From a virus (taxonomy: Duplodnaviria > Caudoviricetes): a stretch of DNA of 64,000 nt. A program made the position numbers and the translations under genes. This document shows positions 1-64,000 of the stretch, one piece after another. Where the stretch lies: positions 64,001 to 128,000 of IMG/VR virus record IMGVR_UViG_3300017766_003100, one strand, 5' to 3'. A model generated the notes under the pieces. That model was not told the origin of the DNA. It worked only from the letters and a program-made list of their open reading frames with translations, and made no database searches. How positions within the stretch are numbered: the stretch's first letter is position 1; each line of letters starts with the position of its first letter.

Positions 1-3000
1 GCAATATTATATTCATCATCAACTACACCACAATCAAGTGCAATCTCTTATGTTGAGAATGTAAGATTTGGTTCTAATTATACTCACGCCAAAGTTGTCG
101 CTTCAAGTGGTGCTAACATCATTATGCAATGTTCCAATGTTAAGTATGGTGGTTACCCATTCACTATTGGTTTTTATGCAACAAATGATGGTAGTGGTAT
201 TGGTAGAATGCAATTAAGAAATGTAACATCAACTAATGGTGGAATTGTTACAACAACAGGATTGATTTTTGCTAAGGCTGATGCTCAAAGTTGTGGATTT
301 ATTGTTAATGGTTGTTTATTAACTAAAGCTGTAGGTGCTGCCGCGGGTACTGGATTTTATGTTGAAAATGGTGGGTTCTTAAGATTAACCGCTGTTAATT
401 TTCAAAGATGGTCAGTAGGTATTGACGCACCTCAAATTGGTTCTGCTCCAAGTATAGATGCAATTGCTCTTAATTTTGAAAACAATACAATTGATGTTAA
501 TATTGTACATTCAGGTACAACTGGTAAAATACAAGGTACGGATAATTTTTTAAAGACATTAATAAACATTAATGCCCCAATTTATGAAGTTAACCAAGAC
601 CCAAGACAAATAACTGTAGCTAAAAAAGGTGGTGATTTTTCATCAATTAAATCAGCCGTTGATTATTTAATTGCGTCAGGTAACACATCATTATCAAATA
701 GATTTGTTATTACTGTAGGACCTGGTTTTTTTTATGAAAATGAAATTGATTTAACTCAAACACCTTATGTAAGTATTGTTGGTAGTAATATACAAACAAC
801 ACAAATTCTTCCAAATTCAAGTACACAACATATCTTGAAAATAGGTCAAAATAATGAAGTTTCATTTTTATCATTCTCTGGTGCAGGTTTAGGATATGCC
901 GCAATTTATTGTTATGATATTGGGGATTTTGGTCAAGCACATAAGTGTTCATTCACAGATTGTGATACCAATGTATGGGTTGAATCGGTAACACAAGATA
1001 CCAATTTTTATGGGGAGTATTTAGATTTCAATGGTTCTTATACTTACGGAACGAAAGTAATTGCAACAAATGGTTTTGTTGCTCTTGCAAATATGGAAAA
1101 CTATTATAATTTCCCAATAGGAACTGGTATAACATATTGTAATTATGCTACAGGTAGTGGAGCAACATTAAGTATATTCGTTGGTGATAATCAATCAAAT
1201 GGTGTATCAGGTTCAACAGCTTATTACATACAAGATGGTGCTGAATTAAACGCTTCGACTATAACCATAGATGGATTTACATATGGTATTAGAAATCCAA
1301 ATATTGGTGATGGGGTAAGATTTGATGTTGACAACGCAAGTGTTATTAATGGTGAATGGGATTTATATATTGAGAGGTCAACAACTTTTGGTACATTTGG
1401 GGGTAGCTCCAATCACCAAAAAATATTCACAAATAGTTCAGACGTTTATTGGGTGTTTTTGGATATTGATGATGGTGAATTAGATATAACTAGAAAAGCA
1501 TCAGTAACATTTACCGATGGTTCACATACTGACTTCACTACATTGATATTTGAAGGTGGTTCAATGGGATTAATTAGTGGTGGTAGTTTGAGTGTGGTTA
1601 GTGGAACGACAATCCAAGCCGATGGTGGTTTTGGATATTTAGAAAAATCAGATAATAGTGGAATTGTTAGAAGAATTGATTGGATAAATAATCTTATAAC
1701 ATTATCTGCAAATACTGATGAATATATTTTTATAAATGAAAATAGTAATTTAAGTAGTTCTGGAACAAGACCTAATTCAGCATACAACATATTGTTGGGT
1801 AGGGTTGTAACAAATTCAACTGATGTAGAGTTCATTGATTTAAGTCCATTTAATGCTGAACATACTTCAAATAGATATGGTGACCTTTTATCAAATGCGT
1901 TAGGACCTATTTATGCTACAGGGTCAATTGTAACTGAAGGTGTTACACCATTCACACTTGATGTTACAAGTGGGGAATATTACTTTGCAACAAATCAGTT
2001 TTTACCATCAGGTGGAACTAATTTACAATTTGTACAATATTATAGAAACGGAACTGGTAGTACTTGGGTAACATCAGCAACAACTTTTGTAAATAATACA
2101 AGTTATGATAATAATGGAACACTTACAGGATTAACTACGAGTTATTTTACTAAACACACCTTGTATCTTGTTGGTGAGGGGTCATTAGAAAATTATTTTT
2201 TAGTATTAGGTCAAAATGAATATTCAACTTTACTTGCAGCTGAAAATGGTTTGTTACCCACACCACCATCATTCTTCTCAGATTCAGTAACTCAAATTGC
2301 AAACATTTATGTTCAACAAGGTGCAAGTGGTGTTACAATTATTGAAGATATTAGACCAACTATTGCATTTAGAGCTGGTGGTGTAAACGCGTCTTCAGTT
2401 CACGGAAACTTATTGGGTTTAAGTGCTGATGACCACACACAATACTTATTAGTTTCAGGAGCAAGAGCAATGTCAGGTAATCTTGATATGGGATTAAATG
2501 ACATAACTAATGTTGGTCTTGTTGATGGTGTGACAGTAAGCTCTCATGCAACAAGACATCAATTTGGTGGAGCTGACCCTGTGGGAACAACAACACCATC
2601 ACCAAATGCAATACCTTACGCTGATGTAAGTGGAACTTTGGATGATTGGATTTCAACTGGAACAACATCAACTTTAGGTAAAGTTAAATTAAGTGTTTCC
2701 CCAATATCAGCGTCAGACCCAATTGTTGTTGGTGATAATGATTTAAGAGTTACTCAAGCAATAAGTGGTGGTAGTTTCAATAATTCTACTGATACACTAA
2801 CATTAAATAGAAATGATGGTACTACATTACAAATAACTGGTTTTACTGATGTGTTTGTAACGGGTGGTACATTTAATAGTGGTAGTTTAACATTTACAAA
2901 TAATACTGGTGGTACATTTAGTGTATCAGGTATATCATCATTTGATACATTTGTCACAGGATTTACTTATTCAGATAATACATTTACAATATCTCAGAAT

Positions 3001-4065
3001 AGTGGTACATCGTTAACTGCAACAATTAATTCAGTAACAGGATTAACTGCGTCAACAATATCTGCAGCAACATTTAATGGGAATATTGTAGCACTAAACG
3101 GAACATCAGTTACAAATCCAACATATAGAACATCATTAGCGGGTTCTAATTTAAGTCCAAGGGCGACATTTGGTAGTGAAACAACTGCAGCTAACACACA
3201 TAGATATATTTTTGACCCAGTTAATCAAAATGGTTTAGTATTTTCTATAGCAAATAATGGTAGTGTTTATATTGCAAGAGGTGGAATTGTTGCTGGTGGT
3301 TCAGGTTCTATATCACAAGAAATTGGTGATTTAAGATTTTTTACTTTAAATTCACCTAATGCTACTTTGTTCTCAGAAAGAATGAGACTAGACCATTTTG
3401 GTAATCTTGGTATTGGTACAACATCTCCATCTGAAAAATTAGATGTTGTTGGGAAAACAAAGACATCAACATTACAAGTTACATCTGGTGCAACAAATGG
3501 GTATACTTTAATTTCAGATTCAAGTGGTAATGCTATTTGGACACCATTACCAACTTTTACAGGTGGTACTGTAACTGGTAGTACAAATTTTACAAACGGA
3601 TTAACCGCTAATACAATATCTGCAACAACATATCAAAACTTACCAATAGATGTATTCGTAACTGGAGGTACTTATTCAAATGGGGATGTTTTATTCACCA
3701 ATAATACTGGTGGAACATTTAATGTGAGTGGATTTTTTACAGGTTATACGAATGTAGTTAATTCAGTTACTGCTGGTGTAGGTTTATCAGGTGACACAAC
3801 AACTGGAGATATAACTTTAATTAATACCTCACCTGACCAAATTGTTACAATCAGTGGAGGAACTGGTATTACAACGGGAGGAACATATCCTGATTTTACA
3901 ATAACGAATTCATTACCTGACCAAGTTGTTACATTAAGTGGGGGAACTAATATTTCTATTACAGGAACTTATCCTAATTTTAATATATCATTTACAGGTT
4001 CAACAACATCAACCTTTGATTATGGTAAAACTTATGCAATATCAAATAGTTTTCAATTAATTTAA
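1..4065 (+). CDS. Large virion structural / tail-fibre-like protein, 5'-truncated (frame is open from base 1)
   Basis: No stop in frame between base 1 and the ORF-track ATG at 124. Gly/Thr/Ser-rich beta-type sequence with the fibre-typical motif GNLGIGTTSPSEKLDVVG. Internal repeats DVFVTGGT...FTNNTGGTF.VSG (2848-2931, 3649-3732) and PDQ.VT.SGGT.I...GTYP.F. Confidence 0.65.
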   Translation, partial: AILYSSSTTPQSSAISYVENVRFGSNYTHAKVVASSGANIIMQCSNVKYGGYPFTIGFYATNDGSGIGRMQLRNVTSTNGGIVTTTGLIFAKADAQSCGFIVNGCLLTKAVGAAAGTGFYVENGGFLRLTAVNFQRWSVGIDAPQIGSAPSIDAIALNFENNTIDVNIVHSGTTGKIQGTDNFLKTLININAPIYEVNQDPRQITVAKKGGDFSSIKSAVDYLIASGNTSLSNRFVITVGPGFFYENEIDLTQTPYVSIVGSNIQTTQILPNSSTQHILKIGQNNEVSFLSFSGAGLGYAAIYCYDIGDFGQAHKCSFTDCDTNVWVESVTQDTNFYGEYLDFNGSYTYGTKVIATNGFVALANMENYYNFPIGTGITYCNYATGSGATLSIFVGDNQSNGVSGSTAYYIQDGAELNASTITIDGFTYGIRNPNIGDGVRFDVDNASVINGEWDLYIERSTTFGTFGGSSNHQKIFTNSSDVYWVFLDIDDGELDITRKASVTFTDGSHTDFTTLIFEGGSMGLISGGSLSVVSGTTIQADGGFGYLEKSDNSGIVRRIDWINNLITLSANTDEYIFINENSNLSSSGTRPNSAYNILLGRVVTNSTDVEFIDLSPFNAEHTSNRYGDLLSNALGPIYATGSIVTEGVTPFTLDVTSGEYYFATNQFLPSGGTNLQFVQYYRNGTGSTWVTSATTFVNNTSYDNNGTLTGLTTSYFTKHTLYLVGEGSLENYFLVLGQNEYSTLLAAENGLLPTPPSFFSDSVTQIANIYVQQGASGVTIIEDIRPTIAFRAGGVNASSVHGNLLGLSADDHTQYLLVSGARAMSGNLDMGLNDITNVGLVDGVTVSSHATRHQFGGADPVGTTTPSPNAIPYADVSGTLDDWISTGTTSTLGKVKLSVSPISASDPIVVGDNDLRVTQAISGGSFNNSTDTLTLNRNDGTTLQITGFTDVFVTGGTFNSGSLTFTNNTGGTFSVSGISSFDTFVTGFTYSDNTFTISQNSGTSLTATINSVTGLTASTISAATFNGNIVALNGTSVTNPTYRTSLAGSNLSPRATFGSETTAANTHRYIFDPVNQNGLVFSIANNGSVYIARGGIVAGGSGSISQEIGDLRFFTLNSPNATLFSERMRLDHFGNLGIGTTSPSEKLDVVGKTKTSTLQVTSGATNGYTLISDSSGNAIWTPLPTFTGGTVTGSTNFTNGLTANTISATTYQNLPIDVFVTGGTYSNGDVLFTNNTGGTFNVSGFFTGYTNVVNSVTAGVGLSGDTTTGDITLINTSPDQIVTISGGTGITTGGTYPDFTITNSLPDQVVTLSGGTNISITGTYPNFNISFTGSTTSTFDYGKTYAISNSFQLI

Positions 4066-4084
4066 AATAAAAAAATAAAATAAT

Positions 4085-4504
4085 ATGCCAGCTAACACAT
4101 CACCAATTTTTACACTAACACCTGATATACAATGGACAGATGCTATGACAGTAGCAAATACCACAAAAGATTTAACATCAGGTACGATTTATTTAGTATT
4201 TACCGCAGGAGCTAATGGAGGTTATGTACAAAGAATAAGATTTAGAACCTTAGGAACAAACTCGGCAGCAACTGTCGCAAGGATTTGGATTAATAATGGA
4301 AGTACTACATCAACCTCATCTAATAATGTTTTATGGGATGAGATAACATTACCGACAACAACTAACTCAGAGGTTGCAGCACAAGCCAACTATGAACTAC
4401 CATTGAATTTTGCTTTACCTCCAAGTTACGCCATGTATGTTACTTTAGGTACCGCCCCAAATGCGGCAGGTTGGGATGCAACAATAATTGGTGGAGAATA
4501 TTAA
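4085..4504 (+). CDS. Small beta-rich protein, probably virion/fibre-associated
   Basis: 139-aa ORF directly after the fibre-like gene with similar Thr/Gly/Asn-rich composition; no motif recognised. Confidence 0.5.
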   Translation: MPANTSPIFTLTPDIQWTDAMTVANTTKDLTSGTIYLVFTAGANGGYVQRIRFRTLGTNSAATVARIWINNGSTTSTSSNNVLWDEITLPTTTNSEVAAQANYELPLNFALPPSYAMYVTLGTAPNAAGWDATIIGGEY

Positions 4505-4518
4505 AATATTAATTATAT

Positions 4519-4692
4519 ATGTTTACTTATGCACTTTGTGAATTTCAGTATGGTTATAATGGTCAATTTTATCAAAGAAATGATGAACTTGGTAATACAG
4601 TTTTTTTTAGTTTAGTGGGAGATATATTAGATTTAATTCCTCCTTATGGGTATTTTATTGTTGAAACTGATGTTACACCACCTTGGGTTTAA
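4519..4692 (+). CDS. 57-aa hypothetical protein missed by the ORF track (MFTYALCEFQ...DVTPPWV)
   Basis: ATG at 4519 to TAA at 4690-4692; exactly fills the gap between two co-oriented genes and has an A/T-rich start context like its neighbours. Confidence 0.6.
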   Translation: MFTYALCEFQYGYNGQFYQRNDELGNTVFFSLVGDILDLIPPYGYFIVETDVTPPWV

Positions 4693-4705
4693 AAATTAAA
4701 AATAT

Positions 4706-5602
4706 ATGATTGATTATAACAACTTAGCCAATATAGATAAAAATATTTCCGTGTTCACCGCAGTAGGGGCATCGGCTTGGCAAACTTGGCAAAAACCGAG
4801 AGGTTGTAAGTTTGTATATATGTTTGTTATTGGTGGAGGTGCTGGAGGTGGTGGAGGTAGGTCAACTACAGGTAACAGAGGAGGTGGTGGTGGAGGTGGT
4901 TCTTCAGGAATAAATAAAGGTATGTTTATGGCAAATACTATACCTGATACATTGTATATAAATGTTGGGGTAGGAGGTGCAGGTGGTTCTGCGGGTGGTA
5001 CTGGAGTATCAGGTACAATTTCTTATGTATCTGTACAACCAAATACTACCGCAGTAAATGTTTTATTATATTCTAACTCATCAGTACCAACAGGAGGTGC
5101 ATCAACTGGAGGTGCGGGTAATACTGGAGGTGCAATCACAACAACTAATCAAATAATTAGTTTTGCGGGAGTTACTCAATATAGTGCAGGGTTAAATGGT
5201 GGAAATGGTGGTGCGAATACTGGAGGTGTGGGTACATCAATAGGTATGACAACAATTGTAACAGGAGGGGCTGGTGGTGGAGGTTCAAGTACTGCAAACG
5301 TAAATGGTGCTGGAGGTTCAGTTACACTTGGTACGGGTTTACCTACAATGTCAGGTGGGGCTGCAGGTGGTACAAATAATGGTATGGATGGATTTAATGG
5401 TTTTTTACCAACACAAAATAATATAATAAGTGACGCCTTTGTTTTTGGAGGAGGTGCTGGAGGTGGAGCTAATGGTACTGGAATAGGAGGAAATGGTGGA
5501 AACGGAGGATATGGATGTGGTGGTGGAGGCGGAGGAGCTGGAACAACTGCAGGTAGAGGTGGAAAAGGTGGTGATGGTTTGGTAATAATAATTTCATATT
5601 AA
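4706..5602 (+). CDS. Glycine-rich protein, paralogue 1 (polyglycine-type fibre/adhesin-like)
   Basis: N-terminal W.KP.GC.FV...GGGAGGGGG and C-terminal GCGGGGGGAG...GG.GGDGLVII motifs shared with the next two genes. Confidence 0.7.
   Translation: MIDYNNLANIDKNISVFTAVGASAWQTWQKPRGCKFVYMFVIGGGAGGGGGRSTTGNRGGGGGGGSSGINKGMFMANTIPDTLYINVGVGGAGGSAGGTGVSGTISYVSVQPNTTAVNVLLYSNSSVPTGGASTGGAGNTGGAITTTNQIISFAGVTQYSAGLNGGNGGANTGGVGTSIGMTTIVTGGAGGGGSSTANVNGAGGSVTLGTGLPTMSGGAAGGTNNGMDGFNGFLPTQNNIISDAFVFGGGAGGGANGTGIGGNGGNGGYGCGGGGGGAGTTAGRGGKGGDGLVIIISY
4838..4893 (+). repeat. 56-nt direct repeat, copy 1 (identical to 6628-6683)
   Basis: ggtgctggaggtggtggaggtaggtcaactacaggtaacagaggaggtggtggtgg is present identically in paralogues 1 and 3. 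Confidence 0.9.
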
Positions 5603-5606
5603 TATT

Positions 5607-6491
5607 ATGTTAGATTTATTTAATTTTGCGGATACTAATTACAATACCCAGGTCTTTATGAGAACTGGAGAATGGGAAACTTGGTACAAACCAAAAGGTT
5701 GTAAATTCGTTTTTTTTCTAACACTTGGTGGTGGTGCTGGAGGTGGTGGAGGACAATCAGGTGCTGCTGCGTCAACTCGTACAGGAGGCGGAGGAGGTGG
5801 TAGTAGTGCTTTAACAACACTATTAATGCCCGCAATAGCCATACCAAATAAATTAAGTATATCGGTTGGAATTGGTGGAACTGGTGGAAGTGCTGGAGGT
5901 AATGGAACTGCGGGAACTAATAGTTATATTTCAGTGTATCCTCAAAGTAGGTCAGTACAAAATCAAATTTTAGCGAGTAGCACTTCAAATAATATAGGAG
6001 GAACAAGTGCGGGTACTGGAGGTGGTGCGGCTAACGCATCCGCTTTATCCGAATGTAGACTAAGTGGTCCTGGTATTATTAATAGTATCGCGGGACAAGC
6101 AGGTAGTGCTGGAGGAGCTACGAGTGGTTCTGGTATTGTTGTAAATAGACCTATAAGTGGTGGTGCTGGTGGTGCGGGTATTATAGGGTCAGGCCCATTA
6201 GCTGGTGGGACTATACAAGTAGGCGGATTTATACCAAATATTAATACACCAGCAGGTGCTGGTAGGTCAGGGTTAGATGGATTTAATGGATTTACCCCAT
6301 CTTCATTAATATCAACAAAATTACCATTATTTTTTACAGGTGGCTCTGGAGGCAATAGTATTGATAGTGGAACAGGAGGAAATGGTGGAAATGGTGGATT
6401 TGGATGTGGAGGAGGTGGTGGTGCTGCAGGTACTACTGGAGGAAGAGGTGGAAATGGAGGTAATGGTTTAGTAATAATAACTTGTTGGTAA
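5607..6491 (+). CDS. Glycine-rich protein, paralogue 2
   Basis: Same architecture as 4706-5602; ends GG.GG.GLVIITCW. Confidence 0.7.
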   Translation: MLDLFNFADTNYNTQVFMRTGEWETWYKPKGCKFVFFLTLGGGAGGGGGQSGAAASTRTGGGGGGSSALTTLLMPAIAIPNKLSISVGIGGTGGSAGGNGTAGTNSYISVYPQSRSVQNQILASSTSNNIGGTSAGTGGGAANASALSECRLSGPGIINSIAGQAGSAGGATSGSGIVVNRPISGGAGGAGIIGSGPLAGGTIQVGGFIPNINTPAGAGRSGLDGFNGFTPSSLISTKLPLFFTGGSGGNSIDSGTGGNGGNGGFGCGGGGGAAGTTGGRGGNGGNGLVIITCW

Positions 6492-6495
6492 ATAT

Positions 6496-7403
6496 ATGAT
6501 AGATTATAACAATTTAACAAATATAGATAAAAATATTTCTGTATTCACCACAGTAGGTGCATCAGTTTGGCAGACTTGGCAAAAACCAAAAGGATGTAAA
6601 TTTGTACAATTTCTTGTAATAGGAAGTGGTGCTGGAGGTGGTGGAGGTAGGTCAACTACAGGTAACAGAGGAGGTGGTGGTGGTGGCGGTAGTTCGGCAA
6701 TTAGTAAATTATTTATTAGTGCTAATTTGATACCTGATGTATTATATGTTTTAGTTGGGGTTGGGGGTAATGGTGGTACTGCTGGTAATTCAGGTAGTGT
6801 TGGTCAGGTGTCTTATGTATCAGTTCAACCTGATTTAAGTCTTTATAATGTTTTAATTGGGAGTAGTAATACTCAACCAACTGGAGGTGTTGGGTCAGGA
6901 GGTAGTGGTGGTGGTGGCGGTGGTACAGGTGCTGCCGCTTTTGTACAGGGTACGGGGATACCTAGTTATAATGGTATTTTTACTTCAAATGTGGGTGTAA
7001 ATGGTGGTGGAGGTGGTTCGGCTGGTACTGCGGGGGTATCGATATCAATAGCAAATATTGTAACAGGTGGAGCTGGTGGTGGTGGAGCTAATACTTCAAT
7101 AGGGTTAGCTGGAGGTAACATCACAGGTAGTGGGTTTGTCCCAACCATATTAGGTGGTACTGGGGGTACTTCAACAAGTGGGTCAGGAAATGCGGGTTTT
7201 GGGGAATATAGAATGTGTGATTCATCAAGACCTCAAAGTATTTTTTTACAGGTGGTGCTGGTGGTGGAGCTAATGGTTCTGGAAATGGAGGTAATGGTGG
7301 TAATGGCTCTTATGGATGTGGAGGAGGAGGTGGTGGTGCAGGTTTAATTGGTGGAAGTGGCGGAAAAGGTGGAGATGGTTTGGTAATAATAACTTGTTGG
7401 TAA
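6496..7403 (+). CDS. Glycine-rich protein, paralogue 3, with a one-base frame break near 7241-7247 (frameshift, phase variation or assembly error)
   Basis: The zero frame stops at 7347 with an aberrant Val/Met/Glu tail. The -1 frame (open from 7221) encodes FFTGGAGGGANGSGNGG...GLVIITCW to TAA 7401-7403, matching the C-terminus of paralogue 2. Confidence 0.75.
6628..6683 (+). repeat. 56-nt direct repeat, copy 2
   Basis: Identical to 4838-4893. Confidence 0.9.
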
Positions 7404-7415
7404 TATTTATGACAT

Positions 7416-7949
7416 ATGCCACATCAAATATCAATATCAGCAGTTACAGGAACACCCCCATATTCAATCACAGTTTGTGATACCACATTAGTTTATTGTT
7501 ATTTAATAACGGGGTCAACTACTATTCCACCCACATTTACGTTTGATGTACCACCACCATTAGATGTTGCGGATAGTGTTATTGTTAAAGTTATGGATAG
7601 TAATGGATGTGAAATATTTTTACCATATTCTTGTCCTCCAACACCTACACCTACTCCAAGTTTTACTCCAACACCAACACCTACACCAACTGGAACTTGT
7701 AGATGTATTCAAGTTACAAATACGGGAACAACTGGAGGAACATTTTATTATACTCAATGTGATGGAACTATAACAAGTGTTTTACCAATCAATTCTGGAA
7801 CAACATTATATTATTGTGGAACTAATCCAATAGCATTAACCGAATGTGACATTTATATTGGTGACAATTGTGTTAGTAATAGTTGTGTAAGTATTACACC
7901 AACACCCTCAGTAACACCAACAATTACTCCTTCACCAAGTAGTCCATAA
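7416..7949 (+). CDS. Cys-rich protein with mucin-like Pro/Thr repeats, probably virion-associated
   Basis: PTPTPTP tracts at 7635-7691 and 7896-7946; many Cys; TATTTAT motif at 7404-7410. Confidence 0.6.
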   Translation: MPHQISISAVTGTPPYSITVCDTTLVYCYLITGSTTIPPTFTFDVPPPLDVADSVIVKVMDSNGCEIFLPYSCPPTPTPTPSFTPTPTPTPTGTCRCIQVTNTGTTGGTFYYTQCDGTITSVLPINSGTTLYYCGTNPIALTECDIYIGDNCVSNSCVSITPTPSVTPTITPSPSSP

Positions 7950-8008
7950 AATTTATATTTAATATATCCTTTTATTTTGATTTTTTTATTTTTTAAATAA
8001 AAATAAGA

Positions 8009-9259
8009 ATGTCAACAATATTTGTACAAATAGCCTCATTTAGAGACCCCCAACTCAATCCAACCTTAGAAGATTTAATATCCAAAGCAAAATACCCTAA
8101 AAAACTTAGAATTGGTATTTGTAATCAATTTAATGAAAATGATGAATTTAATCTTGACCATTATAGAAAGGATAAAAGATTTAGAATTATTGATGTAAAA
8201 GATATAGATTCACCAGGTGTTTGTTGGGCAAGAAATCAAGTTCAACAATTATATTCAGGAGAAACATATACATTACAAATTGATTCCCATATGAGATTTG
8301 AACAAGATTGGGATGAAATATTAATTAATATGTTAAAAGACCTTCAATCAAAAGGATATCCAAAACCTTTGTTGACTGGTTATGTCTCATCATTTGACCC
8401 AGATAATGACCCACAAGGTAGAGTAACTGAACCTTGGAGAATGACATTTGATAGATTTATTCCTGAAGGTGCTGTATTCTTTTTACCCGAAGTTATTCCA
8501 AATTGGAGGGAATTAAGTGGGCCAATTCCCGCAAGATTCTACTCAGCACATTTCTGTTTCACATTAGGTGAATTTAGTAATGAAGTTCAACACGACCCTG
8601 AATATTATTTCCACGGAGAAGAGATATCTGTTGGTGTTAGAGCATTCACCCACGGATATGATTTATTTCATCCACACCGAGTTATTATTTGGCATGAGTA
8701 TACAAGAAAAGGAAGAACCAAACAATGGGATGTTGATAAAGTTTGGTTTAAGAAAAACGAAAAATCCCATGCAAGAAATAGAAGATTATTCTCGATGGAT
8801 GGTGAAGTATATAATCCTGAAGAATTTGGTAAATACGGATTTGGTACTGAAAGGACTTTAGAAGATTATGAGAAATATGCAGGTATAAAGTTTAATAGAA
8901 GGGGTGTACAGAAATATACAACGGATAAAAACTATCCTCCTAATCCATATAATTTTGAAACTGAGGAAGAATACTTAAATAGTTTTGCAAGTGTATTCAA
9001 ACATTGTATTGATGTTCATTTTGGTCAAGTACCTGAAAAGGATTATGATTTTTGGGTTGTAGCATTTCACGATAATAAAGACGAAACGATGTTTAGACAA
9101 GATGCTGATATCAATGAAATTAATAGAGTTTTACAAGACCCTGATGGTTATTGTAAAATATGGAGGGAATTTAATACCATAACAAAACCATCTTATTGGG
9201 TTGTGTGGCCACACTCAAAATCAAAAGGATGGTGTGATAGAATAACAGGTAATTTATAA
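8009..9259 (+). CDS. GT60-like (GlcNAc family) polypeptide GlcNAc-transferase
   Basis: Motifs IFVQIASFRD, LQIDSHMRF (DxH), FHGEEIS and RAFTHGYDLFHP, recalled as characteristic of the Skp1/mucin GlcNAc-transferase family. Confidence 0.75.
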   Translation: MSTIFVQIASFRDPQLNPTLEDLISKAKYPKKLRIGICNQFNENDEFNLDHYRKDKRFRIIDVKDIDSPGVCWARNQVQQLYSGETYTLQIDSHMRFEQDWDEILINMLKDLQSKGYPKPLLTGYVSSFDPDNDPQGRVTEPWRMTFDRFIPEGAVFFLPEVIPNWRELSGPIPARFYSAHFCFTLGEFSNEVQHDPEYYFHGEEISVGVRAFTHGYDLFHPHRVIIWHEYTRKGRTKQWDVDKVWFKKNEKSHARNRRLFSMDGEVYNPEEFGKYGFGTERTLEDYEKYAGIKFNRRGVQKYTTDKNYPPNPYNFETEEEYLNSFASVFKHCIDVHFGQVPEKDYDFWVVAFHDNKDETMFRQDADINEINRVLQDPDGYCKIWREFNTITKPSYWVVWPHSKSKGWCDRITGNL

Positions 9260-9261
9260 AG

Positions 9262-9945
9262 ATGAAAGAAATATATAAAATAATTCATAATTTTAAAATT
9301 GATAAAAAGTTTTGGACTTATGATAATTTAACTGGAGAAGATTATGATTTCAAACGTTCAAAACCTGCACCATATTTAAAAGTTGCAATTCAGATTGCCA
9401 AGTTATTAAATTTAAAATCAGTAGTTGAGATAGGTTCAACTAGATTTGCGGTAACTCAAAAGTGTATAGATTATTATAATTCTGAAAATAACGCTTTTTT
9501 ATCCCCACCATGTTGTTGTGATGGTCATGGAGGATTCTTTTGGACTGAAGCGGGATTTGATGTTTATACTGTTGATATTGATACTAATTGTTTAAATGGT
9601 ATAAATTGGTCGTATAGTAACTTAAATAGAAATAAACCATCAAATCTACAAGTTAATATTCCAAAAGATGGGATTGAATTTTTAAATGAATTCAACAAAA
9701 ATATTGATGTGTTATTTTTAGATGGGTGGGACAAAGGTACACCTAATTACGCTGAAAAACATTTAGAAGCTTATTTTGCCGCTAAAGATAAACTTTCAGA
9801 TATAAATTTAATTTTAATTGATGACACTGATTATATAACAACTGATGGTGGTAAAGATATGTTATTATCACCAATTTTATTAGATGAGGGATATATCCCA
9901 TTATTTAACGGAAGACAAACATTATTTTTGAAATGGAACAAGTAA
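9262..9945 (+). CDS. Putative class I SAM-dependent methyltransferase
   Basis: SVVEIGS (motif I-like), YTVDID, DVLFLDGWD and ILIDD patterns typical of small O-methyltransferases. Confidence 0.55.
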   Translation: MKEIYKIIHNFKIDKKFWTYDNLTGEDYDFKRSKPAPYLKVAIQIAKLLNLKSVVEIGSTRFAVTQKCIDYYNSENNAFLSPPCCCDGHGGFFWTEAGFDVYTVDIDTNCLNGINWSYSNLNRNKPSNLQVNIPKDGIEFLNEFNKNIDVLFLDGWDKGTPNYAEKHLEAYFAAKDKLSDINLILIDDTDYITTDGGKDMLLSPILLDEGYIPLFNGRQTLFLKWNK

Positions 9946-10685
9946 TAATAACATTAACAACAATACCCAATAGATTAAACACTACTAATGGTGGATTAAA
10001 ACCAGTAATAGATAAAATGTTAAATTTATCATATTCAAATTATGTAATTCATTTGAATATACCTGAAATTTGTAAAAAATCTGGTGAAAAATATATAATA
10101 CCACAATGGTTAACAGAAATTAATAATCCAAAATTAAAAATTTTTAGAACTGAAGATTATGGTTCTTTAACTAAAATACTTCCAACATTGATGAGATTGG
10201 ATAGGAATGATAATAGTGTTTTAATTACTATTGATGATGATTTAGAATACATTGATGGTTTCATTGAATATCATTTGGAAAAAAGAAAACAATATCCAAA
10301 TTCTGCTTTGGGATTTGCTGGGTTATCCGCTATTGATGGTAGTTGTCATTTTTGTACAACTTTAAAAAAAGATACAAGAGTAAAGATTTTAGAAGGATAT
10401 AAAACAATATCATATGTTAATAGTTTTTTCAAACAAGATTTTTTTGATGAATTTGTTGGTAAATCTTGGAGTGATGATATTATAATATCTGCTTATTTGG
10501 GGAAACATAATATTGAAAAAATTGTTATGAACTATAATAAGGATTCTGATTTCAATCCAAGAGTAGAATCTTTTCCAATTGTAGGTCATCTTCCAAATGA
10601 AAGGGGTGGTTGTTTTTGGTTTAGGAATGAAAACATAAATGACAATGCCGATATATGGTATAAACTTGGTTATTTAGAAAGATAA
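9933..10685 (+). CDS. GT-A-fold glycosyltransferase
   Basis: N-terminal VIITLTTIPNRL and DxD-containing ITIDDDLEY, plus SDDIIISAYL. Confidence 0.6.
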   Translation: MEQVIITLTTIPNRLNTTNGGLKPVIDKMLNLSYSNYVIHLNIPEICKKSGEKYIIPQWLTEINNPKLKIFRTEDYGSLTKILPTLMRLDRNDNSVLITIDDDLEYIDGFIEYHLEKRKQYPNSALGFAGLSAIDGSCHFCTTLKKDTRVKILEGYKTISYVNSFFKQDFFDEFVGKSWSDDIIISAYLGKHNIEKIVMNYNKDSDFNPRVESFPIVGHLPNERGGCFWFRNENINDNADIWYKLGYLER

Positions 10686-12358
10686 TGAATAAAATAACAT
10701 TAGTAACAGGATTATGGAATATTGGGAGAGATAAACTACAAGAAGGTTGGTCAAGGTCTTATCAACACTACTTGGATAAGTTCTCCCAATTATTAGAAGT
10801 TGATTGTAATTTAATTATTTTTGGTGATAATGAATTACAACAATTCGTTAATGATAGAAGAAATAATAACAATACTCAATTCATTTTAAGAAACTTGGAT
10901 TGGTTTACCAATAGTGAATTTTATCCAAAAATACAAAACATTAGACAAAAACCTGAATGGTATAATCAAGTTGGTTGGTTAAAAGATTCAACCCAAGCAA
11001 AACTTGAGATGTATAATCCTTTGGTTATGTCAAAAGTATTTTTATTACACGATGCAAAACTTTTGGATAAATTTGATTCAGAATATATGTTTTGGATTGA
11101 CGCTGGTTTAACAAACACAATTCATCCTGGTTATTTCACCCACGATAAAGTATTAGATAAATTACCAAAACATATTGGTGATTTTAATTTTGTTTGTTTC
11201 CCCTATGAAACAACAACAGAAATACACGGATTTGTCATTTCTGAAATGAATAGATTAACTAATTCAAAAGTTAATAAAGTCGCAAGAGGTGGATTCTTTG
11301 GTGGAAAGAAAGAAGTTATATCTGAAATAAATTCAATATATTATCAATTATTATCAGATACATTAAATAGGGGTTATATGGGGACTGAAGAAAGTATATT
11401 CACTTTGATGGTTTATCTATTTCCAAATTTGGTAACTTATTTTGATATTGAACCAAATGGATTGATGGGTAAGTTCTTTGAGGATATTAAGGTTGATAAG
11501 TTACAACCCAAAAAAGAAAAAAAATTAAATCAAGTTCAAAATAATACCTCAATAGATAAGGTGGGTTTGTATGTTATAACTTTTAATTCACCAAAACAAT
11601 TTGAAACTTTAATCCAATCTATGTTGGAGTATGATGCTGACTTTATAAACAAACCTAAAAAATTTCTATTAGATAATTCAACAGATTTAACAACAACACC
11701 AAGATATAAAGAGTTATGTGAACAATATGGTTTTGAACATATTAAAAAAGATAACCTTGGTATAATGGGTGGAAGAATATTTGTCGCTGACCATTTTAAT
11801 GAAACAGATTTGGATTATTATTTTTGGTTTGAGGATGATATGTTCTTCTATCCAAAAAATGAAACTTGTAAAAATGGTTTTAATAGATATGTTAAAAATT
11901 TATATAGGAAAAGTTTGGAGATTACTCAAAAAGAAAACTTTGATTTCCTCAAATTGAACTTTACAGAATTTTATGGTGATAATAATACACAATGGGCTTG
12001 GTATAATGTCCCACAAGATTTTAGACAAAAACATTGGCCGAATAATCCAAAATTACCACAGATGGGATTAGACCCCAATTCACCAAAAACTGAATTTAAA
12101 CATATTAAAACACATAAAGGTATTCCATATGTAAGTGGGGAAATATATTTGTGTAATTGGCCGATAATAATGAATAAGGAGGGAAACTATAAATGTTATT
12201 TGGAAACAAGATGGACGCATCCTTTTGAACAAACTTTGATGAGCTATTGTTATCAAGAAACAATTAAAGGTAATATTAAACCTAGTTTATTGTTATTAAC
12301 ACCAACTGAACATAATCGCTTCGACCACTATGATGGCAAACTTAGAAAAGAAAATTAA
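10685..12358 (+). CDS. Two-domain glycosyltransferase: HtrL/YibB (WlaTC)-like domain plus GT-A-like domain
   Basis: ITLVTGLWNIGR, YMFWIDAG and GGFFGG...GTEESI fit the HtrL family; the second half has LYVITFNSP and FWFEDD. Confidence 0.6.
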   Translation: MNKITLVTGLWNIGRDKLQEGWSRSYQHYLDKFSQLLEVDCNLIIFGDNELQQFVNDRRNNNNTQFILRNLDWFTNSEFYPKIQNIRQKPEWYNQVGWLKDSTQAKLEMYNPLVMSKVFLLHDAKLLDKFDSEYMFWIDAGLTNTIHPGYFTHDKVLDKLPKHIGDFNFVCFPYETTTEIHGFVISEMNRLTNSKVNKVARGGFFGGKKEVISEINSIYYQLLSDTLNRGYMGTEESIFTLMVYLFPNLVTYFDIEPNGLMGKFFEDIKVDKLQPKKEKKLNQVQNNTSIDKVGLYVITFNSPKQFETLIQSMLEYDADFINKPKKFLLDNSTDLTTTPRYKELCEQYGFEHIKKDNLGIMGGRIFVADHFNETDLDYYFWFEDDMFFYPKNETCKNGFNRYVKNLYRKSLEITQKENFDFLKLNFTEFYGDNNTQWAWYNVPQDFRQKHWPNNPKLPQMGLDPNSPKTEFKHIKTHKGIPYVSGEIYLCNWPIIMNKEGNYKCYLETRWTHPFEQTLMSYCYQETIKGNIKPSLLLLTPTEHNRFDHYDGKLRKEN

Positions 12359-12386
12359 AAAAGGGTGAGAAATCACCCTTTTTTTT
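12357..12386. terminator. Bidirectional intrinsic terminator
   Basis: AAAAAAGGGTGA-GAAA-TCACCCTTTTTT(TT) between convergent genes. Confidence 0.9.
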
Positions 12387-13908
12387 ATGATTTTATAAAT
12401 CGATATGTTGTATAATTTTTATCTGTCTCAACAACAATATTATAAACTCCAACACCAAAATTATCTAAACTTAACATTTCTATATTAGAAATCAAAAATA
12501 TATTAGGTCTTGAATAAACTAACTGACCCATATTATTATAAATTTTTAAATTAAAAGTTTCACCCTTAACACTAAAATTTTCTAATATCAAATTATTATC
12601 TTTTGTGTAAATAAGAACATCATTTAATTTTGGGTCATTTATTGCAACCGCGGATATGTCAGAATATAACATTTGACCATCTTCAAACCATTTTAATCTG
12701 TAATAAGTAAATCCATTTGGTTTGGGAAAATTGTCATTAAAATCATAATATCTTTTTCCTAAGTTTGTGACATTAACAATACCAATAGAATCAAAATTAA
12801 TTCCATCTAATGATTTTTCAATAATAAACCCATCAATATAGTCATCAACAATAACATCCCAAGTTAAATAAACATCTTTATAATCTTTTCTATATTCGGC
12901 ATTAAATGATAATAATTCAAGGGGAAATAATACACAATCCAATGTTGCAGTACCACCAAATAATAATTGATAACCATTGCCAGTATTAGATAACCACTCA
13001 TCTACTACCAAATAATAAGTTTGACCTGCAGTTACATTCATTTGAGCTAAAAACCCATCTCCTGTAACACTTTCAACATTATCAACTGCTGTTGTATTTA
13101 ATCCAGTATTTCCAGTATTGCCTGAGTCTGAACATCTTAATGGAGTTCCCAAAGTACCACAAGTTACATTAGGACCATATATACTAAAGTCATAATCATC
13201 GGTATTTGTTTGTGGGTCAATTGTAAATCTAAGAGTACCACTAGATAATATTTCAAATTGATACCAATTAGAGTGGTTTTCACCACCAGCAGGACAAGTA
13301 GTACCAACACATCCTTCAGCTGTAAGTCCAGGTCCTCTTGCATTTACATTGGTTGTTATGTCTGAACAAATAAAAGTTGCTCTTGAGCAATCATTATTAT
13401 CTGTTATATTTGGGCCATTAGTAGGTGTTGCACAAGGGACACAAGACAATGAAGCACTCCATCCTGCGTCAGTTATTGACCCATCAGAAGTGAATCTAAA
13501 AGTTAAACATCCACTAGGATTGTTAGCTGTATATGTAAATGGTACGGCAGGTGCTCCTGAAATTCTACCATTTGGTACTGTGGCTGGAGGTGTTGTAAAT
13601 ACTGGTGAATTTTGGGTTGCACCATTACCTATGGTTAAAAAATCAAAACCAGTTTCAGTTCTAAATGAATTAAATGTCACCCTAACACAATTACCAGGGA
13701 TTGTTGGACAAAATACACGATAAAGTCCACCAAGAATACTATTTGAGTAGTTACCTCCAGCACCACCATTATCAAGATAAGTTCCACTACAAGTAGATAC
13801 TAAACAATTGGTAACTCTTTCTCCTTGAATACCTGTTGTACCATGTAGATAGGTTTGTGACCATAATAGGGAGGGAATAAAAATAAGTAGTAGTAAAATG
13901 TTTTTCAT
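12385..13908 (-). CDS. Secreted CUB-domain protein with a T9SS type A-like C-terminal sorting domain
   Basis: Signal peptide MKNILLLLIFIPSLLWS|Q. CUB-like segment (CSGTYLDNGG.GGNYSN...VRVTFNSFRTETGFDFLTI). Ig-like PLELLSF...YYRLK module. C-terminal IYNNMGQLV...GVYNIVV...RFIKS. Confidence 0.8.
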   Translation of the reverse strand: MKNILLLLIFIPSLLWSQTYLHGTTGIQGERVTNCLVSTCSGTYLDNGGAGGNYSNSILGGLYRVFCPTIPGNCVRVTFNSFRTETGFDFLTIGNGATQNSPVFTTPPATVPNGRISGAPAVPFTYTANNPSGCLTFRFTSDGSITDAGWSASLSCVPCATPTNGPNITDNNDCSRATFICSDITTNVNARGPGLTAEGCVGTTCPAGGENHSNWYQFEILSSGTLRFTIDPQTNTDDYDFSIYGPNVTCGTLGTPLRCSDSGNTGNTGLNTTAVDNVESVTGDGFLAQMNVTAGQTYYLVVDEWLSNTGNGYQLLFGGTATLDCVLFPLELLSFNAEYRKDYKDVYLTWDVIVDDYIDGFIIEKSLDGINFDSIGIVNVTNLGKRYYDFNDNFPKPNGFTYYRLKWFEDGQMLYSDISAVAINDPKLNDVLIYTKDNNLILENFSVKGETFNLKIYNNMGQLVYSRPNIFLISNIEMLSLDNFGVGVYNIVVETDKNYTTYRFIKS

Positions 13909-14011
13909 AATTCAATTTTTTTTAATTAATAAATGTTCGTTAAACAATATAGGTAATTTAAATGTCAATATAAATATGGTTATAATTTTTTATAAAAAAA
14001 TACCCAAACTC

Positions 14012-14042
14012 TTTGGATATTTATAAAGAACCCCTATCTTTG
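14012..14042 (+). promoter_or_regulatory. Bacteroidota primary-sigma-type promoter
   Basis: TTTG (14012-14015), 19-nt spacer, TATCTTTG (14035-14042), matching the -33/-7 consensus TTTG-N19-21-TAnnTTTG; a TATTTAT motif lies in the spacer. Confidence 0.65.
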
Positions 14043-14046
14043 TAGG

Positions 14047-14230
14047 ACAATAAATGGTTGATGACTTACCAATAAAAGTTAGGGTGATGAAAAATCATCG
14101 GTGGACGAAAAAGATACATAGGTAAAATACATCGTAAGATGGTGTCCATTGGCTCTCCAGTATAAAGCCTAACTGGCGAAACCTTGATGAGAAGTAGGAA
14201 GAAAGGATGACGTAATTGTCATCCTTTTTT
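14047..14230 (+). ncRNA. Candidate structured non-coding RNA (~185 nt), family unknown
   Basis: Bounded by the promoter and a terminator; less AT-rich than the flanking intergenic DNA; several helices; only a 23-codon ORF. Confidence 0.4.
14202..14230. terminator. Intrinsic terminator
   Basis: AAAGGATGAC-GTAATT-GTCATCCTTT followed by T residues; may also serve the convergent minus-strand gene. Confidence 0.8.
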
Positions 14231-14813
14231 AATTTTTAATGGGATTACATTTTTGATATTTTTTATCATTAAATTTTTCTCCTTTCAATTGTGTCACCAT
14301 AATAATGTCATATAATCTTTTACCTGAAAAATTTTTTTGTATTTTAATTAGATTCGTATATTCAAGGTCATTATTAAATGTTATTAACTTTAAACAAATT
14401 ACCCTCTCCGACCAATTAAAATTTTGTATGTAATTAGTTATTTTACCCATACTTGAAAAAAGTAAATCAATTCCTTCAGTTGTTGTTGGGTCAACAATAT
14501 TTGGGTTATTTTCGTATTCAGGTTCTTTTTTTCTATCTAATCTTTGTAACCAATGGTCTGAAGGTTCAATAGTAAACCCCATTTTACTATTGGTATCATA
14601 ATAATATTCATCACCATTATTTTGATTTATTTGATTATAATGAGATTCAATATAATCTAACACATCATTCTCTTTGTCCACATCAATTTTAACTGTGGCA
14701 ATACCTTCGGTGAGGATTAGATATTTTTTTAATTCATAAAAACTAATTTGTTCAACTATTGTTTTTTGAGTAAAAAATTCCTCAATTAATATTTTTCTTA
14801 TCAAATTTCTCAT
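14229..14813 (-). CDS. Hypothetical protein with N-terminal MRNLIRKILIEE motif
   Basis: 194-aa ORF; TATTTAT on the minus strand at 14820-14826. Confidence 0.6.
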   Translation of the reverse strand: MRNLIRKILIEEFFTQKTIVEQISFYELKKYLILTEGIATVKIDVDKENDVLDYIESHYNQINQNNGDEYYYDTNSKMGFTIEPSDHWLQRLDRKKEPEYENNPNIVDPTTTEGIDLLFSSMGKITNYIQNFNWSERVICLKLITFNNDLEYTNLIKIQKNFSGKRLYDIIMVTQLKGEKFNDKKYQKCNPIKN

Positions 14814-14859
14814 ATGAATATAAATACTAATTAAATGAGTATTTATATATAAAAACTGG

Positions 14860-16785
14860 ATGGAATTTTTTATAAAGAAGAACGCAACGTTACCTCTTCT
14901 TAAATTACAAGTGGTTAAGAATGGTAGATTGGACTACAACAACTTTATGAGTTTGATAGAACAATCCGCTTTATTTTTTTCTATGGTTGATACAGAAACT
15001 GGCGTTGAAAAGATTGTTTCAAGACCTGCAGGGTTTGTTGAGAAGACGAATGTTGACCCAAATACTGAAAAGGAATATTATCTGTATTATCAATTCCAAA
15101 ATAGAGATACAAATAGAGTTGGTAGATATGAAGGCCAATTTATGTTAAGAAATTCTGATGGTGTTTTAATATTACCCATTAGAGAAAAATTATATATAAA
15201 TGTTCAAGAATCTTATATTGCTGATGATTTGGAATATGATTCTTGTTACATATCTGAATTTCCTTGTTGTGTTAACGGACCTACAACTGCAATTACAATA
15301 AATTTAAATATAGTAAGTGTTGTTACGATTAGTTCAGTAAAGGTTGATTATATTGTAACATCTTCTGATATATTAACAGACACACTAACATTAAATTTTA
15401 CAAATACTTTAGGACAATTAGTTGGAACTGGTCTAACAATTTCAACAGGTATTACAATAAATGCGGGGTCAAATATTGGATTTGGTGAGGTTATATTACC
15501 TGATGATTATTATAATTTGGATGGAACTTCAAAATTTAGTAATATTTCGGTTGTTTATCCAATAGCTTACAATTTTGTGGAATCATTTAATACAATATTT
15601 CCTCCACAGCCAACACCCACACCATCACCAGTACAACAAATAATTGACGCAATTTTAACTGATGAAACTGATGTATATATTGAGGTTGGTAGTGATGAGT
15701 ATTTAAGTTATGTTGACCCTAATTTAATATATAATGTTAATGTTTACGTGACTAGTGGTTCAATTGTTACTTACTTTACAGTTACTAGTAACATTCCAAT
15801 TAATCAAAATGTTTCATTATTAGTTAATACAAAATTATATTTAATTGGTGGGGGAAGTATTGATATTGGTTCAACGGTAATAATTTCATCGAATCAAACT
15901 ACAGGTCAAACAATTACAACAAATCCATCTCTTAACTATTATTCACTTGATAGGAGTGGTGAAATATTTGTAACATCACCTGATATTGATTTTCCATTCA
16001 CCATTCTAGCTGAACCACTTCAGTTTGAACAGGAACCAAGTCCAACTCCTACGCCTACTATAACACCAACACCTACACTAACACCTACACAGACTCCGAC
16101 ACCAACACCAAGTCCAGTACTTAACCCATTTATATCTGTTTGGAGAACAACAAAACCAAGTGCAGTAATTTCATTACCATATAATCCAAGTGGTAATTAT
16201 AGTGGTACTATTGATTGGGGTGATGGGACAATAACCCCAAATGATTTTGCAAACAAAAGTCATACATATGTTGACGCTGGTGATTATATTGTAACTATTA
16301 ATGGAATTATTGATGGTTTTAGTTTCCAATTATTTAGTTCAGGTGGAGTAGGTAACTTAATTGAAATTACACGTTGGGGTTGTTTAGAAATTAGGGATTT
16401 AGGTGGGGTTTTTCAAGGTTGTATTAATTTAGTTTTGACTGGTGTTACGGATACCCTAAATTTGGCGGGTGTAACAACACTACAAAATATGTTTAATAAT
16501 TGTATTAGTATTACAACTATTAATAATCTTGATTCTTGGGAAGTTAGTGGTGTTACTAATATGAGTTCTATGTTTTATGGGGCAACATCATTCAATCAAG
16601 ATATATCAAGTTGGGATGTCAATAATGTTACTAATATGGGTAATATGTTTCAAAACGCAACCACATTCAATCAAGATTTAAGTGGTTGGTGTGTAACAAA
16701 TATACCAAGTTTACCAACTAATTTTGACTCAGGTGCTACATCTTGGGTATTACCAAAACCAGTTTGGGGAACTTGTCCCCCATAA
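14860..16785 (+). CDS. Modular virion protein: BppU-like N-terminus, Pro/Thr linkers, PKD-like segment, BspA/DUF285-type repeats
   Basis: MEFFIKKNATLP.LKLQV N-terminus; PT tracts at 15601-15630 and 16036-16116; IDWGDGT...HTY...G.Y; repeats FNQDISSWDVNNVTNM..MF. Confidence 0.65.
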   Translation: MEFFIKKNATLPLLKLQVVKNGRLDYNNFMSLIEQSALFFSMVDTETGVEKIVSRPAGFVEKTNVDPNTEKEYYLYYQFQNRDTNRVGRYEGQFMLRNSDGVLILPIREKLYINVQESYIADDLEYDSCYISEFPCCVNGPTTAITINLNIVSVVTISSVKVDYIVTSSDILTDTLTLNFTNTLGQLVGTGLTISTGITINAGSNIGFGEVILPDDYYNLDGTSKFSNISVVYPIAYNFVESFNTIFPPQPTPTPSPVQQIIDAILTDETDVYIEVGSDEYLSYVDPNLIYNVNVYVTSGSIVTYFTVTSNIPINQNVSLLVNTKLYLIGGGSIDIGSTVIISSNQTTGQTITTNPSLNYYSLDRSGEIFVTSPDIDFPFTILAEPLQFEQEPSPTPTPTITPTPTLTPTQTPTPTPSPVLNPFISVWRTTKPSAVISLPYNPSGNYSGTIDWGDGTITPNDFANKSHTYVDAGDYIVTINGIIDGFSFQLFSSGGVGNLIEITRWGCLEIRDLGGVFQGCINLVLTGVTDTLNLAGVTTLQNMFNNCISITTINNLDSWEVSGVTNMSSMFYGATSFNQDISSWDVNNVTNMGNMFQNATTFNQDLSGWCVTNIPSLPTNFDSGATSWVLPKPVWGTCPP

Positions 16786-16822
16786 TTTAAATAAATTAGA
16801 ATATTTATATATAAAAAACAAA

Positions 16823-19531
16823 ATGGCAACTTTAACAGGAAAAACAATTGGTGAATTAGCACTATTAACAGGAATAACATCAGATACATTATTTGCTGTA
16901 GAACTTAGTGGAGCAACATATCATATACCTTATTCAGGATTATCAATAGGGGGTAGAGTAACTTACGATGAGTTATATTCAATGTTCGGTAATTCAATGT
17001 TAATCCCAGGGGCATATTATTTAATTACAGATTTTCAATCAATTTATGACCAACCTGATTTTGATAAAAATGGTGACCCAATTTTAACTGGTACTTCTAG
17101 AACTGGTATAACTGAACAACTCTTGGTTTTTGCAACAAGTGTGAGCACTTTATCAGAAAAGGTTTACTCTTTGGACAATCCATATGATAAAATCACATAC
17201 GATATTAATTTCAATACCACTGAAGTTTCAAATACACCCGCAAAAGGTAGAATCACAGAAAGAATAGATGAGTTTAATAACAGAACTGATTATGACCATA
17301 GAAACATATACTTCAAAAGATATAAGTTATATACATACAGACAAGAATTACCACAGAATGGTCAAATTGAGATATTATCTGGCGGCACTGTAACAGGTAA
17401 CTCAACATCATTTACCCTTCTATCACCAAAACAAGTAATTTATTTACCTAGTTTCAATCTATATTATGAAATCACAAGTATAACTGATAATACCACAATG
17501 ACAATCTCAGGGGAAACTATAGCTGAAACTGGTGGGTATTATAATTTTTATTTAGGTATTGAAGAAACAAATGGTAGTAATGGTTATTTCTCTTACAGAA
17601 AAAATAATATTCAAGTAGATGATTTTATTGAGTATACAACTTTTGGTGATGCACTTTCTCAAAGTTATGTTAAAAATACGTTTATTGGTGATTATGCTAA
17701 CAACTATTCTCAAATAGGAATTAGTCCTTTTATTTTATCAAATAATGTGTTTTTGGAGGGTGGGTATGAAAGTAATAAAATAGGTAATTATTCAATAAAT
17801 AATACTTTTGGTACGGATAACTCTAATAATATTTTTGGAGATTATTGTATTAATAATGTATCAACCAATGATATGGATGATAATATTATTGGAAATAATT
17901 TCAGTGACAATATAATAAATACAAATTTACAAGATAATATAATTAGTAATGATTTTTCAGGTAACTTTTTATTTGGGGAAAATGGTTCTAGTTTCAGTGA
18001 AAATTTTATAGGTGAAAATTTTAGATACAACAGAATTTATTCAGGTTTTTTTGATAATAAAATTGGAAATGGTTTTGAAAGTAATTTACTTGGTGATTAT
18101 GGAAATTTAAGTAATTTCCAATTTTATGGAAATGTAATTGGGGTTAATGTTAATAGTAATTCATTTAGACAAAATTTTTACAATAATAATATAGGTAATA
18201 GTTTTTATTCTAATCAAATAAATAGTGATTTTTACAGAAACACGATTGGGGTAAATTTTAATAACAACAGAATTGGTTATGAATTTTATGATAATCAAAT
18301 GGGAACTGATTGTTATAATAATTATATATCTGAATATTTTTATAGAAACAAAATCGGAAATCAATTCTATGGGAATTATATTTCATATAATTTTAATAGA
18401 AATGAAATATCTGATGATTTTAATGGTAATAGGGCTGGTGACTTATCAAAGTGGACTTGGTATGATTTGAATAATGTTTCAGGTAGAACCTATAACGATT
18501 TTGTTTCAGCTCTTGATGGTGCTGTTGGGCATATTGTGATTGGTAAAGAATTGATAATGTGGGATACTGTAAGTAATGAATACCATAAAGTAATCTTCAC
18601 CCAATGGACACAAAATAATAATGGTGGAGGTTTCCAATATACAAGAGAGTTGATTTACCCAACTTCAGGGCCCGTAATCACATTTACTAAAACAAACTAT
18701 GGGTCTGAAGTAGATGTTATTGTTCCTGGTGTTTTAGAAATAACAAGAGGTAATAATAATCAAATCTATAATATTGCAGTTGAACCTAACGCTGGTGGAG
18801 GTTCTCCACAAGGAACACAATGGAACTCTGAATATACAACACAATTGAGTGGGGATAATTTTATCCAAAATAAAATTGGTAATTATTTTGCAAATAATAT
18901 TACCCAACAAAGATTTGGTTACAATAAGATTGGTAATAATTTTTATAACAACAATATAGCAAGTGACTTTGGATATGGTGGAGGTAACGACTATGGTAAC
19001 GTAATCGGTGAAAACTTTAATAACAATACTATAGGTGAATATTGTTATAACAATCAAATATCAAACTACTTTTTTAGTAATACTATTGGTGATTATTTCC
19101 AATGGAATGTAATTAACACTCAAATAAATAGTACAAATTTTATCACATATTATGACACAATAACTGGTTTTACATATTCAGCAACAGGTTCTTCAGCATC
19201 AGATAATACTTATAATGGTTTAACTGGTGCGACTAATGCAAATGGTATTGATGCGACTTTTGACGTTGTTGTTAGTTCAAGTGCTGTAACAAGTGTCACA
19301 ATAGTACAGACAGGTAACTATTATCAAGTTAATGATACTATTACAATATTAGGTAGTCAAATTGGTGGTACAGATGGTATTGATGATGTTGTTATAACAA
19401 TAACTCAAATTATAGAACCATCAGTTTATGAATCATATACTTGTCAAATTTTTGAAAGACAAGGTGGTGATAAAAGATTATCTTATTACGATTCATCAGA
19501 TACTTTAATAAGTACAGACGTAAATTTATAG
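16823..19531 (+). CDS. Tail-fibre-like protein with Asn-rich beta-helix repeats (start corrected from 16724)
   Basis: In-frame ATG 16823 follows TATTTAT (16802-16808) and avoids overlap with the upstream gene; many N.IG..F..N repeats. Confidence 0.6.
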   Translation: MATLTGKTIGELALLTGITSDTLFAVELSGATYHIPYSGLSIGGRVTYDELYSMFGNSMLIPGAYYLITDFQSIYDQPDFDKNGDPILTGTSRTGITEQLLVFATSVSTLSEKVYSLDNPYDKITYDINFNTTEVSNTPAKGRITERIDEFNNRTDYDHRNIYFKRYKLYTYRQELPQNGQIEILSGGTVTGNSTSFTLLSPKQVIYLPSFNLYYEITSITDNTTMTISGETIAETGGYYNFYLGIEETNGSNGYFSYRKNNIQVDDFIEYTTFGDALSQSYVKNTFIGDYANNYSQIGISPFILSNNVFLEGGYESNKIGNYSINNTFGTDNSNNIFGDYCINNVSTNDMDDNIIGNNFSDNIINTNLQDNIISNDFSGNFLFGENGSSFSENFIGENFRYNRIYSGFFDNKIGNGFESNLLGDYGNLSNFQFYGNVIGVNVNSNSFRQNFYNNNIGNSFYSNQINSDFYRNTIGVNFNNNRIGYEFYDNQMGTDCYNNYISEYFYRNKIGNQFYGNYISYNFNRNEISDDFNGNRAGDLSKWTWYDLNNVSGRTYNDFVSALDGAVGHIVIGKELIMWDTVSNEYHKVIFTQWTQNNNGGGFQYTRELIYPTSGPVITFTKTNYGSEVDVIVPGVLEITRGNNNQIYNIAVEPNAGGGSPQGTQWNSEYTTQLSGDNFIQNKIGNYFANNITQQRFGYNKIGNNFYNNNIASDFGYGGGNDYGNVIGENFNNNTIGEYCYNNQISNYFFSNTIGDYFQWNVINTQINSTNFITYYDTITGFTYSATGSSASDNTYNGLTGATNANGIDATFDVVVSSSAVTSVTIVQTGNYYQVNDTITILGSQIGGTDGIDDVVITITQIIEPSVYESYTCQIFERQGGDKRLSYYDSSDTLISTDVNL

Positions 19532-19556
19532 AAATCCGAGTTTATAATTAATAAAA

Positions 19557-19585
19557 TTGACAAGTTGTAAAGGTATCATTATACT
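19557..19585 (+). promoter_or_regulatory. Sigma70-consensus promoter of the polymerase gene
   Basis: TTGACA-17 nt-TATACT. Confidence 0.7.
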
Positions 19586-19651
19586 TATAAGGACAAGGTA
19601 AATGTCATCACTTTAGTATGACAGCTAATACACCATCTAAAATTAAGTATA

Positions 19652-22372
19652 ATGATATCACAAGAACAAATTGAAATGTTCCTTAATGGGAACGACCCCG
19701 AACAATTTATCGTAGCAGTAGAATACGATTACGCAACAGATTCCGTTTTTAAAATCAAAGAAATTCCTGGTAAAGGAAAAGAAATAAGAAAAGACACATT
19801 CACAGCCTTCGCTTGGGTTGGTGATTTACACGGTCTTAATTTCTATAAGTCATCCAAAGGTCTTCAAAAAGAAGCGATGATAAAACACGGAATCCTAATA
19901 GAAAAATTACAAACTGGTGACAATGAAAGATTGGAAAATGGACTTAAATTTATGGTTAAGTCCCTTAAAGGTTATAGAAATCTAATCCAATTCTTTAAAG
20001 AAGGTGGAGTTGACCCTTGGGGTGAAAAAACCAAGGATTTAATATTAGTTCTACCTCCAGTTGAACAATACCTTATCCAAAAAGAAAAAAGATTATTTAA
20101 AGGTTATGAAGAATACAATGATGTAACAAGATTTGGATTCGACTTAGAAACTACCTCTTTAGAACCTAAAGATGGTAGAATCTTTATGATTGGAATCAAA
20201 ACAAATAAAGGATTACAAAAAGTAATCGAATGTTCCAACGAAGACCAAGAAAGAGCTGGTTTAGTAGAATTCTTTAGACTAATTGATGAAATTAAACCAA
20301 GTATTATTGGTGGATACAATTCATTCAACTTCGACTGGTATTGGATTATGGAAAGATGTAAAGCTCTACATTTGGATATTAAAAAGATTTGTAAGACTCT
20401 ACATCCTGAATATAAATTTAAACAATCTAATGGGATGTTAAAGTTGGCCAATGAAGTTGAATCCTTTAATCAAGTTAGTATGTGGGGATACAATATTATT
20501 GATATTCTACACTCAGTTAGAAGAGCACAAGCAATCAATTCAAATATCAAATCAGCTGGTCTTAAATATATTACCCAATATATCAATGCTGAAGCCAAAG
20601 ACCGAGTTTATATTGACCACTTGGATATTGCACCATTCTATTCAAAAAAGGAAGAGTATTGGTTGAATATTGAGAATGGTAAATATAGAAAAGTGGGAGT
20701 TGACCCAAAGATTGATGTTGTTTGTGAAAAACATTCAAATGTTTATATCAAAACAACTGGAGATAATCTTGTTGAGAGATATTTGGATGATGACTTGGAA
20801 GAAACCCTTAAAGTGGATGAAGAATTCAATCAAGGAACATTTATGTTGGCATCAATGATTCCAACAACTTATGAAAGGGTTTCAACTATGGGAACGGCAA
20901 CACTATGGAAAATGTTGATGTTGGCTTGGTCTTATAAATATAAATTGGCAATTCCACAGAAAGAACAAAAGAAAGATTTTGTAGGAGGGTTATCAAGACT
21001 ATTAAGAGTTGGTTATTCCAAGGATGTATTAAAACTTGACTATTCTTCTCTATATCCATCAATACAATTGGTTCACGATGTATTCCCTGATTGTGATATT
21101 ATGGGAGCAATGAAAGGTATGTTATCTTATTTTAGAAGTGCTCGTATTAAATACAAGAACTTGGCAGCTGAATGGTATGATAAAGATAAGAAGAAATCTC
21201 TATCTTATGATAGAAAACAATTACCTATCAAGATATTCATTAACTCGATGTTTGGTGCGTTATCAGCACCACAAGTATTTGCGTGGGGTGATATGTATAT
21301 GGGTGAACAGATTACTTGTACAGGAAGACAATATCTACGTCAGATGTTAAAGTTCTTTATGAAGAAGGGTTATACACCACTTGTATGTGATACAGATGGT
21401 ATGAACTTCTCATTACCTAAAGGTGGTGTTGATGACAGAGTATATGTTGGTAGAGGATTAAATTGGAAAGTTAAAAAGGATAAAGAATACAAAGGTTATG
21501 ATGCTGATGTTGCTGAGTTTAATGATACATTTATGAGGGGTGAGATGGCGCTGGATTGTGATGGTACTTGGAAATCTTGTATAAACTTGGCAAGAAAGAA
21601 CTATGCAACAATGGAACATAATGGTAAAGTTAAACTTACAGGTAATTCAATCAAATCCAAAAAACTTCCATTATATATTGAAGACTTCTTGGACAAAGCA
21701 ATCAAACTTTTATTGGAGGGTGAAGGTCAACAATTTGTTGAGTGGTATTATGAATATCTTACAAAGATTTATAATAAAGAAATCCCACTCCTTAAAATTG
21801 CACAAAGAGCAAAAGTTAAATTGAGTATTAAAGATTATATTGATAGGTCAAAACAAACTACTAAATCAGGTGGTGCTATGTCTAGAATGGCTCATATGGA
21901 ATTGGCCATTAAACACAATCTAAAAGTTAATCTTGGTGAAGTAATCTATTATGTTAATAATGGAACTAAAGCAAGTCACGGAGATGTACAAAAGAAAAAG
22001 GATGAAATATTATTGAATTGTTATATGTTAAATTCAAATGACATTGAAAATAATCCTGATATGACAGGTGAATATAATGTTGCGAGAGCTATTACAACAT
22101 TTAATAATCGTATTGAACCTTTATTGATTGTTTTCAAACAAGATGTTAGAGATAACTTAATTGTTGATAATCCTGAAAAAAGAACTTTCTTTACAAGTCA
22201 ACAATGTGAATTGATTAATGGTGTTCCATTTGAAGAAAAAGACCAAGATAAAATTCAAGAAGACTTATTAGATTTAGAACCAAAAGAATTGGAGTATTGG
22301 GAAAAGAGAGGAATTGACCCCAACTATATCTATGACTTGGCAGAAGAAGGATGGGAAAGATATATTGATTAA
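19652..22372 (+). CDS. polB: Family B DNA polymerase with 3'-5' exonuclease
   Basis: ExoI FDLETT, ExoII YNSFNFDW, motif A LDYSSLYPSI, motif B KIFINSMFG, motif C CDTDG. Confidence 0.95.
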   Translation: MISQEQIEMFLNGNDPEQFIVAVEYDYATDSVFKIKEIPGKGKEIRKDTFTAFAWVGDLHGLNFYKSSKGLQKEAMIKHGILIEKLQTGDNERLENGLKFMVKSLKGYRNLIQFFKEGGVDPWGEKTKDLILVLPPVEQYLIQKEKRLFKGYEEYNDVTRFGFDLETTSLEPKDGRIFMIGIKTNKGLQKVIECSNEDQERAGLVEFFRLIDEIKPSIIGGYNSFNFDWYWIMERCKALHLDIKKICKTLHPEYKFKQSNGMLKLANEVESFNQVSMWGYNIIDILHSVRRAQAINSNIKSAGLKYITQYINAEAKDRVYIDHLDIAPFYSKKEEYWLNIENGKYRKVGVDPKIDVVCEKHSNVYIKTTGDNLVERYLDDDLEETLKVDEEFNQGTFMLASMIPTTYERVSTMGTATLWKMLMLAWSYKYKLAIPQKEQKKDFVGGLSRLLRVGYSKDVLKLDYSSLYPSIQLVHDVFPDCDIMGAMKGMLSYFRSARIKYKNLAAEWYDKDKKKSLSYDRKQLPIKIFINSMFGALSAPQVFAWGDMYMGEQITCTGRQYLRQMLKFFMKKGYTPLVCDTDGMNFSLPKGGVDDRVYVGRGLNWKVKKDKEYKGYDADVAEFNDTFMRGEMALDCDGTWKSCINLARKNYATMEHNGKVKLTGNSIKSKKLPLYIEDFLDKAIKLLLEGEGQQFVEWYYEYLTKIYNKEIPLLKIAQRAKVKLSIKDYIDRSKQTTKSGGAMSRMAHMELAIKHNLKVNLGEVIYYVNNGTKASHGDVQKKKDEILLNCYMLNSNDIENNPDMTGEYNVARAITTFNNRIEPLLIVFKQDVRDNLIVDNPEKRTFFTSQQCELINGVPFEEKDQDKIQEDLLDLEPKELEYWEKRGIDPNYIYDLAEEGWERYID

Positions 22373-22378
22373 AATAAA

Positions 22379-22403
22379 AAACCCCACTCAAAAGGTGGGG
22401 TTA
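22379..22403. terminator. Bidirectional intrinsic terminator
   Basis: AAACCCCAC-TCAAAAG-GTGGGGTT between convergent genes. Confidence 0.8.
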
Positions 22404-22408
22404 AATTT

Positions 22409-22747
22409 TTATTCTAATTTCATTCCATCTGAGGAGATTATATACCAACCGCCTTCAACATATTCAAGTTCAACACAAGCACCATTATCAATTTCAATTT
22501 CATCATATTGTTCATCAATCAAAGAATATTTTGGAATAATACTTGTTTTGGTTAAGACTTTAATTTTAACAGATTCTGTGGTATAACCATCCAAAGTGAT
22601 TGTACATTTATCAACATCTTTAACAATTAAAAGATATTCACCATTTGTTTCATAAGTTGGTGTATTGACAATCTTTTTAATTTTGGTGGATGGTGATTGA
22701 CCATATCTTAATGTTTTGGTAACTTCTCCAATTTTTTTCTTTTCCAT
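22409..22747 (-). CDS. Hypothetical protein
   Basis: 112-aa ORF, last gene of a minus-strand run ending at the terminator. Confidence 0.6.
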   Translation of the reverse strand: MEKKKIGEVTKTLRYGQSPSTKIKKIVNTPTYETNGEYLLIVKDVDKCTITLDGYTTESVKIKVLTKTSIIPKYSLIDEQYDEIEIDNGACVELEYVEGGWYIISSDGMKLE

Positions 22748-22748
22748 A

Positions 22749-23375
22749 TTATCTTGGTTTTACCATATTATAGATATATTCAGCAGCTTTATCAATGTTA
22801 TCAACACCCTTTCTCGTTAATTCAGTTCTAATTGTGTACAACATATATTTAAATCTAGATGCTGAAGGATTGTCACCATAACCTTTACGTGTTTTCACAT
22901 CCATAGGTAATAATTTTTTTTGTTGTAATTCTCTAACTTTTCTTACTGCAAACTCATCGGCAACAGCTTCATATTTCGCCATAGATTCGGCTGCTTCATC
23001 TAAAGGTATTTCGTTTAAATAAAGACCCATCATTTTTCCCTCACCATATTTTTTAAATTGATATTGATGTGCTAATTCGTGAAAGATAATAAAAAGTGTT
23101 TGAGCAATAGCGTTACGGCCATATATAGACATATACTTCGTATCTAAAACAATACTATTAATTACTAATTTATTATGTAAAGCTAACCCCATAGGGCCTG
23201 ATAAGTTTTCAAACGAAACTTTTTTACAATCAGTTTTTTCAAATATTGATTTCACTTCATCAATTAGTTCATCACTTAATTTTAATTCGTTTTTTAAGGT
23301 TTCAAGAAATTCATCCAAACCTTCAGTAGCTTCTAAAAGAAGTTTATATTGTGATTCTGTTATTATTATTTTCAT
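22749..23375 (-). CDS. Putative zinc metallopeptidase (HExxH)
   Basis: IIFHELAHQYQ and downstream YEAVADEFA, a zincin-type third-ligand pattern. Confidence 0.6.
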   Translation of the reverse strand: MKIIITESQYKLLLEATEGLDEFLETLKNELKLSDELIDEVKSIFEKTDCKKVSFENLSGPMGLALHNKLVINSIVLDTKYMSIYGRNAIAQTLFIIFHELAHQYQFKKYGEGKMMGLYLNEIPLDEAAESMAKYEAVADEFAVRKVRELQQKKLLPMDVKTRKGYGDNPSASRFKYMLYTIRTELTRKGVDNIDKAAEYIYNMVKPR

Positions 23376-24496
23376 TAGATTACATATATTTGTCTTGGCA
23401 TAGCTTGGAATTTCTTTACCTTGTTTAGATTTTCAGCAATTAAAGCTTCTCTTTCCATTACCTTTTCAGGTCTTAATCTACTTAGTCTACCTTCGGTACC
23501 AATTAATTCTTCAACTAATTTAGTTTTTTCATCCTTACCTTCAGTGGCTAAAGATTGATAATCCATTGTAAGTTCACTATCTGGTGTTTTAATGTTACCA
23601 CTAAACTTACCTCTAACTTTAGATAAGGTTTCTTTGGCTGTAGCAAAAAACCATTTACGTACCCAAATTTGTGCGGGGTTATTTAAATCAACCCAACTTA
23701 TTTTATCAAAAGGAACATCAGAAGGTAATTTAATAATATCAGGATTCTTTTTTAAACAATCATCTCTGTCAGCACCATCAACTTCATAATACCAATACCA
23801 TACTCTCCCTTTCATAAGTGTATTGTTACCAAAGTCAAACTTACCACCAGGTGTTTGCATTAAGTGAACGGCTTTTTTACCATCAGGTAATGCTGTTACA
23901 CGATAAGTCAAATCCCCCGCAATAATTCTTCTTTGGATATTAATTTCTTGCATTCTTAATAACATATCAAATGCTGGCATCATAAAGTATGAACCAGTAT
24001 AACCCATTTGTGAATAACCTGCAGGACCACCTAAACCCGCACCACCCAAAGCACCAAAACTCCAAGGGTCAAATAATAAATTATTTAATTCACCAGGTGT
24101 AAACCATAAAAGTTCATTTAATTCTCTACCCGCAGGTATTTCATATATTTGTTGGCCAGGTACAAGTTGTATGTAATCTTTTTTCATCACATTATCACCA
24201 CCTGCTTGTAAACCAACTATTTTAGAATAGGCATAAGAATATCGGTCTTCAAAATCAAAACTTTTGGTAATGAATGCTTTGGCTAAAGATTGGGTGTCTA
24301 AATTAAGACCATATAATGAAGTCCATTGTGATTCAATTAACCAATCTTGTATATATTGAGAATAATCCTCAATAGATAATTCTAATAAAGAGTCTAACAT
24401 TTCATCTTCCAATTCTATACTTCTTAGAGGAGCACCTAATAGGTGTCTTAATTTGGTATATAGTTTGGTTCTTTCTGGTTCGGCAATTATTGACAT
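23375..24496 (-). CDS. Neck / head-tail adaptor protein (T4 gp13-like)
   Basis: N-terminal LRHLLGAPLRSIELEDEMLD...SIEDY resembles gp13 (LRRLGAPIINVEL). Confidence 0.75.
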   Translation of the reverse strand: MSIIAEPERTKLYTKLRHLLGAPLRSIELEDEMLDSLLELSIEDYSQYIQDWLIESQWTSLYGLNLDTQSLAKAFITKSFDFEDRYSYAYSKIVGLQAGGDNVMKKDYIQLVPGQQIYEIPAGRELNELLWFTPGELNNLLFDPWSFGALGGAGLGGPAGYSQMGYTGSYFMMPAFDMLLRMQEINIQRRIIAGDLTYRVTALPDGKKAVHLMQTPGGKFDFGNNTLMKGRVWYWYYEVDGADRDDCLKKNPDIIKLPSDVPFDKISWVDLNNPAQIWVRKWFFATAKETLSKVRGKFSGNIKTPDSELTMDYQSLATEGKDEKTKLVEELIGTEGRLSRLRPEKVMEREALIAENLNKVKKFQAMPRQIYVI

Positions 24497-24518
24497 AATT
24501 AGTTTTTAATTATAAATA

Positions 24519-27248
24519 TCACCAACAATCAATCTCTTTAAAATCATCCACTTTAATAGGTTCAGTATTCAATTGAAGTTCATTAGTGTTTCTATCATAG
24601 ATGTATGATATTGCATTTTTGTCAATAATTTTAAAACGAATACTTAATCGACTTTCACTACAAGTTTTTTGTCCTTTGTTTGACCAATAAAGTTTAATAT
24701 GTTGGATTGGCACTACAACATTATTTTCAAAGAAAATACCTGCAATATTATTTCTAATTTTTTCTAAGAAACTTATAGCTATAGGATGGTCAAAAAGTTC
24801 AAGGTGTAAATAATTGATTATTTGATTATATACATCTAAGTGAGTTTCCTTAATTTTTTTAATTATTTTACTTCGTTTGAAAATTGAGAAGAATTCTGAA
24901 AGATAACTATCAACATTAGTATTCATCATTTTTACTTCAAATTTGTCACCCTTTTTGAAGATTACTTTGTCATTATAATAAAAATCTGACTTAGCAATTA
25001 AATCCGCTTTAATTGGATTTGTTTGTTTCATATTGTTAGTGATACATTTAACTAAATCATTTATAACTTCATCCAAACCTTTTTGACCACTTTTAACCAT
25101 TTCAACAACTTCAGCAAAATTACGTCTTTCAAACTTGTCACAAGTATATTTTAATTCTAATGACGTTTTAAATTCACCCATATAATCACCCTCCAAACTT
25201 GTTTCATAATTTGAATAAGCCTTTTCTCTAACTTGACTTAAAAAATTATCAAGGTTTTCAGTTTTAATATCAGATTTATTTTTTAATCTTTTCAATCTAA
25301 TTTCAGTTTCAGTATTATCAAATGTTGGGTCTGTTATAAATTTGGCAATAGTTTTGATAAAATTACCAGGTAAATCATTTTTTAATGCTAATTCTAATAT
25401 TTTATAAACTATACCCCTACCAAAGACTATGTGTCTAACTTGTCCTTTATCTTTTAATCTTGTGGACATTTGTGGATAATAAAAATTAATTATTGTATCT
25501 GCAGCTTTTATTATTTCTTCTTTTTCTTCACCTTCAATACTATCAATTACTCGTTGGAAATGACAATAGATATTATCAACTTTTTTGAAATTACATAGTT
25601 GTTCAATTAAATTTTCTTCTTTTTGAAAGATAATTGCTTCTATAAGTTTTTTTTGTTCTTCAGTTATTATTATTTTTTTAAGTTTTGATTCCGTAATTAA
25701 TTTGTTTAATCTTAAACTTGGGGATTTAAACTTAATTTTTTCAGTTTTAAAAATATAAGAATATCTTTGTAAAGATTGAGTTCCTTCATCTTTAATTTCA
25801 ATATTATCAAAATCAAAGAATATGTAGTTATCTTCATTATCAATGAAAGCAAATATTTGAATATTTTCAGGTTTATATTTGTTTTTACTTTTAAAAATAT
25901 AATTTAATTTACCATCCATTTCTTCTTCAAATAAATCTTTTGTTGGTTTCACTTGAATATTTTTGGACACCCCATTTTTGGTTACCATCATATCTTGTCC
26001 ATTGTATTTGTCTCTAATATCACCATCACAATATCTTAATACATCTAAATTTTTATATTTAGAGTTTAAAAGTTTAACGGCCAAATTTTCACGTTCAGAA
26101 CCTTGGTCTAATGTCCCTTTTTTGGTTTGAGGATTCATTATTACGTCTGCTAAAGTTTTTGTAAATTTACCCTCGTCACCAAATAAAACATTTTTCATTC
26201 GGTTCATCCAAACGCCAAAATCCAAATTATCCCTATTGTATTTTTCAAAAAACTCCAATATTTTTTTACTAACAATAACATTTGCATCAAACCAATTTAC
26301 TACTGACCATTCACCAACACCACCTCTTTGACTTACAGCATATTTCCCACCAATTACACCATAGTTAGTTTTACAATCATTTGTATCAATTTTACCATAA
26401 CAGGGAGATTCAATATGATTGTTAGCTGAATAATTTTTAATAATTTCAGGAGAACATTTTGGGTATACTTTTGATAACATTTCTTGAATAAACTTATAGT
26501 TAACCCTTCCGTTTGGTAATAAAGGTTCAGTTTGTTCAGTTATAACTTTTTTAGAAGTTATTGATTCTTTTAGTTTTGTTTTTAGTTTTGATAAATAAAC
26601 ATCATTAACGAATTCCCAATTCACAACATCCCAAAACCTTTTAATATATTCATCTCTTTTACTTTGATATTTCAAATAATAGGCGTGTTCCCATAAATCC
26701 AATCCCAATAAAGGATAACCACCATCAATATCATTCATTTGAGGATTGTCTTGATTTGGGGTTGTCATAATTTTCAGTCTATTGTTTTTGGTTAATACCA
26801 ACCAAGCCCAACCTGACCCAAATCTTCCAATAGATTCTTCTTCAAATTTTTTCTTAAATTCTTTGTAAGAACCAAATTCTTTATTTATTTTGGTTAATAT
26901 TTCTCCTTTGATTGTTTGTTTCTCAGGAGATAACATTTTCCAAAATAATGAGTGGTTGTAAGCACCGCCACCATTATTTCTAATTACTTTTGGATATCTT
27001 GTAATTGATTTAATTATATCTTCCAATTCAACATTACCATAATTCTTTTTTGATAAGGCATCGTTAAGTTTCTTAACATATCCTTTATAGTGGTTGTTAT
27101 AATGAACATTCATTGTTTTTACATCAATGAATCTTGTAAGGGAATCATAACCATATGGTAATTTATCAATACCAATCTTTTTGGCTTCAGTTATTAAACT
27201 TTCACCTAATAATATAGTTTCTTTTAATAGTTCTAATTTCTTTTCCAT
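24519..27248 (-). CDS. sodA: Mn/Fe superoxide dismutase fused to two large domains with nuclease-like motifs
   Basis: LPYGYDSL, HYNNHYKGYV, NNGGGAYNHSLFW, FGSGWAWL, NQDNP, DLWEHAYYLKYQ; then about 680 extra aa. Confidence 0.9.
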   Translation of the reverse strand: MEKKLELLKETILLGESLITEAKKIGIDKLPYGYDSLTRFIDVKTMNVHYNNHYKGYVKKLNDALSKKNYGNVELEDIIKSITRYPKVIRNNGGGAYNHSLFWKMLSPEKQTIKGEILTKINKEFGSYKEFKKKFEEESIGRFGSGWAWLVLTKNNRLKIMTTPNQDNPQMNDIDGGYPLLGLDLWEHAYYLKYQSKRDEYIKRFWDVVNWEFVNDVYLSKLKTKLKESITSKKVITEQTEPLLPNGRVNYKFIQEMLSKVYPKCSPEIIKNYSANNHIESPCYGKIDTNDCKTNYGVIGGKYAVSQRGGVGEWSVVNWFDANVIVSKKILEFFEKYNRDNLDFGVWMNRMKNVLFGDEGKFTKTLADVIMNPQTKKGTLDQGSERENLAVKLLNSKYKNLDVLRYCDGDIRDKYNGQDMMVTKNGVSKNIQVKPTKDLFEEEMDGKLNYIFKSKNKYKPENIQIFAFIDNEDNYIFFDFDNIEIKDEGTQSLQRYSYIFKTEKIKFKSPSLRLNKLITESKLKKIIITEEQKKLIEAIIFQKEENLIEQLCNFKKVDNIYCHFQRVIDSIEGEEKEEIIKAADTIINFYYPQMSTRLKDKGQVRHIVFGRGIVYKILELALKNDLPGNFIKTIAKFITDPTFDNTETEIRLKRLKNKSDIKTENLDNFLSQVREKAYSNYETSLEGDYMGEFKTSLELKYTCDKFERRNFAEVVEMVKSGQKGLDEVINDLVKCITNNMKQTNPIKADLIAKSDFYYNDKVIFKKGDKFEVKMMNTNVDSYLSEFFSIFKRSKIIKKIKETHLDVYNQIINYLHLELFDHPIAISFLEKIRNNIAGIFFENNVVVPIQHIKLYWSNKGQKTCSESRLSIRFKIIDKNAISYIYDRNTNELQLNTEPIKVDDFKEIDCW

Positions 27249-27362
27249 AAAATATAAATATCTTCTAAAAAATAAGTTTTAAATTGTATTTTTATTAATT
27301 TTGTGAACCAAAGTATAACTTTATAAGTTAATTATATTATTTCATCAAAAAATTAAAAAGTT

Positions 27363-27764
27363 ATGTCCCACAATATTGAAAATGGAGTTAAATCCAACAA
27401 TGGATTAAATACTGAGAAAAAATTTTCAGATTTAACAAATCTAAAAAAGACTTCAAATAATGAAAAACCTAAATTTATTAACTCGTATGGTAATGAACAA
27501 ATTATTGATTTTGATTTTCATACTACAAAAAATGATGTAAAAATATTCATTGATGTTTGTAGTACATTTAGAAGTGATAGAGCAAAACAAAAAGGTTATA
27601 ATGCTTTACTATATAAAATGTTTATTAGTACTAATTGTAAGTTCTATATTGGTGTGGGTTCATTAGTTGAAAATGGTTCTATTGTAAATCCAAAGAACAT
27701 AGAAGGTATTGATGGAATATATCATATTGATGAATTATCCAAATTGATTAATGAACATTATTAA
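27363..27764 (+). CDS. Small PD-(D/E)xK / restriction-endonuclease-like protein
   Basis: G...E..F helix, IIDFDF, IFIDVCSTFRSDRAKQ pattern; inserted opposite to its neighbours. Confidence 0.45.
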   Translation: MSHNIENGVKSNNGLNTEKKFSDLTNLKKTSNNEKPKFINSYGNEQIIDFDFHTTKNDVKIFIDVCSTFRSDRAKQKGYNALLYKMFISTNCKFYIGVGSLVENGSIVNPKNIEGIDGIYHIDELSKLINEHY

Positions 27765-29514
27765 TCCTATTCATAATTTGTTCAATGAATTCAGCCTTAT
27801 CCAAATTGTCACCCATCACAGTGTCAATGATATTCTTTTTATTGATTAACATATCATAGATAACACCTTCAATTGTATTTTCAAATATGGGATAATAAAC
27901 TGAAACACAATTTTTTTGACCATATCTATAAGCTCTATCTTCCGCTTGTTGGTGATGTGCGGGAACAAAAGATAAGTCATTAAACAATACAACCTCACCA
28001 GCAGTTAATGTAATACCAACACCTGCGGCTTGAACATTTCCAACGAATACTTTTATTTTATCGTTTTCTTGGAATTGGTCAACCGAATATTGTCTTTGAG
28101 TTTTACTACAAGTCCCATCCAAATAAACCGATTGTTTTCCAAAATGGGAATGTATTTTTTGTAAACTATCTGTAAAGTTCGTAAATACAATTACCTTTTT
28201 ACCTTGTTCCAATATATTCTCAATTAAACCAATTGTCTCCTGAACTTTCTCATCAGCAATAACTTGTCTTACTTTCATAAGTTTATTGAATTGCACAGTT
28301 AATGACTTTGATTCTTCAGGATGTTTATTATACCACTCATAATATTCCCCCATCAATTCTTCATATTGTTTTGATTTTAATCTCAAATAGATTGGGGTAA
28401 TAATTTTTTCAGGTAAATCTAATACATCAGTTTTTAATCTTCTCAATACTTGTCTTGATGTTCTATCTCTTAACTCTTCCAAGTTGGATGCACCATTAAC
28501 ATTCCAAACTTTTCTATTCCCAGCTTTAAATTGATAACCTTGACAATAACGTATAACATAAGCCATCCAATTTTGAGCAACAGGACTTTCAATTAGATTC
28601 AATAAGTTATAATAATTAATTGGTCTATTTGTCATTGGTGTACCAGTTAACAGCCAAAGATATTTTGATTTCTTTACAAAATCATTTATTAGTTTTGTTC
28701 TTGCTGCTTGGGGATTGGAAATATAATGAGCTTCATCAATTATAACCAAATCAAAATTAGCTTTTGCTATTGGTGAATTCTCTTTATTCTTTAAATCATA
28801 AAAGTTTTTAAGGATATCATAATTCACAATAACAAAGTCGTGGTCAGTAGAAAAATTCTTTCCCTCCGATATATAAACACTTCTATCTGTATAATTCCTA
28901 ATTTCTCTTTCCCAATTTATTTTAAGTGATGCTGGACAGATAATTAATATTTTCTTGATATCAGTTTCAAGTGCCGCGATGATTGTACTCGTGGTCTTCC
29001 CCAGTCCCATATCGTCAGCTAAAATAAATCTTTTACTACCAACCAATTTTTCTATTGCAATTTTTTGGTGTTCAAGTGGTGGTCTATGACCATACTTTGA
29101 ATAATCAATCTTAACTTCCTCTGTGTTGTGAGTTTTTAATAATGCGGCCTTGGGTAACCAAATATCAGTTAAAGTGTCACCTGAGTTAAATCTACCCCAA
29201 ATATGATATGATTTATCTTTATCCACCAATAACTTTTCAACCCAAATATCAGTTGGGATTGTTAACATATTTTTTTCATCCGCGATTTTATTTGCAAAAT
29301 AGGGTTCAATATTAACCCACTTCTTGGCAACCTTTGGTTCAACTGAATGATAGTTAATTATATATTCAGCTTGGGAACGAGTGGGATAGAATTTCTTATT
29401 GGTTTCTTTATGATTTTTTAGTTTTAAAATAAAGTTATTTCCACCTGAATATGTGTCCAAAATATCAAGTGCTTTAGATTCAATAAGATTAGATGTTTTA
29501 CCTGTTAAACTCAA
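27748..29514 (-). CDS. SNF2-family (SMARCAL1/HARP-like) helicase/translocase
   Basis: LADDMGLGKT, IIDEAH, LTGTPMTNRP, QAEDRAYRYGQ; TTG start. Confidence 0.9.
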   Translation of the reverse strand: MSLTGKTSNLIESKALDILDTYSGGNNFILKLKNHKETNKKFYPTRSQAEYIINYHSVEPKVAKKWVNIEPYFANKIADEKNMLTIPTDIWVEKLLVDKDKSYHIWGRFNSGDTLTDIWLPKAALLKTHNTEEVKIDYSKYGHRPPLEHQKIAIEKLVGSKRFILADDMGLGKTTSTIIAALETDIKKILIICPASLKINWEREIRNYTDRSVYISEGKNFSTDHDFVIVNYDILKNFYDLKNKENSPIAKANFDLVIIDEAHYISNPQAARTKLINDFVKKSKYLWLLTGTPMTNRPINYYNLLNLIESPVAQNWMAYVIRYCQGYQFKAGNRKVWNVNGASNLEELRDRTSRQVLRRLKTDVLDLPEKIITPIYLRLKSKQYEELMGEYYEWYNKHPEESKSLTVQFNKLMKVRQVIADEKVQETIGLIENILEQGKKVIVFTNFTDSLQKIHSHFGKQSVYLDGTCSKTQRQYSVDQFQENDKIKVFVGNVQAAGVGITLTAGEVVLFNDLSFVPAHHQQAEDRAYRYGQKNCVSVYYPIFENTIEGVIYDMLINKKNIIDTVMGDNLDKAEFIEQIMNRINNVH

Positions 29515-29561
29515 AGTAAATTTTTAACATAAAAATAGTTGATATCTTAATATTTATCAAT

Positions 29562-30080
29562 ATGACAAATAAAATACCTATAACAAGGATTGGTAAATTC
29601 TTTGATGCTAATGATTATCAATTGGATATATCAATGGGTGAGGAATGGTTATATGGGGATATGAACTTCACCATTGTATTATATCGTATAGATAGAATGA
29701 AAACAAAGACTGACGATGTATATGGTGAAGCATTAAAAGATGGAATTAAATTTCTACCCCCAATTGAATTGAAAGGATATGTTCAAATATCTGCACCTGA
29801 GAATAAAATGATTGCTGGTAACAAACCTGGTATTAACCAAACTGAACCTGGTAATATGAGATTTTCAATTTATCAAAAACAATTGGATGAATTGGGAATT
29901 GATATTAATTTTGGGGATTATTTGGGTTATAACGAAACTGAGAACAGAATTAGATATTATGTTGTAAATAATGATGGGAGGGTTGTTTCGGACAATAAAC
30001 ATAACTATGCTGGTTATAAACCATATTATAGAACAATAACAGCTTCGGCAGTTATAGATAATGAATTTAGAGGATTGTAA
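29562..30080 (+). CDS. Head-closure / neck protein (gp14-like)
   Basis: LYRIDRMKTKTDDVYGE pattern and position before a gp15-like gene. Confidence 0.6.
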   Translation: MTNKIPITRIGKFFDANDYQLDISMGEEWLYGDMNFTIVLYRIDRMKTKTDDVYGEALKDGIKFLPPIELKGYVQISAPENKMIAGNKPGINQTEPGNMRFSIYQKQLDELGIDINFGDYLGYNETENRIRYYVVNNDGRVVSDNKHNYAGYKPYYRTITASAVIDNEFRGL

Positions 30081-30082
30081 TT

Positions 30083-31120
30083 ATGCCACTACCAAAGAAA
30101 ATAAAAAAAGATATACCATTAACTGAGTCAAAGATTCTTTTAGAAAGGAGAAAAGAATTGGTTGATAAGATTAACAAAGATGGTACTTATTTACCCAAAT
30201 CTTTATTACACGCAGATTTGGATGGTGGTTTTTTGGATTTTGTTAAGAATGAATTAAAGACTATTGTTGATGGTAAAGTTATACCAACAATTGATATATT
30301 AATAACAACTCAAAATTGGGCACAATTTACTGAAACTTGGGATATTCAAAATATAGACAAAAATGTTGAACTTCCTTTTATATCAATTGTAAGAATTCCT
30401 GAAGTAAAGTATGGTACTAATCCCGCTGTTTTATATACAATACCAAACAGAAGATTATTTTTTTATGCTCAAGTCCCAACTTGGGATGGTAATAGAGTTG
30501 GTATGGACATATATAAAATACCACAACCTGTACCAATTGATATTACATTTCAAATAAAAATTGTATGTAATAGAATGAGAGAACTTAATGCTTTTAACAA
30601 AATAGTAATTGAGAAGTTTTCATCAAGACAAGCGTATACAGTTATAAAAGGACATTATATTCCAATTGTAATGGGTAATATTTCTGATGAATCTGTAATG
30701 GATATGGAAAAGAGGAAATATTATATTCAGAGTTATGAATTTACAATGTTGGGATTTTTAATTGATGAAAATGAATTTGAAGTAAGTCCTGCAATAAATA
30801 GAGTTTTACAAGTTTATGAAGTTGATACAAGAACAATTAAAAGAGGTGTAAAAAAAGAATTACCTAATAACAAAATTGAATTAGACGCATTGTTTAAATT
30901 AGGTATTACCACAATATCTGAAAAGTTTGATTATACAACGAATATTACTATAGACACAACAACTAATGTTGATAGTTATGATGTTTTCATAAATAACGAT
31001 TATTATGGTACTAGTGTGAATTCAATACAATTGAATGATGGGGATATTCTTAAATTTGAAATAATTAAAAATGACAACTCATTAGAAAGTAATATAAAAC
31101 TGATAAGTCAGGTTATCTAG
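30083..31120 (+). CDS. Tail terminator / sheath stabiliser (gp15-like)
   Basis: LPFISIVR and PQPVPIDITF motifs; located between the gp14-like gene and the sheath. Confidence 0.6.
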   Translation: MPLPKKIKKDIPLTESKILLERRKELVDKINKDGTYLPKSLLHADLDGGFLDFVKNELKTIVDGKVIPTIDILITTQNWAQFTETWDIQNIDKNVELPFISIVRIPEVKYGTNPAVLYTIPNRRLFFYAQVPTWDGNRVGMDIYKIPQPVPIDITFQIKIVCNRMRELNAFNKIVIEKFSSRQAYTVIKGHYIPIVMGNISDESVMDMEKRKYYIQSYEFTMLGFLIDENEFEVSPAINRVLQVYEVDTRTIKRGVKKELPNNKIELDALFKLGITTISEKFDYTTNITIDTTTNVDSYDVFINNDYYGTSVNSIQLNDGDILKFEIIKNDNSLESNIKLISQVI

Positions 31121-31281
31121 TTATCACCATAGATATCTTTTTTTTCTTTACACTTCTCAACAATTAGTCTTTCTAAAAAACGATACATTTTAATCCCGTT
31201 TTTGTCACAATATTTTTTTAGAATATCGTGAACCTCTAATGATATTTTAAGATTTTTTATTTTCTTTACACTTTTATCCAT
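31117..31281 (-). CDS. 54-aa ribbon-helix-helix-like DNA-binding protein (missed by the ORF track)
   Basis: MDKSVKKIKNLKISLEVHDILKKYCDKNGIKMYRFLERLIVEKCKEKKDIYGDN; ATG at 31281, TAG at 31117-31119; strand-helix-G-helix pattern. Confidence 0.65.
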   Translation of the reverse strand: MDKSVKKIKNLKISLEVHDILKKYCDKNGIKMYRFLERLIVEKCKEKKDIYGDN

Positions 31282-31293
31282 AGTAGAAAAAAG

Positions 31294-31309
31294 GTAGAAT
31301 TTATTCTAC
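31294..31309. promoter_or_regulatory. Perfect inverted repeat, candidate operator
   Basis: GTAGAAT-TT-ATTCTAC, plus an extra GTAGAA half-site at 31283-31288, just upstream of the RHH gene. Confidence 0.4.
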
Positions 31310-31360
31310 TCAATTTACATATACATATTACGAAGTAAAGTATTTTGCATTTTTGTTCAA

Positions 31361-31376
31361 TATTTATGTATAAATA
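31361..31376. promoter_or_regulatory. Palindromic pair of TATTTAT motifs (sheath gene and RHH gene)
   Basis: TATTTAT-GT-ATAAATA. Confidence 0.5.
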
Positions 31377-31397
31377 AATTATTAAACATAAAAAAAA

Positions 31398-34300
31398 ATG
31401 GCAAATACAAAAGTTTTCGTATCACCAGGTGTTTATACTTCCGAAGTTGATTTAAGTTTTGTATCACAAAGTGTTGGTGTCACAACATTGGGTATTGTAG
31501 GGGAAACATTAAAAGGTCCTGCATTTGAACCAATTTTCATCAGAAACTTTGATGAGTTTACAGCTTTTTTCGGTGGTACATCTCCTGAAAAATTTATTAA
31601 CACACAAATACCAAAATATGAGGCATCATATATTGCAAAGGCTTATTTGCAACAATCCAACCAATTATTTGTAACTAGAATATTGGGATTGTCAGGTTAT
31701 GATGCGGGTCCTTCTTGGTCTATAACTACTGTTGCAAACGTTGACCAATCTACGGTTGGTTTTGAATGTTCAAGTGCTACAACAGCAAATTGTGTTTCTC
31801 AATGTGTTGAGTATACAATTGTTGATTACACTATTGATTTTACTGGTTGTACAAACGACTCAAGTACAATATCATTTACATTCAATTCAAGTTCGGATAT
31901 TTTAACACCTGATTTTAATTCATCATACGAATTATTTAATGGAACAACATCAATTATTTCTAATGATTTAAAAAATCAAATTTCTCAAGTAATGAGTACT
32001 CCATCTAGTTCGGCTTACTCAATAAATTATTTTGGTGTAATTTCAGGAGGTACTTATGATTCATTATCAGCATATACTGCAAGTACAAATGTATTTGGTG
32101 TTGACAATGTAAGTTCAGATTTAGCTGATTATACTGCACCAATTAATGATACTTGGTATTATGCTACCTTTGATAATATTGGTGGTGGTGATTATTCAGG
32201 TTATTCATTCTATAGTACGATTACTGGTTTAACTGAAACATCAGCTTTATCAAATTGTGCTTCATTCTATAGTTTTGAAGTTAGTTCAACAACAATTAGT
32301 ACTGTGGTTGGGGCAATTAACTATAACACTAATACAATTAGTATTTGTTTACCATCAACAGCAACTACTGCAGATTATTCAGCAATGACCGTAACATTTA
32401 GTGCTTGTACAACTGAAAGTTTAAGTGGCGTAAGTAGTAATGGGGTTGTTCAATCAGCAATCACAGAAAATGTAAACTTTAGTGCATTAACTAAGTCTTA
32501 TACAATAACATCTGATGATTTAACGGCTACTTCTGCTTGGACAGTGAATGTAACAATAACAGACCCTTGTGGACTTTGTTCTTCAGGTAATACAGGTACA
32601 ATACAATCAGGAACAACAACTTATTGTTATAGTGGTACTGTAATGGGTAAAATATTTGTTTACACTGGTGATTCTTATACTAATTACGATGACTTAGTAA
32701 TTGCTACACTTCGTTCAAGAGGTATTGCAACATATAGTAATGATAATGGTGCAGTTTATGAGGTTCAAGATTTAAATGGTGTTTCACTTGATTGTACTGG
32801 TTCTTACTCAGCGGTAACTAAAAATCCTTTTTCAACATTTGGTGTAAATGTTACAAGTAAAGATGGTGACACTTATTTCTTTGAAACATCATTCTCTAAT
32901 TCTAATGTAAATTACATAGGAAAAGTTTTTGGATATTCAAACTTTGCAAAACCAAGAACTGTAGTTCCTCTATTCTTAGAAGAAAGATTCCAAACTTTAT
33001 TAAATTATGGATATAGAAAAGGTTACATTAGAGGTTTAAGTTGTGACTTAACTGCATTACCTGAGTCAAGAAATGGAGATTCTACTTCAATTGGTTGGTA
33101 TATGGAACAATATCAATCACCTGAATCACCTTGGGTTGTTTCTGAATTAAGAGGTAATAAAGTATTTAACCTATTTAAATTTATAACAATAGCTGATGGT
33201 GAATCTGCAAATACTGAAGTTAAAATTTCAATCGCTAACATTTCATTTAATAATGGGACATTTGATGTATTAGTAAGAGACTTTTTTGATAACGATTCAA
33301 ATCCAGTTGTGATTGAGAAATTCACTAATTGTACAATGAATCCAAACGAAAATAGTTTTATTGCTAAAAAGATTGGTACTAATGATGGTGAATATGAAAT
33401 GAATTCTAAATATATTATGATTCAAATCAACGAAGACGCTCCAATTGATGCTCTTCCTTGTGGATTTGAAGGTTACACATTTAGAGAATATGCTGGAGTA
33501 AAATCACCATTCCCAATTTATAAAACTAAGTACGATTTCCCTGGTGAAGTTATATACAATCCACCTTTTGGTTTAGCATCTGGTTCTGATGACGCAACAA
33601 GAAGTTCAGGTGATAACGTAAGAAGAACTTATTTAGGTTTATCTGATACACTTGGATATGATATTGATTTCTTTGGTTATAAAGGTAAACAAGTACCATT
33701 AAGTGTTTGTGATGATACATCAGGTAGTGATTGGGCGTTCAGAACTCAAGGTTTCCATATGGATATAAATGCTTCAGGTATTACAATACCTAACATTTAT
33801 ACATCAAGTGGTACATCTGCATTCCAAGTTGGTTCAGCACCATTTATTACAGACCCTGATAATGAATCAAATCCATATTACAGATTATTTGCACGTAAAT
33901 TCACTTTATTTGTAAATGGTGGTTTTGATGGATGGGATATCTATAGAGAATCAAGAACAAATACTGATAGATTTAGATTGGGTGGTGCAGGTTATTTAAA
34001 AGGTGCTTGTACATCAATAAGATACCCTAGTGCAACTGGTTTTGGAGCGTTCAAACGTATTACAGTTGGTAATAATAATCAAGATTTCGCAAACACAGAT
34101 TACTACGCTTACTTGTTAGGCCAACAAACATTTGCTAATCCTGAAGCTGTTAATATAAATGTATTTACTACACCTGGTATTGATTATGTAAATCATTCAA
34201 ATCTTGTAGAATCTGCAATTGAAATGATTGAATTTGATAGAGCGGATTCAATTTATATCTGTACAACACCAGACTACAATATGTTTGTACCTGTAACTAC

Positions 34301-34985
34301 AGATAACGCTGATTTGATTTACCCAACTGAAGCAGTTGATAATTTAGATACAGCTGGTATTGATTCTAACTATACTGCAACTTACTATCCTTGGGTTTTA
34401 ACAAGAGATACAGTAAACAATACTCAATTGTATATTCCACCAACAGCGGAAGTTTGTAGAAATCTTGCCTTGACTGATAACATTGCCTTCCCTTGGTTTG
34501 CTGCGGCAGGTTATACTCGTGGTATTGTAAATGGTATCAAAGCAAGAAAGAAACTTACACAAGAAGATAGAGATACCTTATATAAAGGTAGAATCAATCC
34601 AATTGCAACATTCTCAGACGTTGGAACTGTAATTTGGGGTAACAAAACTCTACAAGTTAGAGAGTCAGCATTAGATAGAATTAACGTAAGAAGACTTTTA
34701 CTTCAAGCACGTAAATTAATATCTGCAGTTTCTGTAAGATTATTATTTGAACAAAACGATGCTAAAGTTAGACAAGACTTCTTAGACGCAGTTAATCCTA
34801 TTTTGGATGCAATTAGAAGAGACAGAGGTTTATATGATTTCCGTGTAACAGTTTCTTCTGACCCTGCTGATTTGGATAGAAATCAACTTACTGGTAAGAT
34901 TTATATCAAACCAACCAAAGCATTGGAGTTCATCGATATTACATTCTATATCACTCCAACTGGTGCATCATTCGAAAATATCTAA
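31398..34985 (+). CDS. Contractile tail sheath protein with a large insertion
   Basis: VSPGVYTSEVD N-terminus; PWFAAAGYTRG; INPIATF...IWGNKTL; RINVRRLL C-terminal sheath motifs. Confidence 0.95.
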   Translation: MANTKVFVSPGVYTSEVDLSFVSQSVGVTTLGIVGETLKGPAFEPIFIRNFDEFTAFFGGTSPEKFINTQIPKYEASYIAKAYLQQSNQLFVTRILGLSGYDAGPSWSITTVANVDQSTVGFECSSATTANCVSQCVEYTIVDYTIDFTGCTNDSSTISFTFNSSSDILTPDFNSSYELFNGTTSIISNDLKNQISQVMSTPSSSAYSINYFGVISGGTYDSLSAYTASTNVFGVDNVSSDLADYTAPINDTWYYATFDNIGGGDYSGYSFYSTITGLTETSALSNCASFYSFEVSSTTISTVVGAINYNTNTISICLPSTATTADYSAMTVTFSACTTESLSGVSSNGVVQSAITENVNFSALTKSYTITSDDLTATSAWTVNVTITDPCGLCSSGNTGTIQSGTTTYCYSGTVMGKIFVYTGDSYTNYDDLVIATLRSRGIATYSNDNGAVYEVQDLNGVSLDCTGSYSAVTKNPFSTFGVNVTSKDGDTYFFETSFSNSNVNYIGKVFGYSNFAKPRTVVPLFLEERFQTLLNYGYRKGYIRGLSCDLTALPESRNGDSTSIGWYMEQYQSPESPWVVSELRGNKVFNLFKFITIADGESANTEVKISIANISFNNGTFDVLVRDFFDNDSNPVVIEKFTNCTMNPNENSFIAKKIGTNDGEYEMNSKYIMIQINEDAPIDALPCGFEGYTFREYAGVKSPFPIYKTKYDFPGEVIYNPPFGLASGSDDATRSSGDNVRRTYLGLSDTLGYDIDFFGYKGKQVPLSVCDDTSGSDWAFRTQGFHMDINASGITIPNIYTSSGTSAFQVGSAPFITDPDNESNPYYRLFARKFTLFVNGGFDGWDIYRESRTNTDRFRLGGAGYLKGACTSIRYPSATGFGAFKRITVGNNNQDFANTDYYAYLLGQQTFANPEAVNINVFTTPGIDYVNHSNLVESAIEMIEFDRADSIYICTTPDYNMFVPVTTDNADLIYPTEAVDNLDTAGIDSNYTATYYPWVLTRDTVNNTQLYIPPTAEVCRNLALTDNIAFPWFAAAGYTRGIVNGIKARKKLTQEDRDTLYKGRINPIATFSDVGTVIWGNKTLQVRESALDRINVRRLLLQARKLISAVSVRLLFEQNDAKVRQDFLDAVNPILDAIRRDRGLYDFRVTVSSDPADLDRNQLTGKIYIKPTKALEFIDITFYITPTGASFENI

Positions 34986-35003
34986 AATTAGATAAAAATA
35001 ATT

Positions 35004-35032
35004 GGGGGAGACAAAATCTCCCCCTTTTTTTT
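35004..35032 (+). terminator. Intrinsic terminator
   Basis: GGGGGAGA-CAAAA-TCTCCCCC followed by T8. Confidence 0.9.
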
Positions 35033-35053
35033 AATTAAGACATATTTATTAAT

Positions 35054-35938
35054 ATGAAAAATACTATAATCAGAATTCTTAGAGAAATAGAAGAAAGAGA
35101 AATACCTATGAAGTATTACGCTTTCGATTGGGATGATAATCTAATGTATATGCCAACACAAATTTATTTATTAGATGATGATGGTGAAGAAGTTGGTATG
35201 GGTACTGAAGATTTTGCTGAACACAGAACAGAAATAGGTAAAACACCTTTTGAATATAAAGGTTTTACAATTGTTAATTTTGCACCAAATCCTTTTAGAG
35301 ATTTTAAAACCGATGGGGATGGTAAGTTTTTAAGAGATGTTATGAGTGCTGAACTTGCTGAGGATGCTGCTTGGCCTGATTTTGTTGAGGCAATTAATAG
35401 TGGGTCATTATTTTCAATAATAACAGCTAGAGGACATAGACCTAACACATTAAAAAGTGGGGTATTAAAATTAATTAATTCAAATAGAGGTGGAATTGAT
35501 TCTGATGAATTATATGCTTCTTTAGTAAGAATGAGAAAAAATGCTGGTGAAAAACCTAAAGATAAAGATACTGAAATTAAAAAGTATTTAGACTTATGTA
35601 GATTCTATCCTGTTACATATGGAGAAGGTTCTGCAGCAAATCCTGAAGTTGCTAAAATTTCAGCAATGAATAAGTTTAAAAGTTATGTTCAAGCTCAAGT
35701 TGATAAACTTAATATTAGATTATCCAAAAATATTGAAAATAAGATATCTAATAAATTTGTACCAATTATTGGATTTTCAGATGATGACCCAAGAAACATT
35801 GAAGCAATGAGTAAGGGTGTAAAGGATATTAAGATTTATTCAACACATGGTGGAAAGAAAAAATTATATAAAAGAGAAGAAGATGAATTACAATTAGAAT
35901 ATAAAATAAAAAGTATTATTAAAAAACTAATTAAATAA
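35054..35938 (+). CDS. HAD-superfamily phosphatase-like protein
   Basis: YYAFDWDDN (DxD motif I), IITARG (motif II), GFSDDD..N (motif IV). Confidence 0.7.
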   Translation: MKNTIIRILREIEEREIPMKYYAFDWDDNLMYMPTQIYLLDDDGEEVGMGTEDFAEHRTEIGKTPFEYKGFTIVNFAPNPFRDFKTDGDGKFLRDVMSAELAEDAAWPDFVEAINSGSLFSIITARGHRPNTLKSGVLKLINSNRGGIDSDELYASLVRMRKNAGEKPKDKDTEIKKYLDLCRFYPVTYGEGSAANPEVAKISAMNKFKSYVQAQVDKLNIRLSKNIENKISNKFVPIIGFSDDDPRNIEAMSKGVKDIKIYSTHGGKKKLYKREEDELQLEYKIKSIIKKLIK

Positions 35939-36035
35939 TATAATATTTATAATAATATTATATATAATAATAAATTCCTTATATAGAGGATATTTCATTT
36001 CAAAAAAAAGTAAATAGAAAAAAAATTCAAATTGG

Positions 36036-36050
36036 ATATTTATAATAATA
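36036..36050 (+). promoter_or_regulatory. Extended TATTTAT motif upstream of the tube gene (second copy at 35943-35957)
   Basis: ATATTTATAATAATA occurs twice in this 140-nt AT-rich spacer. Confidence 0.55.
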
Positions 36051-36080
36051 AAACGAATAAAAATTTAAAAACAATATAAA

Positions 36081-36569
36081 ATGGCTGATTTATTAATGAA
36101 AATGCCGGTTCCATATGAACCAAAAAGACAGAATAGATTTATTTTAAGGTTTCCATCATCTTTGGGTATCAATGAGTGGTTTGTTGAGTCTGCAAAAAGA
36201 CCATCAATTAAAGTTAACTCAGTTGCTATTCCTTTCTTGAATACTTCAACATATGTTGCAGGACGTTTTGAATGGAATGAAATTGGTATTAAATTAAGAG
36301 ACCCTATCGGACCATCAGCGGCACAAGCAATTATGGAATGGATGCGTCTTTGTGCTGAGTCTGTAACTGGTCGTATGGGTTATGCCGCAGGTTACAAGAA
36401 AAATGTTGACTTGGAAATGTTAGACCCAACTGGTGTTGTTGTAGAAAAATGGATACTAGAAGGTACTTGGATGACAAGTGCTGACTTTGGTTCTCTTGGT
36501 TATAGTACTGATGCTTTGGCTGATATCAGTGTTAACTTAAGAATGGACCGTTGTATATTAGTTTACTAA
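36081..36569 (+). CDS. Tail tube protein (T4 gp19-like)
   Basis: EPKRQNRF.LRF, WMRL, WILEGTW and D...L....DI.V.L..D patterns; follows the sheath. Confidence 0.85.
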   Translation: MADLLMKMPVPYEPKRQNRFILRFPSSLGINEWFVESAKRPSIKVNSVAIPFLNTSTYVAGRFEWNEIGIKLRDPIGPSAAQAIMEWMRLCAESVTGRMGYAAGYKKNVDLEMLDPTGVVVEKWILEGTWMTSADFGSLGYSTDALADISVNLRMDRCILVY

Positions 36570-36651
36570 AAAATATTTTAACTTAAAATCTAATTCCTAA
36601 ATGTATTATGTACATTTGGGAATTTTTTTTTATTATGTAAATAAAAAAACT

Positions 36652-37404
36652 ATGAATATTGAAGAAATTGGACAAGCTAATTTTAGTTTACCACACGATT
36701 TAGTACCACTTCCATCCCAAGGTATATTTTATAAATCAAAAAAGAAAGCAATCAAGGTTGGTTATTTAACTGCAAATGATGAAAACTTTTTGGTTAGTGG
36801 AAATCAAGTAAATGGTGGTAATATTATTTTAACTCTTTTGAGAAATAAAATATATGAACCAGATTTAAGACCTGAAGATTTATTGGAGGGTGATATTGAA
36901 GCTATCTTGATTTTTTTGAGAAATACGGCATTTGGTCCTGAATATCAAATATCTTTAACTGACCCTATTACTAACAAACAATTTTCAGCTGATTTATTAA
37001 TTGATGAATTAAAAATAAAACAAACAAAAGAAAAACCAGATGAAAATGGTTTTTTTACTACAAGACTTCCAAAAACTGGGTCAGTTGTTAAATTAAAACC
37101 ATTAACTTATGGTGAAATAGTTGAGTTGGATAAAATGGCAGAACAATATCCTAATGGTAGAGTAGTTCCTAAAATTACATGGAGATTAAATAAAATTGTT
37201 CAAGAAATAGATGGTGATAGTGATAGAACTAACATTGCACTTACTATTGAGAACTTACCAATAGCGGATTCAAAACATATAAGAAATTTTATAAAAGATA
37301 ATACACCATCATTAGATTTAAGTAAGACCCTCCAAGCCCCTTCAGGAGAAAAGGTAACATTTGATGTTACTTTTGGGACTGAGTTTTTTCGTCCTTTCTT
37401 CTAA
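36652..37404 (+). CDS. Tail assembly chaperone / gp26-like baseplate hub assembly protein (start corrected from 36601)
   Basis: LPSQGIFY...YLTANDE motif; lies between tube and tape measure; ATG 36652 has an A-rich context. Confidence 0.7.
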   Translation: MNIEEIGQANFSLPHDLVPLPSQGIFYKSKKKAIKVGYLTANDENFLVSGNQVNGGNIILTLLRNKIYEPDLRPEDLLEGDIEAILIFLRNTAFGPEYQISLTDPITNKQFSADLLIDELKIKQTKEKPDENGFFTTRLPKTGSVVKLKPLTYGEIVELDKMAEQYPNGRVVPKITWRLNKIVQEIDGDSDRTNIALTIENLPIADSKHIRNFIKDNTPSLDLSKTLQAPSGEKVTFDVTFGTEFFRPFF

Positions 37405-37546
37405 TCACCGACAATATCTTTTGGATGATTATTATATAATGGCTAAATTTTTAAGAACTAGTTGGAGTGATTTTTTATCAATACCAACTTATGCAAGAAA
37501 GTATTTAATAAATCTAATAATAGAACAAAATACCCCGAAAGACTAA
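37361..37546 (+). CDS. Short gp51-like / chaperone C-terminal extension in the +1 frame overlapping the chaperone end
   Basis: LLDDYYIMAKF...WSDFLSIPTYARKYLINLIIEQ resembles small gp51-type chaperone parts; ends just before a terminator. Confidence 0.6.
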   Translation: MMLLLGLSFFVLSSNHRQYLLDDYYIMAKFLRTSWSDFLSIPTYARKYLINLIIEQNTPKD

Positions 37547-37567
37547 TTCCAAAAAATTAGTCTTTTT
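37538..37567 (+). terminator. Intrinsic terminator
   Basis: AAAGACTAATT-CCAAAA-AATTAGTCTTT(TT). Confidence 0.65.
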
Positions 37568-37594
37568 GTGTATTTATAATAAAAGTAAAAATAA

Positions 37595-39466
37595 ATGGGT
37601 GACGAAGATAAAAAGTTTGAAAATGTTTTTAAAGCTTTTGGTACTTATGCCGAAACTGTTGGTAAAGCGTTTGCTACCAATTTTATGGCAACCGAAATTG
37701 ATAAAACAATTAAACAATATGAGACCTCAGCCGTAAATGTATTAAAAACATTTGGTACAGGTAGAGACAGAATTGTTGAATTAAAGGCCTCTATGGCTGA
37801 TGCCGTAACAAGTGTTAAATTGTTAGGTGGAGAATTTACTGATGTTGCAAATATTGCTGAAGGTATTGGTAAATCACTTAATAGAAATTTAATTTTAACA
37901 AGCCAATCATATGAAAAATTATTTGCGACTCAAAAAGTAACTGGTATAGATGCTGGAACATTAGCAACTAATTTTAAAGATGCGGGGTATTCAGTATACC
38001 AAATTGGACAAAATATGGAAAAAGTTGTTAATACTGCAAGAGCACAAGGTATTAACGCAAGAGAAGTTTCATCCCAAGTTGTACAAAATATGGGATTGAT
38101 GGACAAATATAATTTTGCTGGTGGTGTTGAAGGTTTGGCAAAAATGGTTACACAAGCAACAAGTTTAAGAATTTCGGTTAGAGATATTGCTAATACAATG
38201 CAAAAAGCTTTTGAACCTGAAAGTGCAATTGAAATGGCAGCCGCATTACAAAGATTAGGTATGGCTCAAGGTGATTTATTAGACCCACTTAGATTAATGG
38301 ATTTAGCCCAAAATGACCCAGCGGAATTACAGAATCAAATTGCTGAAATGAGTAAAACATTTGTTGAATTCAATCAACAAACAAAAGCATTTGAAATAGC
38401 ACCTGGGGCTAAACGACAATTACAAGAGGTAGCACAAGCATTAGGTATGCAACCTGAAGCTTTTGCCAAGATGGCTAAGTCAGCAGCTGAGATGGATGAC
38501 AAGTTATCAAAAATTTCTTTCCCTAATACGTTTACAGAAGAACAAAAGAAATTTGTTGCCAATATGGCTGAGATGGGTGAAGGTGGTGAATATATGTTGA
38601 GAGTTGACAACAAAGACTTAAAACTTGATGAAGCTATGAAATTATTTGAGGGTGACTCAAAAAAACTAGAAAAGTTTATGAAAGAATCCCAACCAAAATC
38701 AATTGAAGACTTGGCTAAAGAACAATTAACAACTTCACAAAGAATGGCGGCAAACGTAAACGCTATTGCTAATAGAATGGGGGCGGCGGTTGCAAGTTCT
38801 GAAAGTCAAGAAATGGCAAATCAGGCAAGTGTTCAATTAAGTGAAGCTATTCCTAAAATGTTAAGTGGTGAAAAATTACAAGTTCAAACTATGAGAGAAT
38901 TTGGTGATAAAATGGCTCAAGATTTAATTAAAGATGCTCAATCGGGTAAATTAGTTGAAGGTTTAGGTAAAGCCGAAAAAGCTCAGGAAAATTATTTTAC
39001 TGGTGCATTAGATGATATGTCAACTGGAGTACAAACGGCATTTAAAGGTTTGAGTGAATCAACTAATCCTTTGATTCAAATAACAAGTAATTTAGTTGGA
39101 AAAATGGGAGACCTCATCATTAAAAATGAAAATTTAGATTCAAGTTTTTTTAAATTAAAAACTAGTGCTGATAACGCGGCAAATGGTTTAAGTAAAACAA
39201 GTACCGAAACTGCTAAAACAAATGTAAATGTTACACCACCACCACCAACAACTACGAAAGAAGAGATGAAATCACCATTAAAGAATAATGAAACTTCTAC
39301 GACAGAAATGAAATTTACTAATCCAATTGAAATAAAAGTTACATTGTCAGGATTCCCATCTGGTATGACAGAAGAAAATATTAAGAAAATGATAGAAGAG
39401 GGTAAATTCAGTCAAGAAATTGTTAAAGCAATAAGTGATGCTGAAAAACAAAAAACTAAACAATAA
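37595..39466 (+). CDS. Tape measure protein (putative)
   Basis: Helical, Ala/Gln/Met/Lys-rich 623 aa directly after tube and chaperone. Confidence 0.7.
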   Translation: MGDEDKKFENVFKAFGTYAETVGKAFATNFMATEIDKTIKQYETSAVNVLKTFGTGRDRIVELKASMADAVTSVKLLGGEFTDVANIAEGIGKSLNRNLILTSQSYEKLFATQKVTGIDAGTLATNFKDAGYSVYQIGQNMEKVVNTARAQGINAREVSSQVVQNMGLMDKYNFAGGVEGLAKMVTQATSLRISVRDIANTMQKAFEPESAIEMAAALQRLGMAQGDLLDPLRLMDLAQNDPAELQNQIAEMSKTFVEFNQQTKAFEIAPGAKRQLQEVAQALGMQPEAFAKMAKSAAEMDDKLSKISFPNTFTEEQKKFVANMAEMGEGGEYMLRVDNKDLKLDEAMKLFEGDSKKLEKFMKESQPKSIEDLAKEQLTTSQRMAANVNAIANRMGAAVASSESQEMANQASVQLSEAIPKMLSGEKLQVQTMREFGDKMAQDLIKDAQSGKLVEGLGKAEKAQENYFTGALDDMSTGVQTAFKGLSESTNPLIQITSNLVGKMGDLIIKNENLDSSFFKLKTSADNAANGLSKTSTETAKTNVNVTPPPPTTTKEEMKSPLKNNETSTTEMKFTNPIEIKVTLSGFPSGMTEENIKKMIEEGKFSQEIVKAISDAEKQKTKQ

Positions 39467-39501
39467 AATCTAATAAATTCTATTTATATAAAAACAATTA
39501 A

Positions 39502-42500
39502 ATGTCAGATAGTACTTTATCATTTAGTAATAGTGCAAGTTTTAGAAATAGTTTAATAAGTAGAAATTTAGCACCTTATAATATACCTGGGTCGTATACA
39601 CCACCATCAGGTTCACAGAACTATGAATTTTCAGTTTCAAGTTATAATGTTGTTGATTCACCAAATGATTTAATAGCAAGTAATCCATTTGTTAATGATA
39701 ATGTTACATTGAATGAATATGGTCCGAACAATGGTTACCAACAAGTTATTGTAAATAATAATTTACCTGTTGACCCTAATCAGGGTGAATATAATCCAAA
39801 CGATACTGTTTTGGATTTGGTTAATGAATTTTATATTGATGCTGCGTATATTGAAAATAGATTTGGTCCTATAGGTGGATTTCAAAATATGGTTGTTATT
39901 GATAGTATTCAAAACAATAATAAGTTATATACACCATATTGGGACCCTCCCACATTTATACCTTCAACATATTCACCATATACGATATTATTATCTAATG
40001 ACCCATCAGGGTCTAATGGATTATTATCACAGGATTCATTTATTGCCAAACTGGGAGCACTTTCATTAAAAGATGCCCTCCAAGCAAGGATTGATTCCGA
40101 AATCTTTCAGAGAAGTGTTGGAGTCGTTAATCTTGATGCTTTATCAGACCCATTTGAGGTTGCATTATTGGCAACAGGAAAAGAACCTTTAATCTATAAA
40201 GATTATAGAATAACTATACCTGAAAACCCATTAGTTGCTGGGGCTGAATTAATAACAAGATTATCAGGAGCAATATTTCCTTTATCAACAATCCCTGGTA
40301 ATTATTTTTCTGATGTTGAACCAAGTGGTGGTTCGTCAAAACAAATTAGTAATGCTTTAAATGTTGTTAATCAACTTACGGGTGGATTTTTAGGACCGAT
40401 ATTAAACACTACAAGAAATCCTTCTGAATTGTTTTTGGCTAATACTGGAAATGGACAACGTTCAGTTTTATTCAGAAGTATTAGTTATAACAGATACCAA
40501 CCATCATATGATAAAAATTTTGGAGGTATTTTAGGTGCCACTCAAGGTGTTGTTAATTTGATTGCCAATGCTATCAATCCTGACAATGGAACTTTAGTTG
40601 GTGGATATTATGTGGGTTCAAGAAATGCTGAACCATCAACAATTACATCACCTCCAAATCAATTACCTGTTGACCCATTTGGTAAACAAGTACAAACACC
40701 AGTTTATGGTCCTTCTGAACTTGGTATTTTATATGAAGGTAATCAGAGTCAACTTAATTTTGGTTTAGCGGGTAAATCATTTTCAGATGAAGGTGGTATT
40801 GATGGTCAATTTGTTTGGACTTCACCTAAATATAAAGGTGCTGCAGGATTTAAGGCAACACCAGGTGGTGGTAAAGGTTCGATAGATAGTGAATTTAGAG
40901 AAATTGAATCTCAGTTTCAAAAAAATGAATCAACTAATATTACTTTTAAACAGAGTTCTATATTAGACCAAACTCAAAGATTAATTGATTCTGCTGATAA
41001 TGTAGCAGGAATATCAAAATTAAAACACGTTGGAAATGCAATTAATCAAGTTAGTAAAGTTTTTAATGATGGGTATAAAGAAATAACTAAAGGTTCAAAA
41101 GTTTTATCATATGTTGATAATACAACGGGACAAGAAGCTGGTATTGAATATTGTAGAGTTTTTACTAAAGATACTCCTTATTACACATATGCTGATTTAC
41201 AAAAAACTGATGGTATAACAGAATCAGGAAGAAGATTTACAAACTCAGTATTTGACAACACGTATAATCTTAATATTGCACCAATTAAAGGTGATAATTC
41301 AACTAATCTAAAATTAGATGCTAAAGGTAATTTAGTAGCTAAAAAATATATGTTTTCTATTGAAAATCTTGCTTGGAGAACATCAAGTAGACCTGGTTTT
41401 ACTTGGGATGATTTACCTGCTTGTGAGAAAGGTCCTAATGGAGGTAGAGTTATGTGGTTTCCACCATATGATTTAAAGTTCTCAGATTCAAGTTCTGCGA
41501 GTTTTACTCCTACTAGTTTTCTTGGGAGACCTGAACCTATTTATACTTATAAAGATACAAGTAGAAAAGGTAATATATCTTGGAAGATAATTGTTGATAA
41601 TCCATCAATAACAAATTTATTAGTAGACAAACAATTAAAAAATATTGATAACCCAAAAATTAATTCAATTATGGATTCTTTTTTTGCTGGTTGTGTAAAA
41701 TATGATATCTATGAATTAGCCAAAAAATTTAATACAATCCCATTATCTGATTTATACACTTACCAAGAAATATTAAATAATCCAAGATTAACTGGTGAAG
41801 AATATCAAAAAGTAGTTGAAGAAATACCTAAAAAACCTGATGATGGAAACAGTCAAGGTGGTGGAACTACTAATAAAAACGTTGAACCACAAGTTAAAGA
41901 TGACCCAAGAATACAAGAAATTAAAGATGCTTTTAATGGATTAGCATTTTATTTCTTTAATGATATACCAGGTCCTAACTTTGGTGCAGTATCAAATCAA
42001 GCGTATCAAGATACATATGCTGCATATACAGCACCAAGTTTTATTACACAATATCAATCACTTGCTAATAGTACATTTTCACCTGATTCTTCATATTGTA
42101 AAAAAAATGGTACAATAACTACAGCTGATGGTTCTTCTATTAGTAATAGTGAATATTGTACAAGACAAAAAAATACAACAGATTTCTTTAATAATGTTAT
42201 TAAACCAAATTATGAAAAATTTGCAACAAAAGAAGGTAATTTTGTAACTAAAGTATATCAATTACTATCTGAAAGCCCTGAAAACAAAATAACGTTGAAT
42301 ATGATTGGCTCGGCTTCAGCCCCTGGTAGTGTTGAATATAATGTTGATTTATCAAAGAGAAGAGTTGATTCAGTACTTAAATTTTTTGAAACCTACAAAA
42401 TAGGTGATGCAAATTTAAAAAAGTTCATAGATAATAAACAATTAATAGTTAAACCACCATCAACTGTGGGGGAAGTGATATCAATTCCTAAAACCGAAAC

Positions 42501-44556
42501 TGGAGATTATGGTTTTGCGGTTAATTGTTCAGGAGATACTATTGGTGGTAATGGTTTTGTTACACAATCTTCTCAAATTTATTCAGTAAATGCAATGGCT
42601 TGTAGGAGAGTTAGAATAGAAAATATTGTTGTAACCATACCACAAGTAACAACAACTACAACAACAGTAGCACCAGCTAAAAATGTTGACCCTCAAGTTA
42701 CTTTAAAACCAATACCAAGAATTCAACCAACAGTTGACATTCAGAAAAAATTAAAAGAAGGTATTGGTAAAAGAATATTGAGAAATTTATTGACTGAATG
42801 TGATTATTTTGAATTGATTGAGAAAGAAAACCCAATGGTTTATTCTTCGTTCAAAGAAAAAATAAAATACTTTAATCCAACATTCCACTCAATGACACCT
42901 GAAGGACTTAATGCAAGATTAACGTTCTTGAATCAATGTGTTCGTCCTGGTGAAACAATACCTATTATTGGAACAGATGGAAAACCAAAATATAATGACT
43001 CTTTAAATACGGCATTTGGAGCACCACCAATCTTAATATTAAGAATTGGGGACTTTTACCATACCAAGATAGTACCAAATGGTGTATCATTTACATATGA
43101 CCCAATAGTTTATGATATGAATCCTGAAGGTATTGGTATTCAGCCTATGATTGTAAATGTTAGTTTGGATTTTAATATTATTGGAGGTATGGGTCTTGCG
43201 AAACCTATTGAGGAATTACAGAATGCACTTTCATTTAACTACTATGCAAATACTGAGGTTTATGATGAAAGAGCAACACCAACAGAAGACACCTCAACTA
43301 TAGATAAAGAAATTGTAGATGCTTTAATTTTAAATCAACCAAGTGTTACAACTAATCAAGTTACAAATATACAACCAAATCCTGGAGGTAATACAATTGG
43401 TAATATTATTACAAATATTCCTGTGACTGGTGGTCAAACTGGTGAAACATCTTATAGTACTATTATGGACCAATTATTAACTGAAACTAAAAATTATATT
43501 AATTTATTAACTAATAAATTGGAAAGTATTAATAATTCTTATAATTATGGTATTTTACAATTAATTGAACTTAATAGAAACTATACTAAAGGTAAATTAA
43601 ATTTGGGAGATGAACAAGATGATGTTGAAATATATGGAAAACCTGAATTTCAAAGTAAATTAGACGAAGCTTTTACAAACGTATTAGCTGAAATTGATAA
43701 TGATAGTAATGTAATAATAAGTGGACTTAGTAAGTTTTATAAAAATGAAATAACACCAATACCTCTAGTTAAAGAAAATTTAAAAAAATACATAACAGAT
43801 TTAAAAGGTGAATTTTCAAATGGTTTAACTACAATAATTCAAGAATTAAGTACTGGTCAACAAAATTATGTTCAAATAATAAGAAAATTAAATGTTGTTT
43901 TGGATAAATTAGATGGTAAAATATTGGATACAGGTAAACCAAGAATGTATAGTTTAAGTCCAACAACAACAGCAACTGGTGATACATACACTGAATTACA
44001 AGACGATTATAATACTTTACAAAAAGTATTAAGTTTTGGAGATGAAAGTATCCGAGGTATTTTGGATAAAAACAGAATTGCTTTTATGGGTGACATATAT
44101 AAAGATGGAAATTTTAGAGTTTTTTTAGAAAATAAATTGACTAACTCTAATGAAAAACTTTTCTATATGATTATGGCAAGAATAATTAGTGATAAAAATA
44201 AAAAGAAACAATTTATTGATAGTGTTATTAAAGGAGATGAATTAAAAAATTGGAAAACTCCAGTTAATCTATTGAATAAATTTGAAAATATAGTTAACGA
44301 CTTAGATAGAGACTATTCACTTGAATTAAGTAAAGAAGAAAATATGTTTAAGACTTTGAGAAAAGATAAATTATTCAAAGATTTGGTTGATGGGATAAAT
44401 AAAAAAATGTATGTACCTGGAAAACCTAGAAAATTTGAATATACTACAGTCGGTGATTTAACTTCACAAGAAAGTAAAATTTTGAATTTATATAATGGTC
44501 AAAATGGTAGTGATGCCGATAAAACAAATTTTGACAATAAAATAACGTTTAATTAA
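39502..44556 (+). CDS. Large baseplate/tail-initiator protein with an internal OmpA-like domain
   Basis: WFPPYDLKFSD...W....FLGRPEPIYTY tube-initiator-like segments; IGSAS...YNVDLSKRRVDSV and CRRVRI OmpA-like motifs. Confidence 0.55.
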   Translation: MSDSTLSFSNSASFRNSLISRNLAPYNIPGSYTPPSGSQNYEFSVSSYNVVDSPNDLIASNPFVNDNVTLNEYGPNNGYQQVIVNNNLPVDPNQGEYNPNDTVLDLVNEFYIDAAYIENRFGPIGGFQNMVVIDSIQNNNKLYTPYWDPPTFIPSTYSPYTILLSNDPSGSNGLLSQDSFIAKLGALSLKDALQARIDSEIFQRSVGVVNLDALSDPFEVALLATGKEPLIYKDYRITIPENPLVAGAELITRLSGAIFPLSTIPGNYFSDVEPSGGSSKQISNALNVVNQLTGGFLGPILNTTRNPSELFLANTGNGQRSVLFRSISYNRYQPSYDKNFGGILGATQGVVNLIANAINPDNGTLVGGYYVGSRNAEPSTITSPPNQLPVDPFGKQVQTPVYGPSELGILYEGNQSQLNFGLAGKSFSDEGGIDGQFVWTSPKYKGAAGFKATPGGGKGSIDSEFREIESQFQKNESTNITFKQSSILDQTQRLIDSADNVAGISKLKHVGNAINQVSKVFNDGYKEITKGSKVLSYVDNTTGQEAGIEYCRVFTKDTPYYTYADLQKTDGITESGRRFTNSVFDNTYNLNIAPIKGDNSTNLKLDAKGNLVAKKYMFSIENLAWRTSSRPGFTWDDLPACEKGPNGGRVMWFPPYDLKFSDSSSASFTPTSFLGRPEPIYTYKDTSRKGNISWKIIVDNPSITNLLVDKQLKNIDNPKINSIMDSFFAGCVKYDIYELAKKFNTIPLSDLYTYQEILNNPRLTGEEYQKVVEEIPKKPDDGNSQGGGTTNKNVEPQVKDDPRIQEIKDAFNGLAFYFFNDIPGPNFGAVSNQAYQDTYAAYTAPSFITQYQSLANSTFSPDSSYCKKNGTITTADGSSISNSEYCTRQKNTTDFFNNVIKPNYEKFATKEGNFVTKVYQLLSESPENKITLNMIGSASAPGSVEYNVDLSKRRVDSVLKFFETYKIGDANLKKFIDNKQLIVKPPSTVGEVISIPKTETGDYGFAVNCSGDTIGGNGFVTQSSQIYSVNAMACRRVRIENIVVTIPQVTTTTTTVAPAKNVDPQVTLKPIPRIQPTVDIQKKLKEGIGKRILRNLLTECDYFELIEKENPMVYSSFKEKIKYFNPTFHSMTPEGLNARLTFLNQCVRPGETIPIIGTDGKPKYNDSLNTAFGAPPILILRIGDFYHTKIVPNGVSFTYDPIVYDMNPEGIGIQPMIVNVSLDFNIIGGMGLAKPIEELQNALSFNYYANTEVYDERATPTEDTSTIDKEIVDALILNQPSVTTNQVTNIQPNPGGNTIGNIITNIPVTGGQTGETSYSTIMDQLLTETKNYINLLTNKLESINNSYNYGILQLIELNRNYTKGKLNLGDEQDDVEIYGKPEFQSKLDEAFTNVLAEIDNDSNVIISGLSKFYKNEITPIPLVKENLKKYITDLKGEFSNGLTTIIQELSTGQQNYVQIIRKLNVVLDKLDGKILDTGKPRMYSLSPTTTATGDTYTELQDDYNTLQKVLSFGDESIRGILDKNRIAFMGDIYKDGNFRVFLENKLTNSNEKLFYMIMARIISDKNKKKQFIDSVIKGDELKNWKTPVNLLNKFENIVNDLDRDYSLELSKEENMFKTLRKDKLFKDLVDGINKKMYVPGKPRKFEYTTVGDLTSQESKILNLYNGQNGSDADKTNFDNKITFN

Positions 44557-44558
44557 TT

Positions 44559-44882
44559 ATGGCAAGACAAAACTACAATAGATATAAGGATTTTGTTATT
44601 AATGGGGAACAAACAATTGTACCCTATATAACTCTTCCATCTAAAAGTACGGATAAAAAATATATCTATAAGATTGGTATGTCAAGGATGGATAAGGTAT
44701 CTCAACAATATTATGGTTCTCCTTTATTTGGATGGTTAATTATGCAAGCAAATCCACAATTCAGTGGTAATGAATGGAGCATTCCTGATGGTTCTATATT
44801 GACAATTCCATATCCTTTAGTAGCTTCATTACAAGACTATAAAAATCAATTGGACGAGTATCTTTTCTATTATGGTAGATAA
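44559..44882 (+). CDS. LysM-like baseplate wedge protein (gp53/gpX-like)
   Basis: RMDKVSQQYYGSPLFGWLIMQANP...G..L.IP. Confidence 0.75.
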   Translation: MARQNYNRYKDFVINGEQTIVPYITLPSKSTDKKYIYKIGMSRMDKVSQQYYGSPLFGWLIMQANPQFSGNEWSIPDGSILTIPYPLVASLQDYKNQLDEYLFYYGR

Positions 44883-47800
44883 ACAAGAAAACATTTTGGT
44901 GGAATTCGATTATAATAACATTATTATAATTGACCCAAACAAAATTATAGATGAAAATGGTAAATCTAAACAAAGATTGGTACAACACGAAAATCTCGTG
45001 ATGTATGCCAATTTGGAATGTGATGTATTACCAAGAACTAAATTGGCAATAGGTGTTGCCCCAAATGACGCAATTGAAACAATATCAGTTGCTAAAATTA
45101 ATTTTTTGAAACCTGGAGGTAAGACGTTCTTGGACACTTCTTGGACTGATGAAATTACAGGTAAAGGAACTGTAACAGGTGATGGTGTTAATCAACCAAA
45201 ACAAACATCAATTAAAAACCCAAATAAAGATAACGATTTTTATATACGTCAAACAATCCAATCAGGAGGAAAACCTGGTTCAGTTGATAATGGATTATTG
45301 GGTATAACATCAATTAATATTAGACAAACAACTGCGTTTATGCCAACAATATCAATTGAATTGGTTGACATAAAAGGTAGGGCTTTGTTTGAATCTGGAG
45401 ATAATTCACCTTATGCTGCGTTTTTTAATTTACCATACCCATTATTTTATTTAACTATAAAGGGTTATTATGGTAAAGCTGTAAGATTGGGATTAATGTT
45501 ACAGAAATTCAATGCAAGATTTCAACCTGAGTCAGGTAACTTCAAAATTGATTTGATGTTCTATACATACAAGTACACAATACTAAGTGAGTTGAGTATG
45601 GCGGCACTTATAGCTGCACCTCATATGTATAAAACAAGAATCTCAACACAATCTAGTAGTGGAGGTCCTACAACTTTAGTAAAAGTAAATGAATCAATAA
45701 CTGAACGAGGATACCAAAAGATTAAAGAATTATATAGTGAATATAAATCAAAAGGTTTAATTCCTGATGATTTACCTGAATTAACTTTGGTACAACTTAA
45801 AGAAAGATTGGATACTTTCATAAAAGATAAATTAGACACATTTACTAAACAAAATTTAGAACCTATTTCAGGTTGTGATGACTATCAAAAAAATCTAAAA
45901 GAATATCAAGGAGCAATATATTATTATACAGCGGGAAGAATATCTTGGTTTAATAAGTACTTGGATAAAAATAACTTTTTTGTCCTTAATAATAATACTG
46001 AAACTAAAGTTTATACTTTTAAAAAAGAAATAAACACCCCTGATTTAAGACAAGCAGCAGTTTCTGAATTAGATGGAATTGTTCAAGAATTTAATAAAAA
46101 ATTAAATAGTAATCCAGTTGTTGGGGAAAAGGGTAACTATAAAATTGATGGTAAAACATTTAATGTATCGGTTTCAAATCCAATAACAACGAATGTATTC
46201 AATGTTAGTGTTAATTATACAAATATTAATACAAAACAAACTTATATTCAAAGGAAAGGTTCTGAACCAAATAGTGACCAGCTGGCTCAATTTGAAAAAG
46301 AATTGGCACAAGCGTTTATTGTTAATACAAGTGAAGCAACATTAAAAAATGGAACTAAATTACCTATAACTAATTTTTATATCTTTGAAGGTCCTAATAC
46401 ATTTATCGATTTAACTGAAAAAATGGGTAGAGACCTTAAAGTTATCAGAGAACAAATTGAACAAGAACTAACATTAGCCTTAACTAATTTATTAGAAAAT
46501 AAAAGTGATGGTATTGGATTTGTTCCTAATATGAGGAATGTTTTAGCTGTTGTATTTGCAAGTGGTGAGGCATTCTTAAGAATGATGGATGATGTTCATA
46601 CCAAAGCTTGGGATTTAAGTGATAACCCAATTAGAAAACAAATAGTACTTAATACACAAACGGCAGGTGCTTCTCAAGAAACATTTAATAATGGGGATAT
46701 TCAAAATACACCAATTTATCCTTGGCCTCAATATATTGAAGAAACAACAGGGGAGAATGGACACGAAAAGTATGAATTACGTTATCCTGGTGATTCTTCG
46801 GTAATATCTAAAACCAAAGGGTATTTGTTGGATGTATGGCCTGAGATTGAATTTGTTGAAGAATTTATCAAGGGGTTTACGGAAAGAAAGAGTCCACCTG
46901 CAGAAAATAAAAATAGTAATGAGGTTACTGAAGTAAAAAGAGTAAGTCTTAACGCAATTGAATTTCCGATTGGTAATTATGTATTCTCAAACAAGGAAGA
47001 AGTTAAATTCTTTTTTGAAATTTATGAGAGAATGTTGTATTTGTCTAACTATTCTAAGTTGTCAAGAGTTTCTGATGCACCTAGTTTTACAGACCCAATT
47101 GTTAAAATAATTTCTGAATGTGAAAAAATTAATATTAAAAATGGTCTTAGTGATGGAGCACCATTTATCAAAGATAAACTTAAAAATTATTTAATAAGTT
47201 CTGGTAACTTTTTACAATTATTGAGACAATTCTCAAATAATGGTAGGGGTGAAAGTTGGCAAAATTATATAAGAGGTATTTTTAATACAAAATATATTAA
47301 AAATACTATTAATAATGCAAGTTTTGAATTCTTGGATTCAAGAATATTAAATGAGAAATTTACTCAACCTGCAATTACATTAACTGATGAAACTAAAATA
47401 CAAGATTTCATAAGTTCATCTACAAATTCTAAATTTGATTTTACAGATACATTCCCATTTACAAATAAAAATTGGGTTAAAACGTATTTAGCACAATCAT
47501 CAACAATTGATACACCAGAATCTGCGTTTAAAACACCCGAAGTACTTAAATACAATCAAACAAATAAAATTATTGCTAATTTTTTACCTACAGCAACTAA
47601 TACTTTTGCCAGACCATTTACAGTATTTGTACAAGAAAATGGAACTGAACCAAATCCAATTCCAAATAATGCTCAAAACTCACAAGTTACAAATAGTCAA
47701 TTAATAGATTTTTATCAAAGACCATCTGATAAACAAATTATAACTGAAGGTAGAATTAGATATAACAATTATAGTGGGTCTGTTAGTTTTGAACAAACAA

Positions 47801-50800
47801 CATCAATACTGAATACACCATATTTTGTTAATTCAATTCAAATTGGGCAGAAAAATTTTAGAAATTATGACAAACATCCATATGTAGCTTCAGCCTATTT
47901 GTTGTTGAATAGTTTACCATTAATAACACTTAAAGAAAAATATACAAAATATGAAAATGATAAGACCATTTTTATGGATTATATATTTGCAACATTGAAA
48001 AAATTTGGTGCAATACATAAAGTTCCATATGTTTGGATTCTTAAAATGGGTTCTGTTTGGTATCGATATAAAAAATATGTTGAAGAAAACGTGGATATTT
48101 TAGATGAATGTTGGAAAAGTTTTGATAGTGTTCCAAACTATGACCCCATTACATCTGCAGCAACTAAAACATATAATTTAACTATCAATGGTTCACCAAT
48201 AGATTTAGTTTTGGAAGATAATAACGTAATTGGACTTGAAACTTCTTCATTAATTAATGTTGGATTTTATCCAAAACTAATTAATGACTTTAATGTTTTC
48301 TTGAATGGTTATGAAATAATTCAGTCTAATTCTCAAGTTAATGGGACTTGTAGTGTAACTGGAACAACATTAACTATAACACAAGTTAATTCAAATACAT
48401 TACAACCAGGCTACATTTTAGCTGGAATTAATTTACTTCCAAATACAACAATAATTTCTCAAATTGGGGGAACACCAGGTGGTGTTGGGACTTATGAAAT
48501 AACTCCGACACAAACTGGTTCTACTGCATTATTTTCTGTTACTAATGCAACAAGTGTTGGTTATACAAGTTCAAATATACAAAGTGCTTTAGATTTTTCA
48601 GGTTTATCAATGTATTATGTGAGTAATGCAATTATCAATGAACCTGAAGGTGTTGACCCAAATAATCCTTTGAGAGATTTAAGAATTATACCTTGGAGTT
48701 TATCTGTTGATACAAACAACAAAAACTTTATGTATGTTTTACCATCAAGTGGTAGTTTGTTTAATCAGACCAAAAATGAATGTTTTGATAATAACAACAA
48801 ATTAACTCAAGAGGTAACTGGTAATACATCAGTACATAATGGAGCTGTAAGATTATTTTGGACAGCACCAAACTATGGTTATTTTGATAACACTAGAATC
48901 ACGAAAGTTAAACCTAATGAATATCTTAAAAGAGTTTTAACCGCTGACACATATCAAGATATATTCACTTTAACTGGTTTTGGTGATGAATATTCTAAGA
49001 TTGATGAAATATTTTCAGTATTTGAAAAAAGTGTGTTAGATGGTTTTGAAAAAGAATTTTTGAAATTCTCAAAATCAATATATGATTACGAAGATGATTC
49101 TTCATCTAATTTAACTCTTACAACAAGTCAAACATCAACAACTACAACCACTACAAAATCTTCAAGTGGTCAAGATACAAGTACAGAAATTACATCAGCA
49201 GTTAATGATATTACTAAATCTTTAAAGGAAGTAGGGGATACTATAATTGATAAGAGAAATAGAAATTTCCAACAATTAATGAGAACATTATTATCTGTAC
49301 CAAAAATTACAGGTAATACAGGTTATGAATATGTTAAAAAAGTTCAATCGTCTCAATTTAGTACAATCAAATCAGTCCTATCTGATTTTTTAAATTATGA
49401 TGTAACATTTAAATATGGAAATCCTTCTGCTTTTGATAGAAAATTATTTAATACGTTTTCAACATTACCATTTACAGACCCATATGAATGGGATACATAT
49501 ACAAATTCAACACCAAACGCTCTACCTAAATTAAATGGTACAACTACATTAAGTAGTTCTCAAATAATTTATTCAGGTGCTTGGGCTACCCTACAAACTT
49601 ATGTCGGATTTTCAGAAATACCTGAATTAAAATATAGTAATAATGGTTCATATATTACTGACTTCTTTATTGATTTGAATGTTGCATTTACACCTGAAAA
49701 TATAGAACTTTTTGCTCCGATAATTAAGATTTATGCGACTCAGAAACTAAATCAATTTCAGTCTAATTATATACCACCACAACAACCATTACAACCATCA
49801 CCTGATGTTGTTGCAACAGCTTTCTTAAAGAGTGGTGGGACAGTGAATGTTGAAAAATTAGGTCCTAAATTTAGAACTACATATTATAATAGTGATAATG
49901 TATTATTATTTGAAGGTGCGTATACTTTTACATTTAGTAATGATGTATATACTACTTCAGGTTCGGAGATTTATTATACAGCATTAATTAATGAAACAAT
50001 TATTGGAATATTTGGTAGTACAACAACCAATCCAACTGACCCTCAATATATAACAACATTTGATAGGGTAACACCAACAACATATAATCCTGAACCTAGT
50101 TCCTCAAATAGGAATAATTCATCGGCTTTCTATGAAGCTATGGACAATTATTTAAACAAAATAAATAATTTCCAAAATAAAATTATAGATTCAACAATGA
50201 TTGATGTTAGAAATTCTTTAGATTCTATAACAATCAATGCGGAAGAAAGAGACCAAAGTGTTTTACAAGGTGAACCTCAACCAAAGTTGGAAATTTGGGA
50301 AAGTTTTAAAGCATTAAATGATAAATGGATTGCTGGTGGTGATTTTAAAACAAAAACATTATTTGAGGATGTATTATTATTGGATAGAGCAAGCAGAAAT
50401 ATTGGTGATAAAGTTTTAGTTGACATATATAAACTTAAAGATAGATTACAAACTGTAATTGAGAAAGAAACTAATAAAACAACAATGTTAATTTTTGTTC
50501 AAAACATATTAGTTGAGAACAATTTTGTGGTAATGAATTTACCATCTTATGTTAATTTTTATGGAGTTCAAGACGCAGTTAAAAACCCAAAACCAAAAGT
50601 TGAAGATACTTTGGATTTTGCGAACACTATGTTTGGAACTTTCTTAAATGTTGACTATAGGGAATCATCAGCAAAAATGGTTTGTTTTTATGGTGGTAAA
50701 CCAAGTGAACAATTGGATTTAAAAAACAATGTTGATTATCGTAAAAGAAGTGACGCTTTTGAGCTTAGAAGAGCGAGTGATAACCCATTAGTTGAAAACC

Positions 50801-51897
50801 TAATAGGTAAAAATGATTGGGATAAGTCAAACAAAGTTGTTGGTTTTAATGTTGATGTTGGTCCTCAAAACCAAGGTATTTTTATTAGTTTTAATGTTGG
50901 ACAAGATGCTGGAAAAGCAACTGCCGAGTCATTAGAAGCTACAAATATGTTGGCAAATCAAGGTAATAACAGAGCGGGTTCATCACAAAGTATTTCATTA
51001 TATAACTTGTATAAAAATAGAAGTTATAGTTGTGAAGTTGAAATGATGGGTAATGCCTTGATTCAACCCACAATGTATTTCAATTTGAGAAATGTACCAA
51101 TGTTTAGTGGGCCTTATAAGATTTTGGAAGTTAACCATAGTATTAGGCCTGGTATGTTTTCAACTAGATTTAGTGGTATAAGACAACCAACTGCCGCATT
51201 ACCAAAGATTGACAATTTCTTACAATCTTTAAAACAGAATTTAGTTCAGACTATAATTGAAAAGAATAAACAAGAAAAAGATGCTAAACAAAAGAAGGAA
51301 ACAAGTACAAATAGTGTAACAACTAGAACTACAACACCAACTAAACTTAATTCAGTAGGAAGTACTCAGAATTGTACAGCATCAACAAAATATAATACTT
51401 ATGTTGCTGAAAAACCATCATCAACATTCCAAACACTTCAAAATTTGATTAATCAAATTTCTACCAAAACAGATGATGTGTTAATAAGATATTGTATGTT
51501 TGCAAGAATTTATTTAATTTCAGGTGGTGATACATTAATAGAATCTTATGCTAACAACTTAGCGGGTATTACATTAAATCAAGATTGGGGTCCTGCGGAA
51601 AGTTACTTTTCAAAAAGTAAGAAATTCTTCTGTACACCAGCAAATAACCCAATGGTTTATTTTGATACCTTGGATGACCAACTAAATTTTATGTTTGCAA
51701 GATGGAGAAATTATCCATCATCATTAAAATTACAAAATAATGTAACTGATATTACAAAGTTTGCTATTATAACTTTAAGTGCTGACGCGACAAATGGTCA
51801 AGAGGTATATAAATCATATATTGGAACCAACGATTTGAAAAATTATGAATCTATTATACAGAAATCTATCGATTTATATAATTCAGTAATTAGATAA
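44872..51897 (+). CDS. Giant baseplate hub-like protein (2341 aa)
   Basis: N-terminal GITSINI...ISIEL.D..GRALF and late SCEVEMMGNALIQP...FSGPY.I.EV.H.I..G.F.T.F.G hub (gp27/late control D-like) patterns. Confidence 0.6.
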   Translation: MVDKQENILVEFDYNNIIIIDPNKIIDENGKSKQRLVQHENLVMYANLECDVLPRTKLAIGVAPNDAIETISVAKINFLKPGGKTFLDTSWTDEITGKGTVTGDGVNQPKQTSIKNPNKDNDFYIRQTIQSGGKPGSVDNGLLGITSINIRQTTAFMPTISIELVDIKGRALFESGDNSPYAAFFNLPYPLFYLTIKGYYGKAVRLGLMLQKFNARFQPESGNFKIDLMFYTYKYTILSELSMAALIAAPHMYKTRISTQSSSGGPTTLVKVNESITERGYQKIKELYSEYKSKGLIPDDLPELTLVQLKERLDTFIKDKLDTFTKQNLEPISGCDDYQKNLKEYQGAIYYYTAGRISWFNKYLDKNNFFVLNNNTETKVYTFKKEINTPDLRQAAVSELDGIVQEFNKKLNSNPVVGEKGNYKIDGKTFNVSVSNPITTNVFNVSVNYTNINTKQTYIQRKGSEPNSDQLAQFEKELAQAFIVNTSEATLKNGTKLPITNFYIFEGPNTFIDLTEKMGRDLKVIREQIEQELTLALTNLLENKSDGIGFVPNMRNVLAVVFASGEAFLRMMDDVHTKAWDLSDNPIRKQIVLNTQTAGASQETFNNGDIQNTPIYPWPQYIEETTGENGHEKYELRYPGDSSVISKTKGYLLDVWPEIEFVEEFIKGFTERKSPPAENKNSNEVTEVKRVSLNAIEFPIGNYVFSNKEEVKFFFEIYERMLYLSNYSKLSRVSDAPSFTDPIVKIISECEKINIKNGLSDGAPFIKDKLKNYLISSGNFLQLLRQFSNNGRGESWQNYIRGIFNTKYIKNTINNASFEFLDSRILNEKFTQPAITLTDETKIQDFISSSTNSKFDFTDTFPFTNKNWVKTYLAQSSTIDTPESAFKTPEVLKYNQTNKIIANFLPTATNTFARPFTVFVQENGTEPNPIPNNAQNSQVTNSQLIDFYQRPSDKQIITEGRIRYNNYSGSVSFEQTTSILNTPYFVNSIQIGQKNFRNYDKHPYVASAYLLLNSLPLITLKEKYTKYENDKTIFMDYIFATLKKFGAIHKVPYVWILKMGSVWYRYKKYVEENVDILDECWKSFDSVPNYDPITSAATKTYNLTINGSPIDLVLEDNNVIGLETSSLINVGFYPKLINDFNVFLNGYEIIQSNSQVNGTCSVTGTTLTITQVNSNTLQPGYILAGINLLPNTTIISQIGGTPGGVGTYEITPTQTGSTALFSVTNATSVGYTSSNIQSALDFSGLSMYYVSNAIINEPEGVDPNNPLRDLRIIPWSLSVDTNNKNFMYVLPSSGSLFNQTKNECFDNNNKLTQEVTGNTSVHNGAVRLFWTAPNYGYFDNTRITKVKPNEYLKRVLTADTYQDIFTLTGFGDEYSKIDEIFSVFEKSVLDGFEKEFLKFSKSIYDYEDDSSSNLTLTTSQTSTTTTTTKSSSGQDTSTEITSAVNDITKSLKEVGDTIIDKRNRNFQQLMRTLLSVPKITGNTGYEYVKKVQSSQFSTIKSVLSDFLNYDVTFKYGNPSAFDRKLFNTFSTLPFTDPYEWDTYTNSTPNALPKLNGTTTLSSSQIIYSGAWATLQTYVGFSEIPELKYSNNGSYITDFFIDLNVAFTPENIELFAPIIKIYATQKLNQFQSNYIPPQQPLQPSPDVVATAFLKSGGTVNVEKLGPKFRTTYYNSDNVLLFEGAYTFTFSNDVYTTSGSEIYYTALINETIIGIFGSTTTNPTDPQYITTFDRVTPTTYNPEPSSSNRNNSSAFYEAMDNYLNKINNFQNKIIDSTMIDVRNSLDSITINAEERDQSVLQGEPQPKLEIWESFKALNDKWIAGGDFKTKTLFEDVLLLDRASRNIGDKVLVDIYKLKDRLQTVIEKETNKTTMLIFVQNILVENNFVVMNLPSYVNFYGVQDAVKNPKPKVEDTLDFANTMFGTFLNVDYRESSAKMVCFYGGKPSEQLDLKNNVDYRKRSDAFELRRASDNPLVENLIGKNDWDKSNKVVGFNVDVGPQNQGIFISFNVGQDAGKATAESLEATNMLANQGNNRAGSSQSISLYNLYKNRSYSCEVEMMGNALIQPTMYFNLRNVPMFSGPYKILEVNHSIRPGMFSTRFSGIRQPTAALPKIDNFLQSLKQNLVQTIIEKNKQEKDAKQKKETSTNSVTTRTTTPTKLNSVGSTQNCTASTKYNTYVAEKPSSTFQTLQNLINQISTKTDDVLIRYCMFARIYLISGGDTLIESYANNLAGITLNQDWGPAESYFSKSKKFFCTPANNPMVYFDTLDDQLNFMFARWRNYPSSLKLQNNVTDITKFAIITLSADATNGQEVYKSYIGTNDLKNYESIIQKSIDLYNSVIR

Positions 51898-51936
51898 ATT
51901 TTTAATTAAATTAAGATATTTATAATAAAAAATATT

Positions 51937-52161
51937 ATGAGCGTAAAAATATTATTAGATAATTATTTAGGTAAAAACACCAAAACAACTGAAAAAGACT
52001 TAGGTGATGGTTCTAAACAAGTATGTGATTTAGAAACTGGTGAATGTTATGTTGTTAGAATGAAAGATGGTTTAATTGAAAGAGTAGATAATACACTCAA
52101 AACACACAAAAGAATCCAAGTTGAAACTACTAACGGAATAAAACAACTTTTAAATGGTTAA
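51937..52161 (+). CDS. Hypothetical protein
   Basis: 74-aa ORF with TATTTAT at 51917-51923; contains VCDLETGECY. Confidence 0.6.
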   Translation: MSVKILLDNYLGKNTKTTEKDLGDGSKQVCDLETGECYVVRMKDGLIERVDNTLKTHKRIQVETTNGIKQLLNG

Positions 52162-52165
52162 TAAA

Positions 52166-52876
52166 ATGAAAGTAGATATCAGAATACTTAATGAAATAAG
52201 ACGATACAAAGACATTAATAATTACATTTTTGAACAAGATGTACCACCACCACCTCCTGGTGAGGCAGGAGCCGCTGCACCGCCTCCACCACCCGCTGAT
52301 GCTGGATTAGGTGCACCTCCTCCACCCCCTGCTGGTGAAGTACCTGGTGGAGCACCCCCACCTCCTGGTGGTGTAGCCCCAATTACGCCTTCACCTGAAC
52401 CTGTTAATGTTGAACAAGACCCTGAAGTTGAAAAGGTTGATGATAAGACAAAAGAGAAGAAAATTAAGGTAACTGATTTAGTTAAGGGACAAGAAAATGT
52501 TGAAAAGAAACAAGAAACATATTTTGAGAATCTATTTCAGCAACTTGATGATTTAGAAAATAAATTATCAAGTATGGATAGTATTATTGACAAATTAAAT
52601 TCTATTGAAACAAAAATAGAAAAATATAGAGTAAAAACACCTGAAGAAAAATTACAATTAAGAAGTTTAGATTCAGGTCCTTTTAATCAAAAGTTAAGTC
52701 AATTCTTTGATGAAAAGGAAGATGAATTTGAAGAGACAGGAAAAGAACAATATATTCTAACTCCTGATGAGGTTGAAAATTATTCTCCGAATGAAATTAA
52801 AAAAAGTTTCAGAGAATTTAAAGATACTGAAGACTTCGATGGATTTAATAATAGTGGATTTCAAAAAATTTACTAG
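52166..52876 (+). CDS. Proline-rich, coiled-coil hypothetical protein (likely start 52166)
   Basis: Poly-Pro/Ala tract followed by a heptad-rich segment (LDDLENKLSSMDSIIDKLNSIE). Confidence 0.6.
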   Translation: MKVDIRILNEIRRYKDINNYIFEQDVPPPPPGEAGAAAPPPPPADAGLGAPPPPPAGEVPGGAPPPPGGVAPITPSPEPVNVEQDPEVEKVDDKTKEKKIKVTDLVKGQENVEKKQETYFENLFQQLDDLENKLSSMDSIIDKLNSIETKIEKYRVKTPEEKLQLRSLDSGPFNQKLSQFFDEKEDEFEETGKEQYILTPDEVENYSPNEIKKSFREFKDTEDFDGFNNSGFQKIY

Positions 52877-52884
52877 TTTAAAAT

Positions 52885-52913
52885 TTGACAAACTCACGGC
52901 TGACACTTATAAT
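52885..52913 (+). promoter_or_regulatory. Sigma70-consensus promoter of the SSB/recA region
   Basis: TTGACA-17 nt-TATAAT. Confidence 0.75.
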
Positions 52914-52950
52914 TGTGTATAATATTTTCTAATTAAAAAATTTAAAAAAC

Positions 52951-53799
52951 ATGGCGACAAATCCTTTAGATGCGATTTTGGCTCAGTACGAGCAATCACA
53001 AAAATCAAGCACAAACACCAACAAAATGTCTCAAGATGAGAGAATGAAGAAATACTTCGCAGCTCTATTAAAAGACAATGAAAAACAAGGACAAAAAAGA
53101 TTAAGAATTTTACCAACCAATGATGGTACTTCACCTTTTAAAGAAGTATGGTTTCACGAAATCCAAGTTGATGGTAAATGGCAGAAATTCTATGACCCAG
53201 GAAAGAACGATAATGAACGTTCACCACTTTCTGAAGTGTATGAAGAATTAATGGCGACAGGTAGAGATGCCGACAAAGAACTTGCCAAACAATATAAACC
53301 TCGAAAATTTTACATCGTTAAATTAATTGACCGTGACAACGAGCAAGATGGTGTAAAATTTTGGAGATTTAAACACAACTACAAAAACGAAGGTATATTA
53401 GATAAACTAATTCCTATCTTCCGTGCTAAAGGTGATGTAACTGACCCTGAAAAAGGTAGAGACATTATCCTTGAAATGACTAAAGCCAAAACACCAAAAG
53501 GTGCAACGTACACAGTTATACAAACAATTATGTATGATGACCCCGCACCAATTCACACAGATAAATCAACTGCTGATGGTTGGGTGAATGATGAATTAGG
53601 TTGGGCAGATGTTTATTCTAAAAAACCTGTAGAATACCTAGAAGCTATTGCAAGAGGTGAAACACCTAAATGGGATAGTGAAAAGGGTGGTTACACTTAT
53701 GGTAACTCCGATGCTGGTGAAGTATCCTTTGGTGGTAAATCTTCTTCTTATGAAGACCCTCAAGTTGACTTTGAGGCTGATGGTGACCTACCTTTCTAA
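52951..53799 (+). CDS. ssb: Single-stranded DNA-binding protein, T4 gp32-like
   Basis: RLRILP...PF.EVWFH, KPRKFY, GVKFWRF, GRDI.L patterns; acidic tail ending DGDLPF. Confidence 0.8.
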   Translation: MATNPLDAILAQYEQSQKSSTNTNKMSQDERMKKYFAALLKDNEKQGQKRLRILPTNDGTSPFKEVWFHEIQVDGKWQKFYDPGKNDNERSPLSEVYEELMATGRDADKELAKQYKPRKFYIVKLIDRDNEQDGVKFWRFKHNYKNEGILDKLIPIFRAKGDVTDPEKGRDIILEMTKAKTPKGATYTVIQTIMYDDPAPIHTDKSTADGWVNDELGWADVYSKKPVEYLEAIARGETPKWDSEKGGYTYGNSDAGEVSFGGKSSSYEDPQVDFEADGDLPF

Positions 53800-53814
53800 A
53801 AAAAACAAAAAAAG

Positions 53815-53848
53815 CATAGACATTATATAGACAAAGTGTCTATGTTTT
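53815..53848 (+). terminator. Possible intrinsic terminator with two alternative 5' arms
   Basis: CATAGACA (53815) or ATAGACA (53827) can pair with TGTCTATG (53837-53844), followed by T4. Confidence 0.45.
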
Positions 53849-53875
53849 ATTATTTATTCCTTTAAAAATTATATA

Positions 53876-54877
53876 ATGGCAATTAAGAAAAAAGAAATAA
53901 CTTTGGATTCTATCAAATCCAAGTTTTCGACTAAAACTAAGTATAAACCAGAAACTTTCTATAATTGTGGTGATGCTTTTATGGAAGCTTGTGGGTTACC
54001 AGGTCCTGTTATGGGAGGTATTAACATTTTCTTGGGGCATACGAATACTTCGAAAACTACAGCTTTAATATTAGCCGCGGCTGATGCTCAAAAAAGAGGA
54101 CATTTACCTGTGTTTATTATTACTGAAAAGAAATGGAATTGGCCTCACGCTGTTGAACTTGGTTTGCAAGCAGAAATGGATTCAGATGGAAATTGGGATG
54201 GAAATTTTATATTTAATGATAGTTTTGATTATTTGGAACAAGCAACAGATTACATCAATGACTTACTTGATGCACAAGAAAAAGGAGAACTTCCCTATGA
54301 TTTACTTATTTTATGGGATAGTGTGGGTTCTTTACCTTGTCAAATGACATTTGAAGGTAAAGGTGGAAAAATGCACAATGCCGCAGCTCTTGCAGATAAA
54401 ATAGGTATGGGTATTCATTCTAGAATTACGAAATCTAAGAAAGAAGATTACCCATATTATAATACTATGGTTGTAATCAACCAACCTTGGGTTCAATTAC
54501 CCTCTAATCCTTTTGGTCAACCAAAAATTAAAGCTAAGGGTGGTGAAGCACTATGGTTAGCGGCTTCTTTGGTCTTTCTTTTTGGTAACGAGGCCGATAA
54601 TGGTATAAATCATATTACGGCAACAAAAAATGGAAGAACTGTATCATATGCTGTTAGAACTAAAATCTCCATATTAAAAAATCACGTAAATGGTATTGCT
54701 TACAAGGATGGAAAAATTATTGCAGTACCTCAAGGTTATATTTCTGATACAAAAGAAGCATTAGAAAAATATAAGAAAGAATTTTCACAATATTGGAATG
54801 CGATTTTGAGTGGTACGGGTGAAATCACTTTGGAAGAAAGTACATCCGACATTAATGAAATTTCTTACGAAGATTAA
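53876..54877 (+). CDS. recA: RecA/UvsX-like recombinase
   Basis: P-loop GHTNTSKT, Walker B ILWDSVGSL, VINQ, GGEAL, RTKISILKN. Confidence 0.85.
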   Translation: MAIKKKEITLDSIKSKFSTKTKYKPETFYNCGDAFMEACGLPGPVMGGINIFLGHTNTSKTTALILAAADAQKRGHLPVFIITEKKWNWPHAVELGLQAEMDSDGNWDGNFIFNDSFDYLEQATDYINDLLDAQEKGELPYDLLILWDSVGSLPCQMTFEGKGGKMHNAAALADKIGMGIHSRITKSKKEDYPYYNTMVVINQPWVQLPSNPFGQPKIKAKGGEALWLAASLVFLFGNEADNGINHITATKNGRTVSYAVRTKISILKNHVNGIAYKDGKIIAVPQGYISDTKEALEKYKKEFSQYWNAILSGTGEITLEESTSDINEISYED

Positions 54878-54926
54878 AAAAAGTAATAAAATTATTACTT
54901 TTATAAATTTCGATATATTTATTAAT

Positions 54927-55091
54927 ATGGGAAGAAAGAAAATTGAAGAAAATAAAAAAAAGGTAAAAATTTCAGTTGCAATAGACCCTGAACTCCCAAA
55001 TCTTTTTAAGTTGAAACATATAAATCTTTCTTCCTTAGTTAATAAACTATTAAAAGAATATATTGAAAATGAATACAAAAATTTGTTGTAG
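54927..55091 (+). CDS. 54-aa ribbon-helix-helix / CcdA-like protein (start corrected to 54927)
   Basis: KVKISVAIDPEL...INLSSLVNKLLKEY; TATTTAT 4 nt upstream of the ATG. Confidence 0.6.
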   Translation: MGRKKIEENKKKVKISVAIDPELPNLFKLKHINLSSLVNKLLKEYIENEYKNLL

Positions 55092-55638
55092 ATGTGGTGA
55101 AGAAAGAAGTATTACTGAATTTCGTAAAGATAGTTCTAAAAAGGATAAAGTAAGACCTGAATGTAAAATCTGTTTGAAAACATCTGAAATGATTTTTAGA
55201 AATGAAAATCCAAAAGAAATGGGTGAAAGATTAAAAAAATTCTATGAAAAAAATCCTGATAAAAGAAAAAAATATCGAGAAAAATATAGAACAAGAAAAC
55301 AAGAACGAAAAAAAGAAAGAACAGAAACAGACCCTACTTACAACCTTGTAAATCGTATTAGATGTAGATTATGGAAATATCTTAAAATTCATAAAATATA
55401 CAAAAACAATAGTACTTTTGAAATAATTGGATGTACTCCATCAGAGTTGAAAGAACATATAGAAAAACAATTTATAGATGGTATGAATTGGGATAATAAA
55501 GGAAATTGGCATATAGACCATATCATTCCCTTATCATCGGCAAAAACAGAGGAGGAACTCATCAAATTATTTCACTTTAGTAATTTACAACCATTATGGG
55601 CTATAGATAATATCAAAAAGAGTAACAAAATACTTTAA
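55069..55638 (+). CDS. HNH endonuclease, probably homing, with an N-terminal Cys zinc-finger
   Basis: KICCRCGEE...ECKIC; WHIDHIIPL...NLQPLWAIDNIKKSNK. Confidence 0.85.
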   Translation: MNTKICCRCGEERSITEFRKDSSKKDKVRPECKICLKTSEMIFRNENPKEMGERLKKFYEKNPDKRKKYREKYRTRKQERKKERTETDPTYNLVNRIRCRLWKYLKIHKIYKNNSTFEIIGCTPSELKEHIEKQFIDGMNWDNKGNWHIDHIIPLSSAKTEEELIKLFHFSNLQPLWAIDNIKKSNKIL

Positions 55639-55673
55639 TTGATTTTAACAAAGTTTTTATTTAAATTTAAATT

Positions 55674-56681
55674 ATGAATAAATTAAAAGTTATATCACTA
55701 TTTTCGGGTTATGGGACACAAGAATTGGCACTAAAATATATTGGTGTTGATTTTGAGAATGTTGCAAATTGTGACATCCTTAAAACCGCGAATATTACTT
55801 ACGATTCATTACATACAACAACATTGGGTAACTTGGGGGACATTTCTAAGGTAAATGAGAATGAGTTCCCCCAATGTGACCTAATGACTTACTCATTCCC
55901 TTGTCAAGATATATCAATATCAGGAGTACAAAAAGGAATTCAAAAAGGTACGAGAAGTGGTTTATTATATGAAGTCGAAAGAATTTTAACAAAGAATCAA
56001 CCAAAGTATCTTTTGATGGAGAATGTTAAGAACTTGGTATCTCACAATCATATAGATAACTTTAAAGCTCATATATCATTCTTAAATGAATTGGGATATG
56101 GATGTTCTTGGAGGGTTTTAAATGGTGCTGACTATGGTTGTCCCCAAAATAGGGAGAGAGTCTTTATGATGTCAGTTTTTGGAATGACAAATGATGAAGT
56201 TGGGAAGATTATGGATGGTGTTGAAAAACACAAAAAACAAAGAGTACCAATGAGACCATTCATTGAAAATGACATTGTGGAGGACTTATTTATTGAATGT
56301 GAAGTTACACCTAACGAACCCAAAAAGAATAGTGTGTGTAGACTTGTGGGACGTAGAAACGATGTAAGTTACGACCAAGCAAGACGTATCTATTCTATTG
56401 ATGGTTGTTCACCTTGTTTAACTACAACTGGTTCACCACAGATTATGACAGAGGATGGTAGAATTAGAACAATTACTGGTAGAGAAGGTTATCGATTTAT
56501 GGGTGTTAGAGAAGAAGATATTGATAAATTATTATCAACAAGTCTAACAACAAACAATCACGTTGCTTTGGCAGGTAACTCAATTTGTGTTCCTGTAATG
56601 GAAGCAATATTTACAGAATTTTTGGGTGAATACATCACATCCGAATACAAAAAAGAAGAAAACAATTTTGTTAACCCTTAA
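55674..56681 (+). CDS. dcm: DNA (cytosine-5)-methyltransferase
   Basis: LFSGYG (I), SFPCQDIS (IV), MENVKNL (VI), PQNRERVF (VIII), LAGNSI (X). Confidence 0.95.
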   Translation: MNKLKVISLFSGYGTQELALKYIGVDFENVANCDILKTANITYDSLHTTTLGNLGDISKVNENEFPQCDLMTYSFPCQDISISGVQKGIQKGTRSGLLYEVERILTKNQPKYLLMENVKNLVSHNHIDNFKAHISFLNELGYGCSWRVLNGADYGCPQNRERVFMMSVFGMTNDEVGKIMDGVEKHKKQRVPMRPFIENDIVEDLFIECEVTPNEPKKNSVCRLVGRRNDVSYDQARRIYSIDGCSPCLTTTGSPQIMTEDGRIRTITGREGYRFMGVREEDIDKLLSTSLTTNNHVALAGNSICVPVMEAIFTEFLGEYITSEYKKEENNFVNP

Positions 56682-56690
56682 AAAAAATTA

Positions 56691-57698
56691 ATGACAAAAA
56701 CATTATTAATTGATGGTAATAACCTAATGAAGATTGGATTTCATGGGGTTAAAGAATATTACCACAATGGTAATCATATTGGGGGTATTTGGCACTTTTT
56801 AAATACAACCAAAAGGTTTATTGAAGAATACAATTTTGATAAAGTAATTGCTTTTTGGGATGGTGAAGGTAATTCAAGTAAAAGAAAGATTATATACCCC
56901 CAATATAAAGAAAATAGGGTAGTCGAATCCAATGTGTTTAAAGAAGAATCTTTTTCATATCAAAAGGAAAGGGTTAAACAATATTTGGAAGAAATGTTCA
57001 TTAGACAAGTTAACATTGAGAACAATGAGGCTGATGATTTAATTGCTTATTATTGTCAAATCGCAACAGACGAATTAATTACAATATTCTCATCTGATAA
57101 GGATTTAACACAACTTATTTCCCCAAATGTTTCAATTTATTCACCATCCGCAAAACAAATGTATAGAAATGGGGATAAGATTAAATTAAAAGAACATTCA
57201 ATTCCCCATAATAATATTTTGACATACAAGGTATTATGTGGTGATAAATCAGATAATATTGATGGGATATATTATTTGGGTGATAAAACTTTATTTAAAT
57301 TTTTTCCCGAACTACTTGAACAAGACGTAACAATTGACGATATTTTAACCAAGGCTGAAAACCTTTTGAAAGAAGATAAAGAAAACAATACCATTAAAAA
57401 CCTTTTAACTGGAAAAACAAAAACAGGAATTTATGGTGATGAATTCTTTGAAATCAATAAAAAGATTGTAGATTTGTCCCAACCATTAATTGACGATGAA
57501 GGAAAAGAGATGGTTGAACTCTATTATAAGGAGACATTAGACCCTGATGGTAGAGGACATAGAAATCTGATAAAAATGATGATGGAAGATGGGTTCTTTA
57601 AATTTCTTCCAAAAGGTGATGATGCTTGGGTAAATTTTTTAAAACCATTTTTGAAACTTACAAGAAAAGAAAAACACAATTTTAAAACAAAAAAATGA
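56691..57698 (+). CDS. 5'-3' exonuclease / flap endonuclease (T4 RNase H or PolA N-terminal-like)
   Basis: LLIDGNNL, EADDLIA, SSDKDLTQL, GDKSDNIDGI..LGDKT. Confidence 0.9.
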   Translation: MTKTLLIDGNNLMKIGFHGVKEYYHNGNHIGGIWHFLNTTKRFIEEYNFDKVIAFWDGEGNSSKRKIIYPQYKENRVVESNVFKEESFSYQKERVKQYLEEMFIRQVNIENNEADDLIAYYCQIATDELITIFSSDKDLTQLISPNVSIYSPSAKQMYRNGDKIKLKEHSIPHNNILTYKVLCGDKSDNIDGIYYLGDKTLFKFFPELLEQDVTIDDILTKAENLLKEDKENNTIKNLLTGKTKTGIYGDEFFEINKKIVDLSQPLIDDEGKEMVELYYKETLDPDGRGHRNLIKMMMEDGFFKFLPKGDDAWVNFLKPFLKLTRKEKHNFKTKK

Positions 57699-57704
57699 TT
57701 AACA

Positions 57705-58160
57705 ATGAGAGAACAAAATGATGTAACCAAACTGGAATTCTTGATGATGGTAAATGATAACATTATCGTACAAAGATTTTTCAACGTAAGAGACTATAAT
57801 CCTGATACAAGGAATTCTATGGAATTTCTTGATTATATGAATGATTTAGTCGAAAGACTTAACTATCAACTTAAGATGAAGTCGGTAAGTTATTTATTGG
57901 AGAATCAATATGATATTACCAATAATCCTAGTTTACTTAATACTTCATTTGTTGAAGGACCAGAGTACTTTAACATTTATTTAAAACACGGAGATAGATT
58001 ACTTTGTCACAGAAGATTTGATGCTAAAATCTATCCTCCTAAAGTCAGATATACAGTTGACATTAGACAAACAATTAAGTTAATCTTACAAGATTTAACA
58101 AGTTTATTTTCAGCAAGAGACCTTTCTTTTGATTATCTTGGACTTAATACAAGAGTGTAA
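57705..58160 (+). CDS. Hypothetical protein
   Basis: 151-aa ORF tightly packed between exonuclease and helicase. Confidence 0.65.
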   Translation: MREQNDVTKLEFLMMVNDNIIVQRFFNVRDYNPDTRNSMEFLDYMNDLVERLNYQLKMKSVSYLLENQYDITNNPSLLNTSFVEGPEYFNIYLKHGDRLLCHRRFDAKIYPPKVRYTVDIRQTIKLILQDLTSLFSARDLSFDYLGLNTRV

Positions 58161-58187
58161 TATTTATTCATACAACAATTCAAACAT

Positions 58188-59567
58188 ATGTCATCTAACA
58201 AAAATTTCGATTATTTAGGGAGCTCATTTCAGATACAACTTCTTAATCAAATTGTAGTAGATAAAGAATTTTCAAGGTCTATTGTAGATGTAATAGAACC
58301 AAATTATTTTGATAACAAGTACTTCAAAATCATCATTCAGATGATTAAAGAGTATAGTCAAAAATGGGATGGAGTACCATCTTTTGAAACTTTAGAACAA
58401 ATAACTAAATCTGAATTTCAACAAGAAACTGTTGCTAAAGTTGTGGTTGACACTATCAGAAAAATAAAAGAAGCACCAGTATCAGGTGGAGAGTTTGTTC
58501 AAGAAAAAGCGTTAAAATTTTGTAAACAACAAGAACTACAAAAAGCAATTACTAAAGCACAAAAAGTAATTGATGGTGGTGAGTTTGAAGATTACGATAC
58601 TCTTGAAGAAATGATTCGTGAAGCACTTCAAGTCGGAATTGTTGAAAGTGGGATGTTAAATGTATTCTCAAACTTGGATGATGTTTTAAATGAAGATTAT
58701 AGACACCCAATTCCAATGGGAATACCAGGAATTGATAGACTTTTAAAAGGTGGTTTGGCAAAAGGTGAAATTGGGGTTATATTAGCCCCAACTGGTGTAG
58801 GTAAATCAACAATCCTAACCAAGATTGCCAACCACGCTTTTAATTTGGGTTACAATGTTCTTCAAATATTTTTTGAGGATAATCCCAAGGTTATTCAAAG
58901 AAAACATTTTACATTGTGGACAAAAATCCATCCTGATGATATGTCCAACAAAAAGGAAGAAGTTTTATCTAAAGTAAAGGAGATTGAAAATAAAATGACA
59001 AATCAACTTGTTTTGGAGAAACTTCCATCTGATACAATGACAATGTCACAAATCAAAAATCTAATTAGAAAGAAGATTGCTGATGGGATTAAGATTGATA
59101 TGGTCTTATTGGATTATATTGATTGTGTTGTTCCTGAGAAAAACTTGGGAGATGAATGGAAATCAGAGGGTTCTGTAATGAGAGGATTTGAAGCAATGTG
59201 TCACGAGCTTAACTTAGTAGGTTGGACTGCAACACAGGGTAATAGAAGTTCAATATCATCTGAAGTTGTAACAACAGACCAAATGGGTGGGTCAATCAAA
59301 AAAGCACAAGTTGGTCACGTAATTATATCAATAGCAAAAACACTTCAACAAAAAGAAATGAAGTTGGCCACAATGGCTATTACTAAATCAAGGATTGGGG
59401 ATGATGGTATCATCTTTGAAAATTGTAAATTTGATAATAGTATGTTGGAAATTGATACAGAATCGTCTGTAACATTCTTAGGTCACGAAGAACAAAAAGA
59501 AGAAAATAATAGACAAAGAATTAAAGATTTATTAGAAAAAAGAAAACAAAGAGAACAAAATAACTAA
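58188..59567 (+). CDS. dnaB: DnaB-like replicative helicase (gp41-like)
   Basis: APTGVGKS Walker A, LLDYID Walker B, TATQGNR. Confidence 0.9.
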
Positions 59568-59569
59568 TT

Positions 59570-60520
59570 ATGACAGAAAAAATATTAACAGAGAATCCAA
59601 ATCGTTTTGTGATTTTCCCAATTCAATACAATGATATTTGGGAATTCTATAAACAACACCAAGCGGCATTTTGGACAGCAGAAGAGGTTGACTTGACTGG
59701 TGACATCAGAGAGTGGCAGAACTTGTCAGAGAACGAACAATATTTCGTAAAGAACATATTGTCATTCTTCGCAGCATCTGATGGAATTGTCAATGAAAAC
59801 TTAGCTGAGAACTTTTATAGGGAAGTTCAATATCCTGAAGCAAAATTCTTTTACGGATTTCAATTAATGATGGAAAATATCCATTCTTTAATGTACTCTT
59901 TATTAATTGATACTTACATATCAAATCCAAAAGAAAAAGACGAATGTTTCAATGCTATTGATAGATTACCTGCAGTTCAAAAGAAAGCCAAATGGGCGTT
60001 GGATTGGATTGAGAAAGCATCTTTTCAAGAAAGATTGGTTGCTTTTGCGGCTGTAGAAGGTATATTTTTCTCAGGTTCTTTCTGTTCAATTTTTTGGTTG
60101 AAATCAAGAGGTGTGATGCAAGGACTTTGTAATGCTAATTCATTGATTTTTAAAGATGAAAACTTACATTGTGATTTCGCAATTCATTTATTGAATAATC
60201 ACGTTGAAAATAAACCAAGTGAAAAAAGAATTAAAGAAATTCTATTGTCTGCTTTGGAAATTGAAAAAGAATTTATTACAGAATCTTTACCAGTTTCTTT
60301 AATCGGAATGAACTCAAATCTAATGAAACAATATTTAGAATTTGTAGTCGATGGGTTACTAATAAAGATGGGATGTAGTAAACATTTCAATGTTGAACAA
60401 CCATTCAAGTTTATGGAACAAATTGCTGTTGAAACGAAGGGTAATTTCTTTGAATCAAGAACAATGGAATACCAAAAAGCTAAATTGAACGAAACGATTT
60501 CATTTACAGACGATTTTTAA
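59570..60520 (+). CDS. nrdB: Ribonucleotide reductase class Ia beta subunit
   Basis: [23 protein letters not shown] (radical Tyr present), [15 protein letters not shown]. Confidence 0.95.
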
Positions 60521-60530
60521 AATTATAACT

Positions 60531-62945
60531 ATGTCATTAAGAATTCAAAAAAGAAATGGGGAAGTGGTATCATTTAACCCCACAAAAATACAAACAAGAA
60601 TTAAACGTTCAAGTAAAAACCTAAATGTTAATTCTGACCAAATATTCATTAAAGTTATCACCTCAGTACCAACTGAGGGGGTAATTTCAACTAAACAACT
60701 TGATAAGTTGATTTATGAAATTGCGGCATCATATACTGGAAGTCATCACGATTATTCGAGATTGGCTTCCTCTGTTGCTATATCATCATATCATAAAGAA
60801 ACTAGTGAAAGTTTCTCTAACACAATGCACTACTTACATATTGAAGGTGTAATTAATGATAAGTTAATGGAAACTATTGAAAGTTATGGTGCTTCTAATA
60901 TTGATAGTGTAATCAATCACGAGAATGATTATAACTTTGATTATTTTGCTTGGAGGTCATTATATGAAATGTATCTTCTTAAAACACCACATGGAGTTAC
61001 AATTGAAAGACCTCAACATATGTATATGAGGGTTGCTCTATGGGTTACAAAATCATTTGAAGAAGCTGTTGAATACTACAAGTCATTATCAAACCAACTT
61101 ATTTCTCCAGCAACACCAATTATGATTAATTCTGGTACAAAGATTCCACAATTGGCGTCTTGTGTGTTACATTATAATGATGAAGATTCAAGAGAAGGAT
61201 TATTGAATACAATGACTGATATTTCCACTTATTCGGCTGATGCTGCGGGTATTGGACTTTGTATGTCAAATATTAGAAGTAAGGAAAGTAGATTATCTAC
61301 ATCAGGTGGTTTCGCTGGTGGATTATTAAAATATTTAAAGATTGTTAACGAGTCATTAAGATTCTTTAATCAACAAGGGAGAAGACCTGGTTCTGCGGCA
61401 ATTTACCTTGAACCTTGGCACAAAGATATCATCGATTTATTGGAGATTAAAAAGAATACAGGGGCTGAAGAACTAAGAGCAAGAGATTTGTTCACGGCAT
61501 TGTGGATACCTGATAACTTTATGAGAGCCGTAAGAGAAAATGGTGATTGGTATCTATTCTGTCCTAATGATATCAAAAAGGCTGGATTACCCGCACTACA
61601 AGAAGTTTATGGTGATGAGTATGAGGATGTTTATAATGAGGCTGTACGTATGGGATTGGGTAAGAAAATTAAGGCTCAAGACGTGTGGACAAAAGTTATT
61701 GAATCTCAGATTGAAACTGGTGTTCCATATTTATGTTCTAAAGATAGTGCTAATAAAAAGACAAATCATCAAAACATTGGTGTGATTAAACAATCAAATC
61801 TTTGCAATGAGATTTATCAATATACTGATGAAAAAACTACAGCAATCTGTACCCTATCTTCAATGGTGTTAAAGAACTTTGTACATGATGCACAATTTGA
61901 TTTTGAGGAACTTTATAACGAAACTTGTAAAGTAGTGAGAGCTTTGAATAAAGTTGTTGATATCAATAATTATTCAACTAATAAGGGTGAAAAAGGTGGC
62001 AGAGAACAAAGAGCAATTGCTATTGGAACACAAGGTTTGGCTGATGTATTCTATTTAATGGATTATGAGTTTACCTCCGAAGAAGCTAAAAAATTGAATA
62101 AAGAAATATTTGAAACAATTTATTATGCTGCAATTAGTGAAAGTAATAAATTAGCTCACGATGGCGAATATCCAAAATATGATTTCTTTGAAGGGTCACC
62201 AATGTCAAAAGGTATATTCCAATTTGATATGTGGGGATTAACTGAATCTGATTTATCTGGAAGATGGAATTGGAATGATTTGAAAGAAAATGTAATGAAA
62301 TATGGTGTATGTAATTCATTATTTACAGCACAGATGCCAGTTGCGAGTTCTGCTAAGATAACAGGTTCTTATGAAATGACTGAACCAGCACATTCAGCAA
62401 TCTTTAATAGAAGAGTAGTTGGTGGTGAGATTATGATTGTAAACAAATATCTAATCGCTGACTTTGAGAAACTTGGTATTTGGGGTGAAGATTTGAAAAA
62501 TGAAATCATTCTAAATGAAGGGTCAATTCAAAATATAAATTTCAACAATTACTTAGACACAGAAGATAAAAAATATAACTTCAAAGTTAAAAGGATTGAA
62601 CATTTGATGAAGAAGTATAAAACAATATGGGAAATATCACAGAGAGAATTAATTGATATGGCAGCCGATAGAGGACCTTTTATCGACCAATCACAATCAA
62701 TGAATATCTATATGGGTAACCCAACTTTGTCAAAGATTACTTCATCACATTTCCACGCTTGGCAGAAAGGATTGAAAACATTATGTTATTATGTGAGAAC
62801 TAAGGCAATATCAACTGGTGCAAAACATTTGGCTGTAGATATATCAAAGATAGAAAAACCAAAAGTTACACCAACATTACCACACGTTGAAGTAATTAGT
62901 AAACCAACTGATTCACCATTTGAATGTTTTGGATGTTCATCTTAA
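60531..62945 (+). CDS. nrdA: Ribonucleotide reductase class Ia alpha subunit with ATP-cone
   Basis: IQKRNG ATP-cone, SPATP, SNLCNEI, MPVASS, C-terminal CFGCSS. Confidence 0.95.
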   Translation: MSLRIQKRNGEVVSFNPTKIQTRIKRSSKNLNVNSDQIFIKVITSVPTEGVISTKQLDKLIYEIAASYTGSHHDYSRLASSVAISSYHKETSESFSNTMHYLHIEGVINDKLMETIESYGASNIDSVINHENDYNFDYFAWRSLYEMYLLKTPHGVTIERPQHMYMRVALWVTKSFEEAVEYYKSLSNQLISPATPIMINSGTKIPQLASCVLHYNDEDSREGLLNTMTDISTYSADAAGIGLCMSNIRSKESRLSTSGGFAGGLLKYLKIVNESLRFFNQQGRRPGSAAIYLEPWHKDIIDLLEIKKNTGAEELRARDLFTALWIPDNFMRAVRENGDWYLFCPNDIKKAGLPALQEVYGDEYEDVYNEAVRMGLGKKIKAQDVWTKVIESQIETGVPYLCSKDSANKKTNHQNIGVIKQSNLCNEIYQYTDEKTTAICTLSSMVLKNFVHDAQFDFEELYNETCKVVRALNKVVDINNYSTNKGEKGGREQRAIAIGTQGLADVFYLMDYEFTSEEAKKLNKEIFETIYYAAISESNKLAHDGEYPKYDFFEGSPMSKGIFQFDMWGLTESDLSGRWNWNDLKENVMKYGVCNSLFTAQMPVASSAKITGSYEMTEPAHSAIFNRRVVGGEIMIVNKYLIADFEKLGIWGEDLKNEIILNEGSIQNINFNNYLDTEDKKYNFKVKRIEHLMKKYKTIWEISQRELIDMAADRGPFIDQSQSMNIYMGNPTLSKITSSHFHAWQKGLKTLCYYVRTKAISTGAKHLAVDISKIEKPKVTPTLPHVEVISKPTDSPFECFGCSS

Positions 62946-62951
62946 AATAAT

Positions 62952-62979
62952 AAATCACGACACAATGTCGTGATTTTTT
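62952..62979 (+). terminator. Intrinsic terminator
   Basis: AAATCACGACA-CAA-TGTCGTGATTT followed by T residues. Confidence 0.85.
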
Positions 62980-63025
62980 GTTTTATGGTATTTATTGAAA
63001 AATATTCGGTTATATATTTATTATT

Positions 63026-63484
63026 ATGGCAGATGGTAAAACATATGGGATAAACTTCCCATTTAGAGATTCATATCAAGGTAATTATTTGTCTTTATCA
63101 CAAACATCTGATGAAGAAATAAGAACTAATTTGGTTCACTTACTTTTAACAAGAAAAGGGACTAGATATTATTTACCTGATTTTGGTACAAGACTTTATG
63201 AATATATTTTTGAACCATTGGATGGTCCTACATTTTCAGATATTGAGTCTGAAATTAGAGATTCTGTGGCTGAATATATACCAGGTATTACAATCACAAA
63301 TATATCAATAAAACCTGCTTCTGAAGGTGAAGAAAATAAAGGTACTTTTGTTAATGATGCTAATGAAAGAGAGTATCGTGTAACTAATATTGGTCAGTTA
63401 GAACATACAGCAAAAATTAAAATCGATTATATAGTCACGGATTCAGCATTTAATTCAAGTGATTTTGTAATTATTAACGTATAA
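63026..63484 (+). CDS. Baseplate wedge protein, gp25/GPW family
   Basis: GINFPF, LLLTRKG.RY..PDFG..L..YIFEP. Confidence 0.9.
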   Translation: MADGKTYGINFPFRDSYQGNYLSLSQTSDEEIRTNLVHLLLTRKGTRYYLPDFGTRLYEYIFEPLDGPTFSDIESEIRDSVAEYIPGITITNISIKPASEGEENKGTFVNDANEREYRVTNIGQLEHTAKIKIDYIVTDSAFNSSDFVIINV

Positions 63485-63488
63485 CAAT

Positions 63489-64000
63489 ATGGCAAACAAA
63501 AAAATATCATATACAACCAGAGATTTTCAGTCCATTAGAACAGAACTGATTAATTTTACAAGAACATATTACCCTGAGTTAATTGATAACTTCAATGATG
63601 CTTCAGTGTTCTCAGCTTTATTGGACTTAAATGCTGCGGTTTCAGATAATCTTCAATTTAACATTGATAGAAGTATCCAAGAAACGATTTTACAATATGC
63701 TCAACAACGTTCATCAGTTTTCAATATTGCGAGAACTTATGGGTTAAAAGTACCAGGTCAAAGACCATCGGTTGCTTTAGTTGATTTTAGTATAACTGTA
63801 CCTGCATTTGGAGATAAAGAAGACTTAAGATATTGTGGTATCTTAAGAAGAGGTGCTCAAGTAAATGGTGCGGGTCAAGTATTTGAAACTGTGTATGACA
63901 TTGATTTTGCTTCAGCTGTTGGTGGGGATGGATACCCAAATAGACTTAAAATACCTAATTTTGATAGTAATAATAAACTTTTAAACTATACAATAGTTAA
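63489..64000 (+). CDS. Baseplate wedge protein, gp6 / baseplate J-like, 3'-truncated (not in the ORF track)
   Basis: ATG 63489; MANKKISYTTRDFQSIRTELINF...FNDASV...LLDLNA...AQQRSSV..IA...G.K; open to the window end. Confidence 0.85.
   Translation, partial: MANKKISYTTRDFQSIRTELINFTRTYYPELIDNFNDASVFSALLDLNAAVSDNLQFNIDRSIQETILQYAQQRSSVFNIARTYGLKVPGQRPSVALVDFSITVPAFGDKEDLRYCGILRRGAQVNGAGQVFETVYDIDFASAVGGDGYPNRLKIPNFDSNNKLLNYTIV

What the first reader, a model, noticed from the sequence alone, without database searches (positions are those of the whole stretch)
7416..12358. Candidate phage-encoded mucin-type O-glycosylation system for virion proteins
Seen: four abutting or overlapping genes closed by one terminator (GT60-like GlcNAc-transferase with a DxH motif, SAM methyltransferase, GT-A enzyme, HtrL plus GT-A fusion). 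They directly follow a small protein with PTPTPTP tracts; similar tracts occur in the BppU-like protein (15601-15630, 16036-16116), and Thr runs occur in both giant baseplate proteins. Known: GT60 enzymes (Dictyostelium Skp1 Gnt1, trypanosome mucin OGNT) start glycans on hydroxyproline or Thr/Ser of proteins, and chlorovirus A064R couples glycosyltransferase and methyltransferase domains to build a methylated capsid glycan. Inference: an initiator, extenders and a methyl-capping enzyme that glycosylate the Pro/Thr linkers of this phage's own particle, for shielding, stiffening or adhesion.
Basis: partly seen in the sequence, partly recalled or inferred. Interest (0 to 1): 0.8.

Follow-up and report, generated by a model that had tools for sequence, protein, structure and literature searches.

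The report
Phage glycosylation operon beside Pro/Thr-linker proteins
A giant phage of Bacteroidota carries an enzyme closely resembling those that start mucin-type sugar chains in protists, plus sugar-extending and sugar-modifying enzymes, and it most likely sugar-coats the proline/threonine linkers of its own fibre-like proteins, although no tool here could test this directly.

Summary
Four abutting or overlapping + strand genes (8009-12358) end at one bidirectional terminator. They follow a small protein with (PT)n tracts.

- **Gene 1** is a clear GT60 member: Pfam GlcNAc 246 bits, an invariant D-S-H motif, and a best fold match to Dictyostelium Gnt1, followed by polypeptide GalNAc-transferases.
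- **Gene 3** is a GT-A transferase (KfiA/heparosan-synthase-like).
- **Gene 4** is two GT-A domains: HtrL-like plus a DxD-type domain.
- **Gene 2** is only probably a methyltransferase.

New here:
- In 80 related jumbo-phage contigs, genes 1 and 4 bracket a hypervariable cassette of 0-6 genes. The cassette is swapped exactly at the gene borders.
- Genes 1 and 4 also occur in the Xanthomonas/Stenotrophomonas jumbo phages XacN1, Xoo-sp13, RAS14 and CM1. XacN1 virions are reported to contain Schiff-staining glycoproteins, and XacN1 DNA is cut by restriction enzymes.
- All 11 GT60-bearing phage records tested hold (PT)3 tracts. Of 9 control phages without GT60, 8 hold none and one holds a single tract.

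Best reading (about 0.6): cytoplasmic mucin-type O-glycosylation of PT linkers in phage fibre-like proteins. The acceptor is inferred, not shown. This scan has noted the same architecture on other DNA. I rate it a new variant of a known kind.

The parts
7416..7949 (+). 177-aa Cys-rich protein. It has an N-terminal ~73-aa virus-only domain, a (PT)n linker (aa 74-93, nt 7635-7694), a second Cys-rich domain and a PT/PS tail (aa 161-177, nt 7896-7946). It is the candidate acceptor and a fibre-like protein. No signal peptide or TM segment.
   Evidence: The N-domain is always N-terminal (45 of 45 ORFs, 72-1526 aa). Such an ORF ends within 150 nt upstream of the GT60 gene in 26 of 75 related loci.
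8009..9259 (+). 416-aa GT60-family polypeptide HexNAc-transferase homologue, the putative initiator. It carries an extra beta-rich C-terminal region (about aa 297-416) outside the Pfam model.
   Evidence: PF11397 at 246.4 bits. phrog_24687 full length. D92-S93-H94 conserved. AF2 model pLDDT 91.7. Best fold matches are Gnt1 (E 6.9e-25, 26% id) and GT27 ppGalNAc-Ts.
9262..9945 (+). 227-aa probable class I SAM-dependent methyltransferase (sugar O-methyltransferase-like). Variable cassette gene 1.
   Evidence: Atlas feature search 0.95 to Methyltransf_24/CmcI/TylF-type clusters. Pfam hits are sub-threshold only. No PDB profile hit. It travels with gene 3 in other phages.
9933..10685 (+). 250-aa GT-A glycosyltransferase with invariant D101-D102-D103. 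Variable cassette gene 2.
   Evidence: The family profile hits heparosan synthase B residues 301-495 (E 8.5e-9) and KfiA (E 8e-4). 5 of 10 homologues hit Glycos_transf_2. Atlas 0.99.
10685..12358 (+). 557-aa bifunctional enzyme. N-terminal HtrL_YibB-like GT-A domain (aa 1-~275, nt 10685-11509). C-terminal GT-A domain with E383-D384-D385 (aa ~290-557, nt 11552-12355).
   Evidence: PF09612 E 1.7e-16. AF2 pLDDT 88.7. N-domain matches E. coli HtrL at TM 0.69. The whole protein matches tandem GT-A enzymes LH3, mimivirus R699, K4CP, LARGE1 and PgtA. 42% identical over its full length to Xoo-sp13 gp300.
12357..12384 (.). Bidirectional intrinsic-terminator-like hairpin. It closes the operon and the convergent gene.
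14860..16785 (+). 641-aa modular protein: a conserved N-terminal ~130-aa module, PT linkers at nt 15601-15633 and 16036-16119, and C-terminal DUF285/PARCEL repeats. Second candidate acceptor.
42649..42666 (+). T6 run (aa 1050-1055) in the 1684-aa giant protein 39502-44556. The link to the system is weak and unproven.
   Evidence: No PHROG annotation.
49138..49155 (+). T6 run (aa 1423-1428) in the 2341-aa giant protein 44872-51897. The link to the system is weak and unproven.
   Evidence: No informative PHROG annotation.

Best explanation
This is a phage-encoded, cytoplasmic, mucin-type protein O-glycosylation system.

Proposed steps:
1. The soluble GT60 enzyme (8009-9259) transfers a HexNAc, by family analogy alpha-GlcNAc from UDP-GlcNAc, onto Thr (or Ser) hydroxyls of (PT)n linkers. 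These linkers sit in the phage's own modular, fibre-like proteins, such as 7416-7949 and 14860-16785. Transfer happens before or during virion assembly.
2. The two-domain enzyme (10685-12358) and the cassette GT-A enzyme (9933-10685) add further sugars.
3. The cassette methyltransferase-like protein (9262-9945) modifies one of the sugars.

The GT60 gene and the bifunctional gene form a conserved frame. The genes between them are an exchangeable cassette that diversifies the glycan between otherwise near-identical phages.

Shown here: family and fold of the enzymes, their solubility, the frame-plus-cassette architecture, and co-occurrence with PT tracts.

Inferred: the donor sugars, the acceptor, the order of steps, the virion location and the role (linker stiffening, protease protection, or surface variation).
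For: 1. GT60 membership by HMM, motif and fold. Every characterised member and nearest structural relative glycosylates polypeptides (PMC8724618).
2. Genes 3 and 4 are GT-A transferases, and gene 4 is a tandem two-GT-A enzyme.
3. No TM segment or signal peptide in g0-g4. No flippase, polymerase or priming phosphoglycosyl transferase matched among the operon's four genes or the 20 commonest cassette families.
4. In 80 related contigs, g1 and g4 bracket 0-6 variable genes. These include CmcI-type and FkbM methyltransferases, GT25, GT34-like enzymes and HtrL paralogues, plus a carbamoyltransferase in the Xanthomonas phages. Homology to 93-94% identical relatives stops at 9259-9267 and resumes at 10673-10694. 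The g2-g3 pair recurs only inside GT60/HtrL clusters, and in L221 it is closer to the window (80-84%) than the flanking genes are (69-73%).
5. The g1+g4 module is shared at 42-50% identity with XacN1, Xoo-sp13 and RAS14/CM1. The window's DNA polymerase finds nothing in those phages. The acceptor must therefore be common to phages of very different hosts.
6. (PT)3 tracts: 1-39 per record in 11 of 11 GT60+ records, against 0,0,0,0,1,0,0,0,0 in 9 GT60- phages, which include 4 Bacteroidota phages. The reverse-read control gave 0 everywhere. Fisher p = 7e-5, uncorrected for relatedness.
7. Of 32 contigs chosen only for a (PT)5 tract, 8 carry PF11397. Five of these lack a g4 homologue. Two of the five (L216, L218, about 40% identical to g1) have a 'beads on PT strings' protein two genes downstream of GT60, and a third (L219, 68%) has a PT-tract protein right beside it.
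8. XacN1 virions show at least 2 Schiff-positive bands, and its authors proposed ORF334 (the g1 homologue) as responsible (PMC5852040).
Against: - There is no direct evidence for any glycan on any protein of this lineage.
- The PT proteins here are not shown to be virion components. They have no PHROG structural hits.
- The PT/GT60 association is confounded by lineage. The GT60+ set represents roughly two to four independent lineages.
- Four complete (PT)5-bearing viral contigs lack GT60, so PT linkers exist without this enzyme.
- In the minimal relatives, the small upstream protein has no PT tract at all.
- HtrL and GT25 families are otherwise known from lipooligosaccharide core loci (PMC4172580).
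- The identity of the XacN1 glycoprotein bands is unknown.
- The methyltransferase assignment of gene 2 is weak.
Confidence: 0.6

Rival explanations
1. The enzymes glycosylate phage or host proteins, but not the PT linkers. Possible targets are capsid or tail-tube subunits (as in mycobacteriophages), the conserved 73-aa N-terminal domain of the upstream protein, or a host protein taken over during infection.
For: GT60 membership argues for a protein acceptor, not for PT specifically. Dictyostelium Gnt1, the best fold match, modifies a single hydroxyproline in a folded protein. In minimal relatives, the gene directly upstream of GT60 encodes only the 72-73-aa domain without any PT tract. The XacN1 glycoprotein bands are unidentified.
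Against: The PT/GT60 co-occurrence, including in lineages that lack the 73-aa domain (XacN1, Xoo-sp13, RAS14). No prolyl 4-hydroxylase family (PF13640) in five complete GT60+ phage genomes. PT-bead proteins lie next to GT60 in divergent lineages.
Confidence: 0.18
2. The operon remodels a host envelope glycan, such as the lipooligosaccharide outer core or a capsule-like polymer, during infection. The purpose could be to block superinfection or to stop progeny binding to debris.
For: HtrL_YibB and GT25 families are typical of LOS outer-core loci (PMC4172580). Hypervariable transferase cassettes between conserved flanks resemble surface-polysaccharide loci.
Against: The initiator family GT60 has only polypeptide acceptors among characterised members. 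The same g1+g4 frame is kept at 42-50% identity in phages of Bacteroidota and of Xanthomonadales, whose envelope glycans differ. No lipid-carrier priming enzyme, flippase or polymerase matched in the cluster. The phages are large and apparently lytic myoviruses, not seroconverting prophages.
Confidence: 0.12
3. The enzymes hypermodify phage DNA with sugars to evade restriction.
For: The cluster lies a few kb from the DNA polymerase, both here and in XacN1/Xoo-sp13. Phage DNA glycosyltransferases are diverse, as noted in PMC12619734.
Against: The GT60/GT27-type fold has no known DNA-modifying member. XacN1 DNA was digested with BssHII, NaeI and SpeI. The window encodes an ordinary DNA methyltransferase instead (55674-56681). 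A multi-sugar, methylated or carbamoylated glycan would need a hydroxymethyl-base pathway, which I did not look for and have no evidence of.
Confidence: 0.04

Closest known systems
CAZy GT60 polypeptide alpha-GlcNAc-transferases (Dictyostelium Gnt1 and Golgi pp-alphaGlcNAcT2; Trypanosoma cruzi OGNT)
   Same: Sequence family (PF11397, 246 bits), D-x-H motif and GT-A fold. The best fold match is Gnt1 at 26% identity. Like Gnt1, the enzyme is soluble with no signal anchor. The Golgi members start mucin-type O-glycans on Thr/Ser-rich domains.
   Different: This enzyme is encoded by a bacteriophage. It has an extra beta-rich C-terminal region of about 120 aa. Its donor, anomeric outcome and acceptor are untested. 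No prolyl hydroxylase was found, so a Hyp acceptor is unlikely.
Skp1 glycosylation pathway of protists (Gnt1 followed by the bifunctional diglycosyltransferase PgtA)
   Same: A cytosolic GT60 initiator is followed by a single protein with two glycosyltransferase domains. PgtA is among the fold matches of gene 4 (rank 16; background).
   Different: Gene 4 matches all tandem GT-A enzymes about equally, so no specific homology to PgtA is shown. Skp1 carries one glycan at one Hyp residue. Here the candidate acceptors are repetitive linkers in many proteins, and the middle of the pathway is a swappable cassette.
XacN1 / Xoo-sp13 / RAS14 / CM1 gene cluster (XacN1 ORF334-ORF330)
   Same: Homologous frame: GT60 at 45-50% identity and the HtrL+GT-A fusion at 40-42% identity, in the same order and on the same strand. 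These phages have many (PT)n proteins. XacN1 virions contain Schiff-positive glycoproteins.
   Different: The cassette there holds a carbamoyltransferase, an HtrL paralogue and a 247-aa protein instead of the methyltransferase-like and KfiA-like genes. The phage lineage and host phylum are unrelated. There is no 73-aa N-domain protein upstream.
Mycobacteriophage virion glycosylation (Freeman et al. 2023, as cited in PMC12619734)
   Same: Phage-encoded glycosyltransferases decorate the phage's own structural proteins.
   Different: As reported there, the glycans sit on C-terminal tails of capsid and tail-tube subunits. No GT60 involvement or PT-linker acceptor has been reported. That paper was not available to read here.
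Chlorovirus PBCV-1 capsid glycosylation enzymes (A064R and others)
   Same: Virus-encoded, cytoplasmic glycosyltransferase and methyltransferase activities build a methylated glycan on a virion protein. This rests on my own knowledge and on the XacN1 authors' comparison.
   Different: PBCV-1 infects a eukaryote, and by my recollection its glycans are atypical N-linked ones. No sequence relation was tested here.
Lipooligosaccharide outer-core loci with HtrL/YibB and GT25 genes
   Same: The same accessory families occur (PF09612, PF01755), and the transferase content is locus-level variable.
   Different: Those loci lack a GT60 initiator and act on lipid A-core. The window protein scores far below the YibB equivalog cut-off (62 against 265 bits).

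Membership tests
CAZy GT60 / Pfam PF11397 (polypeptide alpha-GlcNAc-transferases) | Match to the family HMM above the curated threshold | tested here: met
   246.4 bits against a cut-off of 21, E 7.6e-73. The same family was found in the relatives' records.
CAZy GT60 / Pfam PF11397 (polypeptide alpha-GlcNAc-transferases) | GT-A fold closest to Gnt1 and to GT27 polypeptide GalNAc-transferases | tested here: met
   Model pLDDT 91.7. Gnt1 E 6.9e-25, TM 0.65. The first 39 solved-structure matches are all ppGalNAc-Ts.
CAZy GT60 / Pfam PF11397 (polypeptide alpha-GlcNAc-transferases) | Conserved DxH/DxD metal-binding motif | tested here: met
   D92 and H94 are invariant and S93 nearly so in 33-35 homologues down to 30% identity.
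CAZy GT60 / Pfam PF11397 (polypeptide alpha-GlcNAc-transferases) | Transfers alpha-GlcNAc from UDP-GlcNAc to Thr/Ser/Hyp of a polypeptide | not testable with these tools
   This needs an enzyme assay or glycoproteomics. The complex prediction with the 177-aa protein gave no answer.
HtrL_YibB (PF09612 / TIGR02192) | HMM match and shared fold with E. coli HtrL | tested here: met
   PF09612 61.1 bits against a cut-off of 24.1. Fold TM 0.69 by hit to P25666. The protein is not an equivalog of YibB (62 against 265 bits).
Class I SAM-dependent (sugar O-)methyltransferases | Recognisable Rossmann methyltransferase domain with a SAM-binding motif | tested here: inconclusive
   Atlas features 0.95 to Methyltransf_24/CmcI/TylF clusters. 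Invariant E56-I57-G58 and D105-x-D107. Pfam hits reach only E>=0.06. No PDB profile hit. No relation to the cassette methyltransferases of relatives.
GT-A glycosyltransferases (GT2/GT45-like) for gene 3 | GT-A domain with a DxD motif | tested here: met
   The profile hits heparosan synthase B 301-495 (8.5e-9) and KfiA (8e-4). 5 of 10 homologues hit PF00535. D101-D102-D103 are invariant.
Virus-encoded virion protein glycosylation systems (mycobacteriophage, chlorovirus type) | A glycan demonstrated on a virion protein and dependent on viral transferases | not testable with these tools
   The only indirect support is Schiff-positive virion bands in XacN1, which carries the homologous module (PMC5852040).
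Lipid-carrier (Wzx/Wzy or ABC) surface-polysaccharide pathways | Priming phosphoglycosyl transferase, flippase or transporter, and polymerase in the locus | tested here: not met
   No such Pfam family in the four operon genes or in representatives of the 20 commonest cassette clusters. No TM segments.
Phage DNA glycosyltransferases | Modified, restriction-resistant DNA | tested here: not met
   All three enzymes here have a GT-A fold. XacN1 DNA is cut by BssHII, NaeI and SpeI. The DNA of this phage itself is not testable.

The most novel reading that the evidence does not exclude
Jumbo phages of at least two unrelated lineages, infecting Bacteroidota and Xanthomonadales, carry a recombination-swappable, O-antigen-like 'glycan serotype' locus. 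A conserved GT60 initiator and a conserved bifunctional extender frame exchangeable tailoring genes. Together they build mucin-type O-glycans on the (PT)n linkers of the phage's fibres. The result would be a variable virion glycocalyx made in the bacterial cytoplasm. It would also be a prokaryotic-virus reservoir of the enzyme family that starts mucin-type glycosylation in protists.
Probability: 0.45. Interest if true: 0.8.

Novelty: new variant of a known kind. Interest (0 to 1): 0.66.

Why it matters
Glycosylation of phage particles is known from only a few cases. If this reading is right, a large and environmentally abundant group of jumbo phages makes mucin-like glycoproteins with an enzyme family so far characterised only in protists. 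These phages would also vary the glycan by cassette exchange, much as bacteria vary O-antigens. That would bear on phage adsorption, stability, and recognition by hosts and grazers. It would also bear on the evolutionary origin of mucin-type O-glycosylation. The idea is directly testable in cultured phages (XacN1, Xoo-sp13, RAS14/CM1) that carry the homologous module.

Tried and rejected
- **Complex prediction.** GT60 with the 177-aa PT protein scored 0.00, which is no answer and no evidence either way.
- **PDB sequence and profile searches.** Searches for gene 1, gene 4 and gene 2 found nothing useful. Fold searches were needed instead.
- **hhalign against relatives' cassettes.** Genes 2 and 3 showed no relation to any of the 39 cassette clusters of the 80 relatives. 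Their homologues were found only by a separate scan.
- **Middle genes of the Xanthomonas phage clusters.** They are not similar to genes 2 and 3.
- **Prolyl 4-hydroxylase (PF13640).** It is absent from five complete GT60+ phage genomes. I therefore dropped a Hyp-linked, Skp1-type acceptor as the leading model.
- **Own genome.** The window's genome is not held. The rest of this phage, including a second glycosyltransferase noted by first-stage readers beyond the window, could not be examined.
- **Freeman et al. 2023.** The paper could not be read.
- **A first structure job.** I rebuilt the alignment without them.
- **XacN1 virion proteins.** The paper's text and supplement do not say which virion proteins are the glycoproteins.

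Full report
**What the window is.** The window has about 30% G+C and encodes a tail sheath (31398-34985), a family-B-like DNA polymerase (19652-22372), helicases, ribonucleotide reductase, a recombinase and a DNA methyltransferase. It is therefore part of a large myovirus. A convergent gene next to the operon (12385-13908) carries a T9SS type A sorting domain at the NCBIfam threshold, which points to a Bacteroidota host. No whole genome is held for this window. The closest records are IMG/VR contigs of up to 322 kb. A recently described freshwater jumbo lineage that infects Flavobacteriia and has several core glycosyltransferases may be the same or a related group (PMC12619734). I did not test that.

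**Observation.** The four genes lie at 8009-9259, 9262-9945, 9933-10685 and 10685-12358. They abut or overlap (2-nt gap, 13-nt overlap, 1-nt overlap). They end at a 12-bp-stem hairpin at 12357-12384 that reads as a terminator on both strands. The protein just upstream (7416-7949, 177 aa) has PT tracts at aa 74-93 and 161-177. Each giant protein has one T6 run. The (PT)3 codon pattern occurs 4 times in the window and never in 100 shuffles. Two labels were not confirmed. The 641-aa protein matches DUF285/PARCEL repeats rather than BppU, and the giant proteins have no annotation that makes them baseplate proteins.

**The enzymes.**

- **Gene 1.** It matches Pfam GlcNAc (PF11397, the GT60 family) at 246 bits against a cut-off of 21. 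It covers phrog_24687 end to end. Its D92-S93-H94 motif is conserved in homologues down to 30% identity. An AlphaFold model (pLDDT 91.7) finds Dictyostelium Skp1-hydroxyproline GlcNAc-transferase Gnt1 as the best reviewed match (E 6.9e-25, 26% identity). Polypeptide GalNAc-transferases follow in an unbroken run, both in Swiss-Prot models and in solved structures. About 120 C-terminal residues, rich in beta strands, lie outside the Pfam model. They might be a targeting domain, which is my inference.
- **Gene 4.** It folds with pLDDT 88.7 into two GT-A domains joined by a disordered linker at 280-288. The first domain is HtrL_YibB-like (PF09612 E 1.7e-16; TM 0.69 to E. coli HtrL). The whole protein resembles tandem two-domain glycosyltransferases: collagen LH3, mimivirus R699, chondroitin polymerase K4CP, LARGE1, heparosan synthase and Dictyostelium PgtA.
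- **Gene 3.** A profile of its family hits Pasteurella heparosan synthase B residues 301-495 (8.5e-9) and E. coli KfiA (8e-4). Half of its homologues hit Glycos_transf_2, and a DDD motif is invariant.
- **Gene 2.** This is the weak point. Only the language-model search places it among Methyltransf_24/CmcI/TylF-type methyltransferases (0.95). HMM evidence is sub-threshold.

None of these proteins, and neither of the PT proteins, has a membrane segment or signal peptide.

**A conserved frame with a swappable middle.** A scan of IMG/VR confirmed 164 stretches that encode relatives of gene 1, and I examined the best 80.

- In nearly all of them, the GT60 gene and the gene 4 homologue lie on one strand with 0 to 6 genes between them. 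In seven loci the two abut directly.
- The intervening genes fall into 39 clusters. They include CmcI-type rhamnosyl O-methyltransferases, FkbM methyltransferases, GT25 and GT34-like transferases, further HtrL-like paralogues and, in the Xanthomonas phages, a carbamoyltransferase.
- No lipid-carrier priming enzyme, flippase or polymerase matched among the operon genes or the 20 commonest clusters.
- Genes 2 and 3 of the window have no counterpart in any of these 80 loci.
- Nucleotide homology to relatives that are 93-94% identical stops at 9259-9267 and resumes at 10673-10694. These are exactly the borders of genes 2 and 3.
- A separate scan found gene 3 homologues in 16 contigs, every one inside a GT60/HtrL cluster and usually next to a gene 2 homologue. 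In L221 the pair is more similar to the window (84% and 80%) than the flanking GT60 (73%) and gene 4 (69%) are. That is the signature of cassette exchange.

**The same frame in unrelated cultured phages.** Among 50,697 GenBank phage records, only XacN1, Xoo-sp13, RAS14 and CM1 hold close homologues of gene 1 (45-50% identity) and full-length homologues of gene 4 (40-42%). Order and strand are the same. The window's DNA polymerase finds nothing in these phages. The module is therefore shared across unrelated phage lineages and host phyla.

The XacN1 paper reports at least two Schiff-stained glycoprotein bands in purified virions. Its authors propose that the phage's glycosyltransferases, naming ORF334 (the gene 1 homologue), make them. 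[quoted passage not shown] This is the only experimental evidence bearing on the question. It favours protein over DNA as the target.

**Is the acceptor the PT linker?**

- I counted the (PT)3 codon pattern in whole records, with the reverse-read pattern as a composition control. The control was always 0.
- GT60-bearing records: three complete relatives of the window gave 24, 39 and 22. XacN1 gave 31, Xoo-sp13 23 and RAS14 11. Five fragments with the minimal module gave 11, 7, 10, 1 and 9.
- Nine phages lacking PF11397 gave almost none. RaK2, phage G, Atu_ph07, phiKZ, Tenacibaculum PTm1, crAss001 and Cellulophaga phi38:1 and phi14:2 all gave 0, and SCTP-2 gave 1.
- That is 11 of 11 against 1 of 9 (Fisher p = 7e-5). 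The p-value ignores relatedness.
- Conversely, of 32 viral contigs of at least 36 kb picked only because they hold a (PT)5 tract, 8 carry PF11397. The family is otherwise rare among 2.9 million contigs.
- Five of those eight lack a gene 4 homologue. Two of the five (L216, L218) have a GT60 only about 40% identical to gene 1. In both, a ~540-aa protein made of Cys-rich domains strung on four long (PT)n linkers lies two genes downstream of the GT60 gene, with copies of the 73-aa domain nearby. A third (L219, 68% identical) has a PT-tract protein right beside its GT60.
- By my own arithmetic on the coordinates, the XacN1 hits I checked in ORF180, ORF190 and ORF232 lie in frame as Pro-Thr codons. 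The XacN1 tracts fall in a paralogous family (ORF232-237), in ORF325 (3313 aa, beside the baseplate wedge and about 3 kb from the cluster), and in ORF350, 370, 372 and 384. A few of these have weak 'virion structural protein' PHROG hits.
- A conserved initiator and extender in phages of very different hosts need a conserved acceptor. Phage-encoded PT tracts are the one obvious feature these phages share.

Against this reading:
- Four complete PT-bearing contigs lack GT60.
- The small upstream protein of the minimal relatives has no PT tract.
- None of the PT proteins of this lineage is shown to be in the particle.

**The upstream protein.** Its first ~73 residues form a domain found only in viral proteins. 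The domain is always N-terminal (45 of 45 ORFs) in proteins of 72 to 1526 aa. It occurs in 44 of 75 testable loci and ends within 150 nt of the GT60 start in 26 of them. A conserved N-terminus with a variable distal part is the usual build of phage fibres, which is my inference. The neighbouring glycine-rich proteins hit tail-fibre PHROGs. The domain is absent upstream of the Xanthomonas and Stenotrophomonas clusters. It is therefore not required for the enzymes to work.

**Mechanism proposed.**
1. In the infected cytoplasm, the GT60 enzyme puts a HexNAc on Thr of the PT linkers. A Hyp acceptor is unlikely because five complete GT60+ phage genomes encode no PF13640 prolyl hydroxylase.
2. The KfiA-like GT-A enzyme and the two domains of gene 4 add up to three more sugars.
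3. The methyltransferase-like protein modifies one of the sugars.

Only the enzyme families and the architecture are shown. Donors, order and acceptor are inferred.

By analogy with mucins and with glycosylated linkers of secreted glycoside hydrolases (my own knowledge), the glycans would stiffen the linkers and protect them from proteases. The cassette turnover suggests selection for surface variety.

**Rivals.**
- Another protein target: 0.18.
- Host lipooligosaccharide or capsule remodelling: 0.12.
- DNA modification: 0.04.

**Comparison and novelty.** Gene 1 is a member of GT60. The system works like the protist mucin-type and Skp1 pathways, with a soluble GT60 initiator followed by a two-domain extender. 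It also works like the virion glycosylation known from mycobacteriophages and chloroviruses. It differs from all of these in enzyme set, acceptor type and the exchangeable cassette.

I found no paper in the held library that links GT60 to phages. The XacN1 authors made only the general suggestion. This scan has noted the same architecture on other DNA, in several first-stage notes and two follow-up reports. I used those as leads only.

I rate this a new variant of a known kind.

Noticed in passing
window 6496-7409: The glycine-rich fibre-like gene 6496-7347 ends in about 35 residues that look like GGN repeats read out of frame. From about 7241, the -1 frame continues as a Gly-rich tail ending ...GLVIITCW, which matches the C-terminus of the paralogue 5607-6491. 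The switch point is a T7 run (7240-7246) that forms an in-frame U UUU UUA heptamer. This is either a homopolymer assembly error or a programmed -1 frameshift.
   Followed up: partly
window 12385-13908 (-): A phage-encoded 507-aa protein has a signal-peptide-like N-terminus and a T9SS type A sorting domain (23.9 bits against a cut-off of 23). It is convergent with the glycosylation operon and is present in only some close relatives. It suggests secretion through the host's type IX system during infection.
   Followed up: no
L221:4330-5747 versus window 9262-10685: In L221, the gene 2 and gene 3 pair is 84% and 80% identical to the window, while the flanking GT60 and HtrL-fusion genes are only 73% and 69% identical. 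This indicates lateral exchange of the cassette between diverged phages. In L224 the two genes are in the opposite order.
   Followed up: partly
L216:11218-12846 and L218:12027-13634: Divergent phage lineages have a GT60 about 40% identical to gene 1 and no gene 4 homologue. Two genes downstream of their GT60 they encode ~540-aa proteins built of Cys-rich domains on four long (PT)9-13 linkers, flanked by copies of the 73-aa viral domain.
   Followed up: partly
window 14860-15282 and relatives (for example L003:16979-17423): The first ~130 aa of the DUF285/PARCEL protein are conserved. In most relatives they stand alone as a 125-190-aa gene between the HtrL-fusion gene and the DNA polymerase. 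Here they are extended through PT linkers to PARCEL repeats.
   Followed up: no
L003:12096-14480, L054, L055, L067, L070, L076: In some relatives the gene 4 homologue is about 790-800 aa long, so it carries a third N-terminal domain. An HtrL-like paralogue (cluster c0) directly precedes gene 4 in 30 loci and also occurs in XacN1 and Xoo-sp13.
   Followed up: no
Synechococcus phages Bellamy, SynMITS9220M01, B3/B23 and DSL-LC02 (hits H10-H16): Weak homologues (22-31% identity) of the HtrL-like domain occur in cyanomyoviruses. One lies beside an annotated glycosyltransferase.
   Followed up: no
same genome, about 19-24 kb beyond the window's end (not readable here): First-stage notes describe a second, plant-SERGT/HPAT-like GT-A gene set among further (PT)n and poly-Thr virion genes. 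This could be a second initiator for the same kind of acceptor. I could not examine it because the genome is not held.
   Followed up: no

Follow-up and report, generated by a model that had tools for sequence, protein, structure and literature searches.

A freshwater jumbo myophage gene for a predicted type IX secretion cargo of probable Bacteroidota origin

Introduction

Bacteroidota phages abound in lakes, oceans and guts, and to our knowledge almost nothing is known about how they reshape the surface of their hosts. A single gene in a 64-kb stretch of viral DNA (64,000 nucleotides, hereafter the window) raises the question of whether a phage might send a protein of its own through the infected cell's type IX secretion system (T9SS), as a sequence-only reading of the window had proposed. 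We know of no phage-encoded T9SS cargo that has so far been tested at the bench.

The idea is less new than that reading implied, as phage T9SS cargo had already been described in 2019 and 2020 (PMC6949934, PMC7468147). The earlier paper (de Jonge et al. 2019, Viruses 11:1085) reported T9SS sorting-domain ORFs on gut phage contigs that bear crAss-BACON genes. The later one (Bellas et al. 2020, Nat Commun 11:4403) described 'Cryophage', a Bacteroidota phage whose genes pair a Sec signal with a TIGR04183-type sorting domain; its authors proposed that Cryophage exploits the T9SS of its host, perhaps for superinfection exclusion or for competition between strains. In Flavobacterium johnsoniae, the type A substrates NucA, AmyB and RemA are shuttled by PorV through SprA and are then anchored at the surface or released (PMC10994853, PMC12618676). 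The locus analyzed here is a well-supported new example of phage T9SS cargo and introduces no new principle; its conceptual gain over the 2019–2020 reports is modest.

Results and discussion

Domain architecture and export signals

The gene (12385..13908, minus strand) is an intact ORF of 507 amino acids that is predicted to encode a secreted, modular T9SS type A cargo. It is the sole long minus-strand gene between plus-strand blocks, a lone gene as first described, with glycosyltransferase genes adjoining it and a DNA polymerase gene near, on the opposite strand. The motifs quoted for its product (LWS|Q, IYNNMGQLV, GVYNIVV and RFIK) were all found in the ORF. The signal peptide, CUB-like domain, Ig-like module and C-terminal sorting domain (CTD) listed by the sequence-only reading were likewise recovered, but that list had overlooked a fifth part, a domain resembling collagen-binding and pre-peptidase C-terminal (PPC) beta-sandwiches.

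The predicted Sec signal peptide (residues 1–17; 13858..13908, minus strand) was assessed by inspection and hydropathy and comprises Lys2, a 13-residue hydrophobic core with a mean Kyte-Doolittle value of 2.75 and a small residue, Ser, at −1. Cleavage is predicted before Gln18, a residue that is invariant across 37 aligned homologues, every phage copy included, and the site conforms to the Q-rule for Bacteroidota signal peptides (PMC5837995). The mature protein contains 14 cysteines. It begins with the CUB domain (residues 18–160; 13429..13857, minus strand), which was identified with a family profile (E = 2.5e-23 to cubilin) and by VIA comparison of its model with the PCPE-1 CUB domain (Z 12.6, rmsd 2.1 Å over 110 residues, 21% identity); many longer relatives carry a PF00431 annotation, and the single window sequence gave no match to that family at E ≤ 1.

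The PPC-like beta-sandwich (residues 161–325; 12934..13428, minus strand) was modeled with a pLDDT of 82.8 and resembles the collagen-binding domains of ColH (3jqw; Foldseek E = 4e-4, TM 0.63 by target) and ColG (5iku_A; VIA Z 11.1, rmsd 2.5 Å), fold matches at only 11–16% identity that are accompanied by a weak match to PF23759 GBD_T9SS_assoc (16 bits) and by no Pfam PPC match to these residues. An Fn3/Ig-like spacer domain follows (residues 326–425; 12634..12933, minus strand), modeled with seven to eight strands; residues 328–432 are Fn3-like, with a VIA Z of 10.8 to Ihog FNIII. Structural comparison had to proceed domain by domain because a whole-chain Foldseek search returned only low-TM multi-domain matches, and PHROGs held no family for the 507-residue protein. 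As the passenger (CUB, PPC-like and Fn3 domains) contains no catalytic domain, it is predicted to act by binding.

The C-terminal domain (residues 426–507; 12388..12633, minus strand) matched TIGR04183 over residues 440–506 at 23.9 bits (E = 3.1e-5), a marginal score 0.9 bits over the cut-off of 23, and the phage relatives scored 45.3, 40.3 and 26.4 bits. The window copy fell below the gathering cut-off of PF18962 (Por_Secre_tail; 17.7 versus 27 bits), a family that precomputed annotation places in nearly all homologues. The structural evidence comes from a model of residues 432–506 (pLDDT about 80–93), a seven-strand Ig-like beta-sandwich that superposes on the translocon-bound CTD 8glk_D with a VIA Z of 10.6 and an rmsd of 1.9 Å over 73 of 75 residues, and on a solved type A CTD, 8qb1_A, with a Z of 9.7; the family profile also matches 8glk_D, 8glj_D, 7pzj and 8qb1. 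Among the CTD motifs, Gly487-x-Tyr489 and Lys506 are kept; in place of PNP, the window copy and L013, a 98% identical variant, have YTK-DNN. An almost invariant Lys near the C terminus has been called functionally important, and the other conserved CTD motifs are said to specify the fold, not contacts (PMC10994853). With a local CTD HMM, no further CTD gene was found in the window. With its signal peptide and CTD, the protein carries both predicted export signals of the host's type IX pathway.

Residence in a jumbo phage

The surrounding DNA is clearly that of a phage: the window encodes a tail sheath, baseplate hub, head-tail adaptor, DNA polymerase, helicases, UvsX, SSB and RNR, and its source is a freshwater jumbo myophage of about 270–295 kb. 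The cargo gene lies on contigs of up to 295 kb, and IMG/VR classes its relatives as viral; the CheckV estimates are 35% for 103 kb and 68% for 185 kb. INPHARED contained no near DNA match, tblastn returned two weak matches only, both in megaphage records, and a tRNA search detected no tRNAs.

The family to which the gene belongs is otherwise bacterial and chromosomal, with one example close to dnaA in a Fluviicola genome of 4.16 Mb, which might suggest that the gene belongs to a bacterium and reached this record through assembly chimerism or binning of host DNA. We consider this so improbable as to be negligible. The same gene and both of its junctions recur in at least five independent freshwater assemblies, five of which place an identical protein between the same phage neighbors; the stretch is present in freshwater runs from at least four studies; and single DNA contigs from different studies cross positions 12000–15000 without any base difference, apart from a single 1-nt insertion. 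The position of the gene is conserved in L014, a syntenic relative at 66% identity, and the phage copies form a clade of their own. Codon composition also argues against a bacterial contaminant: the gene has a GC content of 31.7% and a GC3 of 13.2%, within the GC3 range of the phage genes (12–24%), versus 42–44% and 33–42% in bacterial homologues. This phage-like composition reflects long residence in the phage. The sequence-only reading had named the lack of a CTD profile match, secretion independent of the T9SS and a chimeric assembly as outcomes that would speak against it, and those of its tests that were run all came out in its favor.

Origin and selection

Homology searches returned 658 relatives with a word index and 10,271 at E ≤ 0.001 when exhaustive. 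In the phylogeny, all IMG/VR copies fell into a 16-row clade (SH-aLRT 98) that contained no GTDB genome and was nested among bacterial rows, specifically among Crocinitomicaceae/Fluviicola sequences. The best bacterial identity is about 49–51%. The topology indicates that the gene was captured once, long ago, from Bacteroidota, with Crocinitomicaceae/Fluviicola as the nearest bacterial relatives.

The gene is under purifying selection. Relative to L013 it shows 35 synonymous and eight non-synonymous codon changes (dN/dS 0.07). Conservation is uneven along the protein, with identities within the phage clade of 79–88% for the CUB domain, 62–88% for CUB and PPC together, 44–52% for the Fn3 domain and 17–33% for the CTD. 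The dN/dS of the CTD is 0.16 in the close pair and about 1.3 against L014, the latter at saturating divergence, and the domain is present in every phage copy despite its drift.

Proposed mechanism, alternatives and candidate host

Our best explanation, to which we assign a probability of about 0.7, is that this is a moron-like gene of Bacteroidota derivation, kept by the phage clade, whose product is exported via the host T9SS and performs a binding function at the surface; we infer the export route, the host and the function. Transcription would start from a phage promoter-like element, host Sec would export the protein and signal peptidase I would cut before Gln18, after which the new N-terminus would be cyclised by host glutaminyl cyclase. 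The protein would then fold in the periplasm with disulfides, and the type A CTD would guide its passage across the host's SprA/PorV type IX translocon, so that it would end up anchored to the infected cell or set free in the medium. As a best guess, the protein alters what the infected cell surface displays or binds, which could amount to a block on further adsorption or to the capture of a host ligand or host partner. The roles put forward in the sequence-only reading, all of them conjectural, were superinfection exclusion, receptor masking, aggregation and grazer avoidance. Llp of phage T5, a small lipoprotein sorted by Lol, binds FhuA and blocks the phage's own receptor. We use Llp as a working analogy only, for a phage product that a host export pathway might send to the envelope, altering adsorption.

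The low PF18962 score, the absent PNP motif and the rapid divergence of the CTD, the fastest-evolving part of the protein with an omega of up to about 1.3 against L014, could be taken to mean that its sorting signal has decayed and that Sec alone exports the protein, which would act in the periplasm or at the outer membrane's inner face. This seems unlikely to us, since TIGR04183 still exceeds its cut-off, the modeled sandwich fits a translocon-bound CTD, Gly-x-Tyr and the near-terminal Lys are retained, the omega in the close pair is low and the domain persists in every copy; moreover, type A CTDs usually share less than 40% identity with one another and are recognized by shape (PMC12618676). 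A second alternative would keep the protein inside the cell, as a virion component (fibre or decoration module) or another phage protein whose terminal 'signals' are bacterial leftovers. The many structural genes in the window might favor such a role, as might the fact that CUB-, Ig- and Fn3-like modules are frequent on phage particles. However, retention of a signal peptide with Gln18 in every phage copy, a cysteine content that fits extracytoplasmic folding, the lack of a PHROG match and the placement of the gene as a unit of its own, on the opposite strand with glycosyltransferase genes beside it and the DNA polymerase gene close by, make a virion or intracellular role very improbable.

For export through the T9SS, the host would have to supply the translocon. 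SprA (TIGR04189) scored above 2300 bits in each of three Crocinitomicaceae/Fluviicola genomes in which the closest bacterial homologues reside, which points to a T9SS in the candidate host lineage, that of the nearest homologues. A spacer search of positions 22401–42400 of the window against 301 genomes of the family Crocinitomicaceae found no CRISPR or other host link; almost all of the listed matches reflected homology to a SOD gene and one was a 32-bp match at 97% identity without surrounding repeats, neither of which constitutes CRISPR evidence for a host.

A putative partner gene in bacteria that the phage loci lack

The new point of this analysis is the absence, in all 11 phage loci, of a partner gene that accompanies the bacterial homologues. 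At 27 of 41 bacterial loci, a small gene for a secreted protein of 100–120 amino acids lies directly upstream of the homologue. The partner matched no Pfam family, and no Atlas neighbor was informative; its conserved motif was matched neither in the window nor in the phage loci L014, L015, L096 and L097, tblastn with the partner returned nothing in the phage loci checked, and a crude signal-peptide scan revealed no second Q-type signal peptide in the window.

A complex model placing the partner in the cleft between the CUB and PPC domains scored 0.71, versus 0.38 for the best control. Among 80 solved complexes 58 attained that mark, as did 2 of 110 mismatched pairs, figures that apply only approximately here because the model used alignments made for this analysis. 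The model supports the view that bacterial homologues may hold the small partner in a conserved CUB-PPC cleft. In the phage clade, three predicted partner-contact positions are changed (Tyr/Phe to Arg31, and Asn-Asn/Gln to Gly60-Gly61), which makes binding of the host partner by the phage copy doubtful. A speculative reading, which we regard as improbable, is that, from a two-protein secretion module of bacteria, the phage acquired the 'carrier' half alone, and that the orphan, interface-modified copy captures the host partner or competes with the host carrier. In bacteria, the partner, which has no sorting signal, would then ride out via the T9SS or stay at the surface while bound in the carrier's CUB-PPC cleft. 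In the infected cell, both actions of the phage copy would rewire the surface, for example to stop further phage adsorption.

Relation to known systems

Cryophage is the closest parallel, as both phages carry predicted cargo with a Sec signal and a TIGR04183-type domain and both cases are known from sequence. Cryophage is a 76-kb phage with three cargoes, namely a PA14 protein and two enzymes (an endoglucanase and a GH39 enzyme), all encoded in hypervariable islands (PMC7468147), whereas the present source is a jumbo myophage with a single non-enzymatic CUB-PPC-Fn3 cargo in the window, and its passenger is strongly conserved (79–88% for CUB) with only the Fn3 domain and CTD drifting. The cases in PMC6949934 are similar in being Bacteroidota phage contigs with sorting-domain ORFs and carbohydrate-binding-type passengers, but they belong to gut phage lineages, lie near head genes, contain BACON repeats and were described without evolutionary or partner analysis. 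The NucA, AmyB and RemA substrates share the plan of a Sec signal and a C-terminal Ig-like CTD, and the phage CTD model superposes on that of NucA, although at only 22% sequence identity and with an unrelated passenger, and secretion of the phage protein is predicted. Bacterial orthologues in Crocinitomicaceae and other Bacteroidota, annotated only as 'T9SS type A sorting domain-containing protein', have the same architecture at 45–51% identity and share the invariant Gln, the cysteines and Gly-x-Tyr; they are chromosomal, richer in GC3 and usually located behind the partner gene, unlike the phage copies with their altered contact positions.

These comparisons indicate that jumbo phages, besides mid-sized ones, carry predicted T9SS cargo. 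The locus also offers a clean candidate for a bench test, with one intact gene, a four-domain protein with a confident model and a phage clade under purifying selection, and the predicted partner of the bacterial homologues may point to a concrete ligand site.

Transcription signals

An intrinsic-terminator-like, bidirectional hairpin (12357..12384; 12-bp stem, T runs on both strands) separates the cargo gene from a convergent glycosyltransferase gene, and a promoter-like TATTTAT motif lies on the minus strand at 13970..13976, where it had been reported, 61 nt upstream of the ATG. With this motif and terminator, the gene probably forms its own transcription unit; these features, together with its opposite strand and its position among bacterial homologues in the tree, suggest a moron-like gene. 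Rfam searches of the 12–15 kb interval gave nothing above the gathering score. The sole RNA evidence, a perfect 265-nt contig inside the gene (13315–13579) from a freshwater metatranscriptome, could be DNA carry-over and is no proof of transcription.

The proposed link between the TATTTAT motif and phage transcription was borne out to the extent that the motif is real, promoter-like and common to many other phage genes. It is not enriched over the whole window (42 found versus 59 expected), but 21 of the 42 copies fall within 2.8 kb of intergenic sequence (shuffle mean 8.0, s.d. 2.7, maximum 18, n = 1000). The genes that bear it include replication genes, so the motif is no evidence of 'late' timing. 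Most intergenic copies are in the sense orientation, 4–37 nt upstream of a listed start, and the motif also precedes the cargo gene in two relatives, at −67 in L013 and −36 in L014.

Domain architecture and type A CTD of the putative cargo protein

The putative cargo gene (window 12385-13908, minus strand) encodes a 507-aa protein for which AlphaFold2, given 37 sequences, returned a model with a mean pLDDT of 80; residues 160-328 modelled alone reached 82.8. In these two models the protein comprises four beta-sandwich domains: a CUB domain (residues 21-158; PCPE-1, Z 12.6, rmsd 2.1 Å; family profile against cubilin, E 2.5e-23), a collagen-binding or pre-peptidase C-terminal (PPC)-like domain (residues 169-319; ColG, Z 11.1; ColH, Foldseek E 4e-4; also collagenase C-terminal domains in AFDB), an Fn3-like domain (residues 328-432; Z 10.8), and a type A C-terminal sorting domain (CTD) of a type IX secretion system (T9SS; residues 427-507), recognized by TIGR04183 and by superposition on solved CTDs. 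The sequence-only reading of a CUB domain, an Ig-type module and a CTD was thus borne out, but it overlooked the PPC-like second domain. The protein was found to contain no catalytic domain. The motifs quoted in that reading (LWS|Q, IYNNMGQLV, GVYNIVV and RFIK) are all present in the ORF. The N-terminus carries Lys2, a hydrophobic core of 13 residues and Ser-Gln where cleavage is predicted; Gln18, which does not vary among 37 aligned homologues, agrees with the Bacteroidetes Q-rule (PMC5837995). The mature protein contains 14 cysteines.

As had been predicted, the C-terminal domain matches a CTD model, scoring 23.9 bits against TIGR04183 (cut-off 23); its score against Pfam PF18962 (Por_Secre_tail) was 17.7, under the cut-off of 27. 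The weak sequence score is explained by loss of the PNP motif in the window copy and its 98% identical variant, both of which keep Gly487-x-Tyr489 and Lys506. Structural superposition places the model of the window's own CTD on two solved CTDs: that of NucA, in its complex with the F. johnsoniae translocon (8glk_D; Z 10.6, rmsd 1.9 Å, 73 of 75 residues), and that of mirolase (8qb1_A; Z 9.7). The conserved type A motifs set the fold rather than translocon contacts, with the near-terminal lysine as a possible exception (Lauber et al., PMC10994853), and type A CTDs are less than 40% identical among themselves, recognition being thought to be by shape (PMC12618676). We accordingly assign the domain to the type A CTDs, its Pfam score being the one test of membership that it fails.

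The cargo gene resides in a phage genome

The window encodes a tail sheath, baseplate hub, gp13-like adaptor, family B DNA polymerase, SNF2 and DnaB helicases, UvsX-like recombinase, SSB, exonuclease, methyltransferase and both RNR subunits, and the exact cargo protein is found on contigs of up to 295 kb. An assembly chimera that joined bacterial DNA to these genes has next to no probability: the identical cargo protein occurs with the same neighbours in five independent assemblies, and the stretch is present in freshwater runs of at least four studies. Single DNA contigs from two studies cover 12000-15000 with zero base differences and one 1-nt insertion, and the 3' junction of the gene is also spanned in a third. 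The composition of the gene (GC 31.7%, GC3 13.2%) resembles that of phage genes (GC3 12-24%), as against GC 42-44% and GC3 33-42% in bacterial homologues. The suspicion of a chimera can therefore be dismissed, and the cargo gene is a phage gene. The contigs of two studies have one extra T in an A/T run at 13915, just 5' of the start codon. Short contigs in three DNA runs join 12272 to 14974 at a depth above that of the phage; on one side they have only 25 letters, and their flanks diverge. An abundant relative with another arrangement may be their source, or a repeat.

Origin and conservation

With 10,271 representatives at E<=0.001, the cargo family is large, and it is modular: giant proteins repeat the CUB unit as many as 34 times. 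GTDB homologues of the same architecture come mostly from MAGs of Crocinitomicaceae, Fluviicola and other Flavobacteriales and are no more than about 49-51% identical; one has a core chromosomal setting, close to dnaA in the 4.16-Mb genome of a Fluviicola. Every homologue at 58% identity or more sits on IMG/VR viral or phage-like contigs. In a tree of 57 rows, all viral copies form a 16-row clade (SH-aLRT 98) free of bacterial genomes; a phage-like contig (L097) belongs to its sister pair and a bacterial contig with lspA (L098) to the next pair out, and adjoining this 20-row group is a 23-row clade with most of the Crocinitomicaceae rows. A single capture of the gene from bacteria would be the simplest reading, and only that, because the tree was quick and without bootstraps and most metagenomic rows lack context.

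A 66% identical phage relative (L014) is syntenic with the window, sharing the polymerase, gp13-like gene, SOD polyprotein and glycosyltransferases, and the cargo gene also occurs in a more distant jumbo phage whose tail sheath is 34-47% identical. The window copy and the 98% variant are separated by 35 synonymous codon changes and 8 non-synonymous ones (omega 0.07). Members of the phage clade are 79-88% identical to the window in CUB, 62-84% in PPC, 44-52% in Fn3 and 17-33% in the CTD: at the sequence level, the predicted binding head is kept while the export tag drifts. Drift of sequence is usual in CTDs. One 14.9-kb phage-like contig (L096) carries three Por_Secre_tail genes (1815-3149, 10001-11596 and 11626-12834) amid small phage-type ORFs, so some phages of this group encode several T9SS cargoes.

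A variable island adjoins the cargo gene. Between it and the DNA polymerase (window 14860-19531) lie two large genes, whose products are a DUF285 protein of 641 aa and a repeat protein of 935 aa; the same place in the 66% relative (L014:8583-9619) holds only a 147-aa ORF matching the N-terminus of the DUF285 protein and an unrelated 172-aa ORF. Elsewhere, the SOD part (window 26600-27000) of the 909-aa polyprotein (gene 24519-27248) has 65-88% DNA identity to SOD genes; of 301 Crocinitomicaceae family genomes searched, 167 gave a match, almost all matches listed falling in this region, which hints at another host-derived gene.

Predicted export during infection

A Q-type signal peptide combined with a CTD makes sense solely in a Bacteroidota-type host, and the SprA translocon is encoded in all three genomes examined that carry the nearest bacterial homologues. 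A search for spacers, in which window 22401-42400 was compared with the 301 Crocinitomicaceae family genomes, found nothing CRISPR-like among the matches listed. The best-supported reading, to which we give a probability of roughly 0.7, is that during infection the cargo protein would be exported by Sec and then by the T9SS, and would act as a binding protein. Export by Sec only, with a decayed CTD, is improbable, the lost PNP motif and low Pfam score being set against a retained fold; a role in the virion or elsewhere inside the cell is very unlikely. Other exported envelope proteins that phages encode lead us, by analogy, to speculate that the cargo protein might change the surface of the infected cell, for example by blocking adsorption or capturing a ligand.

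Phage-encoded T9SS cargo has already been reported on gut phage contigs (PMC6949934) and was explicitly described in the 76-kb 'Cryophage' (PMC7468147); Q-rule signal peptides have likewise been published for P. gingivalis phage proteins (PMC10367356). New here are the jumbo-phage setting, the CUB-PPC-Fn3 passenger, its conservation over a phage clade, and a bacterial partner gene with a predicted complex.

A promoter-like element upstream of the cargo gene

TATTTAT is not enriched over the whole window (42 found, 59 expected), but half of the copies (21) fall within 2.8 kb of intergenic DNA (shuffle mean 8.0, sd 2.7), most of these in sense orientation 4-37 nt before a listed start. The copy of the cargo gene lies 61 nt upstream, is kept in the 98% variant, and recurs upstream of the gene in the 66% relative amid differing surrounding sequence. 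This supports the proposed tie to the phage transcription programme. From its sequence context, (A)TATTTAT(A) (e.g., 7404, 14820(-), 14840, 24512(-), 27254(-), 29551, 31361, 35043, 37571, 39481, 53851, 58161 and 63015) is a promoter-like element found before structural and replication genes alike; as it precedes the latter (UvsX-like, DnaB), it marks phage transcription that need not be late.

The next minus-strand gene upstream of the cargo gene is 320 nt away, and a bidirectional terminator-like hairpin (12357-12384, both strands) separates the cargo gene from a convergent plus-strand glycosyltransferase gene. A perfect 265-nt contig inside the cargo gene in one freshwater metatranscriptome gives no more than a hint of expression. 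On the plus strand at 14016-14230, a strong terminator-like hairpin (14199-14230) stands ~175 nt after TATTTAT at 14018, with no ORF between; an Rfam search of 12-15 kb gave nothing above gathering score there.

A bacterial partner gene missing from phage loci

Directly upstream of the cargo homologue, on the same strand, 27 of 41 bacterial loci carry a 97-129-aa gene (e.g., L012:7619-7948 and L098:278-634; alignment A3); it was found at none of 11 phage or phage-like loci. Its product carries a Q-type signal peptide of its own, ERY-x-(V/I)-DY as a conserved segment and an invariant arginine, and matches no Pfam family. Complex prediction for residues 22-435 of the Fluviicola cargo with its own partner gave 0.71 (median of three runs), against 0.38 for the best control; 58 of 80 solved complexes attained this mark, as did 2 of 110 mismatched pairs; these counts hold only roughly, since the prediction used our own alignments. 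The models support, short of demonstrating, binding of the partner to the bacterial homologues.

The predicted contacts line a cleft between CUB and PPC, and most contact residues are kept in phage proteins (Gly26, Glu30, Asn56, Gln99, Asn100, Asp142, Ser144, Asp238, Asp261, Val281 and Trp305). In place of the Tyr or Phe of bacteria, all seven phage-clade sequences carry Arg31, and in place of Asn-Asn or Asn-Gln, Gly60-Gly61. The Glu, Asp and Ser contact positions may resemble the Ca2+-dependent ligand site in CUB domains of complement proteases. In one Crocinitomicaceae MAG (L033:2692-4542) the partner ORF reads in frame, with no stop, into the cargo gene; a natural fusion is one possible explanation, loss of the stop codon another.

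What the first reader, a model, noticed from the sequence alone, without database searches (positions are those of the whole stretch)
14012..14230. Candidate ~185-nt structured ncRNA with its own promoter and terminator
Seen: a consensus Bacteroidota promoter overlapping a TATTTAT motif points into a non-coding stretch that ends in a 10-bp terminator. Helices: GATGA-AAAA-TCATC (14086-14099); TGGAC/GTCCA (14102-14106/14144-14148) enclosing CATC-GTAA-GATG (GNRA loop, 14130-14141); CCAGT/ACTGG (14157-14161/14172-14176) competing with AGTTAGG/CCTAACT (14077-14083/14168-14174); GGCT/AGCC can form an H-type pseudoknot. GATGA recurs four times. Inference: a phage small RNA or switch. The alternative is a 23-aa peptide (14054-14125).
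Basis: partly seen in the sequence, partly recalled or inferred. Interest (0 to 1): 0.65.

Follow-up and report, generated by a model that had tools for sequence, protein, structure and literature searches.

The report
Folded phage RNA paired with nuclease
The gap holds a real gene for a folded, non-coding RNA of about 180 bases that matches no catalogued RNA family and, in every related phage examined, sits tail-to-tail with a gene for a probable RNA-cutting enzyme, so the two most likely work as a pair.

Summary
All helices and motifs sit at the stated coordinates. The fold is confirmed by evolution, not only by energy. In 19 distinct homologues, 28 of 34 base pairs keep pairing through changes on both sides, and this includes the proposed H-type pseudoknot. 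The 23-aa ORF is not conserved. Neither is the competing AGTTAGG/CCTAACT helix.

No Rfam 15 family matches. T4 rnaC and rnaD do not match.

The window is a large T4-like phage of a Bacteroidota host. Upstream of the RNA lie the phage's own TATTTAT promoter motif and a host-type -33/-7 promoter. It ends in a strong terminator.

The new result is the RNA's partner. The convergent 194-aa gene (14229-14813, minus strand) belongs to an unannotated family. Its model looks most like T4 RegB and RelE-type endoribonucleases, though the scores are modest. In 27 of 27 testable viral contigs that carry a family member, the RNA lies on the opposite strand past the gene's end (800 nt away in L146, 13-17 bits in three contigs).

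The RNA also occurs without the protein: in lake MAGs titled Saprospira (once as three tandem copies) and after phage tRNA clusters.

My best reading is an RNA partner, probably an antidote, of a RegB/RelE-like nuclease. The binding itself is inferred.

The scan noted this family before on another genome (e1-5784883).

The parts
14012..14042 (+). Host-type Bacteroidota promoter: -33 TTTG (14012-14015), 19-nt spacer, -7 TATCTTTG (14035-14042). The predicted start is near 14047-14050.
   Evidence: Pattern match, and the only intergenic match in the window. The same block is kept in L096, L015, L088, L008, L101, L024 and L001. No transcript data.
14018..14024 (+). TATTTAT, the phage's own promoter-like motif, overlapping the host-type promoter.
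   Evidence: TATTTAT lies in sense within 60 nt upstream of 14 of 42 genes, against 0.74 expected. 26 of its 42 copies are in the 8.5% of the window that is intergenic. It is present upstream of the RNA in the phage variants with upstream sequence that do not follow tRNAs, at 6-31 nt before GGUUG. It is absent from the bacterial copies.
14055..14081 (+). 5' module: conserved UGGUUGAUGACUUACC plus hairpin Pa (UGACUU 14062-14067 paired with AAGUUA 14076-14081).
   Evidence: Invariant among close variants. Pa covaries in distant ones, for example GGGCUC/GAGUUC in L133. The same 26-nt module heads unrelated transcripts in L001, L075, L077 and L081.
14083..14099 (+). Hairpin Pb (14083-14088 with 14094-14099) with a GAAAA loop.
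   Evidence: All 6 pairs change on both sides in A9. The loop is kept as GAAAA, or GGAAA in L008, in most close variants and differs in the L024, L089 and L090 types.
14101..14149 (+). P2 three-way junction. P2 is 14101-14106 with 14144-14149. P2b is 14115-14117 with 14122-14124. P2a is CAUC-GUAA-GAUG at 14130-14141. Junction strands GAAAAnGA, (G/A)AAUAC and GGU are conserved.
   Evidence: P2 has 5 of 6 pairs, P2b 3 of 3 and P2a 2 of 4 with changes on both sides. The P2a loop is GNRA in most variants. The junction bases are invariant or nearly so.
14151..14176 (+). H-type pseudoknot. S1 is GGCU 14151-14154 with AGCC 14166-14169. S2 is CCAGU 14157-14161 with ACUGG 14172-14176. The conserved GCG follows.
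   Evidence: S1 has 3 of 4 pairs and S2 5 of 5 pairs with changes on both sides. Examples for S1 are GCCU/AGGC, UCCU/AGGA, AGCU/AGCU and GGGU/ACCC. Examples for S2 are CUUAC/GUAAG, CUGGU/ACCAG and UUGGU/ACCAA.
14182..14198 (+). Hairpin P4 (CCU 14182-14184 with AGG 14196-14198). Its loop holds the conserved (C/U)GAnA.
   Evidence: Different complementary stems flank the same loop motif in other variants: CUUA/UAGG, CCUA/UAGG, GACUA/UAGUU, UCCAA/UUGGA and CAAU/AUUG. This was read by eye, not counted with a tool, and the helix is thermodynamically weak.
14202..14230 (+). Intrinsic terminator: a 10-bp stem (14202-14211 with 14218-14227), loop GTAATT, then T6. It abuts the stop codon of the convergent gene.
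   Evidence: Terminator scan. The phage variants with 3' flank show a different hairpin sequence followed by a T run at the same place. On the minus strand the tail is only UUUCUUCC.
14229..14813 (-). The convergent 194-aa gene, called F0 here: a probable RegB/RelE-fold endoribonuclease. TATTTAT sits just upstream of its start, at 14820-14826 on the minus strand.
   Evidence: No Pfam, PHROG or PADLOC match. The AlphaFold model has pLDDT 83. The best structural match is T4 RegB 2hx6, Z 5.5, followed by RelE, ParE, HigB, YafQ, YoeB, colicin E5 and CdiA-CT. Atlas structural neighbours include RelE/ParE and PBECR3. H87, R94 and G178 are invariant over 63 family members. The RNA lies beside it in 27 of 27 testable viral contigs.

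Best explanation
**Shown.** Window 14030/14050 to 14230 (plus strand) is a gene for a structured non-coding RNA of about 180-200 nt. From 5' to 3' it has:
- a conserved 5' module (UGGUUGAUGACUUACC plus hairpin Pa);
- hairpin Pb with a GAAAA loop;
- a three-way junction, P2/P2b/P2a, with a GNRA loop and conserved purine-rich junction strands;
- an H-type pseudoknot (S1, S2);
- a small hairpin P4 with a conserved loop;
- an intrinsic terminator.

The RNA is one half of a conserved two-gene module. The other half is the convergent 194-aa gene. That gene is never found without the RNA.

**Inferred.** The protein is a metal-independent endoribonuclease of the RegB/RelE fold. The folded RNA binds it directly and controls it, most likely as an antidote that keeps the nuclease in check until it is needed. 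This is the logic of a type III toxin-antitoxin pair. The pseudoknot-P4 half would be the part matched to each nuclease subtype. The 5' half would be a generic handle.

Both genes carry the phage's TATTTAT promoter motif, so they would be made in the same phase of infection. The RNA copies found without the protein, in the presumed host and after phage tRNA clusters, would then be stand-alone antidotes.
For: **The RNA is real**
- Covariation in all seven counted helices: 28 of 34 pairs change on both sides, against 14.9 +/- 1.8 in shuffles. 93.2% of cells pair, against 27-50% when partners are slid.
- The RNA core is more conserved than the neighbouring gene's DNA in 45 of 45 pairs.
- A hairpin plus T run ends the phage variants that have 3' flank in hand.
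- The promoter motif TATTTAT is strongly enriched upstream of genes.

**The pairing with the gene**
- All 15 viral contigs with close F0 homologues have the RNA convergent, 47-65 nt past the matched end of the gene.
- So do 3 of 3 and 9 of 9 testable contigs with distant family members, at 26-36% identity.
- Even the weak model hits of 12.6-17 bits fall at the expected place and strand.
- L074 keeps the pair although its other neighbours are unrelated. L001 lacks both F0 and the RNA body.
- F0 identity tracks the pseudoknot-plus-tail domain (rho 0.82). It does not track the 5' module (0.35) or the P2 domain (0.24).

**The nuclease assignment**
- H87, R94 and G178 are invariant; E36, P109, E113 and K177 are nearly so.
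- hhalign places H87/R91 on RegB H48/R52. H48 is one of RegB's two catalytic histidines (PMC3014915).
- That review also raises the possibility that T4 encodes an anti-RegB partner.
Against: - There is no transcript, binding or toxicity data of any kind.
- The structural match of the protein is modest (Z 5.5, and 4-5 for RelE-type chains). The tool warns that such values can reflect a common arrangement.
- hhalign against RegB is not significant (probability about 1%).
- The second catalytic histidine of RegB has no conserved counterpart.
- The RNA occurs without the protein: in L089, L090, L114 and L115, and beside tRNA clusters in L098-L100. So it may have a function of its own.
- The link between F0 subtype and the 3' domain can be explained by physical linkage alone, since that domain is the part nearest the gene.
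- A lytic phage does not obviously need an antidote. T4 RegB has no known one.
- The layout differs from every known type III system: convergent genes and one long RNA unit, with no repeats.
Confidence: 0.45

Rival explanations
1. The RNA is a cofactor, guide or dedicated substrate of the nuclease-like protein (an RNA-protein enzyme), not its inhibitor.
For: The same obligate pairing and the co-segregation of the 3' domain fit this as well. T4 RegB needs a helper, ribosomal protein S1, for activity (PMC1702504 abstract; PMC3014915).
Against: No known RelE/RegB-fold nuclease uses an RNA cofactor (own knowledge). RNA copies without the protein would have no role.
Confidence: 0.17
2. The RNA is an independent trans-acting RNA taken from the host. 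It would be a decoy or regulator that binds a host factor through the shared 5' module. Its position beside the nuclease gene would only reflect a shared hot spot of recombination.
For: Homologues lie in 4 of 12 MAGs of one genus (titled Saprospira), one of them beside rplT and Fe-S genes. The 5' module alone heads the 5' UTRs of unrelated genes. The RNA follows tRNA clusters in L098-L100.
Against: It does not explain why 27 of 27 testable F0-family contigs keep the RNA convergent with the gene, 24 of them within about 100 nt of its matched end, across protein divergence down to about 26% identity. In the distant variants the 5' module is the least conserved part, while the junction and pseudoknot persist.
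Confidence: 0.15
3. The RNA is an antisense regulator. Because the two convergent transcripts share the terminator hairpin, the RNA pairs with the 3' end of the nuclease mRNA and triggers its decay, as in type I toxin-antitoxin pairs with 3' overlap.
For: The two genes abut: the stop codon is at 14229-14231 and the terminator stem runs 14202-14227. On the minus strand the hairpin has a poor U tail, so read-through into the RNA gene is plausible.
Against: Antisense action needs no conserved three-way junction or pseudoknot. The covariation shows selection on an intramolecular fold. In L146 the RNA lies about 800 nt from the matched end of the gene. Known type I toxins are small hydrophobic peptides (own knowledge).
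Confidence: 0.08
4. The element is a cis-acting leader or riboswitch.
For: The short variants in L114 and L115 end in a U run and are followed about 45 nt later by a 140-aa ORF on the same strand.
Against: In the window and in all F0-linked loci, the next gene is on the opposite strand and a strong terminator ends the RNA.
Confidence: 0.04
5. The stretch encodes the 23-aa peptide (14054-14125), or it is only a promoter-like chance match plus the terminator of the convergent gene.
For: An ATG-started ORF exists in the window. Without the terminator the folding z-score is only -1.3.
Against: The start codon is lost in L008, L101, L074 and L089, and there are frame-breaking indels. The covariation cannot be explained by coding or by chance.
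Confidence: 0.01

Closest known systems
Type III toxin-antitoxin systems (ToxIN, CptIN, TenpIN)
   Same: A pseudoknotted RNA gene sits next to a gene for a small endoribonuclease. Here the protein gene is never seen without the RNA, while the RNA is seen alone. The module evolves fast in phage-host conflict settings.
   Different: The protein has no ToxN-type signature, and its model resembles RegB/RelE. The RNA is one long unit of about 180 nt with a three-way junction, not an array of roughly 36-nt repeats. The genes are convergent and share a terminator, instead of the RNA lying upstream on the same strand. Neither toxicity nor binding has been shown.
Phage T4 RegB endoribonuclease (PDB 2hx6) and the RelE/YoeB toxin fold
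   Same: RegB is the best structural match of the neighbouring protein (Z 5.5, 122 residues aligned). Both are small early-type nucleases of T4-like phages. A strand-then-His-x3-Arg motif lines up with RegB's catalytic His48.
   Different: There is no significant sequence similarity. RegB's second catalytic His68 has no conserved counterpart. The protein here has an extra N-terminal region. T4 RegB has no known RNA partner.
T4 stable RNAs rnaC and rnaD (species 1 and 2)
   Same: Both are small stable RNAs of unknown function in T4-like phages. In L098-L100 the RNA follows a tRNA cluster (8 nt after the last tRNA in L098 and L099), as rnaD and rnaC follow tRNA-Arg in T4.
   Different: There is no sequence or structure match: 7.6 bits, the same as background. 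In the window the RNA is not near tRNAs and has its own promoter.
Rfam 15 families (all 4227)
   Same: None.
   Different: Nothing reaches gathering score in the window. In the 451-nt region at E up to 10, the matches were far below gathering scores and lay mostly on the terminator. In six homologous loci only tRNAs matched.

Membership tests
Type III toxin-antitoxin | The toxin is a ToxN/AbiQ-type (or CptN/TenpN) endoribonuclease | tested here: not met
   No Pfam, PHROG or PADLOC match. The fold matches are RegB and RelE-type chains.
Type III toxin-antitoxin | The antitoxin is an array of short tandem RNA repeats upstream of the toxin gene on the same strand | tested here: not met
   A single unit of about 180 nt, convergent with the protein gene. 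The tandem copies in L089 are whole 200-nt genes, each with its own terminator, and no protein gene accompanies them.
Type III toxin-antitoxin | The RNA forms a pseudoknot and binds and inhibits the protein directly | not testable with these tools
   The pseudoknot is shown by covariation. Binding and inhibition need experiments.
Type III toxin-antitoxin | The toxin gene is always accompanied by its antitoxin | tested here: met
   27 of 27 testable viral contigs.
T4 RegB / RelE-fold endoribonucleases (for the neighbouring protein) | Helices followed by a four-stranded antiparallel sheet, RelE/YoeB-like | tested here: inconclusive
   Model pLDDT 83. RegB is the top of 48,161 chains at Z 5.5, and at least 20 of the next 40 are RelE/ParE-type toxins or related RNase toxins. 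Z is below the tool's caution level of 8. Foldseek gave no hit at E <= 0.001.
T4 RegB / RelE-fold endoribonucleases (for the neighbouring protein) | Catalytic His48 and His68 of RegB | tested here: inconclusive
   The invariant H87 aligns with H48 in two hhalign runs, but the probability is about 1%. No second invariant His exists. The residue roles come from PMC3014915.
Any Rfam family | Score at or above the family's gathering threshold | tested here: not met
T4 rnaC/rnaD stable RNAs | Similarity in sequence and structure | tested here: not met
   The covariance model R1 scores 7.6 bits on rnaC, equal to background.
H-type RNA pseudoknot | Two stems, with the loop of one pairing with sequence outside it, both kept in evolution | tested here: met
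   S1 has 3 of 4 and S2 has 5 of 5 pairs with compensatory changes.
Bacteroidota housekeeping-sigma promoter | -33 TTTG and -7 TAnnTTTG about 19 nt apart | tested here: met
   Exact match at 14012-14042. Whether it is used is not testable here.
Riboswitch / cis leader | A regulated gene downstream on the same strand | tested here: not met
   The next gene is convergent. Only the short bacterial variants in L114 and L115 precede an ORF.
Small protein gene | Start codon and reading frame conserved | tested here: not met
   The ATG is replaced by GGG or AGG, and there are 1-2 nt indels.

The most novel reading that the evidence does not exclude
This is a new class of RNA-nuclease pair. A pseudoknotted RNA of about 180 nt would be the dedicated antidote, and the specificity partner, of a RegB/RelE-fold endoribonuclease carried by large phages. 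It would be the first RNA antidote for this nuclease fold, and an example of the 'anti-RegB partner' that T4 researchers have asked about. The orphan RNA copies in the host, three different ones in tandem beside a restriction system, would then be host-side antidotes that blunt the phage nuclease.
Probability: 0.2. Interest if true: 0.85.

Novelty: new variant of a known kind. Interest (0 to 1): 0.75.

Why it matters
**An uncatalogued RNA family.** It is well supported and has a complex architecture: a three-way junction, an H-type pseudoknot and three GNRA-like loops. RNAs of this kind usually turn out to bind a protein or ligand, or to catalyse a reaction.

**A conserved partnership.** The RNA's fixed pairing with an unannotated family of RegB/RelE-like proteins gives a concrete, testable hypothesis for both genes.

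**Possible reach.**
- If the RNA is an antidote, RNA antitoxins would extend to the RelE/RegB nuclease fold.
- It would bear on the possibility, raised in the T4 literature (PMC3014915), that RegB-type phage nucleases have partners.
- RNA homologues in lake MAGs of one genus (titled Saprospira) also suggest a host for this uncultured group of 320-kb phages.

Tried and rejected
**RNA comparisons**
- Rfam at gathering and at permissive thresholds found nothing. ARAGORN found no tRNA or tmRNA in the window.
- T4 rnaC and rnaD gave no match.
- blastn of the gap against GenBank phages gave no match.
- From memory I compared the RNA with hammerhead (CUGAUGA), HDV-like or theta, pistol and twister ribozymes. 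The stem order does not fit HDV, and Rfam models of these classes did not hit. This is not a formal test.

**Structure details rejected**
- The MFE closing stem and RNAalifold's GUU/GCG helix conflict with the covarying S2.

**Distribution**
- A first protein-pattern search with F0 found nothing. A profile was needed.
- Complete 321-322 kb relatives (PolB about 76% identical) lack both the RNA and F0.
- In a sample of 151 genomes from the bacterial family, only the starting MAG matched.

**The neighbouring protein**
- F0 has no Pfam, PHROG or PADLOC match, no PDB sequence match and no GenBank-phage match.

**Not done**
- A second covariance model including the short bacterial variants was not built.

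Full report
**1. Setting**

The window is a low-GC (about 30%) large myovirus. It carries a tail sheath gene, gp32, a UvsX/RecA-like gene, a DnaB-like helicase, family B polymerase and ribonucleotide reductase. Complete relatives are 321-322 kb.

The finding lies in a 320-nt gap between two minus-strand genes. One is a secreted protein with a type IX sorting tail (12385-13908). The other is an unannotated 194-aa gene (14229-14813), called F0 here.

**2. The observation**

- The -33/-7 promoter pattern matches exactly at 14012-14042 and is the only intergenic match in the window.
- The terminator is the only one found in 2.5 kb.
- Energy alone is weak evidence. The z-score is -4.6 with the terminator and -1.3 without it.
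- Rfam gives nothing at gathering score, and only sub-threshold chance-level matches, mostly on the terminator, at E up to 10.

**3. Homologues and structure**

I collected homologues in three steps.
- A PolB search fetched 71 related phage loci. blastn found the gap conserved in the closer ones.
- A scan for the most conserved 26 nt added viral, metagenome and MAG loci.
- A covariance model, R1, built from seven variants, scores 17 distinct variants at 87-152 bits.

Counting pairs gave these results.

| Alignment | Cells paired | Slid controls | Pairs changed on both sides | Shuffles |
|---|---|---|---|---|
| MAFFT, 7 variants | 91.9% | 30-48% | 14 | 7.4 |
| Model-fitted, 19 variants (3 distant) | 93.2% | 27-50% | 28 of 34 | 14.9 +/- 1.8, 0/500 |

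The 19-variant alignment leans towards the structure, because it was fitted to the model.

The structure, in window coordinates, passed a base-pair check:
- Pa: 14062-67 with 14076-81.
- Pb: 14083-88 with 14094-99, loop GAAAA.
- P2: 14101-06 with 14144-49. It encloses P2b (14115-17 with 14122-24) and P2a (14130-33 with 14138-41, GNRA loop).
- Pseudoknot: S1 14151-54 with 14166-69, and S2 14157-61 with 14172-76.
- P4: 14182-84 with 14196-98. It is supported by different complementary stems around a conserved (C/U)GAnA loop, read by eye.
- Terminator: 14202-11 with 14218-27.

About 60 G-U cells fix the strand as plus.

The 23-aa ORF loses its ATG and its frame in homologues. The competing helix AGTTAGG/CCTAACT is not kept.

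**4. Expression signals**

TATTTAT lies in sense within 60 nt upstream of 14 of 42 genes, against 0.74 expected. These include the sheath gene and F0. I take it to be a phage promoter motif.
- The RNA has it at 14018-24, overlapping the host-type promoter.
- The phage variants with upstream sequence that do not follow tRNAs keep TATTTAT upstream, at varying distance. The bacterial copies do not, and some have a GGAACT-containing upstream region instead.
- In L098 and L099 the RNA begins 8 nt after a six-tRNA cluster. L100 has tRNAs upstream as well. This recalls T4 rnaC and rnaD, but the model does not match those RNAs.

**5. The partner gene**

Neighbour clustering showed F0 convergent with the RNA in every PolB-linked locus and in L074, whose other neighbours are unrelated. 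L001 lacks both F0 and the RNA body.

What F0 is:
- It has no family match.
- The AlphaFold model from nine homologues has pLDDT 83.
- Foldseek gave only weak RelE, HigB, YafQ and ParE rows.
- The exhaustive aligner ranked T4 RegB first (2hx6, Z 5.5, 122 residues). CdiA-CT, RelE, ParE, HigB2, YafQ, YoeB, colicin E5 and BrnT followed.
- The Atlas listed RelE/ParE and PBECR3 nuclease clusters among its structural neighbours.
- An exhaustive profile search found 92 representative proteins. Over 63 of them H87, R94 and G178 are invariant, and E36, P109, E113 and K177 nearly so.
- hhalign against T4 RegB is not significant. Twice, however, it placed F-x-I-x-x-T-x-H-W-L-Q-R on RegB's FHLKYSQHLLDR, so that H87 falls on His48.
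- His48 is one of RegB's two catalytic histidines according to PMC3014915. That review also notes RegB's similarity to RelE and YoeB, and raises the possibility of an anti-RegB partner.

I therefore read F0 as a probable RegB/RelE-fold endoribonuclease, with moderate confidence.

**6. Strength of the pairing**

| F0 set | Contigs with the convergent RNA |
|---|---|
| Close homologues | 15 of 15, RNA core ending 47-65 nt past the gene match |
| Distant members (26-33% identity) | 3 of 3, at 57, 28 and 25 bits |
| Second distant set | 9 of 9 testable, 71.6 down to 12.6 bits |

In the second distant set, L146 has the RNA 800 nt away and L141 is cut off. Even the weak hits fall at the expected place and strand.

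Other relevant results:
- In the distant variants the three-way junction and the pseudoknot persist with fully compensated stems. The 5' module is the part that drifts.
- Among close variants the RNA core is more conserved than F0's DNA in 45 of 45 pairs.
- F0 identity follows the pseudoknot-plus-tail domain (rho 0.82). It does not follow the 5' module (0.35) or the P2 domain (0.24). Recombination breakpoints therefore lie inside the RNA gene.
- This fits co-adaptation, but physical linkage alone could produce it.

**7. RNA without the protein**

- L089 comes from a lake MAG titled Saprospira. It has three tandem, non-identical copies beside a resolvase and a type I methylase.
- L090 lies in plain chromosomal context, with rplT and Fe-S genes.
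- 4 of 12 genomes of that genus have a hit. These include short variants that end after P2 and precede a 140-aa ORF.
- No F0 is found in these MAGs.
- In a sample of 151 genomes from the bacterial family, only the starting MAG matched.

**8. Reading**

Shown: a real RNA gene of a new family, and its obligate linkage with an unannotated protein family.

Inferred: the protein is a nuclease, and the RNA binds and restrains it, which is type III toxin-antitoxin logic. Two defining features of type III systems are not met, so I do not file it as a member.

Rivals are a cofactor or substrate role, an independent host-derived decoy, and antisense control through the shared terminator.

I saw it only after finding the F0 link and the first RelE-type structural hints, and I tested its claims independently here.

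Noticed in passing
window, whole; e.g. 7404, 14820(-), 14840, 31361, 35043, 36037, 37571, 39481: TATTTAT lies in sense within 60 nt upstream of 14 of 42 genes, against 0.74 expected. It is probably this phage group's own (late?) promoter element, analogous to T4's TATAAATA.
   Followed up: partly
window 14814-14859: The 46-nt gap between F0 and the divergent DUF285 gene holds two TATTTAT motifs facing opposite ways, within a near-palindrome. It looks like a compact divergent promoter pair.
   Followed up: no
L077:5655-5760(-), L081:385-475(-), L075:7600-7665(+): The 26-nt 5' module (GGUUGAUGACUUACC plus hairpin Pa) also starts the 5' UTRs of unrelated protein genes in other viral contigs. In L077 and L081 it lies just after a TTTG/TAAATTTG promoter. 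This suggests a stand-alone RNA handle recognised by some factor.
   Followed up: partly
L001:8674-8855(+) and L001:8860-9378(+): A close relative (PolB 96% identical) keeps the promoter and the 5' module. The rest of the RNA is replaced by a different hairpin-rich body with its own terminator. F0 is replaced by a same-strand 172-aa gene that hhalign links weakly to the F0 family (E 0.003). This may be an alternative RNA-protein cassette.
   Followed up: partly
L089:1750-2800(-): Three tandem, diverged copies of the RNA lie in a lake MAG titled Saprospira. Copies 2 and 3 are each followed by a second repeated element of about 90 nt with its own hairpin. Neighbours are a serine recombinase, a type I R-M methylase and a WD40 protein.
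   Followed up: partly
L098:743-1239(+): A phage cluster of six tRNAs (Asp, Glu, Ile-tat, Ile-gat, Met, Gly) lies directly upstream of the RNA. Rfam hints at a seventh tRNA at 609-674.
   Followed up: no
L114:746-2063, L115:1-650: In two MAGs of the same genus, a short form of the RNA lacks the pseudoknot and ends in a U run. It sits in the order tRNA, GIY-YIG gene, RNA, 140-aa ORF, which looks like an island inserted next to a tRNA gene.
   Followed up: no
window 14229-14813 versus 19652-22372: F0 is only 33-37% identical between phages whose PolB is 99% (L015) or 83-93% identical. This locus is a hot spot of replacement.
   Followed up: yes

Follow-up and report, generated by a model that had tools for sequence, protein, structure and literature searches.

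Among the known systems closest to the locus analysed here are the cargo proteins that carry the phage T4 capsid targeting sequence (CTS; IPI, IPII, IPIII and Alt), which are trimmed by the prohead protease gp21 (PMC9026906; Mullaney and Black 1996, in PMC5694885); this protease cleaves after L/I-X-E (PMC9026906). A virus-borne superoxide dismutase (SOD) also has a precedent, the Cu/Zn enzyme A245R of PBCV-1, described (Kang et al. 2014, summarised in PMC7019647) as late, packaged in the virion and thought to reduce superoxide in early infection. Finally, there are the polyvalent proteins of Iyer et al. 2017 (PMC5512222), for which a release by embedded metallopeptidase domains has been proposed; the term "superoxide" is absent from their text.

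The stretch of DNA that we have analysed (64,000 nucleotides, hereafter the window) contains a long ORF, P0001, in which three modules that are separate genes elsewhere, an Mn-type SOD and two others designated D2 and D3, appear to have been joined in one frame (Table 1). With about an even chance of being correct, we propose that P0001 is a late cargo polyprotein of a ~300-kb T4-like freshwater phage, packaged and cut by the head protease. Like the T4 cargo, P0001-type proteins carry an N-terminal tag of 10-20 residues that ends in L/I-x-E and is found on unrelated proteins, in a lineage whose sequenced relatives have a gp21-type protease and a capsid protein with L-x-E/A, and their expression is seemingly late. 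The tag sequence differs, being MKIIITExQYxxLxE here and of the MKTYQEFIAE type in T4. Unlike the T4 cargo, moreover, P0001 has tags that are also internal, separating three enzyme-like modules in what would be a multi-cargo polyprotein; its proposed cargo includes a SOD. The SOD resembles that of PBCV-1 in being virus-encoded, and its late expression and carriage in the particle are proposed as well; the PBCV-1 enzyme differs in belonging to the Cu/Zn rather than the Fe/Mn family and to a virus of a eukaryote, and it consists of one domain that is not released by proteolysis.

Table 1. Features of the fusion gene and its surroundings. Positions are those of the window; a slash follows the Glu of an [LI]-x-E motif.
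Feature	Residues	Position (nt)	Strand	Remarks
HExxH protein P0002	208 aa	22749..23375	(-)	starts with tag MKIIITESQYKLLLEA (nt 23328-23375)
T4 gp13-like neck protein		23375..24496	(-)	next gene downstream of P0001; own ATATTTAT motif
P0001, SOD-D2-D3 fusion	909 aa	24519..27248	(-)	unbroken in contigs from four freshwater runs
Module D3	538-909	24522..25637	(-)	helical N-terminal part and alpha/beta core
Internal tag	521-537	25638..25688	(-)	SKLKKIIITEEQKKLIE; bounded by ITE520/S; contains ITE530/E and LIE537/A
Module D2	239-520	25689..26534	(-)	Cys-containing N-terminal half and PD-(D/E)xK core
D2 PD-(D/E)xK core	379-511	25716-26114	(-)	E387, D419, Q432, K434
Linker 1	229-238	26535..26564	(-)	SITSKKVITE; bounded by LKE228/S and ITE238/Q
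Mn-type Fe/Mn superoxide dismutase	22-228	26565..27185	(-)	PF00081 and PF02777; PDB 5n56
Pre-sequence	1-21	27186..27248	(-)	MEKKLELLKETILLGESLITE; three [LI]-x-E, the last ITE21/A22 just before the SOD N-terminus
Promoter-like motif		27254..27261	(-)	ATATTTAT; 5 nt upstream of the P0001 start codon

The fusion itself is real. Within single contigs of three runs the ORF is intact and free of differences, and run X6, which had not been marked as a candidate source of the window, bridges both domain junctions; these multi-run contigs, together with orthologues in IMG/VR contigs at 56-86% identity, rule out an assembly artefact or a missed stop codon. When isolate phage records were searched by tblastn with the whole of P0001, the SOD part alone was matched, and the fusion was found in no isolate. 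P0001 lies outside the head module, its neighbours being neck, helicase and polymerase genes; the neck gene matches phrog_211 (head-tail adaptor Ad2, 1e-8), and an orthologue of it matches PF26809 (Phage_T4_gp13).

The initial annotation had recognized in the first module a complete SOD with four metal ligands and the Mn-type GGG and NQD signatures, a description that the follow-up bears out. Pfam Sod_Fe_N (PF00081, alpha-hairpin domain) covers aa 27-107 (8e-20, 71.5 bits against a curated cut-off of 27) and Sod_Fe_C (PF02777, alpha/beta domain) aa 114-216 (7e-40, 135.6 bits against a cut-off of 20.9), and PDB 5n56 is aligned over its residues 5-196 of 199 (1.9e-61). The metal ligands H49, H99, D184 and H188, taken from the sequence and the 5n56 alignment, are invariant in six orthologues, and the top-scoring relatives of solved structure are Mn or Mn/Fe (cambialistic) SODs. 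In Mn-type enzymes the second-sphere Gln is supplied by the C-terminal NQD and there is no Gln at the N-domain GG(G/A) position; the module has the Mn-type motifs NNGGGAYNH and PNQDNP (G93-G94-G95 and N165-Q166-D167). It is a member of the Fe/Mn SOD family and a predicted dismutase.

Neither D2 nor D3 belongs to a family in Pfam or PHROGs, and no PDB sequence was matched in profile searches with the two modules. Both had been thought to have a nuclease fold, and for D2 this part of the proposal stands: its core has the restriction-endonuclease-like alpha-beta-beta-beta-alpha-beta fold, as anticipated for a D..QxK variant of PD-(D/E)xK, with the motifs GQDMMV (417-422) and IQVK (431-434). The D..QxK arrangement is Mrr-like. 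E387 and K434 are invariant, and D419 and Q432 are conserved at ≥90%, with Q in place of the second acidic residue. The closest PD-(D/E)xK nucleases listed for D2 are archaeal Hjc resolvases, the homing endonuclease I-Ssp6803I and the restriction enzyme NhoI, and compared with such nucleases it has Q432 where Asp or Glu is usual, an additional 140-residue Cys-containing N-terminal half, and no match to the solved enzymes at the sequence level. For D3, comparison of folds gave no clear match. The catalytic pattern Glu...Asp...Glu-x-Lys of PD-(D/E)xK is present (E682, D749, E771 and K773; motifs KADL at 747-750 and FEVK at 770-773), and in a model with a pLDDT of 92.1 a strand follows D749, with ExK on the next strand but one. 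An alignment of 62 sequences (21-51% identity) has E682, K747, D749, E771, K773 and E785 as invariant residues. According to hhalign, D2 and D3 have no likeness to each other beyond the tag. The cellular genomes scanned with the D3 profile yielded no relative, and a HExxH-SOD-D3 query found in cellular genomes only cellular SODs (the best, from Ignavibacteria and Apibacter, at 55-56% identity) and one 570-bp binned contig.

The three-part anatomy, its motifs and the three linkers (7-22, 225-239 and 517-538) are all where the initial annotation had placed them. The [LI]-x-E motif has three residues, and the proteome is rich in Lys, Glu and Ile. Eight of the 17 such motifs of P0001 fall within 66 linker residues, more than expected by chance (Fisher p 7e-6, with the linker limits set post hoc, in knowledge of the motifs). 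Acidic residues at the module borders are conserved in all relatives, E21 of the pre-sequence is invariant, and down to 56% identity the border Glu and the hydrophobic residue two before it are kept while the rest of the linkers drifts. Both SOD borders keep [LI]-x-E in about 20 fusions representing at least seven architectures: [LIF][LI]xE[AM]-KKIG is retained in about 20 SOD fusions, and an [LI]xE/S some 6 aa past the SOD end persists regardless of the domain that follows. These sites bracket the complete SOD as delimited by the PDB alignment. In the relatives L006 and L007 the segment corresponding to the pre-sequence is an internal linker following a HExxH domain, and linker 1 looks like a shortened tag.

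The internal tag was singled out earlier for its resemblance, as KKIIITEEQKKLIEA, to the N-terminus MKIIITESQYKLLLEA of P0002, and this resemblance is confirmed, the window holding these two occurrences only; the tag motif matches P0001 at 524-538. An internal translation start for D3 is excluded, L523 being encoded by CTT and no promoter motif lying upstream. Since there is no start codon at the internal tag, D3 could become a separate protein only via proteolysis. Stand-alone D3 proteins begin exactly at this tag, with MKIIITEEQY, and because residue 2 of one of them (P0017) aligns with aa 525, the internal tag is the former N-terminus.

Whether D2 and D3 occur elsewhere as genes of their own was a question raised with the initial annotation; they do, and these genes begin with the very tag that lies inside P0001, MKIIITExQ(Y/L)xxLxE. 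Relatives of D2 and D3 together amount to 148 representative matches, both stand-alone and fused, and the fusion types among them include SOD-D2, SOD-D2-D2, SOD-D3, HExxH-SOD-D3 and HExxH-SOD-D2. A start of the form MK[IV][IV][IV]TExQ[YL]xxLxE is found in 27 of the 119 full-length D2 or D3 homologues, and the density of [IL]xE in the first 30 residues of the homologues is 2.4-3.9 times that elsewhere. On the metagenome contig L074, four adjacent and unrelated genes (D3, a lysozyme with LysM and two unknowns) all start with the tag.

The records reached via P0001's own relatives (G001-G005) are without Peptidase_S77, Gp23, phrog_207 and phrog_138, an absence that is uninformative about the phage because those records lack the head module. 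All five records that have this module (G006 to G010) encode a T4 gp21-type protease (phrog_207, about 1e-44), which is thus observed in relatives only, with ~78% identity to the window phage in a neighbouring protein. Near-complete relatives have 318-322 kb, with G007 rated 100% complete, and G009 carries a SOD-D2 fusion at 65% identity. In the G007 capsid protein, LINE/A aligns at the motif level with E65/A66 of T4 gp23, and by this L-x-E/A motif a gp21-type specificity is predicted to be retained in the lineage. Between its protease and scaffold genes G007 has a tagged D2 homologue (MKITISEGQYKILSEY), and the same slot in G008 is filled by two small proteins with MKKVIRLTE-type tags.

With respect to timing, 13 of the 17 copies of ATATTTAT in the window precede a gene start on the same strand by no more than 65 nt, and the genes so preceded include P0001 and those for the gp13-like, sheath and tube proteins. 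In G007 the core TATTTAT is found upstream of the terminase, protease, D2 homologue and scaffold genes. Judging by this promoter-like motif, common to head and tail genes, the expression of P0001 appears to be late; the public runs listed with this DNA included none of RNA.

In view of the portable tag, the gp21-type protease, the capsid site, the conserved [LI]-x-E at the SOD borders and the promoter motif, the polyprotein reading is well supported by comparison. The joins would have kept N-terminal tags that are T4-CTS-like and end in the [L/I]-x-E presumably cut by the gp21-type protease. Synthesized alongside the head proteins, the chain would be brought by its tags into the prohead core, where the head protease would cleave after E21, after E228 and/or E238, and after E520, E530 and/or E537. 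The products, of about 207 (SOD), 282 (D2) and 372 aa (D3), would remain in the capsid and go into the host with the DNA; there the SOD may reduce superoxide at an early stage of infection, and the modules D2 and D3 may act as nuclease-like proteins on nucleic acid. Packaging, cutting, delivery, the SOD and nuclease activities and a counter-defence role of the products are what we infer, and several points can be made against them: P0001 lies outside the head module, [LI]-x-E is short for a proteome so rich in Lys, Glu and Ile, the protease is known from relatives, an oligomeric SOD that depends on metal would have to get through the tail intact, and a nuclease active in the same capsid as the DNA calls for some form of self-protection (D2 has Q for the usual acidic residue, and D3 has no assigned fold).

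An alternative that we judge unlikely, if deserving of consideration, is that P0001 functions uncut, as a cytoplasmic multidomain enzyme of late infection whose SOD protects replication and whose nuclease-like domains hit host DNA, with the tags as leftover flexible linkers. Its place among replication and neck genes would suit such an enzyme, linkers rich in Lys and Glu are a frequent feature of AT-rich genomes, and different genes encode the tag with almost the same DNA, so that fusions could arise by recombination and be tolerated. However, the border Glu and its hydrophobic partner are kept across at least seven architectures while the linkers otherwise drift; the tag is also conserved at the protein level on unrelated proteins, a late-type promoter motif is common to P0001 and the head genes, and the D2 homologue of G007 sits between protease and scaffold genes.

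Considerably less probable still are two other explanations, which we place at much the same level. P0001 might be one of the polyvalent proteins of Iyer et al. 2017, cut not by the head protease but by a zincin-like HExxH peptidase, either P0002 or the N-terminal domain of relatives. A HExxH domain is indeed fused ahead of the SOD in L006, L007, P0026 and P0066, and in P0002 the sequence HELAH is accompanied by a weak SprT-like match (1e-3). Yet neither P0002 nor the fused domain matches any peptidase family at a significant level, homology between the two was rejected in that only the HExxHxxQ motif aligns, the orthologues L003 to L005 have the same linkers without a P0002 gene, and the border motif fits the gp21 specificity and the capsid-protein site. 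As in polyvalent proteins, at least two unrelated effector-type domains share one phage chain (SOD, D2 and D3), the domains are shuffled among relatives and associated with lysozyme and HExxH, and proteolytic release is proposed; unlike them, P0001 has no embedded metallopeptidase or other hub domain, D2 and D3 have no Pfam family, and in our proposal it is the head protease that cuts, at sites derived from the tags. The other explanation makes the tag a different signal (a neck or tail docking helix, a chaperone handle, a translational or recombination element) and P0001 a virion-surface, neck-associated or non-virion protein. That P0001 adjoins the gp13-like neck gene in the same orientation, that the tag is conserved in DNA too and that part of it is helical in the AlphaFold model would all be compatible with this. 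The tagged genes, however, include the lysozyme with LysM and a D2 homologue in a prohead-core gene slot, and it is a protease motif that ends the tag.

The proposed cargo polyprotein can be set in a wider and more tentative picture, one that we hold to be possible although somewhat doubtful: the giant T4-like phages that infect freshwater hosts of the Bacteroidota type may have a swappable cargo system, in which a 15-residue tag is at once capsid address, cut site and recombination handle. Given these three roles, tagged genes could be strung into polyproteins and taken apart by the head protease, and P0001 would represent the first capsid-delivered SOD of a bacterial virus, injected with two nucleases. 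D2 and D3 constitute two widespread and unannotated phage protein families, with no counterpart in Pfam or in the scanned cellular genomes, and the tag offers an easy criterion, based on sequence, by which candidate injected proteins of uncultured giant phages can be catalogued. If the polyprotein reading is true, the T4 capsid-targeting principle would extend beyond individual small internal proteins to chains of several enzymes that are dismantled in the head, and the set of phage proteins delivered along with the DNA would gain an antioxidant enzyme.

The P0001 ORF, with a T4 gp13-like neck protein gene directly downstream on the same strand, encodes a complete Fe/Mn superoxide dismutase (SOD; both Pfam SOD domains), and its remaining 670 residues have no family match in Pfam or PHROG. 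The closest solved structures to the phage SOD are Mn or cambialistic enzymes; residues 5-196 of the 199 of S. aureus SodA (5n56) align with it at 1.9e-61. All of the ligands (H49, H99, D184 and H188) and both Mn-type signatures, GGG and NQD, are present, bearing out the complete Mn-type SOD of the initial annotation, whose further motifs and linkers also lie where it had placed them. In three freshwater metagenome runs the entire ORF is covered by single contigs of identical sequence, both domain junctions are bridged in run X6 (which had not been marked as a possible origin of this DNA), and IMG/VR contigs carry orthologues of the same architecture with 56-86% identity; the fusion is therefore real, as one ORF. 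At the same locus in three related contigs (L072, 6078-7619, minus strand; L065; L066) the SOD is fused to other C-terminal modules (513, 493 and 498 aa), none of which matched a known family. Module exchange has a hot spot at the SOD gene.

The window also encodes tail sheath, tail tube, baseplate hub, a family B DNA polymerase, an SNF2 helicase, a UvsX-like recombinase, a gp32-like SSB and endonuclease VII, and is part of a T4-like myovirus. Related fragments represent 24-41% of a genome by CheckV estimates, implying a genome size of ~290-320 kb; two relatives, 318 and 322 kb long, have completeness ratings of 96% and 100%. The SNF2 helicase ORF has 588 aa here (27748-29514, minus strand) versus 966-973 aa in some relatives (L003, 4354-7254; L007, 3500-6421), a difference that could reflect an insertion, an intein or an added domain. 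All of the runs containing the P0001 sequence are freshwater or lake metagenomes. Among cellular SODs, the nearest come from Ignavibacteria and from one genus of Flavobacteriales. A protein of 507 aa whose start resembles a signal peptide (12385-13908, minus strand) has weak matches to DUF3244 and to the C-terminal sorting domain of T9SS (Por_Secre_tail, E 0.0045). Taken jointly, these two observations hint at a Bacteroidota-type host.

When 1.84 billion representatives were scanned in full by HMMER with P0001 residues 225-909, 148 matches emerged, whose mapping splits the region into two independent modules, D2 (~240-520) and D3 (~525-909). Both also exist as stand-alone genes elsewhere, which the initial annotation had proposed looking for, encoding proteins of 250-350 aa (D2) and 375-440 aa (D3). 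Among the many other architectures are SOD-D2, SOD-D2-D2, SOD-D3, HExxH-SOD-D3 and HExxH-SOD-D2; in addition, D3 precedes lysozyme and LysM in one protein (P0015) and follows a peptidoglycan-binding domain in another (P0084). Neither module was found among 185,579 species genomes. AlphaFold models built from the family alignments are confident, with a pLDDT of 94.3 for D2 and 92.1 for D3. PD-(D/E)xK enzymes, the fold of nearly all of the top-50 list, superpose on D2 residues 379-511 with Foldseek probabilities of 0.99-1.0, and the conserved E387, D419, Q432 and K434 fall on the expected helix and strands; the model thus agrees with the earlier assignment of D2 as a putative D..QxK variant of this fold. 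The N-terminal half of D2 (aa 239-378; 26535-26114, minus strand), for which a fold match was sought and none obtained, has conserved C264, C283, C292, W314, S315 and N318 and is possibly a recognition domain stabilised by metal or by disulfides.

In T4, the head protease gp21 cleaves after L/I-x-E: it trims capsid-targeting sequences of 10-20 residues off the internal proteins, shortens Alt at both ends and divides core proteins into several pieces (PMC9026906; PMC5694885). A gp21-type protease (phrog_207, ~1e-44) is encoded in all five related records with a head module, one of which (G009) also has a 65%-identical SOD-D2 fusion. The record G007 has LINE|A in its capsid protein, aligned to T4 gp23 E65|A66, and the gene order terminase, portal, two small genes, protease, tagged D2 homologue (MKITISEGQYKILSEY), acidic scaffold protein, capsid protein. 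In G008 two small proteins whose tags are of the MKKVIRLTE type fill the slot between protease and scaffold. D2 can thus take a place that in T4 belongs to prohead core proteins.

The motif ATATTTAT lies 5 nt upstream of the P0001 start codon. Its total count in the window is not above chance; 13 of the 17 copies are at most 65 nt upstream of co-oriented gene starts, including those of gp13, sheath and tube, so that many virion genes have it close ahead of their starts, and in G007 the core TATTTAT lies ahead of the genes for terminase, a core protein, protease, the D2 homologue and scaffold. Judging by this placement, it is very probably the kind of promoter that serves the morphogenetic genes, and probably this phage group's late promoter. 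The T4 late-promoter counterpart is TATAAATA.

Positions of P0001, its SOD domains and the repeated elements (window coordinates unless marked aa)
Feature	Position	Strand	Detail
P0001 ORF	24519-27248	minus	909 residues
Sod_Fe_N	P0001 aa 27-107		Pfam
Sod_Fe_C	P0001 aa 114-216		Pfam
ATATTTAT near gene starts	7403-7410, 16801-16808, 29550-29557, 31360-31367, 35042-35049, 36036-36043, 63014-63021		
ATATTTAT near gene starts	24512-24519, 27254-27261	minus	
Tag-coding DNA	23316-23390, 25626-25700	minus	
Second leader class, M[RK]N(L/T)I(R/I)(K/R)IL(I/R)E	14229-14813	minus	unrelated ORF
Second leader class, same	35054-35938	plus	unrelated ORF
Second leader class, same	52154-52876	plus	unrelated ORF

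Potential cut sites border the SOD on both sides. Across ~20 SOD fusions, which represent at least seven architectures, the enzyme is always preceded by [LIF][LI]-x-E-[AM]-KKIG, and [LI]-x-E-[S/A/N] always occurs ~6 residues past its end, whichever module comes next; by PDB alignment these sites enclose the complete enzyme, A22 to E228. Where relatives carry an HExxH domain ahead of the SOD, an internal linker corresponds to the first 22 residues of P0001. Within P0001, 8 of the 17 [LI]-x-E motifs fall inside 66 linker residues (p 7e-6), a test weakened because the linker limits were chosen post hoc, once the motifs had been seen. Stand-alone D2 and D3 proteins, though unrelated, often open with one tag, MK[IV][IV][IV]TExQ[YL]xxLxE (27 of the 119 full-length matches); still other leaders occur on other D2 and D3 homologues. 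Across all of these, the first 30 residues have an [IL]-x-E density 2.4 to 3.9 times that of the rest. The tag also opens the neighbouring 208-aa HExxH protein (22749-23375), and P0001 has an internal copy of it (residues 524-538), where no start codon is present. Residue 2 of a stand-alone D3 protein (P0017; 374 aa, MKIIITEEQY...) aligns with P0001 residue 525, so this copy is the former N-terminus of a D3 gene. The [ILV]-x-E leaders of this genome include MKIIITESQYKLLLE. In the ENA contig L074 (10001-13947), four adjacent genes open with MKIIITESQ-type tags: D3, a lysozyme+LysM protein, and 367-aa and 187-aa proteins of no known kind. This array, with the P0015 and P0084 fusions, suggests that D3 moves together with cargo that degrades the cell wall. 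A second tag, M[RK]xLI[KR]xILKE, opens five further adjacent L074 genes (17862-20056) and, in the window, ORFs 14229-14813 and 35054-35938; several second-leader genes lie close to the G006 head module (L070).

From these genomic data we infer packaging, cutting and every activity of P0001, and the explanation that fits best, to which as a whole we give about even chances, is a cargo polyprotein, loaded by its tags and cut by the head protease. The chain would be made alongside the head proteins, the tags would take it into the prohead, the protease would split it into SOD, D2 and D3, and these would travel with the DNA, which fits the head-packaged, cleavable polyprotein first proposed. A clearly less probable reading is that P0001 works uncut in the cytoplasm and that its tags are scars of fusion.

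It seems quite improbable that the parts are instead freed by an HExxH peptidase, the route suggested for polyvalent proteins (PMC5512222). Equally little credence is given to some other meaning of the tag.

The only known precedent for a packaged viral SOD is in PBCV-1, a eukaryotic virus (PMC7019647). New here are two defined protein families, D2 and D3, and the presence of tags internal to a three-enzyme chain. The tag-coding DNA (ATGAAAATAATAATAACAGAATCACAATAT) is near-identical across unrelated genes and across contigs (alignment A5), and is long enough for microhomology in cassette shuffling. The tags could therefore also serve as recombination handles, which would explain the origin of the fusions.
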